Assembly (NCBI GenBank): GCA_016748015.1
Contig: JAAOMT010000303.1
Coordinates: 310,001-374,000, forward strand
Origin: Geosiphon pyriformis uo1
Lineage: Eukaryota; Fungi; Glomeromycota
Direction of reading: 5' to 3'
DNA length: 64,000 nt
Position numbers and translations under genes: made by a program. Below the pieces are notes generated by a model. That model did not search any database. It was given only the letters and a program-made list of their open reading frames with translations, and was not told the origin of the DNA. Shown here in pieces: positions 1-64,000 of this stretch. How positions within the stretch are numbered: the stretch's first letter is position 1; each line of letters opens with the position of its first letter.

Positions 1-434
1 TTAGTAAGTTTAAATGTTCAAAAAATAAGCAATTATTTAAATTTTTTAAGTTGGAGTTGTTGATGGCCAAAATCATAAAGGATTTGGGTTCAAATCAAGA
101 TTTAAAAACAAATTACTTTATTAATACCTGGATTAACATTGATGAAAAAAAACCTTCAGATTGTGCATTATAATTAATAATAGTGAAAGTTTAAAGAAAA
201 TTATATATTATCTGTTGAAAATTAAAAAAAAATACTGTAAATTTAAATATTATGAATTCAAAATTGTCTGGAATGATTTCATCAAAAAAATTATTAATAG
301 GCATATAAAATTTTTTTGTTCTGATAAAAAAAGAATAATCAAGAGTGTTTTGGGTTAGCCATTTCAAAAAATAGTACTCAATTATCGAGTAATTAATAAT
401 AATTTAATTCTAGAACCATGTAAATTAAGTTTAT
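1..434 (+). mobile_element. Non-LTR (LINE-like) retrotransposon ORF, upstream fragment; continues beyond window start and is interrupted by element A
   Basis: Degenerate frame ...FKLELLMAKII...KKRIIKSVLG*PFQKIVLNY...LILEP joins across the TTAT TSD (431-434 / 49322-49325) to the LINE RT region at 49326 onward. Confidence 0.7.
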
Positions 435-1183
435 TGTTATGGTTAAAACTTATACTTTTTATTAGTTATTATATGTATTAGCCACTGATGTCACATAATT
501 AGCCACCCTATTTTTAGATAATAATCATTGACTTGATTAATGACCTGACCATTAATTTAATTATTGACTTAATTATTGACCTAATCAATAATCTAATCAT
601 TAATTTGATTATTAACCTAACTATTGACCTAGTCATTGACTACTTTTAATAACTATATAAATGATGAGTTTTTTAGTTATAAAAAAACATAATCAAAGTA
701 ACAAAATAAAACCCACTATCAATTACTTTCTCTTATATTGCTTATTTACTTTTTTCTATCTTTAAGTATCTAAACATCTTGAAATAAAAGATTACTTGTT
801 GGCATTTAAATACTTTATTTTTTCCCCTTCTTAATTTGTATTTGTTAGAATTAGCCTGAAAAGTAATTGCTTGCTCTTGTGATTTATTGAATAAAAAAAT
901 AATTGAAAAGCACAATAATATCTGTTATTAATTCTAAGAATTGCCAAATAAGACATAAAATAATAGCAATAATATTATTTTGTTAATAATCACGAACTAT
1001 TCTTTTATCTTCAGATTTCCAAAAAAGATTCACAACTGTAATTTTTATAAGACTGATCACATACATTGAATTTTTACTTATTTAATTTACTCTCTTATTG
1101 TAATTTTCTCTTTGATTATTTCCATTATCTTACAATATTGTTTTCTCTTGCTATTTGTTAGCTTGTTATTCTAATCTGTAACA
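435..1183 (+). repeat. 5' LTR of element A
   Basis: TGTTATGG...TGTAACA termini; colinear with 48571-49321 and with the reverse complements of 53901-54663 and 60977-61691. Confidence 0.92.
523..641 (+). repeat. Degenerate ~12-bp tandem array (ATTGACCTGATC-like) in U3 of family-1 LTR
   Basis: About 9-10 imperfect units, directly visible; also at ~48660-48780, ~54450-54575 and ~61520-61600. Confidence 0.75.
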
Positions 1184-1189
1184 TAAAAG

Positions 1190-1207
1190 TGATGTTTTCT
1201 GTAAGAC
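1190..1207 (+). promoter_or_regulatory. Degenerate primer-binding site of element A
   Basis: TGATGTTTTCTGTAAGA here and TAGTACTCTTTGTAAGA in F resolve to a TGGTGCTC... consensus, like the PBS of B-E. Confidence 0.5.
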
Positions 1208-1235
1208 TATCAAATTCTACTTTGTTTTTTATTGT

Positions 1236-2768
1236 ATGAGTTATTATTCATACTTGCCACAACAATTATAAGAACATTTTAAAACACACAACAAAAATGA
1301 TCTAGACTTTATTGAATTCAATATTTTGTCTTCCTGATTGATTTGCTTCCCTATTGAAAAACAATCCAGTAGACAATTTCAAGACTTTTAGAACTGGTTC
1401 TTAAATAAGCATTCAGCTGAAATTTACACAGTTTATACAATCTATTACTTTGACCAAGCTTATTTTGAAGACAACTTTAAAAAAAGAAACAACAGCATTA
1501 ATCAGCTTTTATATTCCACAATTTTTGAACAACAGCCCTCTGATTTCGAATATCTGAATTACCAAATTCACATTTGGATTGCTGTTCATTAGCTAGTTAA
1601 AACTCTCTTTGAAACAGAAGAAAAAAGCTATCAAACTGCTTCTGTTTTTAATTCCTTTTTAAATAAATCAAAATATTTCATACAAACAGTTACTTCTGAA
1701 TCAATGGCTAATAATCTTATGCAACAAAACATTCTGGCCACCCTCCAAGACATACAAACTGCTTTAGGGCAAAGAAACAATATCCCATTATTTTTATTCA
1801 AAAGTAATACACAAAACCCAATTGAATAGTTAAATGATTTTGAAAAAGCAACCACTGTCAATTAATATGATGCTAAGTATAAGTTTCAAATTGTTGGTGG
1901 CTATCTCCAAAGCTCTCCTGCTATCTGGTTCTTACAAGAAACTAATGCTGGTGCTCACTAAAAAATCATTAGATAGATATCAACAAATGCTAAAGAAGAA
2001 AACATCTCTTTTATAACCTGGTTTAAAACTAAATTTAAAACTCCCATCTTAATTTCAAAATAGCATATAGAATTAGAAAAAAGAATCCAAAATCCTGGTA
2101 AAGTTGTGACTGAATATGCCAAAGCAATCAAAAAATTAATTAAATGAGTAAACTTTGAAAAAAATTAGACAAAAGAACAAAAAATTCATTTCTTTACAAA
2201 AAAATTGAGAACTGATCTTTCCTATGCTTTTTGGCCTCTTTTGGCTCTAAAAAATAATTCCACAATAGATATGGCTATTAAGCTTGTTCAAAGAATAGAA
2301 AACAATCAAAAAATGCACCTAGAATTCACACTTTTAGTTTTTGTTTCTGCTCTCCAAATGGCTGCTATCTTCTTTGCTATCCAAACTCAAGACCCAAATG
2401 AACAGTTGATAGATAGACTTAATGCCAATCTTGCTTGGTTACTGGAACTCTAAATCCAAGCAATCAGAAATAATAGCAATCACAAAGACTTAGATTTGAA
2501 ACTCATTTTAATCAGCCTCAACAACTTTCTTATCAAAGACAACAAAATTGTAATCTACTTGTGTGTTATCACTATAAATTAACTGGACATTTCTCCAGAG
2601 ATTGCAACAATTCTCCCTTCCTCCTCCAGTTCCTAAAAATAATAATAATTAGAACAACAAAATCAACAATAACAGTGTCCTTAATTAAAAACCAATCATG
2701 TTAACATCAATTTCTTTGGAGAGGATCCCTTAATTAAAGCCATTGTTTATTAATTTTTAAACTGGTAG
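1236..2768 (+). pseudogene. gag: gag of element A (capsid-like domain plus CCHC zinc knuckle)
   Basis: ATG at 1236; ...NPIE*LNDFEKA...; degenerate knuckle VCYHYKLTGHFSRDC at ~2560-2605; many C>T/G>A nonsense codons. Confidence 0.75.
2756..2762 (+). promoter_or_regulatory. -1 ribosomal frameshift slippery site T TTA AAC at gag/pol junction of element A
   Basis: In gag phase, two codons before the gag stop; the -1 frame continues into pol; conserved in F (59390-59396, minus). Confidence 0.7.
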
Positions 2769-3471
2769 GTGTATTTTTAAAAGATAAGAGTACAAGCCAA
2801 CTAGAAAAAAACCTCTTTTTTACTTTTAATCTAATTGATAATATTTATAACATAGATGAACTAGCATTCAACACTTTTGAATTAACAAAAAAAAAAAGCC
2901 AAGATTAATTTTATTTTGGATCCAAACAAAGCATTTACATTAACTGTAGATAACAATAAGCCACCAAAGACTAAAGTTTTTAAGAATTCTTTAAAATTAG
3001 AATCTCTAGAAATAGTACAAAAATCTGGTCCTTATTCTGTTGTCGAAAATTTTATGGAAATTTCAGCTCACATTATCTTTGACCAATTAATAACTTATTT
3101 ACAATTCAGAAAAAACCTTCACAAATCTTTAATTCCAAAGAAAAAAACACCAAAAACCAACAAATGCCCTCATCAAGCTGGACTTGTTGACAACAGCAAT
3201 GTTACTTTTCTTATTTGCAAAGTCCAAGTGGCTGGTTATTTTATTAACTTAATTTTAGACAGTAGATCATCTGTAAGTGTTATTGCCAAACACTTCTTAG
3301 AAGTTATTGATAAAAAAATTGATAAACTCTCAATCAAACCAATAACCAATATGCACAGTGACAAAAAAAAAGGCTTGGTATAGCCAAAGCTGTTTCTGTT
3401 TGCATTAATAACATCAGCATTAAAACTGACATGAAAGTATTTGAAGCAAAAGAGTACACTATTATTGTTGG

Positions 3472-4284
3472 TATTACAGATAATTATTTGGAGTCTTAAA
3501 TCAAATAACAAATCTGTAACTTAGTGCTAATAGCTAATACAATATTTATGATCTAAATATTTTGATTGTCTGAAGGTTTTGGTGAAGTTCTTTGTATAAT
3601 AGACAGAGATTCAATTATTCAATAGCCTCCTAGAATCACAATTCTATTGAATTTTTTTCTTAGGGTGGTGGCTGATAATTCTCCTAGTAAGCTATTCTCA
3701 AATCTATAAGTTCTCTACTCTTATTTCATGAGTCTTTTACCAGTCTCTATAACATCTGTACTCAGTACTTTAAACCTTAATCAATTAGTAAAACAAAACA
3801 AAAAATAACAAATAAAGAAAAAAATTAAAAAATTAAAAAAATAAGCCAAGATGATTAAGTTAGTATTTTGTCAATAGCCATGATCAAGAGCTATTGTTCT
3901 AGTGTGGTTAAGTATCAGATACTATCAACACTTTATGTTGATAGTAGAAAGTGGATTGAGATAACAAATAATTATTTATTGATATTTGTGAATTAGGAGG
4001 TTGCTTAGATTAAATCTAAACTTGGAGGTCTGTTTTTTTTACTTCTATTGCTACCATTATATATACATAATTGAAATTTCTCAATTCTTTACACCAAAAA
4101 TTCTGGAATTTCTGGAATTCTGCAATTCTTTTGAGAGGAATTCTGGAATTCTGGAATTCTGTAATTTCTTATATAAGAATTCTGCAATTCTTCTGAAAAA
4201 AATTCTGAAATTCCACATTTATTATGGCTACTTTTGATTGGCTAATTTATATGCTAATATACTTTTTATATTTTATAAGTAATA
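3472..4284 (-). mobile_element. Solo LTR of the B/C/D-type family inserted in the protease region of element A
   Basis: Single LTR flanked by TSD TTGG (3468-3471 / 4285-4288); removing it restores IIVG-NKWLKKA, as in copy F. Confidence 0.9.
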
Positions 4285-6310
4285 TTGGCAATAAGTGACT
4301 TAAGAAAGCCAAAATACTGCTTGACTATAAATTTTGTAAGCTAACTATCAAATGTAATAAGAAGTATATTGTGATTAAGTGCCATCATTAAACAACCTCT
4401 TTAGTATCCAAACAGAATCAAGAAAATGAGCAATTAGATAAATCAAATAATAAAGAAAGTGATAAAGAAGAAAATCAAGAAGAACAAAAAAAAACTGTTA
4501 AACTTGCTTATATTATCTTCACTAGCAATGACAAGCCACTAAACAATATTAAAGCCGACAAAAAAGAAATCATTGTGAATGGCAAGCTGATCTACTAACA
4601 CTACTATGATATTTTCAAAAAAACCTTTGATAAAAAACCTGGCAAAAAAGCAAAATACAGTTATTGATGACATAGTTCTTGTACTTGGTGTTGGTATAAT
4701 AAACTCTTGTATTCTCTTAGTAATAAATACAAATCCTGTTTAATCTATTACAAAGATTGGGAATTCATTAGCCTAATATTAAGAAAAAAACTAAGATAAG
4801 TACAGAAGTCTTTTGAGAATAAACCACTTGAGATCTAATTACTTGCAATAAAACAAAGACAATCTTCCTCTAAAGAAAGAAAAATAGACATTGAAAATCT
4901 GTTGGTTAGAAATAGTCTAGTTATCTTAAAAGAAAGTGATACTCCTAGATGAATCCATGTGATACAACAAATTATTACCATCAGAGAAACTTACTTCATT
5001 TATTTGAAATTTTATTAATCTAATTGACACAATAATGAGTTTATCAAGAAAGAAATAAAACAAATGAATTCATACAAAAAACCAAGAGTAAATAAGCTTT
5101 CCCAGTTGTAATGGTATCCAAGAAAAGTAAAATTCTACACTTCTGTATTGACTATTGCCAATTAAATGTCATTACTATAAGAGACATATACCCACTTCCC
5201 AAAATTAAAGCAATGCTAGACAAATTCAATAGTGCTGTTTTCTTCTTAACTATTGACTTAACTGCTAAATTCTGACAAGTAAAGATAGATCCAAAAAACA
5301 GAAAGAAAACTGTCTTCATTATCAAGTATGGCATCTACAAATTTACAGTTATGTTTTTTGGTTTTATTAATGCCCCTTTCATTTTTCAATGCCTAATAGA
5401 CAAAGTGTTTAAATTAGTAAAAGAAACTTTGTTCTGGTTTACTTGGATAACATAATGGTATACTCAAAAATCTGGGATGAATATCTTGAACACTTACAAA
5501 AAGTTTTTGATCTTTTTAAAAATGCTGGTTTCAAGATAAACCCAATCAAATTTTTTTTAAATGTCAATTTACCCAGTTTTTTGGTCATCTTAATACAAAA
5601 AATAAAATCTTTTCTGATCCAGCTAAAGTTGAAAAAGTCTAAAACATTAGACAATCAATAAATATTCTTAAACTATGCTCTTTTCTTGGTTTGGCTTTTT
5701 ACTATTGCAAATTTATTAAAGATTTCTCTAAAATCGTCTTTTTTTTCAATTAGCTACTTAGAAAAAATGTCAATTATTACTGAGGCACTTATCAACAAAA
5801 AGCTTTTAAAACACTGAAGAAAAAACTTGTTACTTAACCAATTCTCAAACAATCTGACTTGGACTAACCTTTTATTTTGCACACTAATACATCTGGCTAT
5901 AGACTTGACACTGTTCTCTTATAAAAAGATAAAGATAACAGAGAACATGTTATAGCATATGCCAGTAGAACCCTTATACCAGCAGAAAAAAATTATTCAG
6001 TTACTGAACAAAAATACTTAGCAGTAGTTTAGACTATTAATTATTAAGATCAATATTTTTTTGGTGTGAAATTCTTAGTGGTAACAGATCATCAAGTCTT
6101 GATTTGGCTGTACAATAAAAAAAAGCTGAAACACAAATAAATAACTTGCTAGATACTCTATCTGGATAAATTCGACTATAACATTTAACACCACAAAAAA
6201 GCAAATTATCAAAATGCTAAAACTCTCTCCAAATTTACCATTTAGTAATAGTACAACCTTCTTAAATCAAACCAACTTAATTATTAATAATTTTCTTTTT
6301 AACAAATACA

Positions 6311-7627
6311 ATAATAGACTTGAATAACTACTCTGTCTTAATAAAATTTTTGGATAAAGGACAATATTCATCTGATTATACTCAACAACAAAGAGAACAA
6401 TTATACAAACAATCAAATTTTTATTTAATTTGTCAGAACCAGTTATATAAAAGAAACAGAAAAGATTCTGACCACTTCCAAAGAGTTATAAGATTTGAAA
6501 AAAGAGAAATTATGATTTACAATATGCATATTGATTTGTTAGCTAAACACTTTGAAAAAACAAAAACAATTCAGAAAACTTTAATTCACTATTATTGGCT
6601 TATCTTGAAGAAAGACATTGCTGAGTACATTAAAACCTGTAATACCTACCAAAAAAAAAGAAAACCCAATCACAAAAAAGATATCCATTTAATTTTTGTT
6701 GGTCAACTATTTGACAGAATTGATATAGATATTGTTAAATCTTTAATAGTAACTTTTAATAACAACAAATACATTATTACAGCTACTAATTATTTTACAA
6801 AGTGGATAGAAACAAGAGCTACTCCAGACTAAACAGTAGTTTTAATAGCCAATTTTATTTATGAAAATATTATTTGCTGTTATGGCTGTCCCAAAAAATT
6901 TTAATCTAATAAAAGAAGAGCTTTTCTCAGTACACTAGTTGAAAAACTTTGTAAAAAAATGAGAATACATCATAAACTTTTCTTTTTTTACCATCTCCAA
7001 ACAAATAACCTAGTAAAATATTTCAATATAACACTATATAAAACCTTAGCCAAAACCAATAAAAAAACAAACTTATGGGACAAAGTACTGCTTTCAGCTT
7101 TGTTTGCCTATAGAACTGTGAATTATGACATAACAAGTTATGAATCTTTTTATCTATTTTATGGATGCATGGCAATATTACTAATAGAAACTGACATTGA
7201 AACAATACCCTTTAAGGAAATCACAATAGGAAATTATAAAGACATTTTACAAAAAAGACTTGATACTATTCTTGATTTCTTGGTAGAAGCACGAATAATT
7301 GCCTTTGAAAAAATAAAATAGTTCTAAGAAAAACTTAAAAAAAGGAAAACTTATAAAACACTTTCCTTAAGTGTTGGTAACTTAGTTTTAGAATATCACT
7401 CAAACAGAGACAATATTTATGGTAATAAATTTTCTAGCTAATGGAAAGGACTTTTTTTAATCAACAAAGTTTTGAACAATAGTTCTTATATTCTACAAGA
7501 TTAATCTAAAACAATTTTCAATAATTGTTCTGTTCATGATACACAACTCAAGAAATATCACAAATGATCTGATTGGTTGTTTATTGTAGTAATACCAACT
7601 CAAATGATTAGCAAAAATCAGATATAA
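6311..7627 (+). pseudogene. Integrase of element A in a separate ORF (HHCC zinc finger, DDE core, GPY/F-like tail, no chromodomain)
   Basis: ORFs 6320-6832 and 6959-7321: MHIDLLAKHF...KTCNTYQ, FDRIDIDIV, YFTKWIE, YHLQTNNLVK; tail WKGLFLI...SYIL. Confidence 0.85.
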
Positions 7628-7683
7628 ATAAATACACTATTTTCAAAACAGAGGTATCTTCAATTAACATAAACAATTATTTT

Positions 7684-7987
7684 ATGGATCAAAACATTCA
7701 AAATATTTTTTATACTTTTTATAAGTATTGAATCAAAAACTACCCAAATGCTATTCTGACTATTGGAAAACAGATCACTATAATTGATAATAATAGAACA
7801 CATACTATTATTAGACCAAAAAAAACAACCACCAGAAAAAAAAAATTGGTAGCAAAATAAATAAATATCTGTTGGAAAATATAACAACAGCTATACTCTT
7901 ATCATCCAATACAATTAAAAAAACATTTCAAGAAATCTTGTCTATAGACAAAAACTTGTTATATAGAAGACAATTAAAACTTTATAG
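7684..7987 (+). pseudogene. ORF3 of element A, 5' part (unknown accessory protein), interrupted by element B
   Basis: ATG at 7684; frame continues at 48265 and matches ORF 54723-55019 of F. Confidence 0.6.
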
Positions 7988-8576
7988 TGTTACTTGTAGA
8001 ATATAGAAAATATATTAGCATGTAAATTAGCCAATCAAAAGTAGCTGTAGTAAAGGTAGAATTCCAGGATTCCTCTTAGAGGAATTGCAGAATTCCAAGA
8101 ATTTTAGGATTCTTGTATAAGGAATCACAGGATTCCAGAATTCCAGGATTCTTCTTAAGGGAATTGCAGAATTTCAGAAATTTCAGGATTCCTGGTGTGA
8201 AGAATCGAGGAATTGAAGAATCTCAATTATGTATATATAGTGGTAGTATTAAAAGTAAAAAAGACAGACCTCTTAGTTTAGATTTGATCTAAGCAATCTT
8301 ATCATTCACAAATATTAATAAATAATTATTTACTATCTTAATCTATTTTCCACTATTGACACTTTATGTTAATAGTAACTAATACTTAACTACACTAGAA
8401 CAATAGCTCTTGATTACAGCTATTGACAGGATATTAATATTTATTGTCTTGGCTTATTTCTTTATTTTTTTTCATTTTTATTTATTTTCTTTTGTTATTT
8501 CTTTTTGTTTTACTAATTGATTAAGGATTAAAAAACACTGAGTTACAGACATTATAGAGATTGGTAAAAAACCCAT
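7988..8576 (+). repeat. 5' LTR of element B, first part (split by element C)
   Basis: Starts TGTTACTTG; colinear with 47433-48020. Confidence 0.88.
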
Positions 8577-9414
8577 TGTTACAAGTGATTATTTGGGATT
8601 TCAAAGCAAATAACAAACCTGTAACTTGGTGCTCAATTGATATAATGATGTTGATTACTAAAAGTGGTTTGTATTTGAAGGTTTTGGTTGAGTTCTTTGT
8701 ATAATGGACAGAGATTCAATAGTGGTTTTCAGTAGCCTTCTGAAATCGCAATTCTGTCAATTTTTTTCTTGACTTGGTGGCCAGCAATCCTCTGGTAAGT
8801 TATCCATAACTCTTGTATATGCTCTACTCACTTGTAGAGATCTTTTATCAAGGAATCTTTGACATCAATAATTCAGTGCTTAATTTTTTAATCAATTTAG
8901 TAACCAACAAAAGAAATAACAATAAAAAATAAAAGAAAACAAAGAAAAATAAAGAAATAAGCCAAAACAATTTTACAAGTTAGTATCTTGTTAATAGCTG
9001 TAATTAAGAACTATTGTTCCAGTGTAGTTAAATATGAATTACTATTAACATGAAGTCTTGATAGTGAAAAGTGGATTGAGATAGTAAATAATTATTTATT
9101 GATATTTGTGATGTAGAAGGTTGCTTAGATCAAATTTAAACTAAGAGATCTGTCTTTTTTACTTCTAATGCTACTGCTATATATACATAATTGAGATTCC
9201 TTAATTTCTCAATTTTTCACACCAAAAATTCTGTAATTTCTTTTGAGAAGAATCCTGGAATTCTGGAATCCTGCAATTTTTTGTACGAGAATCCTAAAAT
9301 TCTTGAAATCCTGCAATTCTTCTTAAGAGGAATTCTGGAATTCCACATTTACTATGGCCACTTCTGATTGGCTAATTTATATGCTAATATACTCCCTATA
9401 TTCTATAAGTAACA
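8577..9414 (-). repeat. 3' LTR of element C
   Basis: Direct repeat of 17884-18722; PPT immediately upstream on the minus strand (9415-9431). Confidence 0.92.
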
Positions 9415-9428
9415 TTATTCTCTCCTTT

Positions 9429-10067
9429 TTAATATTAAGCTCTGTTAAGATCTCCCAAATCTCCTAACTCTAATTCTCTGTTGTTGAGTATTTCCTGAAC
9501 TTCTTTTTCAAGAATTACTTGGGTTATCTTGTTCTGTAATTCTTCAAATTGGGTGTTGGTTATTTTTCTCATTTGGTTAACTGTAATAAAATCCAATTTC
9601 GGATTAAGTAAGATTTCTGGTCTGTCTTGAAATCTCATATGTAGTCTATAGATGGCTCTTGCTTGTGCAGTCAAATTGTTCTTTCTCACAAATTGTTCTA
9701 GTTGTTGCAGTATTGTTGTGTCAAATAATTGTTTTGTTTTATCTGTGTATAAGTTTTGAATATTCAAGTGTCATCCCAAGTGGAAATAACAAAAGTTTCT
9801 TGAAAATTCGTGTATCTACCATTTCCAAGTTTTTTTGGTTAACTCTTAATATATGGTGATATTTGTTGGTTCTTCCATTGCTAATTTTATTTTCAGAACT
9901 ATTTTGTTGATAGTGTTTTCTGTTTTTCTTTGACTTTTGTATTTGGGTATTTTTCTGGTATCTTGGTATTAAATAGTTTGTTGATTGATAGTAATTTTTA
10001 TATTCTGTTGTTGAATTAGTTGGAAAAGTTGTTGTGCTAGTGAGTGAATATTGTCAGTGATTTTTAT
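9429..10067 (-). pseudogene. ORF3 of element C (unknown accessory protein, ~212 aa)
   Basis: Contains ORF 9435-9767; same length and position as D 42072-42710. Confidence 0.7.
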
Positions 10068-10127
10068 TTTTCTGAAGTCTTTTGTCACATCTATCATGTT
10101 TTTATATACTCTTTTTATTGTTTAATT

Positions 10128-11504
10128 TTATGTGTTTGGTCCAATGATTATGATTGGTTTCAGATCTTGTAGAATCTCATTTGGTTGGACTAGTATTCTC
10201 TGTACTTCTAATTGTGAAATATTACTGATAGATGGTAACACTATATGGTAATATGGTTTTAGTCGATTACCATGTGCTGCTTTGGCTAAGATTTTGTTGT
10301 CTCATTTTAATTTATAAGCTCTATTTCCAAGAATTTTTTCTATGTGAAATGGTCCATCCCATTTGGAGTCAAATTTTCTACTTCATTGTTTTTCTGCTTT
10401 GGTATGATGTAAAAATATTTTGTCTTCAATCTTGAATTCAACTGGTTTATCTAATAATTGGTTATTGTGTCTTTTTTTTTGTTTTTTTTGTAATTTTTGG
10501 ATGTTATCAGCTGTTTTTTGCTGTTTGTTTTCTAGTGTCTCTATTAAGTCATATGTTTTTCTCAACAATGTTCTTTGAAAATTCTCTTCTGTTATTGGTT
10601 TTGTTGGATATGTCTTGACTTCTATCTCAACTGGTAATGTTGTTGTTTTACCATATACCAATTCAAATAGTGTTGCTTATATAGTGTCTTGCTTTATTGT
10701 CCAATAAGCAAATAATACTGATAGTATAATCAAGTCCCATTTGTCCTGGTTTTCTTGACTGATTTTGGCAATGGTTTCACACAGTGTTCTGTTGAATCTT
10801 TCAACTAACCCATTTGTTTGTGGATGGTATGGTAATGATAATGGTCTTTTTATTCCAAATCTTTGACTTAATTCTGCCAATGTTCTATTCATAAAGTGAG
10901 TTCCTTGATTTGATAATAGCTCTTTTGGACATTTATGTTGACAGATCAAATTTTAATGAATGAATTCAGCAATAGATTTTGCATCTGCTTTTTGAATGGC
11001 TTTTGCTTCTGGCCATTTTGTGAGATAATTTATGGCTACTGCAATATATCTGTTGCCTCTGCTGGTAATTGTTAATGATCTAACTAAGTCAATTCCAATG
11101 TGATTGAATGGTTGTCTTACTTTGATTGGTCTTAATAGTTCACTGGATTTTGTTTCTCCTCTTTTCTGACAAGCATCACAATTTTAAACATATTGGATGA
11201 TGTCTGGATATATTGATGGCCAATAGTATCTTTTCCTGGTTCTTTTTATTGTTGCTTCTTTATGAAAATGTCCTGCTGTTGCATCTGAATGTATGTTGAA
11301 CAATATTGTCTCTTTCTCTGGTTCCATGATTACTTTGGTTGGTTGATTTGAATTCTTTCTGTTTCTCTGATAAAGTATATTTTGGTGGTTAATAAAATAT
11401 TTTGATTGTTGTTTTATGTTGTTTTGTTCCTTTTAAGATAATTTCTCCTTGAACAATTGGATATTTATATAATGTTAGAATTATTGGTATTTTTGTATAT
11501 TTAT
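10128..11504 (-). pseudogene. Integrase of element C in a separate ORF
   Basis: YHPQTNGLVERFNRTL (ORF 10677-10949); WDGPF (GPY/F) tail; start codon decayed to ATA. Confidence 0.85.
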
Positions 11505-11534
11505 CTTTTGTTATATTTTTGGATTGACATGTTT

Positions 11535-14500
11535 TTAGATTTGTCTCATTTGTGACAGTCTGTTAGCATTTCTGTTTTCTTTTTCTTTTTTATAATGCAC
11601 TGTATAATTAAATAATGAAAGTTCTATTTTCTATCTGGCATGATGATCATTTTCAAATTCTTGCTTCTGAATTGAAGTCAATCCTTTGTAATCAGTGTAC
11701 ACATCAAACTTTTGACTCAAGTATTTCTTTTACTTAATAACAGCCCAATAGATGGCTAAGTGTTTCAGTGCTAAAGTTTCATAGTTTTTTTCAGCTGGAC
11801 TTAAGCTTCTACTGGGGTATGCTACTGGATGTTCTCATCCGTCCGGTCTTTTTTAAGATAATACTGCTCTTAATGCTTAACCAAATGCATCAGTTGTAAT
11901 TATAAATGGCTTGCTATGATCTGAATAAATCAGTACTAGAGCTTGAATAAGCTTTCTTCTTAATGTATCAAAAACTTCTTGCTGAATTTCTGTTCATTCA
12001 TATTTGGTGTTCTTTGTTTAGAACTGGTATAGTGATTAAGCTATTTTGAAAAAGTCTTTGATAAAGTGGTGGTAGTATCCAGCAAATCCCAAAAATGCTC
12101 TTAATTCTGTGAGATTATTTGGTACTAGAAAGTTCTTAATAATCTCAATCTTATCTGAATCCGTTTTAATACTATTTTTGCTCACAACATGTTCCAAAAA
12201 CTTGAGTTCTGTTTTTTCAAAGAAGCATTTGTTGGCATTTAGTTTCAATCCTGCTTATCTGAGTTTTTCAAATACTTGTTGGAGATGATGCAGATGATCA
12301 TCAAATATTTTTGAAAACACATTGATGTCATCCAAGTATACAACTACTGATTTTTATAGTAGTCCAGTATAGACAATTTCTATAAGTCTCTAGAAGGTGG
12401 CTGGAGCATTTATCAAGCCAAATGGCATAATCTTGAATTTGAAATTCCTTTTTCATGTTGTAAAAGCTGTTTTCTCCTTATCTTTTGATTTCATGGCTAC
12501 TTGCCAGTAACCACTGTTTAAGTCTAAAGTTAAAAACCATTTCTTTTCTCCAAAAGCATCAAAAAGTTCTTGGATCTTTGGAGTTGGATAGCTGTCTTCT
12601 TTTGTTACTCTATTCAGTTTTTGGTAATCCACACAAAAACGGATTTTTCTATTCTTCTTATGAACTAGTACCACTGATGATAACTATAGATTCATTGATG
12701 GCTAAATTAATCCATTGTTAAGCATCCAATTGATTTCTTGATAAATGATCTCATGGCTAGCTGGTGGTACTCTGTATGCTCTCTGTTTAATTAGCATTGT
12801 ATCTCCAGTCTTGATTTGATGTTGGATGATGTCAGTTCTGCCAAATTCATTTTTACTGGTAAAAATGTTATTGAAGTTGTTGAGTAACATCTTGAGTTGC
12901 ATCTGTTGAAGTGGATCTAAGTTCCCCATGTTTATTTGTTCTAATTGTTTTGGTTAGAGCAAATAACATTCACTTTGTCTGTAAATTGTTTGTAATGTAA
13001 TGTTGACATATTCACAAAGCTGTGGAAAGTCTGAAATAGAGTTTGGTGGTTGGTTTTCTACTTCTGTGCTTAGATATCTGATGATGGTTTTTTCTGGTAT
13101 TTCTACAATATTTCTTGTGTTGTTGTAGATAAGAATTTTGATGTGATTATGGTTCTTGGCTGGTATGTGAAAATTGATGAGTCCAATCTTTCCTGATCCA
13201 CAAATGGTTGGTTCAGCTTCAAAAATCTGCCCTTGATTTTTCACTTTTTTATCTATAGTGTAGATGTATTGGTCATATAATGAAATGGAAATTGATTGAC
13301 AGATTGAGATAATTTCTTCTTTGTCAACAATTTTTTCTTCTGCCATATTAACTGGTACGTCTATTCTACTTGTTGATCTGAATTTTTGTATCCCTCTTGC
13401 TGTTATTCCTAGTACTTCTCTATTTCCTACTAACACTAACTGAGCTACTTTCACCAGAGATAGGAATATTGCCTGTGCTATCTTTTCATTTAGCTCTATA
13501 ATATAGGCCTTTTCCGAATTATTTTGTAGTATTACAATAATATTTTCTATGTATCCTGTGTCAATTATTCCTTCTTTAATGTTGATTCTCTTTTTTGCTA
13601 AACTACTCCAAGATGCTAGTTGAACCATAGTGGTTGTTAGAATTTCCAGTACTATTTTGAGATCAATACATGTGTGTGAATGTGGTTTGAGTTTAATGGC
13701 ATCTTTTTCTGGATATCTTAGATCAAATCCTGCATTAGTATTTTGTATGTGTTTGGGCATGATATTTTCATTATTATTGCTGAACCATTTTAGTTTTTGC
13801 TCCTTAGTGAGGTCAGGGAGCATGATATATTGTTTGGAGTTTGAATCAGAGTTTGAATCTGAGTTAGAATCATTATTGTTATGGCCATATTGAACAGAAC
13901 TGGAACCATTGTTTTCATCATTATTGTTGTCGGAGTTTGAATTGAGATTGAAATTTGATTCTGACTCCAATATACAGCTGCTGATTGGTTCTTCCTCCTC
14001 TGGGATTGTGTAGATCATGTGGATTGGTGGATTGTAAATAAGATCACACTTATTACAATATTAAAAGTTACATGGAATCAAACAGTAGTCACAAAATTGA
14101 GTGTTGATTTCTTCCAAGTGTTGCTTCTGCTCTTCTCTTGTAGTGCTAAGTTCTGATAGTGTTCATGAAACTCTTCTGGGCCTGTCTCTATGTTAAAAAA
14201 AACGTCTGGGTTTGGGATGAAGACAATATTGACTGGTTCTAGTGGATTGTTCTTAATCTCTAAGATTTTGTTAGATGTGGTTCCTTCAATTTTGGTATTG
14301 GCCATATATTAGATCTCATCCTCATCATGTGAATACCCATCCAAGCGATTGATTGCTCAGTACCAGACTGCAGTAATAGGCATTCCATGACTCACCCAGT
14401 CACTGATGAGAATTGTGTATTGGCACAAAGCATTGCATGTTTTTCTTTGCCCAGGAATGTCATTCCACATTCCTTCATTGAGCAACTGTTTACCACAAGT

Positions 14501-17500
14501 AAGACATAGTTCATTGCCTCACTTTTCTTGATGTTTTGGGTACTTGTATTGTTCTCTATGGTATGGCTTACAGTAATAATATGTGCATGTTCAGTAGTCT
14601 TTATCTGGTGCTATTTAAGCTCCCATGGAAGAAAGTTTCTTCCCACAGTCTTTGTATTTGAGAGGTATGTATGGCAGTTGTGGCAATGGCTTGTGGACTA
14701 AATATGAATTTGTCCAGCCACTGTTTATTTCTTTGGTGTCTGTGGCTTCTTCGGGTATGTTTTCTTCTTCTCTCTCTTTTTCCTTTCCCTTGTTATCCTC
14801 TTCTCACTCTTAAGTTGACAGTTTGTCTAAGTCATTGTTAGTTTCCCAAGTTTGGTCTGTGTTTCAGGTAAGTTCTTCTTTTTGTTTTTCTTTTCTGTTG
14901 TTATTCTAAAAGAGTATTGGCAATAATTTGTTGTGGTTCTTGTCAGCTCATAACACTTGATAGGCTTCCTAGGTAGGTTTTTTTTTTCTTTTTTGAAGTC
15001 AATGAGTGGCCACATTGCAGTACTGAATCTGAAATGGCCACACATCACTGGTATTTGCATGTATTGGCAATTTTAACTGATTTGCAACTCTTGTATTGTC
15101 TAGTCAAGCATCACATTTGTTTTGGACAACCAGTCATTACCAACAAGGGCTTGGTAGTGAATAGCTTCCATGACCAGAACTTTGATTGATATTGTGATGC
15201 CATTGACTTTAATAGGGAAGTTGTCTATTTTACTAATAGGAGTTTTAGTCATTCTATCAGCTGTAATGATTCTAGCACTGGCAGCACAGTCAACTCAGTA
15301 ACTTAATTAATCCATGAGTTGTTTGGTAATAATGCTGCCAGCTGATTTACTATCTAGTATCAGTTTGATGAACTGACCATCAACTTTGGCATCCATATAC
15401 ATTGTGGTTATGTGTTTCTCTTCGAAAGTGGCTCCACTGAACAATAGAACTTTTGAAAATTTGTCAATTTCAAAGAGAAATATAGTGGTAAGTGACTCAT
15501 TTTCTATGATAGTTGCTGGTAAGATGTTGTTGGTAAGTATAGATTGTTGATTGGATCCCAGGTTGTGGAATTGGGTGTTTTTTGAGGTAACTAAGAGACT
15601 TAAATAGTGTTGGAAATTCAGATTTTGGGTGAGTCCAGTTTCCGAATTCTACAACCATGATCCTGTTGGATGTTGTAAGAAGCTGAAGATTGGTTAGTGA
15701 ACAACCATTGCTGATCTCCAGTTTTGAGTGATTCTGGATCTTGGGTTGCCTGATGTCATTTGAGCTGGGTTTTGGGACGGTATTTGAATTGGTTGAGGTT
15801 AATAAATTACTGGTGGCTGTGGTTGATAGATTGCTTGGGGCTGTGGTTGATAAATTGCCAGTGTCTGTGGTTAATAGATTGGGGGTGCATATACTGGTGG
15901 TTGGTAAATTGGCTGCTGCATTATTGACAGGTAAATAGGTTGATATTGATTTTGATTTGGGTGATGATTTGGGATCTGAAATCTGCAATCAAGGTTTCTG
16001 TATTGATTTCTCAATCGTGGGTTACTATAAGAATGGCAGTTGACTTGAATATGGTCTTGTTTACCATAGTTGTGGCAGACACATGTTTTAGACTGCTATG
16101 GCTGACTTGATAATAATAGTGGATGCAACTGATTTTGGAAATGATTTGTGTTTCTTATATTATTGTATCATTATGGTGACTAATAAAGTGCACGATTGTT
16201 AGCTAAGTATTTCTTTAACTTCTGATTGATTGAATTACTGAATTGTTTCAATTTGGAATCCAATTCAGATGATCTATTTATCACTAGATTAACAGCTTGG
16301 GCATGGTTGGCTTCTAATTCTGCTGCTTCAAAATCTTTGGTGTTAGTAACTGCAGCTTGAAGGTCTGCTGGGTGTAATGAACGTACACATTGGAGAATGC
16401 TACTGTGCAAACTTCTAATAAATTGATTTAAAATCTGTGGCACTGTAAAATAGTCAGTTTGGATTGCCTGAATTTGATGCAGATTTCTATAAAAGCATCT
16501 TAGATATATAGTAACTGCTTCAGTTTCCTCTTGTTTCATGGTGGTGAAAGTGTTGGCCAGGTAATTGATACTATTATTGTTATTAAAGTATCTCAAAAAC
16601 TCTGTTTTGAATGCATTGAAGATGACCAGTTTGTTGATCAAGTTTTGATACCAGAAATTGGTAGTGTCTTGTAAGAAGTATGGGATCACTTGAAGTGCTC
16701 TGGCATCATCCCAATTATTAATGGTAATGGCTTTTGCAATGTCATTAATCCATGCTTAGACATTATTCTCTTTGTCAGTGAATTTCTCAAGTTTGGTGAT
16801 TAAAACATAGGCTATTAGATTCAAGTTTAATGGTTGTTGTGCTGGTGGTTGAGGTTGTTGCAGCTGTTAAAGCAGCTGTTGGGGTTGTTGAAATAGTACT
16901 GATGGCAATTGAATTTGCTAACCAGATTGTTGTAATGGCTGGCCAATCAGTTCAACTGATTGATTAATTATGATTTCTGAAAGTATGTGTTGTTGATTAA
17001 TTAAATCAGAGTTTTGATTGTTCTGATTTGGCAGTGTTTGAATATTTGGAGTTCTGATTTCTGAATGTTCTAAATTTGGATTTTGTGAAGTTTGAATGTT
17101 CGGGGTTTCAACTTCTGGGTTTTCTGGGATCAGGTTTTGGTAAGTAAATTCCTGATCCTCTTTTTCTTCTTCTGATTTTGTTACTTCCCATGGGTCAGAA
17201 ATTCTGAAATTAGGTTGAGATGGTGGTAATCAATATCTTGATGACATAGGTGATTGCAATTTAAATTCTTCAAAATATTTGCCATATAGTCCTAACAATT
17301 CTTCTTTGTTTACTTTGGAATGAGAATCATCCAAAGGTTAATGTTGCATTTAATATGGATGCATATACTGAGAAGATATTGATGGCACTTCCTGGTATAT
17401 AATAGTATGATGAATTGGTTGGTGATTCAACTCTGGTTTTTTTCCAAGTGGGTAGTTGTATTTGTTTTGGTGTTACTGCTGGTGTTTGCAATTTTTCTTT

Positions 17501-17821
17501 GTCTTTGTCTGCATAGGTGATGAGAAATTGTTGTTGTGTATACTTTTTAATGGTTTGATTGATTTCCTTAATGATTGATGCAAAACTGTAGTTTTTTGGT
17601 AAGCTGGTATATTAGAACAATTCTGTATAGAAATTTTCTCTTGTGAATTCAATGTTAACTGTTCCTTCTAAGCAGTCTGTAATTTTGTTATTGACATAAA
17701 AGTTGAAAACTGATTCTGCTGGGAAATAATTATTGTTTAATTTTAATTGTTGGCTGTACTGTTGAAACAAGAATTTGGTGAATCCTAAATGGTTTGCTCT
17801 TATGTTTTCTGGTTCTGCCAC
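11535..17821 (-). pseudogene. pol: gag-pol of element C (Gag, CCHC, protease, Cys-rich insert, dUTPase, RT, RNase H)
   Basis: Gag ORFs 17612-17821 and 16180-16689; intact RT YLDD at 12327-12338; RFCVDYQKLN and LDLNSGYWQV (ORF 12453-12674). Confidence 0.88.
13370..13760 (-). pseudogene. dut: dUTPase domain in pol of element C
   Basis: Motifs AGFDL, (R)SSLA, GIIDTGY, EKIAQAIF, RGIQ(G)F(G)ST in ORF 12954-14018. Confidence 0.88.
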
Positions 17822-17883
17822 TTTTGGATGATTATTGTTGGTGCTGGTTCTTTGTAGGATTATATTTCACAAGGAGCACCAAA

Positions 17884-18722
17884 TGTTACAAGTGATTATT
17901 TGAGCTTTCAAAGCAAATAACAAATTTATAACTTGGTGTTCAATTGATATAATAATGTTGATTACTGAAGGTGGTTTGTATCTAAAGGTTTTGGTTAAGT
18001 TCTTTGTATAATGGACAGAGATTCAATAGTGGTTTTTAGTAGTCTTCCAGAATTGCAATTCTGTCAATTTTTTTCTCAGCTTGGTGGTCGACAATTCCCT
18101 GGTAAGTAATCCATAACTCTTGTATATGCTCTATCCACTTGCAAAGATCTTTTACCAGGCAATTCTTGACATCAATAATTCAGTGCTTAATTTTTTAATC
18201 AATTTAGTAACCAACAAAAGAAATAACAATAAAAAATAAAAGAAAACAAAAAAAAATAAAAAAATAAGCCAAGACAATTTTGCAAGTTAGTATTCTGTTA
18301 ATAGCCATGATCAAGAGCTATTGTTCTAGTGTGGTTAAGTATAAATTACTATCAACATAAAGTGTTGATAGTAAAAAGTGAATTGAGATAGTGAATAATT
18401 ATTTATTGATATTTGTAATGTGGAAGGTTGTTTAGATTAAATCTAAACTAAGAGGTCTGTCTTTTCTACTTCTAACACTACCACTATATATACATAATTA
18501 AAATTCCTCAATTCCTCAATTCTTCACACCAGAAATTCTGGAATTCCTGGAATTCTGTAATTCTTTTTGAAAGGAATCCTGCAATTTCTTGTATAAGAAT
18601 CCTGAAATTCTTGGAATCCTGCAATTCCTCTTGAGAAGAATCCTAGAATTCTGCATTTACTATGGCTACTTCTGATTGGCTAATTTATATGCTAATATAC
18701 TCCCTATATTCTATGAATAACA
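17884..18722 (-). repeat. 5' LTR of element C
   Basis: Followed on the minus strand by TT-TGGTGCTCC PBS (17866-17883). Confidence 0.92.
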
Positions 18723-18726
18723 CCAT

Positions 18727-19004
18727 AAAACAAAGGTAAAGAATTCATAGATTTAAGGATAGCTTACCAGGAGGATTACTGGCCATTATGCTGAGAAAGA
18801 AATTCGACAAAATTGTGATTCCAGGAGGCTACTGAAATCACAATTGAATCTCTGTCTATTATACAAAGAACTCAACCAAAACCTTCAGGCAATCAAACCT
18901 TTAGATACAAACAACTTTCAAATATTACTAATATTATCAAGCAAACTAATACCAAGTTACAGATTTGTTATTTGATTTGAAACTCCAAATAATTACCTGT
19001 AACA
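18727..19004 (+). repeat. 5' LTR of element B, second part (U5)
   Basis: Resumes after the CCAT TSD; ends TGTAACA and is followed by PBS TT-TGGTGCTTCCTGTGGGG. Confidence 0.88.
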
Positions 19005-19067
19005 TTTGGTGCTTCCTGTGGGGTATATTTTTACAGAGAACCAGCACTAACAAACAACCATCCAAAA

Positions 19068-22000
19068 GTGACAGAATTAGAAATAATAGGAACAAACCAT
19101 TTAGAATTCACCAAATTCTTATTTTAACAGTATAACCAACAACTAGGCTTAACCAACAACTATTATCCAGCAGAATCAGTCTTCAACTTTTACATTAATA
19201 AAAAAATCACAGATTTTTTAGGAAGACCAGTTAACATTGAATCAGCAAGAGAAAATTTCTATACAGAATTAATCCAACATACCAGCTTACCACGAAATCA
19301 TAGTTTTGTACCAATCATCAGGAAAATCAATCAAGAAATTGAAAGATATACTCAACAACAATTCCATTATCTACACAGATAAGGATAAAGAAAAGTTATA
19401 AACACTAGCAGCAACCCCAAAAGGAATACAATTACCAATATAGAAGAAATAAAGAATTAAATCTGCACTATATCCATCATATTATTACACACTCAGAAAT
19501 ACTATTAATATCATATTAGCAGACATGTTCACATCCAATGTGACATCAACATTTGGATAATTTCTATTTCAAAGTAAACAAAAAAAAGCAGAATTATTAG
19601 GAACTTATGACAATTATTTTGAAGGATTTAAATTGTGATTACCAATACCATCAGAATTTTGATCACCACTGTTTCAACCAGATTTTGGGACTGCAAGTCC
19701 CTAGAAGATAATAGAATCAGAAAAAAAAGAAAACAATAATCAAGAGTTCTATTACCACAATCTGATTATAGAAAATCCAGAAATTGAAACCCTAAATATT
19801 CAAACTCAGAAAAATCAACACAATCCAAACTCTGATTTTATTAATCAGCAAAACTTACTTCCAGTAATTGTAATCAATTAACTACTAATTGACCCAATTG
19901 TTAAGCCAATATAGCAACAACCACCAATACCACTTTAATAACCACCAGTACCACAGCAACAACCAATTGTACCAATAGGATATGCATCCATTGCCAAACT
20001 TGAAAAGTTTACTGGCGAAAAAGATGATATACAAGTATGGCTAAATGATGTGAAAAAAGCCATTGCAGCCAACAGATAGAATAACACCAGAGCCATGCAA
20101 GTCATTCCATATTTTTTTCAAGATACTACTGACTTGTGATATCAAAGCTTAATTAACAAACCCCAAGATTTTAATGCATTTAAGCTTGCATTCCTATCAT
20201 ATTTTAGTAACAATAATAGTATTAACCACTTGGCAAATATCTTCACTACTATTAAGCAAGAAAAAACTGAAGCAGTTACTACTTACCTAGAATGCTTCTA
20301 TAGAAATCTGCACCAAATTCAGACAATACAAGCCAATTATTTTACAGTGCCACAAATTTTAAATCAATTCATTCAAGGCTTGCACAGTAGCATTTTTCAA
20401 CATGTATGTCCATTACACCCAGCAGATTTTCAAGCAGCAGTTACTTACACCAGAGATTTTGAAGCTGTTGAATTAGAAGCCAATCATGTCCAAGCCATGA
20501 ATCTAGTAATGAATGGATTATCTGACTTGAATCCCAAATTGAAACAATTCAGTGATTTGATCAATCAGAAATTAGAAAGATACTTAGCTAACAACAATCA
20601 AACAATTTATCAACCTTTACAACAATACAATAATCAAGAAAACTCTAATTGTTTCCAAAATTAATTACATCCATTATTATTAACCAATCAACAGTGACAA
20701 CAGGAAATACGTGTTTGCCACTATTGGGATAAACAAAAACATTTGAGAATTGACTGCAGATTAAGAATAGATAACTAACAATTGGGAAATCAATATCAAA
20801 ACCCCAATTACCAGTTTCAAACTCCAAGATATCAATCCAATTCAGAACTATATCAACAGAATTACTTACCAGTGATGCAGCTGCCAATTTATCAACCATC
20901 TATTTATCAAACTTTGGCACCAGTTATTTATCAACCATAGCCACAAATAATATATCAACCTCAACAAATTTTAATACTGCCACCAAACTCAGTTCAAATA
21001 ACATCAGAAAATCTTAGATTTAAGATCACTCAAAACTGGAGATCGGCAATAATTGTTTATTAACCAATTTCCAGCTCATTAAACCAGCCATTAAGATCAT
21101 GTTAGCAGAATTCAAGAACTGAATACACCCAAAACCCAAGTTTTCAAAACTATTTAAGTCTTTTGGTTATCTTAGAAGATGCCACATTCAACAACTTGGA
21201 AGTCAAACAAAAGCAGCCACTTATCAACAACATATTGCCAGCAACTATTACTAAAGACAAATCACTTACCACCATCTTTTCTTTTGAACTCAAGAAACCA
21301 GTTGAAATATTACTATTCAGTAAAGTTGCTCTAGAATCAAAACCCATCACTGCAATATATACAGATGCTAAAGTTGAGGAGCAGCACATTAAACTGATCT
21401 TAGACAGTAGATTAGCTGGCAGTATCATCACTCAACAACTTATGGATCAATTAGGTTACTGAGTTGATCATGTTACCAGTACACAAATAATTACAGCTAA
21501 TGGAGCAATGAAGATTCCAATCAGTGAAATAGATGACTTTCTATTTGAAGTCAACAGCATCATAATACCAATCAAGATATTGGTAATAGAAGCTACTCAG
21601 TACCAAGCTTTCATTAGGAACAACTGGCTGTCTAAAACCAATGCCATGCTCAATTAAAACACCTAAGAACTGCAGCTCAGCCAAAACAGCTACCACACAC
21701 ATGTGCCAGCCACTTGTGGTTATTTCAAGACCACTATTAATAACAAGCCACTTATCAAATTGGAAGAAAAAAAAAAAACCTACCTGGAAAGCCTACCAAA
21801 TTTCCTGGGCCAACACTGAACACAACAAGTTACCACTAGTACTTTCTTGAAATGACAAAGAAAAAGGAAAGGAAAAGAACACATCAGAAAAAAACACCAC
21901 CATAGAAGAAATAACTAGTGGCTGGGAAAAATCTTATTCATACAAGCTACTAAAGCAACCACTATATATCTCACTTAAATGCCAAGATTATGGCAAGAAA

Positions 22001-23355
22001 CTTTCTTTCATGGAAGCTTGAATTGTGTTCAACAAAGATTACTGGATACAAACTCACTATTACTGCAAACCATACTACAGAGAACAGTATGACTACCCAA
22101 AACAACAAGACAAATGGGACAACAAACCATGTTTTATTTGTGGAGAACAGTTACTTAACAAAAGAATGTGGAACAACATTCCTGGTTAAGGAGGAACATG
22201 TGATATTTTATGCCAATACATAATTCTTATTAGTGATTGGGTAAGTTGTGAGACTCCCATTACTGCAGTCTGGCACCAAGCAATCTTTTGTTTGGATGGT
22301 TACCCACATGACAAGAACAAGATCTGGCAAATAGTGAATGCCAAAGTTAAAAGAGCCACATCCAGTGAAATCTTGGAAATTAAAAATAATTCTTCAGAAC
22401 CAGTTAACATCATTTTCATTCCAAACCCAGATGCTTTTTTTAACATAAAGACAGATTCAGAAGAGTTTTATGAGCACTATTAGAATTTAGCACTTACAAG
22501 AAAAAAGCAGAAACAGCATTTAGAACAACTAAACACCTAACTATGTGATCATTGTTTGATTCTATATGACTTCTAATATTATAATAAGTGTAATCTTATC
22601 TACAATCTACTATTATGCATGATCTACATAATTCTAGAGGAAGACAAACCAATCAGCAGCTGTATATTAAAATCAGAATCACTGTTCAATTCTGATTTAA
22701 ACTCTGACAATGATAATAACAATAACAACAGTTCCAGCTCTATTTAAATTGGCAATAGTGATAACAATAATTCAAACTTAAATTCAAATTCTAAACAATA
22801 CATCACACTCCCTGACCTTACCAAGAAGCAAAAATTGAGATGGTTCAATGATAATAATAAAAGTATTATGCCAGAATGTATGCATAATACTGATGCAGAG
22901 TTTGATCTAAGATATCTGGAAAAAGATGTCATCAAATTAAAACCATATTCACATACCTGTATTGATCTCAAAGTAGCACTGGAAATCCCAGCAACAACAA
23001 TGGTTCAGTTAGCATCCAAAAGTAGTTTAGCGAAAAAAGAGATTAACATCAGAGAAAAAATAATTAACACAGAATATGTGAGAAATATTATTGCAATACT
23101 ATAAAATAACTCAAAAAAGACCTATATCATAAAGCCAAACAAAAAGATAGCATAGGCAATATTCCTGTCTCTTGTTAAAATAGCTCAATTAGTATCAGTA
23201 GAAAACAAGAAAGAATTAGAGATTACAGCTAAAGAGATATAGGGATTTGGATTCATAAATAGAATAGATGTATCAGTTAATATGACAGAAGAAGAGATTG
23301 TTGACAAGAGAAAAATTATCTTTACCTATTAATTAATTTCTATTTTATTATATAA
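19068..23355 (+). pseudogene. gag: gag-pol of element B, 5' part (Gag, knuckle, protease, Cys-rich insert, dUTPase)
   Basis: ORFs 20230-20664 (capsid-like), 21163-21462 (LILDS(R/G)LAGSII protease) and 22835-23104 (dUTPase); interrupted by D. Confidence 0.85.
22870..23260 (+). pseudogene. dut: dUTPase domain in pol of element B
   Basis: DAEFDLRY, ASKSSLAKK, IINTEYVRNI, KKIA*AIF and a GFG C-terminal motif. Confidence 0.82.
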
Positions 23356-24210
23356 TGTTACTCATAGAATATAAGGAGTATATTAGCATATAAATTAGCC
23401 AATCAGAAATAGCCATAATAAATGCAAAATTTTAGGATTCCTCTCAAGAGGAATTGCAGGATTCCAGGAATTTCAGGATTTTTATACAAGGAATTGCAGG
23501 ATTCCAGAACTTCAGAATTTCTCTCAAAAAGAATTACAAGATTCCAGGAATTTCAGAATTTTTGGTGTGAAGAATTGAGAAATTGAGGAATCTCAATTAT
23601 GTATATATAGCAGTAGTATTAGAAGTAAAAAAGACAGACCTCTTAGTTTAGATTTGATCTAAGCAATCTTCTGCATCACAAATATCAATAAATAATTATT
23701 CACTATTTCAATCCACTTTCCACTATCAACTTGAAGTGTTGATAGTAATTCATACTTAACCACACTAAAACAATAGCTCTTAATCATGGCTATTAATAAG
23801 ATACTAACTTGCAAAATTGTTTTGGCTTATTTCTTTATTTTTTTTTGTTTTCTTTTATTTTTTATTGTTATTTTTTTTGTTGGTTACTAAATTAATTAAA
23901 GAATTAAGTGCTGAATTATTAATGTCAAGGATTGTCTGGTAAAAAACCTCTATGAGTGAGTAGAACATGTACAAGAGTTATGGATTACTTACCAGAGAAT
24001 TGCTGGCCACTAAGCCAAGAAAAGAATTGACAGAATTGTGATTCCGAGAGGCTACTGAAAACCACTATTGAATTTCTGTCCATTATACAAAGAACTCAAC
24101 CAAAATCTTTAGATACAAACCACCTTCAGTAATTAACATTATTATATTAATTGAGTACCAAGTTACAGGTTTGTTATTTGCTTTGAGACCTCAAATAATC
24201 ACTTGTAACA
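23356..24210 (+). repeat. 5' LTR of element D (CCAAT ~23399, GAATTC-rich array, TATA ~23602, AATAAA ~23687)
   Basis: TG...CA ends; direct repeat of 42725-43558. Confidence 0.92.
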
Positions 24211-24212
24211 TT

Positions 24213-24228
24213 TGGTGCTCCCTGTGAA
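24213..24228 (+). promoter_or_regulatory. Primer-binding site TGGTGCTCCCTGTGA (tRNA 3'-end complement; tRNA identity not determined)
   Basis: Begins TGG 2 nt after the LTR; conserved in B, C, D and E. Confidence 0.8.
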
Positions 24229-24272
24229 ATATAATTTTACAGAGAACCAGCACCAACAATAATTATCTAAAA

Positions 24273-25486
24273 GTGGCAGAACCAGAAAACATAGGAGCAA
24301 ACCATTTAGGATTCACCAAATTCTTATTTCAACAGTACAGCCAACAATTAGGATTAAACAATAACCATTTTCCAGCAGAATCAGCCTTTAACTTTTATGT
24401 CAATAACAAAATTACAGACTGTTTAGGAAGAACAGTTAGCATTGAATCTGCAAGAGAAAATTTCTATACAGAATTGTTCCAACATACCAGCTTACCAAGA
24501 AACTACAGTTTTGCATCAATCATCAGAGAAATCAATCAAACCATTGAAAAGTACACACAACAACAATTTCCCATCACCTACACAGACAAAGGCAAAAGAA
24601 GATTGCAAACACTAGTAGTAACACCAAAACAAATACAACCACCCACTTGGATGAAAACCAGAGTTGAATCACCAACCAATCTATCATATCATTATACACC
24701 AGGAAGTGCTATCAATATCTCCTTAATAGATGTGTCCACATTAAATGTGACATCAATCTTTAGATGATTTTTATTCCAAAATAAACAAAGAAGAGCAGAA
24801 TTGTTAAGACCATATGGTAAATATTTTGAAGGATTTAAATTGCAATTACCAATGCCATCAGAATATTGATTATCACCACCTCAACCTGATTTCGGAATTT
24901 TTAATCCATGAAAAGTAACAAAATTAGAAGAAAAAGAAGAGAATCAGAAATTTACTTACCAAAACCTGATCCCAAAAAACCTGGAAGTTAAAACCCCAAA
25001 TGTTCAAACTTCACAAAATCCAAATTTAGAACATCCAGAAATCAGAACTCCGAATATTCAAATACTGCCAAATCAGAACAATCAAAACCCTGATTTAATT
25101 AATCAACAATACATACTTCCAAAAATTGTAATTAATCAATTAGTTGAATTGATTGGCCAGCTATTACAACAACCTGGTTAGCAAATCCAACTACCACCAG
25201 TACCATTTTAACAACTCTAACAGCTGCTTTAACAGCTGCAACAACCTTAACCACCATCACAACAACCATTAAACTTGAATCTAATAGCTTATGCTCCAAT
25301 CACCAAACTCAAAAAATTCACCAGTAAAGAGAACAATGCCCAAGCATGGATCAATAATATCGCAAAAACCATTATCATTAATAATTGGGATGATACCAAA
25401 GCACTTCAAGCGATCTCATACTTCTTATAAGACACTACCAATTCTTGGTATCAAAGCTTAATTAACAAACTAGTTATTTTTGATGC
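24273..25486 (+). pseudogene. gag: gag of element D, 5' part (interrupted by E)
   Basis: ORF 24273-24767 (GTG start); capsid-like region resumes at 35536. Confidence 0.8.
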
Positions 25487-26349
25487 TATTACTCATAAAA
25501 AAGAAAACAGATATAGCAAACCAATAAGAAAATAGTATTTAGCATGTGAGCACATTGCTCAGCAATGTGGAGCAATGTCAGAAATTATGGCACATTGCTT
25601 AACAATATGGAGCAATGTCAGAAAACATGGCATATTGCTCAGCAATGTGAAGCAATGTTAGAAAATTAGAGCACATCATTCAACAATGTAAGCATTGCTC
25701 AAGAAATCATAGCACATCACTCGAAAATGTGAGCAATCTCATAAAACATCAATTATATATATATAGTGGTAGCATTAGAAATAAAAAAAGCAGAATCTTT
25801 TAGTTAGAAATCTCTCATTCCCAAATATTGAATAAATAAATTATTTACCATCTAAATCCACTTTTTACTATCAACACTCCATGTTGATAGCAATTGATAC
25901 TTAATCATACTGGAACAATAGCTCTTGATTATGGCTATTGACAGATACTAACTTGCGCATTGCCTTGGCTTATTTCTTTATTTTATTTTATTTTTCTTTT
26001 ATTTTTGATTTTGTTATTATTAACTCTATTAAGGATTAATGTGCGGGGTACTGACATCAGGATATAGCACTGGTAAAAGACCTAAGAATAAGGGTAGGAC
26101 ACTCGATTGAGGATAGCTTACCAGGAGAAATACTGGCCATCAAGCTAAGAAAAAAATTGATGAAACTGCAGTTTCAGGAAGTTATAGATAAAACTATTGC
26201 AATTGAATCTCTGTTCATTATACAAAAGAGTCAACCAAAACTTTTAGATAACAATACCTTCAGATATTACTAACCACATTATATATCAATTGAGCACCAA
26301 GTTACAGGTTTGTTATTTAATTTGAGACCCCAAATAATCATCTGTAACA
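25487..26349 (+). repeat. 5' LTR of element E
   Basis: TA(TG)TTACTC...TGTAACA; repeat of 34763-35531 with extra U3 units. Confidence 0.9.
25550..25745 (+). repeat. ~40-bp tandem units with internal palindrome CACATTGC-NNN-GCAATGTG in U3 of E
   Basis: About five imperfect units, directly visible; about 2.5 units in the 3' LTR. Confidence 0.8.
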
Positions 26350-26410
26350 TTTGGTGCTCCCTGTGAGATATAATCCTACAGAAAACCAGCACCAACAACC
26401 CCATCCAAAA

Positions 26411-29400
26411 GTGGCAGAATTAGAAAGCATAGAAGCAAACCATTTAGGATTTGTGAAATCTTTATTTTAGTATTATTGCCAACACTTAGGATTGAACCAT
26501 AATCACATATCAGCAGAATCAGCCTTCAATTTTTATGTCAACGAGAGAATTGCATATTTGTTGAGTACATCAGTAAATATTGAATCAGCAAGAGAAACTT
26601 TTTACAACAAATTAATTCAAAACACCAGCCTATCAACAAATCATAATTTCGCATCTATCATTACTGAGATCAATAAAAAAATCGAATATCACATACAGCA
26701 AAGATACCCAATTACTTATGCAAGTAAAGATAAAGAAAAACTACAAACACCAGCAGTAACACTTCAAAGGATATAATTACCTACATAGAAGAAAACAAAG
26801 ATTGAATTACCAACCAACCCATCATACCATTATACATTCGGAAGTGCCATTAATATAACATCAACAGGCACATCTACAGCAATCATGACATTAGCATTTG
26901 GAAAATTTCCATTTCAAAATAAACAAAGGAAAGAGAATCTATTAGGACCATATGGTGAATATTTTGAAGGATTTAAATCTTGATCGCCAATGCCATCAGA
27001 ATTTTGATCCTCACCACCTCAACCAGATTTCGGAACAGTAAGTCTGTAGGAAATCACTGAATCAAAAGAAGAACAAAAAGAAGAGGAAGAAGAATCTGAA
27101 GAACAAGAAGAAGAGAAAGAAGAATCTGAAGATCAAGAATTTACCTACCAGAATCCGATCATGGAAAACTCAGAAATCAAAACCCCAAACTTTCAAACTC
27201 AGCAAAATCCAACTTTAGAAAATCCAGAAATTGAAACTCTAAATATTCAGACACCGCCAACTCAGGATAATCGAAACCCTGAAACAATCAACCAACAACA
27301 CTTACCTCCAGTAATTGTGATCAATCCACTACCAGCTCCATCAAATGCCAAACAACAACAACAGCCACAACTGCTACCTCAATAAAACCAGCAGCAATCA
27401 CAACAACAATCAATAGCTTATGCTCCAATTGCCAAAATTGAAAAATTTACCAGTGAAAAGGACGACACTCAAGTATGGCTCAATGATATGGAAAAAGCCA
27501 TCACAGTCAATGGATGGAATGACAACAGAGCCCTTTAAGTGATTCCCTATTTTCTACAAGATACTGCTGACTTGTGGTATCAGAGTTTAGCCATTAAACC
27601 TCAAACATTCCAAGAATTCAAAACTGCATTTTTGGGATATTTTAGTAATAATAACAGTATTAATTGCTTAGCCAACACCTTCACCACAATCAAACAAGGA
27701 GAAACTAAAGCAGTTACCACTTACTTGGGACATTTCCACAGAAATTTATGCCAAATCCAAGCAATTCAAGCTGACTATTTTACTGCATCTTAGATTCTAA
27801 ACCAGTTCATCCGTGGACTGTATAGTAATCTTCTCTAGCACATATGTTCAATGCACCCACAAACTCTCCAAAATGCCATTACAAATGCCAGAAATTTTGA
27901 ATTGGCAGAACTCAAAGCAAGCCATGCCCAAGCCATTAATTTAGTAATAAATGGATCATCTGAATTGGATTCCAAATTGAAACAATTCAGTGATTCAATT
28001 AATCAGAAATTGGAAAAATACTTAGCTGACAATTGTGCAATTTATCAACCACCACAATGACACAATAATTCAGGAAACATAAATCATTTCCAAAATCAGA
28101 TGCGTTTATCATCATCTCCAAATTAGCCATGGCAACAAGAGACGCATGTCTGTTATAACTGTGGTAAACAAAACCACATTAGAGCTGATTGCCAATTTTA
28201 TAATAATAATTAATGATTGGGAAATCAATATCGAAACCCCAATTGCCAGTTCCCAACTCCGAGTTACCAATCCAACCCAGCCCCATATCAACCAACTTAC
28301 CTGCCAATGATGCAACAGCCAATATATCAACCACCTATATATCAATTTCCAGTTTATCAACTGCAGCCACCAATAATATATCAACCACCACAGCCACAAA
28401 TAATTTATCAGACATCCATAGTTCAAACACTGCCATCAAACTCAGCTCAAATGACATCAGGAAACCCCAGATCAAAAGTCACCCAAAACTGGAGATCAGC
28501 AATGGTTGTTTATTAACCAATTCCCAGTTCATCCAACCAGCCATCAGGATCATAACAACAAAGTTCAGGAACCAGGTATACTCAAAACCCGAATTCTCAG
28601 AACTATTTAAGTTTTCTGGCTACCTCAGAAGACATCTCACCCAACATTTAGGAACCCAAACAAAAGCAATTACTTACCAATATTCTGCCAGCTATTGTCA
28701 CGGAAGATAAGTCTCTAGCAGCTATATTTCCTTTCGAAATTGAGGAACTTACAGAAACCCCTTTGTTTAGTGGAGCTGCACTTGAGGAAAAACCTATTAT
28801 AGTAATATACACAGATGCCAAAATTGATGATTAGTTTATCAAACTGATCCTAGATAGTGAATCAGCTGGCAGCATCATCACAAGACAGCTCATGGACCAA
28901 TTAGGTCACCGAGTTGATTGAGCTTCCAGTGCAAAAATAATTACCATTGATAGAACCACCAAGACTCCAATTGGTGAAATAGATAACTTGCCTATAGAAA
29001 TCAATAGCATTACCATACCAATCAAGGTATTAGTCATGGAAGCCACTCAATACCAAGCACTGGTGGGTAATGACTGGCTATCCAAAATTAACGTAACACT
29101 CAATTGGAACACCCAAGAGCTCCAGTTTAGCCAGAATAAACAACACACACATGTACCAGCCACATGTGGCCATTTCAAACTCATCACCATGCCATTAGCT
29201 CCACTTATCAAATTCGAAGAAGAAAAAAAGAAACCTACCTGGAAAGCATACCAAGTCTCTTGGGCCAACAAAGACTACAACAAGCTACCACCAATACTTT
29301 TGTGAGACAACAAGAGAAAAGAAAAAGAAAACAAAGAACTTACTTGGAATACTGACCAAAACTGGGAAACTGATAATGACCAAGACAAACCAGCAAACTG

Positions 29401-32400
29401 GAAGTGAAAAGAAATTGATAAGGGAAAGAAAAAGAAGAAAGAAGAAGAAACCAATCTCACCAGCAGCACTTATAGTTCATATGCTTACACTTCATTATTA
29501 CCATTCAATTATTATCAACCAAAATTGGAATGCATTGATTATGGCAAGAAATTATTATCAATGGGTGTATGCTGTGGCAATGACAAGAAATACTCTACAG
29601 CCACAAGATTCTACTGCCACCCATGCATCATAGAATGCTTTGAACAACCAAAACGACAAGGAAAGTGGGATAACCAACTATGTCTCACATGTGGAACTAT
29701 CCTACTTAACAAAGGAATGTGGAATGACATTCCTGGGCGTGGAGAAACGTGTAATGAGACATGCCAGTACACCATACTAATAAACAATTGGATAAGCAAA
29801 GGAACACCAATTGATGATGCTTGAAAATGAGTGTTGTGATAATTGAAAGAATATCCTCACAATGAAGATGAACTATGGAGAATGGCGTATGCGAAAGCAG
29901 AAAGTGTGACAACCAGCAAACTACTAGAGATCAAAAACAACCCTCTATCTCTTCCTGAACCCAAATACATACAAACTTTTGATATTTTTGGCAACATTGA
30001 AGATAACCCAAAAAAGTTTCATAAACATTACCAGTGTTTGGCACCTACTAGAGAAGAACAAGAGCAGCATTTAGAGCAGTTGAACACTCGATTATGTCAA
30101 CATTGCTTAATCTCCTGTGACTTTCAGTATTGTAATGAGTGTGACCTCATTTACAATCCACTACTGCAGATAATCTACACAATTCCAGAAGAAGATGAAC
30201 CAATAAGCAACTACATATCAGAATTGGAATCAATTTTCAATCCCAATTTAAACTCCAACAACAATGACGATAAAAACAATGGTTCTAGCTCTGTTCAATA
30301 TGACAACAAAGATAATAGCAATTTGGACTCAGATCCAAACTCTGAAACATTTATAGTGCTCCTTAACCTCACCAAGGAGCAGAAACTAAAATGGTTCAGT
30401 AACAATAATGAAAGTATCAGGCCAGAGCATGTGCATGATACTAATGTAGAGTTTAATCTGAGATAGCCTGGAAAAGATGCCATAAAATTGGAACTCATTT
30501 GTGCACCTGCATTGATCTCAAAATAGCATTGGAAATTCCAGCAACAACAATAGTTCAGTTAGGATTTAGGAATAGTCTAGCCAAAAAGGGAATCAACATC
30601 AGAAAAGGAATAATTGATGCAAGATACATAGGAAATATCATTGCTATGCTACAAAATGATTTGGAAAAAGCCTATATTATAGAGCCAAATGAAAAGATAG
30701 CACAAGCAATATTCCTACCTCTGGTGAAAATAGTTCAGTTAGTGTCAGTGGGAAAAAGAGAAGAATTAGGGATAACAGCTAAAGGAATACAGAGATTTAG
30801 ATCAATGGGTAAAATAGATATACCAGTTAATATGGCAGAGGAAAAAATTGTTGGCAAAGAAGAAATTATCTCAACTCATCAAACAATTTCTATCCCACCA
30901 TATAACCAGTATGGGTTAGCCATAAAAAGAAAAGTAAAGAATCAGACTTAGTTGTTTGAAGCAGAAGCCACCATTTGTGAATTAGGAGAGATTGGACTCA
31001 CTAATCTCTACATATCAGCCAAAAGCCCCAAAAATATCAAAATTCTCATCTACAATACAACGAGAAATGTTATCAAAATACCAAAAGGAACTATCATTGG
31101 ATATTTAACCACTGAAGTTGAGAATCAACCACCAGACCATATTTCAGATTTTCTACAGCTTTGTGGATATATGGACATTACATCATAAACCATTTATGGA
31201 AAAAGTAAATGTTATCTGCTCCAACCAGAACAATTGGAACAAATAAACATAGGAAATCTAGATCCACTTCAACAAATGCAACTCAAGATGTTACTTAACA
31301 ATTTCAATGACATCTTTGCCAGCAAAAATGAATTTGGCCAAATCAACATTATTCAGCATCAGATTAAGACTGGAGATGCAATGCCAATAAAACAAAAAAC
31401 ATACAGAGTACTACTAGCAAGCCATGAGATCATTCATCAAAAAATTAACCAGATGCTTGATAATGGGCTAATTCAGTTGTCAATAAGTCTATAGTCATTA
31501 TCAGTAGTACTGGTTCATAAGAAAAATGGAAAAATCCATTTTTGTGTAAACTACCAGAAACTGAATAGAGTAACAAAAGGTAATAGCTATCCAACTCCAA
31601 AAATCCAAGAACTATTTGACACTTTTGGAGAAAATAAATGGTTTTCAACACTAAATTTAGATAGTGGTTACTGGCAAGTAGCCATGGATCTAGCTGACAA
31701 AGAAAAAACAGCATTCACCACAAGAGAAAGAAATTTTAAGTTTGAAGTCATGTCATTTGGCTTAATAAATGCCCCAACAACATTCCAATGGCTCATGGAA
31801 ATCATCTATACTGGATTACTATGGAAATCAGTAGTCATATATTTGAATAACACCAATGTGTTCTCAAAAACATTTGATGATCATTTGCATCATCTCTAAC
31901 AAGTGTTTGAAAGATTGAGAAGAGCAGGATTGAAACTAAATGCAACCAAATGTTTCTTTGGAAAAACCAAACTCAAGTTTTTGGGACATATAGTAAGCAA
32001 AGATGGAATCAAAATGGACCCAGACAAGATTGAAGTAGTTAAGAACTTTCTGGTACTAACCAACTTAACAGAACTAAGAACATTTTTAGGTTTCACAGGT
32101 TATTATCACTATTTTATCAAAGATTTCTTAAAACTGGCTCAGCTACTTCACCATCTACAGACCAAGAATGTGAAATATGAATGGACCAAAGCTCAACAAG
32201 AAGCATTTGACACATTAAGAAGAAAACTTATCCAAGCTCTAGTATTAATGTATTCAGACCACAGCAAACCATTCATAATCACCACCGATACATCAAGTCA
32301 AGCATTGAAAGCAGTACTATCACAGAAAGAATCAGATAGAAGAGAACATTCAGTAGCTTATGCCAGTAAAAGCTTAAGCCCAGCTGAAAAGAACTATAGA

Positions 32401-32643
32401 ACTCCATCATTAGAACACTTAGATATCTATTGGGCTGTTATCAAATAAAAGGAATACTTGAGCCAAAAGTTTGAAGTGTACACCAATCACAAAGGATTGA
32501 CTTTAATCCAAAAACAAGAATTTGCAAATGATCGCCATGCCAGATGGAAAATAGAACTTTCATTATTTAATTATACAGTATATTATAAAAAGAGAAAAAA
32601 CAATAGAAATGCTGACAGACTATTACAAATAAGACAAATCTAA
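26411..32643 (+). pseudogene. pol: gag-pol of element E, single reading frame from Gag to RNase H
   Basis: CYNCGKQNHIRADC knuckle at 28151, in frame with protease LILDS(E/G)SAG; Cys-rich ORFs 29525-30466; dUTPase 30499-30951; RT/RH ORFs 31684-32643 ending NADRLLQIRQI*. Confidence 0.9.
30420..30810 (+). pseudogene. dut: dUTPase domain in pol of element E
   Basis: (A)EFNLR, RNSLAKKG, GIIDARYIGNI, EPNEKIAQAIFLP, KGIQRFRSMG. Confidence 0.88.
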
Positions 32644-32673
32644 AAACATTTCAACCCAAAAATATAACAAAAG

Positions 32674-34047
32674 ATGAATACACAAAAATACCAACAACTC
32701 CAGCATTATATAAATAATCAATTGTTCAAGGAGAAATTATCTCAAAAGGAACAAAACAACATAAAACAACAATCAAAATATTTTATCAATTATCAAAATA
32801 TACTCTACCGGAAGAACAGAAGAAATCCAGATCAACCAATCAGAGTAATCACAGAACCAGAGAAAGAGACAATATTATTCAACATGTACTCAGATCTAAC
32901 AGCAGGACATTTTTATAAAGAAGCAACCATAGAAAAAACCAGAAAAAGATATTATTGGCCATCAATATATCCAGACATCATCCAATATGTTTAAAATTGT
33001 GATGCTTGTCAAAGAAGAGGAAAAACAAGACCAAGTAAATCATTAAGACCAATCAAAGCAGGACAACCATTCAATCACATGGGAATTAACTTAGTCAGAC
33101 CATTAACAATCACCAGTAGAGACAACAGATATATTGCAGTAGCTATGGATTATCTTACTAAATGGCCAGAAGCAAAAGCTATTCAAAGAGCAGATGTAGA
33201 ATCTGTTGCCGAATTCATTCATCAAGATTTGATTTGTTGACATGGATGTCCAAAAGAACTATTATCAGATCAAAGAACTTACTTTGTGAACAGAATGTTA
33301 ACAGAATTAAGTCAGAGATTTGAAATAAAAAGACCATTATTGTTATTATATCATCTATAAACAAATAGACTAATCGAAAGGTTTAACAGAACATTGTGTG
33401 AAGCAATTGCCAAGATCAGTCAAAAAAATCAGAATGAATGGGATTTGTTTATACTATCAGTACTATTTGCTTATCAAACAATGAAGCAAGACACTATACA
33501 AGCAACACCATTTGAATTAGTATATGGTAGAACAGCAACATTACCAATCGAAATAGAAGTTAACACTTATCCAACAGAACCAATAACTGAAGACAATTTT
33601 CAGGAAATGTTACTAAGAAAAACATATGACTTAATGGAAACTCTAGAAAACAAGCAACAAAGAGCAGCTGATAACATTCAAAAGTCACAAGAAAAACAAA
33701 AAAAGAGATGACAACCAACTACCAGACAAACCAGTTAAATTCAAGATTGGAAACAAGTACTTCTACATCATACTAAAGTGGAAAAACAATGGAGTGAAAA
33801 ATTTGACCCCAAATGGGATGGACCATTTCACATTGAAGAAATTCTTGGAAATGGAGCTTATAAATTAAGATGGAACAACAAAATCTTAGCCAAAGCAGCA
33901 CATGGTGATCAACTGAAACCATATCACCATACAGTGTCACCATCCATCAATAACATTCCACAATTAAGAGTACAATGAATACTAGTTCAACCAGATGAAA
34001 TTCCACGAGATCTGAAACCAATCATAATCATTGAACCAAACATGTAA
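32674..34047 (+). pseudogene. Integrase of element E in a separate ATG-initiated ORF
   Basis: MNTQKYQQL...; (H)SDLTAGHF...CDAC zinc finger; DYLTKWPEA; ERFNRTL; WDGPFHIEEILGNGAYKL. Confidence 0.88.
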
Positions 34048-34113
34048 AAAAGAAATCAAACAATAAAAGAGTATATAAAAACACAGTATATGCGACAAAG
34101 ACAACCAAGAAAA

Positions 34114-34749
34114 ATAGAAATACCAAATCATATTCACGCCATAGCTCAACAATTATTCCAGACCTTAAGTCAACAATCTTTAAACATAGAAGTTATTGTT
34201 AACAACCAAACAATTTGCTATCAAAACACCAAAAGAAAGACAAAGAATACACCATATTAGCAGTTATCAAAGAATAATAAAAACTGGTCAGACAACATAA
34301 TAGAAAAAGTAAAAAACACTTTTGGGAAAATACCTATTATGGCACTAACAGAAAAACTTACAAAAGAGAATTGGAAGCAATGGACAGAACAACTTCCAAT
34401 ATTATACTGTTACTACCAGCTAGGTCGAAAGTTGAATATTCAGAAGTTGTATATTGACAAATCCAAGAGAGTATTCAACCAAAACATAATACAGCAAATT
34501 GAAGAATTCATTGGGAAAAAGACAAACTCGACACTACATGTGAGAACAATTTATCAACTGCACAACATATTTCAGAATTATCCAGAAATACTGTTATACT
34601 CTGACATAGAAACCATAACCATTAACCAATGGGAAAAAATGAACAATACACAAGTAAAAGATGTGAAGAACAGAGTTAAACAAACAATACTTGAAAAAGA
34701 AGTATTAGAATTAATTCAAGATGAAGATTTCAATAGAGCTCAATATTAA
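34114..34749 (+). pseudogene. ORF3 of element E (unknown accessory protein)
   Basis: Contains ORF 34339-34749; in frame with upstream (M)EIPNHIHAIAQQLFQ; stop abuts the PPT. Confidence 0.72.
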
Positions 34750-34762
34750 AAGAAAGAGATAA

Positions 34763-35531
34763 TGTTACTCATAAAAAGAAAACAGATAGAGAAAATAGCA
34801 GACCAATAAGAAAATAGTATTTAGCATGTGAGCACATTGCTTGGCAATGTGAAGCAATATTAGAAATCATAGCATATTGCTCAAGAAATCATAGCACATT
34901 ACTCGGAAATGTGAGTGATCTCATAGAACATCAATTATGTATATATAGTGGTAGCATTAGAAGTAGAAAAAGCAGAATCTTTTAGTTAGAAATCTCTCAT
35001 TCCCAAATATTGAATAAATAAATTATTTACCATCCAAATCCACTCTTCACTATCAACACTCCATGTTGATAACAATTAATACTTAATTACACTGAAACAA
35101 TAGCTCTTGATCATGGCTATTGACAGATACTAACTTGTACATTGCCTTGGCTTATTTCTTTATTTTATTTTTATTTTATTTTATTTTTTATTTTGTTATT
35201 ACTAACTCTATTAAGGATTAACATATGGGGTACTGATGTTAGGATATAGCACTGGTAAAAGACCCAAGAATAAGGGTAGGACACTCGATTGAGGATAGCT
35301 TACCAGGAGAAATACTGGCCATCAAGCTGAGAAAGAAATTGATGAAACTGCAGTTTCGAGAAGCTATGGATAAAACTATTGCAATTGAATCTCTGTTCAT
35401 TATACAAAGAACTCAACCAAAACCTTCAGATAACAATACCTTCAGATATTACCAACCACATTATATATCAATTGAGCACCAAGTTATGGGTTTGTTATTT
35501 GATTTGAGACCCCAAATAATCACTTGTAACA
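34763..35531 (+). repeat. 3' LTR of element E
   Basis: TG...CA ends; preceded by PPT AAAAGAAAGAGATAA. Confidence 0.9.
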
Positions 35532-35535
35532 ATGC

Positions 35536-38500
35536 ATTCAAAACAGAGTTTTTGAAATACTTTAGCAACAATAATAATATCAATCATCTGGTTAACACTT
35601 TCATCACCATAAAACAAGGGGAAACTGAAGCAGTTACTATATATCTAGGATGCTTCTATAGAAATCTGTACCAAATTCAGGCAATCCAAGCTGACTATTT
35701 TACAGTGCCACAGATTCTAAATTATTTTATTAAAAGTTTGTGCAGTAGCATTCTCCAATGTGTATGTTCATTATACCCAGCAGATCTTCAAGCTGCAGTT
35801 ATTAACACCAGAGATTTTGAAGCAGCAGAATTAGAAGCCAACCATGCCCAAGCTGTTAATCTAGTAATGAATAGATCATCTGAATTGGATTCTAAATTGA
35901 AACAATTCAGTAATTTAATCAATCAGAAGTTAGAGGAATACTTAGCTAACAATCGCACAATTTATTAGTCATCACAATGATGCAATAATGTAGAAAACAC
36001 AAATCATTTCAAAAATCAGTCACATATACTATTATCATCAAGTCAGCCATAGCAGCCTGAGATGTGTGTCTGCCACAACTGTGGTAAACAAGACCATATC
36101 TGAGTCAACTGCCATTTTTATAGTAATCCACAATCAGAAAATCAATACAAAAACCCCAATTATAGATTTCAGATCCTGAACCATCACCCAAATCAAGATC
36201 AATATCAACCTATTTACCTGCCAATAATGCAGCAACCAATTTACCAACCACCAGTATATGCACCTCCAATCTATTAACCACAAACACTGACAATTTATCA
36301 ACCACAGCCCCAAGCAATCTATTAACTACAGCCACCAGTAATTTATCAACCTCAACTAATTCAAACACTGTCTCAAAACCCAGCTCAAATGATATCAGAC
36401 AATTCAAGATCCAGAATCACTCAAAACTAGAGATTAACAATGATTGTTTACTAACTGATCTCCAGCTTCTCACAACATCTAACAAGATTATGGTTACAGA
36501 ATTTGGGAACTGGGCTCACCCAAAATCCGAATTCCCAACACTATTTAAGTCTCTTAGTTATCTCAAAAAATGCCCAATTCCACAATCTGGGATCCAATCA
36601 ACAATTTATACTTACCAACAACATCTCACCAGTAACCATCATGGAAGATGAGTTACTTGTCACTATATTTTTTTTTGAAATTAACAAACTTTCAGAAGTC
36701 CTATTGTTCAATGGAGCCACTTTCGAAGAGAAACTAATAACCGCAATGTATACAGATGCCAAAGTTGATGATCAGTCCATCAAACTGATACTAGATAGTA
36801 AATCAGCTGGCAGCATCATTACCAAACAACTCATAGATCAATTAAGTTGCTGAGTTGACTATGCTGCCAGTGCCAAAATCATTATAGCTGATGAAGTGAC
36901 TAAAACTCCTATTGATAAAATAGACAACTTCCCTATTGAAGTCAATGGCATCACAGTACCAATCAAAGTTCTGGTCATGGAAGCTACTCAGTACCAAGTT
37001 TTTATTGGTAATGACTGGCTGTCTAAAACAAATGCAATACTTAACTGAACAACACAAGAGTTGCAAATCAGTTAAAACAGCCAACACACATAAATACCAA
37101 TGATATGTGACCATTTCAGATTCAGCACTGCAATGTGGCCACTTATTGACTTCAAGAAAGAGAAAGAGAAACCTACCTAGAAAGCCTATCAAGTGTCATG
37201 GGCTAACAAAGACCACAACAAACTATTGCCAATACTTTCTTGGGATGACAACAGAAAAGAAAAACTTACTTGGAACGCAGACCAAACCTGAGAAACTAAC
37301 AATGGCTTAGACAAACTGTTAACTTGGAAGTGGGAAGAGGATAACAAGGGAAAGGGAAAAGAGAGAAAAGAAGAAAACATACCCAAAAAAGCCACAGACA
37401 CCAAAGAAATAAACAGTGGCTGGACAAATTTATACTTAGTCTACAAGCCATTGCCACAACTGCTATACATATCTTTTAAATACAAAGACTATAGAAAGAA
37501 ACTTTTTTTTATAAGAGCTTGAGTAGTGTCAGATAAAGACTACTGAACATGCATGCATTATTACTCTAAGCTGTGTCATAAAGAACAATATGAATACCCA
37601 AAACATCAAAAAAAGTGGGACAACAAACCATGTTTTGCTTGTGGCAAACAGTTATTCAACAAAAAAATGTAGAATAACATTCTTAGGTAAGGAGAAACAT
37701 GCAATGCTTTGTGCCAATACACAATTCTCATCAGTGACTGGGTGAGTCATGAGATGCCTATTACTGCAATTTGGCACTGAGCAATTAATCACTTGGATGA
37801 GTATCCACACAACAAGAACAAGATTTGGCATATGGTCAATGCCAAAATCAAAGAAGCCATGCCCAGCAAAATCTTAGAGATCAAGAACAACTCACTAGAT
37901 ACAGTTGATATTGTCTTCATCCCAAACCCAGACATTTTTCTCGACATAAAGACAGATTCAGAAGAGTTTTATGAGCATTATTAGAACTTAGCACCTACAA
38001 AAGAAGAGCAGGAGCAACACTTGAAAGAAATCAACACTCGATTATGTGACCACTGTTTGATTCCATATAACTTTCAATATTGTAATAAGTGTGACCTCAT
38101 TTACAATCCACCAATCTGCATGATCTACACAATCCCAGAGAAGGAAGAACCAATTAGCAGCTGTGTATTGGAGTCAGAATCAAATTTCAATCCTGATTCA
38201 AATTCTGATAATGACAATAATGAAAACAATGATTCCAGTTCCATTCAATATGACCATAACAATAACAATTCTAACTCAGATTTAAACTTTGATTTAAACT
38301 CCAAACAATATATTGTGCTCTCTGACCTCACCAAGGAGCAGAAACTAAAATGGTTCAGCAATAATAATAAAGGTATCATGTCCAAATGTGCGCATAATAC
38401 TGATATAGGATTTGATCTGAGGTATTTAGAAAAAGATGCCATCAAACTAGAACCACATTTACGCACATGTATTGATCTCAAAATAGCACTGAAAATTCTA

Positions 38501-40603
38501 GCGACCACTATGATTCAACTAGCATCTTAAAGTAGTTTAGCAAAAAAGGAAATCAACATCAGAGGAAGAATAATTGACACAGAATACATAGGAAATATTA
38601 TTGCAATGCTACAAAATAATTCGGAAAAGGCTTATATCATAGAGCTAAATGAAAAGATAATACAAACAATATTCCTATCTCTGATGAAAGTAGCTTAGTT
38701 AGTGTTAGTAAGAAATAGAGAAGAACTAGAGATAACAGCAAGAGGGATACAGAGATTCAGATCAACAGGTAGAATAGATATACCAATTAATATGGCAGAG
38801 GAAAAAATTGTTGACAAAGGAGAAATTATCTCAATCTATTAATTAATTTCCATTTTATTATATGACTAGTACATATACACTATAGATAAGAAAGTGAAAA
38901 ATCAAGAGCAAATTTTTAAAGCCGAACCAACCATTTGTGGATCAGGAAAAATTGGACTTGTCAATCTCCACATACCAGCCAAGAACCATAATCACATCAA
39001 AATTCTTATCTACAACAACACAGAAAATATTGTAGAAATACCAGAAAGAACTATCATCAGATATCTAAGCACAGAAATAAAAGACCAACCACCAAACTCC
39101 ATTCCAGACTTTCCACAGCTTTGTGGATATGTTAACATCACATCACAAACAATTTACAGATAAAATGAATGTTATTTGCTCCAACCAAAACAATTAGAAC
39201 AAATAAACATGAGAAACTTAGATCCACTTCAACAGATGCAATTCAAGATGTTACTTAACAATTTCAGTAATATCTTTACCAGTAAAAATAAATTTGGCAG
39301 AACTGATATCATCCAACATCAAATCAAGACTGAAGATACAATGCCAATTAAACAGAAAGCATACAGAGTATCACCAGCTAGCCATAAGATTATTCATCAA
39401 GAAATCAATTAAATGCTTGACAATAGTCTAATTCAGCTATCAATGAGTCTATGGTTATCACTAGTGGTACTAGTTCATAAAAAGAATGGAAAAATCCGCT
39501 TTTGTGTGAATTATCAGAAACTGAATGGAGTAACAAAAGAAGACAGCTATCCAACTCCAAAGATCCAAGAACTTTTTGATGCTTTTGGAGGAAAGAAATG
39601 GTTTTCAACTTTAGAGTTAGACAGCAGTTACTGACAAGTAGCCATAAAATCAAAAGATAAGGAAAAAACAACTTTTACAACATGAGAAAGAAATTTCAAA
39701 TTCGAAGTTATGCTATTTGGCTTAATAAATACTCCAGCTACCTTCTAGAAACTTATGGAAATTGTCTATACTAGACTACTATAGAAATCAGTAGTTATAT
39801 ACTTGGATAACATCAATGTGTTCTCAAAAATATTTGATGATCATCTGCATTATCTCCAACAAGTATTTGAAAAATTCAGACAAGTAGAATTGAAACTAAA
39901 TGCCAACAAATACTTCTTTGGAAAAACAGAACTCAAGTTTTTGGAACATGTTGTAAGCAAAAATGGTATCAAAACAGATCCAGATAAGATTGAGATTGTT
40001 AAGAACTTTTCAGTACCAAATAATCTCACAGAATTAAGAGCATTTTTGGGATTTGCTGGATACTACCACCACTTTATCAAAAACTATTCCAAAATAGCTC
40101 AATCACTATACCAGCTCCAAACAAAGAACACCAAATATGAATAGACAGAAACCCAGCAAGAAGCTTTTAATACATTAAAAAGAAAGCTTATTTAAGCTCC
40201 AATACTGATCTATCCAGATCATAGCAAGCCATTCATAATCACAACTGATGCATCTGATCAAGCATTAAGAGCAGTATTATCTCAAAAAAAATCGGACAGA
40301 CAAGAATATCCAATAGCATATGTTAGTAGAAGCTTAAGTCCAGCTGAAAAAAACTATAGAATTTCAGTACTGAAACACTTAGCCATCTATTAAGCTGTTA
40401 TCAAGTGAAAGGAATACTTGAGTCAAAAGTTTGATGTGTACACTGATCACAAAAGATTGACTTCAATTCAGAAGCAAGAATTTGAAAATGATCATCATGC
40501 CAAATAGAAAATATAACTTTCATTATTTAATTATACAGTACATTATAAAAAAAAAATAGAAAATGGAAATGCTGATGGACTGTTACAAATGAGACAAATC
40601 TAA
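35536..40603 (+). pseudogene. pol: gag-pol of element D, 3' part (capsid, knuckle, protease, Cys-rich insert, dUTPase ~38380-38770, RT, RNase H)
   Basis: ORFs 36503-36853, 38021-38530, 39413-39634 and 39803-40144; stop TAA at 40601-40603. Confidence 0.88.
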
Positions 40604-40633
40604 AAACATGTCAACCCAAAAATATAACAAAAG

Positions 40634-42011
40634 ATGAATATACAAAAATACCAACAACTCCAACATTATATAAATATCCAATTGTTCAAGGAGAAATTAT
40701 CTCAAAAAAAAACAAAACAACATAAAACAACAATCAAAATATTTTATCAACCACCAAAATATACTTTCCCAGAGAAACAGAAAGAATTCAGATCAATCAA
40801 TCAGAGTAATCATAGAACCAGAGAAAAAGACAATATTGTTCAACATACACTCAGATCCAACAGCAGGACATTTCCATAAAGAAACAACAATAAAAAGAAC
40901 CAAAAAAAGATACTATTGGCCATCAATGTATCCAAACATCATCCAGTATGTTCAAAATTGTGATGCTTGTCAGATAAAAGGAAGAACAAAATCCAATGAA
41001 TTATTGAGACCAATCAAAGTGGGACAACTATTCAATCACATTGGAATTGACTTAGTTGGACTATTAACAATCACCAGCAGAGGCAACAGATATATTGCAG
41101 TAGCCATAAATTATCTTACAAAATGGCCAGAAGCAAAAGCTATTTAAAGAGCAGATCCAGAATCTGTTGCTGAATTTATTCATCAAGATTTGATCTGTCA
41201 ACATGGATGTCCAAAAGAACTATTATTAGATCAAAGAACTTACTTTGTAAATAGAACATTGACAGAATTAAGTCAAAAATTTGGAATAAAAAGACCATTA
41301 TTATTACCATATCATCCACAAACAAATGGGTTAGTTGAAAGGTTCAACAGAACACTATGTGAAGTTATCACTAAAATCAGCCAAAAAAACCAAGATAAAT
41401 AGGACTTAATTATATTATTGGTATTATTTGTTTATTGAACAATGAAGCAAGACACTACACAAGCAACACCATTTGAATTAGTATATGGTAGAACAGCAAC
41501 ATTACCAGTTGAGATAGAAATCAAGACATATCTAACAGAACCAATAACAGAAGAAAATTTTCAAAAAACATTGTTAAGAAAAACATATAACTTAATGGAG
41601 ACACTAGAAAACAAATGGCGAAAAGCAGCTGATAACATTCAAAAGTCACAAGAGAAACAAAAAAAAAGACACGATAACCAATTATCAGATAAACCAGTTG
41701 AATTTAAGATGAGAGACAAAATACTTTTACATCATACCAAAGCAGAAAAACAATAGAGTAGAAAATTTGATTCCAAATGGAACAGACTATTTCACATAGA
41801 AAAAATTTTTAGAAATAGAGCTTATAAATTAAGATAGGACAACAAAATCTTAGCCAAAGCAGTACATAGAAATCAACTGAAACTATATTACCATATAGTG
41901 TTACCATCTATCAGTAATATTCCACAATTAAGAGTACAGAAAATACTAGTCCAACCAGATGAGATTCCACGAGATCTAGAACCAATTATAATCATTAAAC
42001 CAAACATGTAA
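40634..42011 (+). pseudogene. Integrase of element D in a separate ATG-initiated ORF
   Basis: HSDPTAGHF...CDAC; GIDLVG; YHPQTNGLVERFNRTL. Confidence 0.88.
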
Positions 42012-42071
42012 AATTGAACAATAAAAAGAATATATAAAGACATAGTAAACATGACAAAAGACTTTAGAAAA

Positions 42072-42710
42072 ATGGAAATTATTAACAATATCTACTCATT
42101 AGCACAACAACTCTTCCAACTAATTCAACAACAAAATATGAAAATTACTATCAATTAACAAATCATTTACTACTGAGATACCAGAAAAATACCCAAATAC
42201 AAAAGTCAAAAAAAAACAGAAAACACTATTGACAAAATAGTTTTGAAAATAAAATTAGCAATAGAAAAACCAACAAATATTACCACATATCAAGAGTTGA
42301 TCAAAGAAACTTGGAAATAGTAGATACACAAATTTTCAAGAAACTTTTGTTATTTCCACTTGGGATGATATTTAAATATTCAGAACTTATACATGGATAA
42401 AACAAAACAATTATTCGACACAACAATACTGTAACAACTAGAACAATTTGTGAGAAAAAACAATTTGACTATACAAGCAAGAACCATTTATAGGCTACAT
42501 ATGGGATTTCAAGACAGACTGAAAATCTTACTTAATCTGAAATTGGACTCTATTACAGTTGACCAAATGGGAAAAATAACCAACACCTAATTTGAAGAAT
42601 TATAGAACAAAATAACCTAAGTAATTCTTAAAAAAAAAGTTCAAGAAATACTCAACAACAGAAAATTAGAGTTAGAAGATTTGGGAGATCTTGATAGAGC
42701 TCAATATTAA
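42072..42710 (+). pseudogene. ORF3 of element D
   Basis: MEIINNIYSLAQQLFQ...DLDRAQY*; 639 nt, same as C. Confidence 0.7.
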
Positions 42711-42724
42711 AAAAGAGGGAATAA

Positions 42725-43558
42725 TGTTACTTATAGAATATAAGGAGTATATTAGCATATAAATTAGCCAATCAGAAGTAGCCATAGTAAATGCAGAATT
42801 TCAGGATTTCTTTTAAGAGAAATTGCAGGATTCCAAGAATTTCAGAATTCTCATATAAGGAATTGCAGAATTTCAGAATTCCAGGATTTCTCTCAAAAGA
42901 AATTACAGAATTTCTGGTGTAAAAAATTGAGAAATTGAGAAATATCAATTATGTATATATAGTGATAGTATTAGAAGTAAAAAAGACAGACTTTTCAGTT
43001 TAGATTTAATCTAAGCAACCTTTCATATCACAAATATCAATAAATAATTATTCACTATTTCAATTCACTTTCCACTATCAATACTTTATATTGATAGTAA
43101 TTTATATTTAACCACACTGGAACAATAGCTCTTAATCACGGCTATTGATGGAATACTAACTTGCAAAATCGACTTGGTTTATTTTTTTATTTTTATTTTT
43201 TTTTATTTTCTATTGTTATTTTTTTTGTTGGTTACTAAATTGATTAAAGGATTAAATACTGAATTATTGATGTCAAGGATTGTCTGGTAAAAGACCTCTG
43301 CAAGTGGGTAGAGCATATACAAAAGTTATGGATTACTTATTAGAGGATTGCTGACCACCAAGCTGAGAAAAAAATTGACGGAATTGCAATTCTAGGAGAC
43401 TACTGAAAACCACTATTGAATCTCTGTTCATTATACAAAGAACTCAACCAAAACCTTCAGATACAAACCATCTTCAGTAATCAACATCATTATATCAATT
43501 GAGCACCAAGTTATGGGTTTGTTATTTGCTTTGAGACTCCAAATAATCACTTGTAATA
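42725..43558 (+). repeat. 3' LTR of element D
   Basis: Preceded by PPT AAAAAGAGGGAATAA; repeat of 23356-24210. Confidence 0.92.
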
Positions 43559-43562
43559 ATAA

Positions 43563-45299
43563 CTAATACATGTTAGCCATAGAGAGAAAAATAAAGAATC
43601 AGGTTCAGATTTTTGAAGCAGAAGCACTACTTTGTGAATCAAAAAAAATTGGATTAGTCAATCTATACATACCAGCCAAGAATCACAGTCACATTAAAAT
43701 TTTTATCTACAATAACACAGGAGACTTCATCGAGATACCAGAAGAAATCATTATTGAATATTTAACTACTGAAATCAAAAACCAACCACTAAATTTTATT
43801 TCAAACTTTTTACAACTGTGTGGATATGTCAACATAATATCACAAACTATTTATAAACAGAATAAATGTTATTTGCTCCAACCAGAACAATTGGAACAAA
43901 TAAACATGAGAAACTTAGATCCACTTCAACATATGCAACTCAAAATATTACTCAACAATTTTACCAACATTTTTGCAAGTGAAAATGAGTTTGGCAGAAC
44001 TGACATAATCCAACACCAGATCAAGATTAAAGATGCAATGCCAATCAAACAAAAAACATACTGAATACTACTAGCCAGCCATGAGATCATTTATCAAGAA
44101 ATCAATTGGATGCTTAACAATGAGCTAATTTAGCCATTAATGAGCCCATAGTTATTATCAGTAGTACTAGTCCAAAAAAAAAATGGAAAAATCCACTTTT
44201 GTGTGGATTACAGAAAACTCAATAGTATAACTTGTGGAGACAGTTATCCAACTCCACAAATTTAAGAATTATTTGATGCTTTCAGAGGAAAGAAATGATT
44301 TTCAATATTAGATTTAAATAGTGGTTACTGGTAAATAGCCATGAATTCAGAAGATAAAGAAAAGATGGCATTCACCACAAGAGAAGGGAATTTTGAATTT
44401 GAAGTAATGCTATTTGGCTTAACTAATGTACTGGCCACATTCCAACAGCTAATAGAAATTGTTTATACTGGACTACTATAAAAATCAGTAGTTATATATC
44501 TAGATAACACCAATGTGTTCTCAAAAACATTTAATAATCACCTCTATTATCTCCAGTAAGTGTTCAAAAGACTAAGAAGAGCAGGATTGAAACTAAATAC
44601 AACCAAGTATTTTTTCAACAAAACAGAACTCAAGTTTTTGAAACATGTTGTAAACAAAGAAGACATTAAAACAAATCCAGATAAAATTAAAGTAGTAAAG
44701 TCTTTTTCAGTACCCACTAACTTAACCAAACTACAAACATTCTTAGGATTTGCAAGGTACTATCATCACTTCATTAAAAATTTTTTAAACTGATTCAATT
44801 ATTGTATCATTTACAAACCAAGAATGTTAAATATGAATAAACTAAAACACAACAAAAAGCTTTCAACACATTAAAAAAAAAGCTCATTCAAGCTTCAGTA
44901 CTGATCTATTCAGATCATAGCAAACCATTTATTATTACTACAAATGCATCAGATTAAACATTGGGAGCAGTACTATTACAAAAAAGACCAAATGGAAGAG
45001 AACATTCAATAGCATATGCCAGCCAAAACTTAATGCCAGCTGAAAAAAAACTATAGAACACCAGCACTTAAATACTTAACAATTTATTGGGCTGTCATGA
45101 AATAGAAAAAGTACTTAAGCCAGAAATTTGAGATGCACACTGATTATAAAAATTGACTTCAATTCAGAAGCAAAAATTTGGAGACAATTGATATACAAAG
45201 TGAAAAATAGCATTTTTACCATATATTTTTACAGTACATTATAAAAAGGGAAAAAAAAATAGAAATGCTAATGGTTTGTTGTGAATGAAACAAATCTGA
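43563..45299 (+). pseudogene. pol: pol of element B, 3' part (RT, RNase H)
   Basis: ORFs 43570-44064 and 44560-44793; FCVDYRKLN, LDLNSGYW, YLDN; stop TGA at 45297-45299. Confidence 0.85.
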
Positions 45300-45361
45300 A
45301 CATTTCAACCCAAAAATATAACAAAATCTAAACAGTTGAAAACAAAAATATATGACAAAAA

Positions 45362-46739
45362 ATGAACACACAAAAATATCAACAATTCTAGCATTATATA
45401 AATATTCAACAGTTCAAAAAAAAATTATCTCAAAAGAAACAAAACAACATAAAACAACAATCAAAATATTTTATCAATCATTAAAATATACTTTATCAGA
45501 AGAACAAAAGAAATCCAAATCAACCAACCAGAGTAATTACCAAATTGAAAAAAGAAACAATACTGTTCAACATATACTCAGATCTAACAGCAGGACATTT
45601 TTACAAAGAAGCAACAATAAAAAAAACCAAAAAAGATACTACTGGTCATTAATGTATCCAGATATCATTCAATATGTTCAAAATTGTGATGCTTGTCAGA
45701 GAAAAGAAGGAACCAGACTCAGTGAACCATTGAGATCAATCAAAGTAGAACAACCATTCAATCACATTGAAATTGATTTAGTTAGATCATTAACCATAAC
45801 CAGCAGAGGCAACAGATACATTACAATAGCCATGGATTATCTCACTAAATCAGAAGCAAAAGCCATTCAAAGAGCAGATGCAAAATCCATTGCTGAATTT
45901 GTTTATTAAGATTTGATCTGTTGACATAAATGTCTAAAAAAGCTATTATCAAACCAAGAAACTTACTTTGTAAACAGAACATTGGCAGAATTAAGTCAAA
46001 GATTTGGAATAAAAAGACTATTATTATTACTATACCATCCACAAACAAATGGATTAGTTGAAAAGTTTAACAGAATATTGTGTAAAGTAATTGCCAAAAT
46101 CAGTTAAGAAAATTAGGACAAATGGAATTTGTTTATACCATCCATATTATTTGCTTATCAAACAATAAAGCAAAACACTACACAAACAACACCATTTAAA
46201 TTAGTATACAGTAGAACAACAATATTACCAGTTGAGATAAAAGTCAAAACATATCTAACAGAACCAATAACAGAAGAAAATTTCTAAAAAACATTGTTAA
46301 GAAGAACATATAACTTAATGGAAACAGTAGAAAACAAATGGCAAAGAACAGCTGATAATATTCAGAGATTACAAAAAAAACAAAAAAAAAGACATGATAA
46401 CCAACTACCAGATAAACCAGTTGAATTCAAAATTAAAGACAAAGTACTTTTATATTGTACCAAAGCGAAAAAACAATGAAGTAGAAAATTTGATCTCAAA
46501 TGAGATAGATCATTTTACATAGAAGAAATTTTAGGAAATGAAGCTTATAAATTAAGATTGAACAACAAAATCTTAACCAAAGCAGCACAGGTGATCAACT
46601 AAAACCATATCACCATATAGTATCATCATCTACCAGTAATATTCCACAATTAAAAGTACAAAGAATACTAATCCAACCAGATAAGATTCCACAAGATCTA
46701 AAACCAATCATTATCATCAATACCAACATGTCAAATTGA
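45362..46739 (+). pseudogene. Integrase of element B in a separate ATG-initiated ORF
   Basis: MNTQKYQQF...; CDAC; DYLTK; YHPQTNGLVEKFN. Confidence 0.85.
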
Positions 46740-46791
46740 ACAATTAAAAGAATATAAAAACATAGTAGACATGACAAAAAACAGCAAAAAA

Positions 46792-47419
46792 ATGGAAATT
46801 ACTGATAACATCTACTCATTAGCACAACAACTCTTTTAACTGATTTAACAACAAGAAATGGAAATTACAATCAATCAATAAACTATTAGATACAAAAACA
46901 CCAGAAATGAACCACAAGATAAAGTATGAAGAAAAACAGAAAATATTATTGACAAAATAATCACAAAAATAAAATTGGTAATAGAAGTACAACCAAAAGT
47001 TACTTAATATTCAGAGTTAATAATAGAACATGGAATTGGTGAACACAACAATTTCCAAAAAACTTTTGCTATTTCTACTTGGGACAACATCTGAATATTC
47101 AGAACTTATATATGGACAAAACAAAGTGATTATTTGACCCAGAAATCTTATAACAACTTGAGCAATTTATGGAAAAGAACAATCTAATCACACAAGCATG
47201 AGTCATCTATTGGTTACAAATTAGATTTTGAGATCAACTAGAAATCTTACTCAATCCAGAGATAGACACAATCACCATTAACCAAATAAAAAAAATAAAT
47301 AATGCTCAATTTGAAAAATTACAGAACAAGATAACACAATAATTCTTGAAAAAGAAGTTCAAGAAATACTTAAAGATAAAAAGTTAGAATTAAGAGATCT
47401 TAATAGAGCTCAATATTAA
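46792..47419 (+). pseudogene. ORF3 of element B
   Basis: MEITDNIYSLAQQLF...DLNRAQY*; homologous to ORF3 of C, D and E. Confidence 0.68.
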
Positions 47420-47432
47420 AAGAAGAGAATAA

Positions 47433-48260
47433 TATTACTTGTAGAATATAGGAAATATATTAGCATGTAAATTAGCCAATCAGAAGTAGCCATAGTAAAG
47501 ATGGAATTCCAGAATTTTTTTCAGAGGAATTGCAAGATTCCAGAAATTTCAGAATTCTTGTATGAGAAATTACAGAATTTCAGAATTCCAGGATTTCTCT
47601 CAAGAAAATTGCAGGATTCCAGAAATTTCAAAATTCTTGGTGTGAAAAATTGAGAAATTGAAGAATCTCAATTATGTATATATAGTGATAGTATTAAAAG
47701 TAGAAAAGACAGACCTCTTAGTTTAGATTTAATTTAAGCAACTTTTTATTCACAAATATTAATAAATAACTATTTACTATCTCAATCTATTCTCTATTAT
47801 TAACACTTCATGTTGATAGTAACTAATACTTAACTATATTGAAACAATAGCTCTTAATTATGGCTATTGACAAGATACTAACATTTATTGTCTTGGCTTA
47901 TTTCTTTATTTTCTTTTATTTTTTTTTATTTTCTTTTGTTATTTCTTTTTGTTTTACTAATTGATTAAGAATTAAAAAGCACTAAGTTACAAATGTCATA
48001 GGAACTGGTAAAAAACCTGTAAAACAAGGGTAAAAAATTCATAGATTTAAGGATAGCTTACCAGAAGGATTATTGGCCACCATGCTAAGAAAAAAATTCA
48101 ATAGAATTGCAATTCTGAAAGGCTACTGAAACCAAAACCTTCAGGCAATAAAACTTTTAAATACAAACAACTTTCAGATATTACCAATGTTATCAAGCAA
48201 ACTAGCACCAAGTTATGGGTTTGTTATTTAATTTGAGACTCCAAATAATTATCTGTAACA
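47433..48260 (+). repeat. 3' LTR of element B (with ~38-bp U5 deletion)
   Basis: Colinear with the split 5' LTR; preceded by PPT. Confidence 0.9.
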
Positions 48261-48264
48261 ATGG

Positions 48265-48570
48265 TTATCTTGATAAAATTATAAAAGATATGAAACTAAT
48301 AAAGAAAACAACTTTAGAGATACAAACAGAAATTTTGGACATTATATAGTTAGATGTCCCAAGAGTTTTAACTATTGTTAAAAGAGCCAAAACTCTTTTA
48401 CAAAGATTTGGTCTCTTGGATACAAAACTCATTTTGTCTTAAATATTATAAACTTTATTTACCAAAAACTTCAATAAACTAGTTAGCTTTGAGTTAGACA
48501 AAACTCTTCAAATAGATTATTTCATAAATAGCTTGATTTTACTGAAACTTAATCTTTTTGGAGAGGATAA
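48265..48570 (+). pseudogene. ORF3 of element A, 3' part, and PPT
   Basis: ...VLTIVKRAKTLLQRF...FNKLVSFELDKTL matches ORF 54723-55019 of F; PPT GGAGAGGATAA. Confidence 0.65.
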
Positions 48571-49321
48571 TATTATGGTTGAAACCCATGTTTTTTATTA
48601 GTTATCACATGTATTAGCTATTGATGTCACATAATTAGTCATCCTATTTTTAGATAGTAATTATTGACTTAATTAATAATCTGATTGTTGACCTGATCAT
48701 TAATCTAATTATTGATTTGATTAATAATCTGATCATTGATCTGACCATTGACCTAATTGTTGATCTAGTTATTAATCACTTTCAATAGCTATATAAGTAA
48801 TAAGTTTTTTAAATGTAGAAAGACATGATCAAAGTAACAAAATAAAACTCATTATTAATTACTTTCTCTCATATTGCTTATTCTTTTTTTTCTACCTTCA
48901 AGTATCTAAACATTTTGGGATAAAAGATTACTTGTTGGCATTTACATACTTTATCTTTTCTCCTTCTTGATTTGTATTTGTTAGAATTAGCCTAAGAAGT
49001 AATTGCTTGCTCTTGTAATTTATTTGAATAAAAAAATAATTAAAAAGCACAATAATATCTGTTATTAATTCTAAAAATTGCCAAGTTGAAACATAGAATA
49101 ATATTAATAATGTTAACTTATTAACAATCATGGATTATTTTTTTATCTTTAGATTTCCAAAAAAAATTTGCAATTGTGATTTTTATAAGACTAATCATGT
49201 ATATTAAATTCTTACTTATTCAATTTACTTTCCTATTGTAATTTTCTTTTTGATTATTTCCATTACTCTACAATACTGTTTTCTCTTGCTATCTATTAGC
49301 TTGTTACTTTAATCTGTAATA
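48571..49321 (+). repeat. 3' LTR of element A
   Basis: Direct repeat of 435-1183 with termini decayed to TA...TA; followed by TSD TTAT. Confidence 0.92.
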
Positions 49322-49325
49322 TTAT

Positions 49326-52300
49326 GATTAATACAATTTTAAAAAAATGAATAAGAAAACATGTAGTGCTCAATGTTTTGTCTAATTAATGGTCTAATTA
49401 ATATGCTTTTCTTAATTATGTTAATAATAATAATCCTTTTTCAAAAGTAATATGTAATATTAAGTTTGATGAGTTTTTACAAGTTGTCAAGAATTTACTT
49501 AATAAAAAAGCCACTGGTTTTTTTAGTATTCTTAATAAACTTTAAAAACATAATAATATGCAGATTTTGGGTGGTTTATTAAATATTTTCAATATGTGTT
49601 TAGTGTCAAACACAATTCTTACACAATAGAAAAAAGTCTGAATTTTTATAATACCAAATTTATATAATTAAAAGAAGGTTTTTATAAATACCAGACTAAT
49701 AGTCTTAATTAAAACAGCCCAAAAAATTTTATTTAAGATTTTTTCAGATAAAATCTCTTCAGCCTATAGTAATTTTGACATTTTGCATGGCAATAATTTC
49801 TCAGTTTAAAAAACACATTCATTCAAACTCTGATTTTTGCTGTTGGTTTTATTATTGAAAACATATTAAAAAAAGACAAAAAATTGTGGTTGGTTCTTTA
49901 AAACATATGTAAAATATACAATTCTGTTGAGTAATATTATTTGAAAAACAGTTTGGTTAAGATCAAGATGTGTTTTTGTTTTATTGAATTTTTTAAAAAT
50001 ATATATAATAATTAGATTAACTAAGTAATAACAGATTTTGGGCTTATGAAAAGGTATACTGTTTATAATAAACTAGATTAGAGTAAAATATTTTTGTCTC
50101 TGTTGTAAAAAATCTTCTATAATTTTTTGTTATATAAAATTAAAAAACATAACAGTTTGTATAATTACAGGTTAAATTCAAAATTTTTTATGTAAATTGG
50201 CAAACAGAATCTCAGAAATAACATGACATTTTTTTTAGTAACAAAGACTTTTGTGAATAACACAATTTAAATTGAAAATAGCATGGCCATTATTCAGCAT
50301 ATTTTAAATATAGCTAGTGAATTTTTTTAAATTAATGACATTTTAATTAATACAGATAAAATGGTTGTTATACTTATCAATTAAAAAATAGAAGTTCTTT
50401 GGTTAGTAATAAATAGGTCAAAAATTTCAATAGTTAAAAAAAATAAATCACATAAATACTTAAGCATTTTTTTGTCCATAGATGGTCTTTTCAAACCAAG
50501 TCTTATTAAAACTTATTCAGATATTAAGTTTTTCACAAATTTGGTTTTGAAAAAAGCCATGTTTAACAAGCAGTTTTTGTATCTGGTGTTTGCTATTTTG
50601 TAGTCAATAATTAGTTACAAATTACAATTTAATTATGTTTCAACAAGTGTGTATGAGAAGTAAAACAAAATGTTAAAGAAAAAGCTAAAACTCAAGACCA
50701 ATTTACTTAAGAATTTTCTTAATAAAGTCATTGCTTATTCTAAGTTATATAATTTAAAATTATTTAAACAAATACAAACTGAAAATTTTTTGGTGAATTT
50801 GGTAGTTTTTGCCAACTTAAAAAGCATTCTCAGCAGATTGTTTAAATACAGAACTATAAATTTGCAGACCATTAGTTAAATGTTTTAACAACTTTTTTGC
50901 TTTCTGATTATGTTGTTAATTAATTTTATAAACTACTTTTTAGCTGGTGTAACCAACACTCTTGCATTATGTGAATTTTTTTAAGCAATAATCTGCTTAA
51001 TGTTTTCCAAATTAATAGTAATATTACTATTGTAGATGTTTTGGGCTTGGAATAGTATTTGAATATAGTAAGTTTGTTAAAAAAATTTGATATTGTTGTT
51101 ACAAACCAGTTTCTAAATTGTCATAATACATGTTTTATATAAAATATATTTTACAAATAGAAAAAACTAGATCTTAGAAGTTTAGTTTCTGGTTAATTTA
51201 ATTTACTTATCAAGTTTATTAAGAATAGTAGTTTGGATAATAGTAATGCTTTGGGTTTTTATTTTACTTCTATTTATTATTTGAACAAATTTGGTTCTAT
51301 TTGCAAGTGGTTTTTAAAAATTAAGTCTAGTAATATAGTGTTTATATAGATGATTCAATTAAGAGTTTGGAATCTGTAAGTGCTTGTAATAGTATTGTTG
51401 TCTACTTTTTGGACATTAACATAAGTGTAAAAATTATAATAAATGGCTTGTTTTCTTCAACTCTGACAGAACTGCAAGCCATTGTTTTTGCTTTAAAATG
51501 TGTTTTAGTGTTTAACTTGGTTGTATTATTTATAAGTAATTAAGTGTTATTAAATATAAATGTCTTAATTAGAAAAAATATTATTTCTGATTTTTGTAAT
51601 AAATACTGAATAGAAAAAAAACATATTCATTAGGCCATTGTGTCAAAAAATCTGTGAGTTAATTGAAACAAAATTAAGAGTTATTCTGGAGTTATTGGCA
51701 ATAAATGTACCAATTTTTTTGCTAATGCTGCCACCATGTTTGATTTTACACTGCTTATTAGAATACTATGCTGCTTTTTTGTTATTGAAAGCAAATCTGT
51801 TTCTTAAAACACTTATTATTTTATTAGACATTTTTTTAAAGTTATTAGTTTTGTTGGTTGGAATTTCAAATATGCTGATAATGCTGTAGACAAAACTTTG
51901 TGTAGTCTGATTAATATGCATAGAACCTTTAATGTATAACATTCTAATAGTCAAATTTATTTAAGTTTTACTAGTTTAGTCTTTACAATACTTTGGTTTT
52001 ACTTTATGAAAACCCTATATTACTAATTGCCTATAGCCAAAAAAAAAAAATGATACAATTCAAATTATTTCAATGTATTATGCATTTAATGTAAATTGGT
52101 TAAGAACTTTAATTATATATTTTTTTGCATTCATAATAATTGTGTTAAAATAGATCTGATTTCAAAAATTATTAAAATATAGACTGATTTGTTGAGTGTT
52201 TGTGTTATTGACAATATAGTAATTCAGTTTTTGTATAAGACTGAATTTTTTAATCATTTATATATGTTGCTAGCCAAAGGTTTTGTGATGAAAGAGTAAG

Positions 52301-52730
52301 TAACTAATACAGTATGCTTATTGGATGGCAGATCTGATAATGTGTTGTTGGTCATTAATTTGGTTTGAAGTTTTATCAAAAGTTACAGATCTATTATGTG
52401 GTTGCTAACCATTAAATTAAAGATACATTATAAGAAACATAGTTTTTTACTATGTAATAAGTCTGTAATTTTGGCTGTATTTGGTTTGGCATCTGTGTGA
52501 TTTCTTAAAATAATTTATGATTTTGGTTTTAAGTTAAGTGTTCATGTTTGTTTTGGTTTGTATTTTTGTTTATTTAGTATATATTTCAGTTTTTTGCATA
52601 ACTTCTTTGTTGTAAGTAATTTAAATACATAGTGGTGTTTTGATTGGTTCAAGTAGTTAGTTATATATAGAAAAAACATAAATCATACTTAATATAAAAT
52701 TTTATATGGTTTTATGATTTTAGGTGGTAG
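49326..52730 (+). mobile_element. Non-LTR (LINE-like) retrotransposon, RT + RNase H + C-terminal region, heavily degraded
   Basis: KKATG..I.N.L.K; IIP....K.F.NTR.I.LI.TA.KI; LWLVL.(D)..K.Y(D)SV; GL(D)Q(G); FV(DD)T near 50250; RNase H-like VYIDDS...SSTLTELQAI..AL.C at ~51340-51500. Confidence 0.8.
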
Positions 52731-52759
52731 TTAGACTATTAATTTAATTGTTTTTCAGA

Positions 52760-53896
52760 ATTTGGTCTTGATTTTAAAGTGTAGACACCACTTTTTTATG
52801 TTGGCCAATAAATTGTCTTAATTATATTATTATCTTACTATAATTGTTATATTCAATAGCAAGTTAAACAACCTGTTATATAAGTTCTCAAACTTTACTA
52901 TATTTTTGTTTCTTTTGTGTTGCAAGACATAAAACATTGGTAATGGTTTTAAGTACAATTAAAGAATTTAAGACTATTATTTCATCAGAAGAATTTTTTG
53001 CAGCCTTTTAATTTACAAAGCAAAAAGCTTTAATAACTAAATTATTGTATCTTTTTTATTAGTATATTATTATAAGAGTATTATTTGAATATAAAACTTC
53101 ACAATTTTTGAATGTAGAATTACTTAAAAATATGGTAATAAATAATACTACAAGATATACTAAACAAGCATAAACAAAAATAAAAAACAGAATCAACAAT
53201 TATAATGAAATGTGAATGTTTGCTGTTTTTTAGTTATAAGTTTGTAACTTTCTATACTTTTTTGATGTTTTTTTTATTAACTTCAACAACTATTGATTTT
53301 AATAAAATTTGTTTTATATTATACAGATTTTTAATAAAATCACTTGTTATATTAGAACTAAAATCCTAAAAATTAAAATATTATTAGATAAATAATTTGA
53401 AAAAGTACACTAAGAAATAAAATTTTTTACCTTATTATAAGTATTAATATTTAATAATAATTGATTTACAATAAAGTATAAGTATTGTGTTGTTTTTAAA
53501 TGTTTTATTAATAAAATATAAGACATAAAGTATTAAGTTATTTGTTTGTTAATCTCAAGAAAGAGATTATAACCAACTGATGTAATTTTTATACAAGATA
53601 AAAGTATATAATATTCAAAAAAACAATTCTATTTTGCCTTATTTTCAAGTTTTGTATTTAATACACCAGTAAGATTACATAAACTGCTATTTGCTAAAAG
53701 CATATATTTAATAATATTGTTAAAATCTTTAATATGAGAAATAATTTAAGTTCTTACAGTAAATATTTTTAATGTGAATGCAGACTTATGCTTATTGGTT
53801 AGAATAAAAAGCTTTTATTAGATAATCTTTAGCATTAATGTATATTTTAATAAGTTATAACTATTGTTCATAGAAATTTTTTTCACATAAACTATT
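52760..53896 (-). pseudogene. Mutator-like (MULE) transposase, C-terminal part with SWIM-type zinc finger
   Basis: C(R)NSLCE..F...; AKDYL...; FT......SH.(E).FNNIIK; HFIII.....CLCL..ISCSII..H at ~53130-53220. Confidence 0.7.
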
Positions 53897-53900
53897 ATAA

Positions 53901-54663
53901 TGTTATGGATTGAAATAACAAGCTAACAAATAGCAAAGAAGAACAGTATTGTAGAGTAATAGAAATAATCAAAAAGAAAATTACAATAAGAGAATAAATT
54001 AAATAAGTAAGGATTCAATGTGTATGATCAGTCTTATAAAAATCACAGTTGCAAATCTTTTCTGGAAATCTGAAGGTAGAGAAATAATTTATGATTGTTA
54101 ACAAATTAACACTATTAATATTATTCTATATCTTAACTTGGTAATTTTTAGAATTAATAACAGATATTGTTGTGCTTTTTAATTATTTTTTTATTCAAAT
54201 AAATCACAAGAGCAAGCAATTACTTTTCAGGCTAATTCTAACAAATACAAATCAAAAAGAGGAAAAAATAAGATATGTGAATACCAATAAGTAATTTTTT
54301 ATCCCAAAATGTTCAGATGCTTAAGTATAGGGAAAAAAAAATAAGCAATATAAAAAAAAATAATTAATAGTGTGTTTTATCTTGTTACTTTAATCATGTC
54401 TTTCTATAGCTAAAAAACTTATTGCTTATATAGTTATTAAAAATAGTTAATAACTAAGTCAATAGTCAGGTCAATAATCAGATCAATAATCAAGTCAATG
54501 ATCAGATCATTAATCAGGTCAATAATCAGATCAATAATTAGATCAACAGTTAGATTATTAATCAGATCAATAATTACTATCTAAAAATAGGGTGGTTAAT
54601 TATATGACATCAATAACCAATATATGTAATAACTAATAAAAAGTATGGGTTTTAATTATAACA
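53901..54663 (-). repeat. 3' LTR of element F
   Basis: TG...CA ends; PPT adjacent (54664-54680). Confidence 0.92.
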
Positions 54664-55273
54664 TCATTCTCTCTAAAGAGATTGAGCTCTGATAAAATCA
54701 ACCTATTTATGAAATAATCTATTTAAAAAGTTTTGTCTAATTTAAAGCTAACTAGTTTATTGAAGTCTTTGATAGATAAGGTGTATAATATTTGAGACAA
54801 AATAAGTTTTGTGTTCAAAAAACTAAATCTTTGTATTAGAGTTTTGGCTTTTTTAGCAATAGTTAAAACTTTTGGAATATTTAACTGTATAATACCCAAA
54901 ATTTTTATTTGTATCTCTGAAGTTGTTTTTTTCAGGAATTTTATATTTTTTATAATTTCACCAAAGTGACCATAGAGTTCTAATTGCCTTTCATAGAACA
55001 AGTTTTTGTCTATAAACAAAATTTTTTGAATTGTTTTTCCAATTGTGTTAGAAGATCGAAGTATAGCTGCTGTTATACTTTCTAACAGATATTTATCTAT
55101 TTTATTACCAATTTTTTCTCTTCTGATAGTGGTTTTTTTGGGTCTAATAACAGTATGTGTTCTATTATTATCAGTTATAATGGTCTGTTTTTCAATGATT
55201 AGAGTAGTATTTGAATAGTTTTTGATCTAATACTTATGAAGAATATAGAAGGCATTTTGAATGTTTTAATCTA
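54664..55273 (-). pseudogene. ORF3 of element F
   Basis: Contains ORF 54723-55019; homologous to the split ORF3 of A. Confidence 0.62.
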
Positions 55274-55330
55274 GAAAATAATTATTTATGTTGATTAAAG
55301 ATATCTCTGTTTTGGGAATGATGCATTTAT

Positions 55331-56646
55331 TTATATCTAATTTTTGCTAATTATTTGAGTTGGTATTACCACAACAGACAACCAATCAGGTCGTTTATAA
55401 TATTTTTTAAGTTATATATCATGAACAAGACAATCATTGAAGATTGTTCTGAATTGATCTTAAAGAATATAAAAACTATTGTTCAAAACTTTGTTGATTA
55501 AAAAGAGTTTTTTTCACTAACTAGAAAATTTATTATCATAAACATTGTTTCTATCTAAACAGTATTTTAATACCAAGTTACCAACACTTAAGGAAAGTGT
55601 TTTATAGGTTTTTTTTTTATAAGCTTTTCTTAGAACTGTTTTATCTTTTTAAAAACAATTATTTGTGCTTTTATCAAAAAGTCAAGAATAATACCAAATT
55701 TTCTTTGCAAAATGTTTTTATAATTTCTTATTGTGATTTTTTTAAAAAATATTATTTCAATGTTAGTTTCTATTGATAATGTTGCTATGTATCTATAGAC
55801 AGATAAAAAGATTTATAATTTGTTATGTTATAATTCACAGTTTTATAAGCAAACAAAGTTGAAGGCAGTACTTTGTCCTATAAGTTTGTTTTTTTACTGG
55901 TTTTGGCTAAGGTTTCATATAGTGTTTTATTGAAATATTCTACTAAGCCATTTGTTTAAAGGTAGTAAAGGGAGGAAAGTTTATAACATATTCTCATTTT
56001 TTTGCAAAGTTCTTTAACCAGTGTATTGAGAAAAGCTTTTCTTCTATCAGATAAAAGTTTTTTAGGACAGCCATGATGACAGATAATATTTTTATAAATA
56101 AAATTGGCTATTGAAACTGCTGTTTGGTCTGAAATGGCTTTTGCTTCTATCCACTTTGTAAAATAGTCAGTAGTTGTGATAATATATCTATTATTATTAG
56201 AAGTTATTGTTAAAGATCTAATAACATCTATGCCAATTCTGTCAAATAGTTGATTAACAAAGATTAAATGAATATTTTTTTTGTGATTAGATTTTTTTTT
56301 TTTTTGGCAGACATTACAGATTTTAATGTACTTAGTAATGTCTTTTTCTAATGTAGGCCAATAATAGCAAATTAAAGTTTTCTGTATTGTTTTTGTTTTT
56401 CCAAAGTGTCTGACTAATAAATTAGTATACATATTGTAGATCACAATTTCTTTTTTTTTAAATCTGATGACTCTTTAGAGATGGTCAAAATCTTTTCTGT
56501 TTTTTTTATATAATTAATTATGGCAAATCAAATAGAAATTTGATTGTTTGTGCAAATGGTTTTTTTGCTGTCAAGTGTATTCTGGTAGGTATTGTTTTTT
56601 ATCCAAAAATTCCATTAAGACAGAGTAGTTGTCCAAATTTATTATT
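55331..56646 (-). pseudogene. Integrase of element F in a separate ORF
   Basis: ORF 55956-56444: CNVC, FDRIGIDVI, DYFTKWIEA, LLSDRR. Confidence 0.85.
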
Positions 56647-56703
56647 ATGTTTGTTTTATGAAGAAGTTACTAATAATTAAGTTGGTTTGGTTAAGAAGTT
56701 GTA

Positions 56704-59396
56704 TTATTACTAGATGATAAGTCTAGAAAGAGTATTGATATTTTGATAATTTGCTTTTTTATAATGTTGAATGTTATAGTCGAATTTATCCAAATGGAAT
56801 ATTCAACAAGTTATTCTTTTGTGTTCCAGCTTTTTTTTATTGCACAGCCAAACCAAGACTTAATAATCTGTTACCACTAAGAATTTCACACCAAAAAAAT
56901 ATTGATTTTAATAACTTGTAGTTCAAACTACTGTTAAGCATTCTTGTTCAATAACTGAATAGTTTTTTTCTGTTGGTGTAAAAGTTCTATTGGTATATAC
57001 TATAGCATGTTTTCTGTTATTTTCATTTTTTTGTGAGAAAACAACACCAAGTCCATAGCCAGATGTATCAGTGGGCAAGATAAAAGGTTGGTTTAGATTA
57101 GATTGTTTAAAAATTGGTTCAGTAACAAGTTTTTTTTTCAGAGTTTTAAAAGCTTTTTGTTAATGAATGTCCTAATGATAATTGACATTTTTTCTGAATA
57201 GCTGATTAAGAAAAAAGACAATTCTGAAAAAATTTTTGATAAATTTGTGATAGTAAAAAACCAAACCAAAGAAAAAGTATAATTTAAGAACATTCATTGG
57301 TTGTTTAATGTTCTGGACTTTTTTAACTTTAGCTAAGTTAGAGAAGATTCCATTTTTTGTAATAAGATGACCAAGAAACTGGGTGGATTGTCATTTAAAA
57401 AAAATTTTGATTAGGTTTATCTTAAGGCCAGCATTTCTAAAAAGATCAAAAATCTTTTGCAAATATTCAAGATATTTATTCCAGATTTTTGAGTATACTA
57501 TTATGCTGTTTAAGTAGACTAGAACAAAGTTTTCTTTTACTGATTTAAACACTTTGTTTATTAGACATTGAAAGATGGGTAGAGCATTGATGAGACTAAA
57601 AGACATTATTGTAAATTCATAAGTGCCATACTTAGTAATAAAGGCAGTTTTCTTTTTGCTTTCTGAATCCATCTCTACTTGCCAAAATCTAGCAATTAAG
57701 TTAATAGTTGAGAAGAAAACAGCACCATTGAATTTGTTTAGCATTGTATCAATTTTAGAGAGTAGATATATGTCTTATAGTAATGATATTTAATTGGTAA
57801 TAGTCAACACAGAAGCATAGGGTTTTATCTTTTTTAAATACCACTACAACTAAAAAAGTTCATTCACTCTTGGTTTTTTATATAAATTCAAGATTTTTCA
57901 TTCGGATTTTTTTTTTTTAATGAACTCATCATTGTGTTAATTGGATTGATAAGGCTTTAAATAGATAAGACAAGTTTCTTTGGTGATAATAGTGTGTTGT
58001 ATCACATGGATTCGTTCAGAGGTATCACTTTCTTTTGAAATAACTGAATTATTTCTAGCCAACAGATTTTTAATGTCTACTTTTTTTTCTTCAGAAAAGA
58101 GTTTTTTTTGTTTTACTACAAGTAATTAGATTTCAGGTGGTTTATTTTCAAAGAACTTCTGTACTTTTTTTATTTCTTCTCTGAGTATCAAACTAATTGG
58201 CTCTTAATCTTTGTAATAGATTAGGCAGGACTTGCATTCATTACTAGGAGAATACAAAAGTTTATCATACTAGCACCTGGCACAAAAACCATGCTACCAA
58301 TAACTGTATTTGGCTTTCTTATTAAGTTTTCTATCAAAAATTTTTCTGAAAATATCATAGTAAGGCCAAAAGATTAGCTTGTTATTTATAATGATTTCTT
58401 TTCTGTCAGCTTTGACATTATCTAGTGGCTTGTTATTGCTGATAAAGATGGTATAAGTAAGTTCAGCAGTTTTCTTTTGCTTTTTTTGTTTTTTTTCTTT
58501 ATCATTCTTATTATTATCTGATTTATTTAATTGTTTTTTTTTTTGGTTTTGCTTGAATACTAAAGAGGTTGTCTAATAATAACACTTAACTACAATGGGC
58601 TTCTCATTACATCTGATGGTTAGCTCATAAAGTTTATAGTTAAGTAATGTTTTGGCTTTCTTAAACCACTCATTGTCAACAATTATGGTGTACTTTTTTG
58701 CTTCAAATACTTTATGTTAGTTTTAATACTGATGCTATTGATGCAAACAAAAACAGCTTTGGCTATGCCCAGACTTTTCTTCTTGTCACCATGTACATTG
58801 GTCATAGATCAAATAAAAGATTCATCAATTTTTCTTCCAATGGTTTTCAGAAAGTGTTTGGCAATTATGCTAACAAATAATCTACTGTTTAGAATTAAGT
58901 CAATAAAATAACCAGTTACTTGGGCTTTGCAAATAAGAGGAGTAATATTGCTGTTGTTAGCAAGTCTAGCTTGATAAGAGCACTTGTTGGTTTTTGGTGT
59001 TTTCTTCTTTGAAATTAATAATTTGCAAAAATTTTTTCTGAACTGTAAATAAGTCATTAATTGGCCAAATGTAATATGTGCTGGAATTTTTATAAAATCT
59101 TTAACAATAAAATAGGGACCAGATTTTTATACTATTTCTGAGGGTTCTAACTTTGGAAGATTTTTAAAAACTTTAGTTTTTGGTGGCTCATTGTTATTAG
59201 CAGTTGATATAAATGCTTTGTTTGGATCCAAAACAAAATCAACTTTGGCTTTCTTCTTTTTTCTTGTTAATTCAGAGGTATTTATTGGTAGTTTATCTAT
59301 ATTATAGTTATTATCAATTAGGTTAAAAGTGAAAAAAAGATTTTCTTCTGGTTGGCTTGCACTTTTATCCTTTGGAGGTGTATTTACTAGTTTAAA
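56704..59396 (-). pseudogene. pol: pol of element F (protease, CxxC insert, RT, RNase H)
   Basis: ORFs 58809-59057 and 57391-57744; ends at TAG TAA TAA (56704-56712). Confidence 0.85.
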
Positions 59397-60924
59397 GGCT
59401 AATAAACAGTGGTTTTAACTAGGAGATTCTTTCCAAAGAAATTGATATTGACATGATTGGTTCTTTGATTAGAGACATTGTTGTTATTGGTTCTATTGTT
59501 TTGGTTATTATTATTTCTAAAAGCTGGAGAAAACAAAGAAGAATTGTTGCAATCTTTAGAAAAATATTTAATTAATTCACAGTAATAAAACACAAGTGAG
59601 CCACAATTTTGTTGTCTTTGATAAAAGAAATGTTAAGACTGATTAAAACGGGTTTTAAATCTAGATCTTTGTAATTGTTTGTTATTTTTGACTGCTTGAA
59701 TTAAGAGTTCCAATAACCAAGCAAGATTGGCTGTAAGTTTATCTATCAACTGTTTATTTGGGTTTTGAGTTTGGGCAGCAAAGAAGATAGCAGCTATTTG
59801 GAAAGCAGGAGTCATAACAAAAGCAGAAGCAAAAACTGAAAATGTAAATTCTAGGTGCATTTTTTGATTGTCTAAGGAAGTTCAATAGCCATATCTATTG
59901 TGAGATTATTTTTTAGAGCCAGAAAGGGCCAAAGAGCATAGGAAAGATCAGTTTTTAATTTTTTTGTAAAAAAATAAATCTTTTGCTTTTTTGTTCAGTT
60001 TTTTTTAAAGTCTACTTACTTAATTAACTTTTTGATTGCTTTGGCATACTCAGTTACAACTTTATCAGAATCTTGGGTTCTCTTTTTTAATTTTATGTGT
60101 CATTTGGATATTAAGATAAGAATTCTAAATTTAGTTTCAAACCAGATTGTAAAAGAGGTGTTTTTTTCTTTAGCATTTGTTGGTATTCATCTAATGATTC
60201 TTTGGTAAGCATCAGCATCAGTTTTTTGTGAAAACCAAGTAGCAGAAAAGCCTTGGAGATAACCACCAACAATTTAAAACTTATATTCAGCATTTTATTA
60301 ATTAGCAGTGACTGTTCTTTCAAAATTATTTAATCATTTAATTGTGTCTTGTGTATTATTTTTAAATAAAGATAATAAGGTATTGTTTCTTTACCCTAAA
60401 GCAGTTGTATGTCTTGAAGAGTGACCAGAATATTTTGTTGCATAGGATTATTAGCCATTGGTTTAGGAGTAGCTATTTGTGTAGAATGTTCTGATTTACT
60501 TAAGAAAAGATCAAAAACAGAAACAGTTTGATAGTTTTCTTCTTCTGTTTTAAAGAATATTTCAGCTAGCTAATAGACAGCAATCCAAATGTGAATTTGG
60601 TGATTTAGGTATTCAGAATCAGAGAACTGTTGTTCAAAGGTTGTGGAATATAAAAGCTGATTGATACTGTTGTTTTTTTTTAAAGATGTCTTCAATATAA
60701 GCTTGGTCAAAATAATAGGTTGTATAAACTGTGTAGGTTTTAGCTAAATGCTCATTTAGGAACCAGTTTCAAAAGTTTTGAAATTTTCTACTGGATTGTT
60801 TTTCAATGAGAAAGCAAATCAAACAAGAGAGCAAAAAATTAAGTTCAATAAAGTTTAGATCATTTTTGTTGTATGCTTTAAAGTGTTTTTCTAATTGTTG
60901 TGGCAGATATAAATAATCACCCAT
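59384..60924 (-). pseudogene. gag: gag of element F
   Basis: ATG at 60924; ORFs 59633-59860 and 59399-59593 with a decayed CCHC knuckle. Confidence 0.75.
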
Positions 60925-60976
60925 ACAATAAGAAACAAAGTGGATTTTAACAATCTTACAAAGAGTACTACTTTTA

Positions 60977-61691
60977 TGTTACAGGTTGGAGTAATAAGCT
61001 AACAGATAGCAAAGAAAAACAGGATTATAGGGTGATAAAAATAATCAAAGAGAGAATTACAATAAGAAAGTAAATTGAATAAGTAAGAATTCAATGTGTA
61101 TAATCAGTCTTATAAAAATCACAATTGCAAATTTTTTCTGAAAATCTAAAAGTAGAGAAATAGTCCATAATTGTCAACAAATTAATACTACTAATATTAT
61201 TCTATGTCTTAATTCAATGATTCTTAGAATCAATAACAGGTATTATTGTGCTTTTCAATCATTTTTTTATTTAAATAAATCACAAAAGCAAGCAATTACT
61301 TTTCAGACTAATTTTAATAAATACAAATCAAGAAAGAAAAAAGATAAGATTTGTAAATGCCAATAAGTAATCTTTTATTTCAAGATGTTTAAATACTTGA
61401 AGGTAAAGAAAAGAGAATAAGCAATATGAGAAAAAATAATTGATAATGTGTTTTATCTTATTATTTTGATCATGTTTTTCTACAGTTAAAAAATTTATTA
61501 CTTATATAATTATTGAAAATAGTCAACAACCAGATTAATAATCAAGTCATTGATTAGGTTAATAATCAGGTCAACAGTTAGATTATTGATCAGATCAATA
61601 ATTACTATCTAAAAATAAGGTGGCTAATTATATGACATAAGTGGCCAATACATGTGATAACTAATAAAAAATATGAGTTTCAACCATAATA
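60977..61691 (-). repeat. 5' LTR of element F
   Basis: Repeat of 53901-54663, ~48 bp shorter in the 12-bp array. Confidence 0.92.
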
Positions 61692-61695
61692 ATAA

Positions 61696-62900
61696 CATAA
61701 AAAAAATCATGAACAAAGCTTTTATATTAATTATAAAGCTTTAATTTAAGATTTTTTAGTAAGTTTTCATTAATGTAAAAAATACAATAAATTTGGTAGA
61801 TTGTTTTGTATATTTGAACAACTATTACATTTGCTATAAGATTAGCATTAGTAATAAATATTAATAGTTTTGTTATTGTTGCTTTTTTGTGTATTCTAAA
61901 ATCTATTTATATGATTTGGCAGTTTTATCTAATATAAAGACTTGTGCAATAAGATGGAATCTTGTGTTATTGTTTGCAATAAAAAAAATAAAAAATGGCA
62001 TTTGATAGCAGTTGGTCTTTGTTGTATTATTATTTAAAACAATATTATGGTATTTTAACCAAAGAAAAACTTGTATAAAAGACATCTAAAATATACAAAT
62101 AAGCTGATTTTTATTAATTTCAAACTCTATAACCCATTTAAAATCATTTGATTTGTGATTTATAAGAGTTGTTAACAAATAGAATATATTGTGTTTTTTA
62201 TTGTCATGAATTTTAAATCTTTGTATTGTATTTGTAAAGTTACAATCAAGAATAAATGCTATTAAAAATTTTACTTTTAATAATATTTTTTGAATGGTAA
62301 TTAATAGATTTGTATATTCCATAAAAAATTGAATCTTTTAAAGAATGTTATCTGAAATTTTTTGATACATCAATGCATATTTTCTAGTATTAAAATATAA
62401 TAAATGATTGTGTGTATTATTAAGAATAATGAAAATTATTTTGTATAAGTTTTTGATGCAGTTAATATTGGTATGTCAACTATATTCTTGATGTTTTGAT
62501 TTGGTATTCTGATAATTTTAAACATTGATTTTTTTTTTGGTTTATATTGACTGCCAAATTCACATTCAAAAGTGCAATGTTTAATGTTTTCATCTGAATA
62601 TTATTTTAATCTTTTTTGAATAACTCTAAATCCTTGTTGTTTACTATAGATTTTTATAATTATGTTAACATTTTTCTATGTTTCAAAAACATAACTGGTG
62701 CAAAGTTTTATAGCTAAATAAATGTAAAAAAATCTAATACTAAATATAACTAAAATTATAATCAAAAATTTTATCTCTATTTATAGGTACTTGGTTACTT
62801 AATTGAAATAAGTCTTTATTAATGTAATTTTGAAGTTGATTGGCCAGCTTTACATTAAAAATAAGTTTTAAATTAAGATAAAAATTACTTTAATTTTTTA
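61696..62900 (-). pseudogene. Mutator-like (MULE) transposase, N-terminal part (FAR1-type DNA-binding domain + MULE DDE domain)
   Basis: QQGFRVI.KR...F.CEFG.QY.PKK...HNH; F(W)MS..Q..LW..YH.IVL.(D)NT.KTN.YQMP...F...NN....L.AQ....D.T..SY (ORF 61903-62085); HCIF.I..NL.KNLK; joins 53896 across the TSD. Confidence 0.78.
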
Positions 62901-64000
62901 ACACATGGTTTTTTACTAGATATATATACATACTTTTTTTTAAAGACAAACTGGTTATTTTTTTTGCTCTGTGTTTACACTGTTATTAAAGATTTTTGGT
63001 CTCTTTTCTTGAATGTTGTTAATGCTTGTCTGTTGCTAATTTCACGTTTTTTAGAAGCAGTTGAATTTTCAATAACCGAATTTATCTTCAAATTGTCTTC
63101 TATAATTTGAACTGTTAAGCTTATAAGTAGAATAGCCAATTCTGTATCAGTTACTTTGTGTAGTTATGTTGTAGTAAATGTTAACTCTTTTTCAGGAATT
63201 GCTTATCTGGAAGCTCACTAAAAATGTGTAGTTACTTTGCTATGAAAGTCAACTCTTCTACAGGAATCTCATCTGTAGGCTACCCTAATGATTATGATAA
63301 GAAAAATAAAATAAAATAAAAAAAATGTAAAAGAAATAGAATTGTCAAGAGAAATGTTTTCTATCAAAACCTGGAGTCACTAACAAATTACTGAAATTGG
63401 TAGCTAATCAATTTCAAAAATATTAGTTTGTGTTGAAAGAATTTCAAGTATAATAATCAAAAGATTTGGATTTTGAATATTTAATTTTTATTTGAAATAT
63501 GTAAAAGGTAATTTGTTTCAATTAAGATATCTAAAATAGAATACTATGGTAAGATACTATGAGAAGATATATTTTCTTGAAAAAAGAAGCTCTTTTTTTA
63601 TACAACTTGTTGTAGTACTAGTCTTTAAACTTGCATTTTTCTCTTTGCTACAATTTTTGGTAAACTAAAAATACATTTCGGCAAACTACAAGTTATTTCA
63701 CTGAACTATTGATTATTTCGGCCAATTTTTATTAATTTTGGCGAATTTTAACTATATTAAATAGTTTAGGGTATTGTGTAATTTGATTATCTTAATTTCT
63801 ATGGTACAAATCAAATTATTGATTGAGTAATAATATTTGATAATTTGATTAAATAATAAGTAATAATCGAAATAATAATAATATATGCTAATTAATAATA
63901 GAACTTATGAAGGTAATTTTATGCTAATTAATAGCTGAAATTCTACTGGTAACAACACTAAAATATTAACTTTAATATAATACATAACATATAAAATATT

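Follow-up and report, generated by a model that had tools for sequence, protein, structure and literature searches.

Gypsy-type LTR retrotransposons with a separate integrase ORF in Geosiphon pyriformis and soil-metagenome relatives

We describe LTR retrotransposons of the Ty3/gypsy type in which the integrase (IN) does not continue the pol frame: a stop codon closes pol directly after RNase H (RH), a spacer follows, and IN begins afresh at an AUG of its own. The elements come from the genome of Geosiphon pyriformis, a glomeromycotan fungus, and we have little doubt that their split layout is real. It reaches beyond the dUTPase-bearing elements in which it was first read, being present likewise in a second LTR family of the same stretch of DNA and in relatives from soil metagenomes. 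Two further features are new here, namely a hairpin before the IN AUG in one subclade and a small helical third ORF (ORF3) in many of the elements. No description of a separate IN gene was found in the openly accessible full-text literature; nor does one appear in the available portions of PMC11952901, PMC13465315, PMC2774666, PMC5911963, PMC6431247, PMC13524379 and bioRxiv 10.1101/2021.03.30.436303.

The junction between pol and integrase

The 64-kb stretch analysed here (the window) is an AT-rich nest of LTR retrotransposons of G. pyriformis, in which element E lies inside D, and D and C lie inside B; LTR elements make up 41% of this genome according to the accessible part of PMC11952901. 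Like Ty3/gypsy (Metaviridae), the window elements have direct LTRs with TG..CA ends, 4-nt target duplications (at E and D), sites resembling the primer-binding site and the polypurine tract, and the order gag-PR-RT-RH-IN as recognized by Pfam and tblastn. Their RT and IN are of the Ty3/gypsy type (PF17917/PF17919/PF17921), and the best match of the IN profile among sequences of solved structures is the Ty3 Gag-Pol (E 2e-50). By LTRs, domain order and sequence they thus classify as Ty3/gypsy, differing in that IN is a separate ORF followed by an ORF3 that is not env, whereas in the fungal survey of PMC3248453, as far as its available text goes, the Pol polyprotein normally has IN as its final portion.

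Element E lies on the forward strand and starts with a 5' LTR (25487..26349) that ends in TGTAACA and has the target duplication ATGC and an internal TATA box; directly after it comes a primer-binding-site-like sequence starting TGG (26351..26368). The decayed gag, protease and dUTPase region (27400..30951, the start being approximate) is delineated by Pfam, with RVP_2 and dUTPase matched in E and Retrotrans_gag in the aligned region of B. RT and RH (31345..32640) end in NADRLLQIRQI and are followed by the pol stop TAA (32641..32643), a 30-nt spacer (32644..32673) and the separate IN ORF (32674..34047). The latter comprises an N-terminal extension, the HHCC region, the DDE core and a C-terminal GPF/SH3-like part, and is broken in this copy by decay stops and late frameshifts. 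ORF3 (34114..34749) starts about 66 nt after the IN stop, at an ATG that is present in D and B and decayed in E. A purine-rich tract (34746..34762) precedes the 3' LTR (34763..35531), which is 92% identical to the 5' LTR over the aligned parts; LTR pairs across the window are 88-92% identical.

The copies B, C, D and E are dead and have decayed by C>T / G>A changes, 374 of the 388 differences between C and D being transitions. Across the whole window this decay is strong outside CpG too, and resembles repeat-induced mutation, here in a glomeromycotan host. The U3 parts of the LTRs at 23420-23570, 42794-42914, 47505-47635 and 25550-25745 are built of 40-nt tandem repeats; in these repeats E differs from the B/C/D group, and the downstream parts of the LTRs are related.

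At the junction of E, the TAA (32641-43) is followed by a second in-frame TAA (32665-67) and by the ATG at 32674, and the spacer is A-rich (18/30 A, 1 G) and free of AUG. The equivalent junctions lie at 40601..40636 in D (forward; TAA 40601, ATG 40634), 11502..11537 in C (reverse; TAA 11537-35, start decayed to ATA at 11504) and 45297..45364 in B (forward; TGA 45297, ATG 45362). The sequence-only reading, which had first proposed the split, had placed all four junctions at these positions, and re-reading bears it out. It had also given B a stop-to-ATG distance of 65 nt, out of frame, as we confirm; the 32 extra nt of B arise from the spacer, duplicated in tandem with a period of 32, and put IN out of frame with pol. 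Its restriction of the second in-frame spacer stop to C, D and E has to be relaxed, since B has one as well. Likewise, the split does occur in all four dUTPase-family elements, as it held, but is not peculiar to them: a second, unrelated LTR family, with copies at 5007-7564 (forward) and 57774-55797 (reverse), has a pol stop after RH in both copies. In the junction of the first (6236..6316, forward), IN is in another frame and its start has decayed to ATA at 6314; that of the second lies at approximately 56640..56720 (reverse).

Four copies by themselves constitute weak proof of an ancestral stop, because the elements decay by C>T / G>A and a pol codon for Trp, at 32446, has likewise become a stop in every one of them (TAA/TGA/TAA/TAG); this shared decay stop led us to reject the four-copy argument taken alone. 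The junction was also compared with 2,865 genomic contigs of at least 80% identity, all from run X1, with differences listed from 3%; runs X2 and X3 yielded no matching contigs. Six of these differences are T>C and one is T>A, none of them at 32641 or 32665; six more are known by type alone (three C>T and one each of A>G, G>A and C>A), among which an A>G at the stop would leave a stop and one could fall in the ATG. In the same contigs, neighbouring C positions in CAA/CCA contexts are decayed at 8-34%, and the decay stop of E at 32992, a positive control, carries C at 90% of depth (503,109/561,341 units). The pol stop is thus ancestral, as no C reaches 3% at either stop and no CAA or CGA codon underlies them, against 90% C at the control. 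Other genomic copies carry spacer duplications of +31, +32 and +63 nt; with indels of 31 and 32 nt, neither a multiple of three, among these copies and B (+32 nt), the earlier claim of a non-coding spacer stands. That the stops are former CAA/CGA codons, lost to C>T decay in dead copies, is a reading favoured by the heavy decay and by the one decay codon that is a stop in all four; it is vanishingly improbable in view of the genomic contigs and of relatives that are free of decay and split as well.

The split in relatives and its fused counterparts

A search with the IN protein of E, in a length window of 189-604 aa, yielded 120 best homologs, which are mostly of 400-440 aa, the named ones coming from Rhizophagus, R. 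irregularis included. Of these 120, at 39-55% identity, 74 place exactly 78 residues ahead of the second zinc-binding His, which corresponds to the ATG of E. As such a length window is blind to fusions, longer proteins and an unfiltered profile search were added. The longer proteins gave 46 matches, one of which exceeds 33% identity across the full query. The 150 matches listed from the profile search comprise 49 stand-alone proteins, 85 with RT upstream and 16 others, and the top 17 single-domain scores among them belong to stand-alone proteins.

DNA context was obtained for 80 metagenome loci, chosen by IN similarity. Both the RH end and the IN start are present in 36 of them, near-duplicates included; the 44 loci lacking one or the other were left uncounted. 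All 36 are split, so that the layout read from the window recurs in relatives, with 11, 15 and 10 loci falling in the three relative frames. Stop-to-AUG gaps run from -20 to +727 nt with a median of about 61 nt, 29 of the 36 being below 100 nt (for L042, a frameshifted copy, the gap was taken from the last ORF before IN). Nine junctions are overlapping or touching stop-starts, including a UAAUG in L024, and three gaps exceed 350 nt. The IN ORF spans at least 380 codons, or is open to the contig end, in 29 of the 36 split loci. Wherever the match reached residue 1 of the query (55 loci), an ATG stands at that residue, a count favoured by the tendency of tblastn to end on a matching Met.

The dUTPase of the window elements lies between PR and RT, as in the dUTPase-bearing fungal Metaviridae of PMC6431247 and PMC2774666, whose accessible text makes no mention of a split IN. 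Among the matches listed, all 120 homologs of the dUTPase region of C are G. pyriformis proteins, and no dUTPase match was found in the fetched loci, 12 of which have at least 900 nt upstream of RT. Hence, dUTPase, which is not common to the split relatives fetched, appears from these sequences to be a local feature.

The relatives show variation elsewhere in their coding regions too. In L042, gag-PR-RT is in one frame; L016 (3338-4483, 4705 onward) has a pol ORF apart from gag, with the break before PR, and L057 (505-3360, 3394-6705) has separate gag and pol ORFs, with the break between PR and RT. These breaks could reflect mutation or further splitting. A new gag lies 0.4-2 kb after IN or ORF3 in L013, L014, L016, L019, L025, L031, L045, L047 and L083, as expected for tandem elements or assembly-collapsed LTRs.

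A search of viral contigs for IN returned a single distant fused element, and one of genome contigs returned mostly eukaryote-looking contigs in prokaryote assemblies along with IS elements, the fused ones being used as controls. Gypsy-type sequence occurs in several prokaryote assemblies and MAGs (among L082-L101), including Glomeribacter (L084), and is likely contamination from the host or another eukaryote. The distant loci L081, L085-L091 and L093 are fused. On the IN tree, the fused P0228 (912 aa) stands beside a stand-alone IN (SH-aLRT 96), and the fused P0244, P0248, P0255, P0297 and P0303 fall weakly in or near the split group. P0244 (1498 aa) keeps a Met ten residues after RH, where split elements start IN, which possibly represents either the ancestral or a re-fused state. 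On the RT tree, built from gypsy-type rows only and without a copia/BEL outgroup, two label changes are required to account for the split rows, which emerge together with chromovirus-like elements from an unresolved fork; they occupy one side of a branch (SH-aLRT 80) once 12 rows are dropped. Support for monophyly of the split elements is weak, and a single origin would be one possible history.

The existence of these fused relatives, with the Met kept in P0244, bears on whether pol and IN might yet be joined through readthrough, a frameshift or an intron, and one frameshift could indeed cross 12 of the 36 junctions and one readthrough three. No single event of either kind suffices in 21 of the 36 loci or in E, D and B, because the stretch from the pol stop to the IN AUG contains a further in-frame stop; two or more events would be needed there. 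Moreover, no slippery sequence is common to the junctions of the 36 loci, the spacer indels are of 31 and 32 nt, and, downstream of the last RH Asp, 25 of the 28 short RH tails reach the stop without a GT[AG][AT] donor. Three gene models of R. clarus do join RH to IN, namely P0001, which is the one close long match, and two mates in its cluster. They use two different junctions, all without the NADALSR motif, and a fourth member of the cluster ends right after that motif. Given this loss of the final RH motif, the discordant junctions and the fourth member, the introns of the joined models seem to be artefacts of gene calling. An intron that fuses RH with IN, which would have undone the sequence-only reading, is therefore unlikely in the face of the donorless tails and the inconsistent R. 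clarus junctions, and we regard fusion by any of the three routes as very improbable.

Expression of the integrase, the hairpin and ORF3

The context of the IN AUG looks like that of a real start: A is at -3 in 43 of 58 IN starts against 105 of 339 internal ATGs, and a purine at -3 is combined with G at +4 in 46 of 58 against 73 of 339, the G at +4 being also set by residue 2, which is Asp or Glu in 50 of 58. Nine AUGs occur in the 24 spacers of 6-199 nt, where 22.8 are expected; in the three gaps of 365-727 nt the numbers are 7, 8 and 12, as many as expected. Five of the 24 short spacers are without any AG, and thus without a splice acceptor.

By analogy with other systems, we rate it at about even confidence that IN is translated from the full-length RNA by termination-reinitiation as the main route. 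Ribosomes would finish pol at the stop after RH and restart a short way on, at the IN AUG; in one subclade a hairpin of about 38 nt between the two may help the restart, and ORF3 would be a third cistron read in the same manner. The new IN would bind its own RNA or cDNA instead of being carried into the particle on Gag-Pol, either joining the particle through RNA, in the style of foamy-virus Pol, or meeting the cDNA later, in the nucleus. The tight overlaps, one of them UAAUG, and the AUG-poor spacers of 24-100 nt speak for reinitiation and match SART1 and LINE-1: the available text of PMC5972666 describes a UAAUG in SART1, where a downstream RNA structure is required, a 63-nt spacer in LINE-1, and distant reinitiation that depends on Kozak context. 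In those elements, as in many of the ones studied here, a downstream enzyme ORF follows a long ORF after a UAAUG overlap or a spacer of about 60 nt; they differ in being non-LTR and in that their restarted ORF is an RT/endonuclease, rather than a DDE integrase for which reinitiation is inferred. In fungi, victoriviruses and hypoviruses obtain two proteins per RNA by an AUGA or UAAUG restart with a small RNA structure (PMC6631646, in its accessible part); their pseudoknot is upstream of the stop, whereas the hairpin here follows the stop and precedes the AUG, and the gaps are mostly longer. Against reinitiation, two successive restarts for ORF3 would yield little protein, and the three long AUG-rich gaps cannot be accounted for by ribosomes that scan on from the stop.

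The hairpin motif consists of GGUGAAAGC..AAG, a stem, a CANNGUGA loop, the second arm of the stem and GCC; it has a purine bulge of 11 nt, and bulge and loop may form a pseudoknot of 2 bp. Its 3' end is -1 to +36 nt from the IN AUG in loci where both were located. The motif was detected by covariance model in 22 of 93 loci (17 of them related training rows, the other five close to these), always on the sense strand beside the IN AUG and nowhere else in them. Of its 13 pairs, seven vary in both partners, and 96% of cells are paired, a proportion that none of 500 shuffles reached and that compares with 27-47% in slid controls; folded singly, the sequences give unremarkable z-scores (-2.3 to +0.9). 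The covariance model does not find it in the window (best E 0.69), and its absence there and from most loci counts against the proposed reinitiation route. An Rfam 15 scan of 17 hairpin loci at E<=10 gave three weak matches, none on the motif, and one of the window gave nothing; a presumed likeness to ribozymes, xrRNAs and IREs was dropped. The hairpin marks a subclade whose pol extends 200-350 aa beyond RH, a tail in which no convincing Pfam match was found. These tails (L011 4330-5163, L019 3479-4438, L026, L045, L046 and L047, and also L015, L043, L048 and L083) have an acidic stretch and a conserved Cys/His cluster that, from its sequence, may bind zinc. L057 has a different tail, of 588 aa.

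An ORF3 follows IN in 23 of the 33 split-type loci with at least 700 nt downstream (20 of the 23 being training rows) and in none of six fused controls. The ORF3 proteins are of 139-230 aa and predicted to be all helical, with a predicted fold of eight helices (pLDDT 95.6). No Pfam family occurs in more than one of 29 members, no Foldseek match at E<=0.001 was found in PDB or viral models, the best Z in a VIA comparison is 4.9, and Atlas matches are unnamed or low in shared features. The modelled ORF3 thus appears to be without a clear structural match, which does not establish a new fold. A single pairwise match, to the ORF3 of L006 (25% identity over 134 aa, E 9e-11), links the window ORF3 to those of relatives, and a profile of 27 ORF3s gave no match to it. 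Of the three-ORF design of gag-pol, IN and ORF3 put forward in the sequence-only reading, the split of IN holds, but ORF3 is common rather than universal and a single gag-pol frame is not demonstrable in the decayed copies of the window. At the usual place of ORF3, directly after IN, L032 has a 314-aa ORF (1945-2889) with a NUDIX domain (E 1e-10).

A somewhat unlikely but serious alternative to reinitiation accepts the split and has IN, and with it ORF3, made from subgenomic RNAs, arising from an internal promoter or by splicing from a donor in the LTR leader. Such RNAs would cover all gap sizes, the AUG-rich ones of 365-727 nt and the third cistron included, and explain the long gaps and ORF3 better than reinitiation does; the AUG depletion and Kozak context would suit a 5' UTR equally. 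All eight dUTPase-type LTR copies found, and one further LTR, carry TACTAAC with a long pyrimidine tract. In eight LTR copies (at 23802, 25946, 35128, 43154 and 47876 on the forward strand and 18292, 8985 and 3865 on the reverse) the TACTAAC is perfect and the tract has 25-27/30 pyrimidines; the pair resembles a branch point with its splice acceptor within the LTR, and no donor was identified. Foamy-virus Pol offers a parallel, coming from a spliced mRNA according to the available part of PMC3705302. Near the IN AUG itself there is no conserved acceptor, as also seen from the short spacers devoid of AG; a quarter of the junctions are tight stop-start overlaps, typical of translational coupling; and 50 upstream regions share no promoter-like k-mer but the hairpin. 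More doubtful is a third route, independent of pol translation, in which ribosomes enter at the A-rich spacer or the hairpin, or the latter is a site of cleavage or nuclease block in a processed RNA. The covarying hairpin at the AUG and the 18 A among the 30 nt of the E spacer are consistent with it, and there is precedent for A-rich IRESs, but the hairpin is confined to those 22 loci and matches no ribozyme, IRES or xrRNA family of Rfam.

Comparison with known systems and significance

Several known classes were considered and rejected. A chromovirus assignment finds no support in the Pfam scan of the 120 listed stand-alone IN homologs, in which no chromodomain (PF00385) was matched and the INs end shortly after the GPY/F part. 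An errantivirus-like env does not fit an ORF3 of such length, all helical and without a Pfam family common to its members. Ginger/GIN elements are DNA transposons or domesticated genes with a stand-alone gypsy-like IN, and resemble the present elements in that protein; they were set aside because RT-RH lies directly upstream, between LTRs, in the window, and upstream in the 36 loci.

In LTR elements and retroviruses, IN is assumed to enter the particle as part of Pol, and the high copy number of the split lineage means that this link between IN and Pol is not required. The finding raises the questions of how a eukaryotic RNA expresses a second and a third cistron after a very long ORF, and of how IN finds its own cDNA without Gag-Pol. 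Foamy viruses face a comparable need for another packaging route, as their Pol is made apart from Gag, is packaged through signals in the genomic RNA, and is bridged into particles by RNA (PMC3705302, in its accessible text); however, their IN stays in the Pol precursor and is needed for its packaging, whereas here IN alone is separate. In the most far-reaching reading, which we offer as speculative and rather unlikely as a whole, these elements would form an old, widespread and undescribed polycistronic (gag-pol / IN / ORF3) fungal LTR lineage. Its IN would have escaped from the polyprotein and be produced by restarting ribosomes, controlled by small structured RNAs of a new class; it would either be loaded in cis onto the RNA or work on the cDNA as a free transposase does. 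ORF3 would be a helper of novel fold, and the lineage a living intermediate between gypsy and the integrase-only Ginger/GIN elements. The present analysis adds a structured RNA and a small protein family, both new. Moreover, the split explains the numerous stand-alone 'integrase core domain' genes in annotations of arbuscular mycorrhizal genomes, as well as the false intron-joined models among them.
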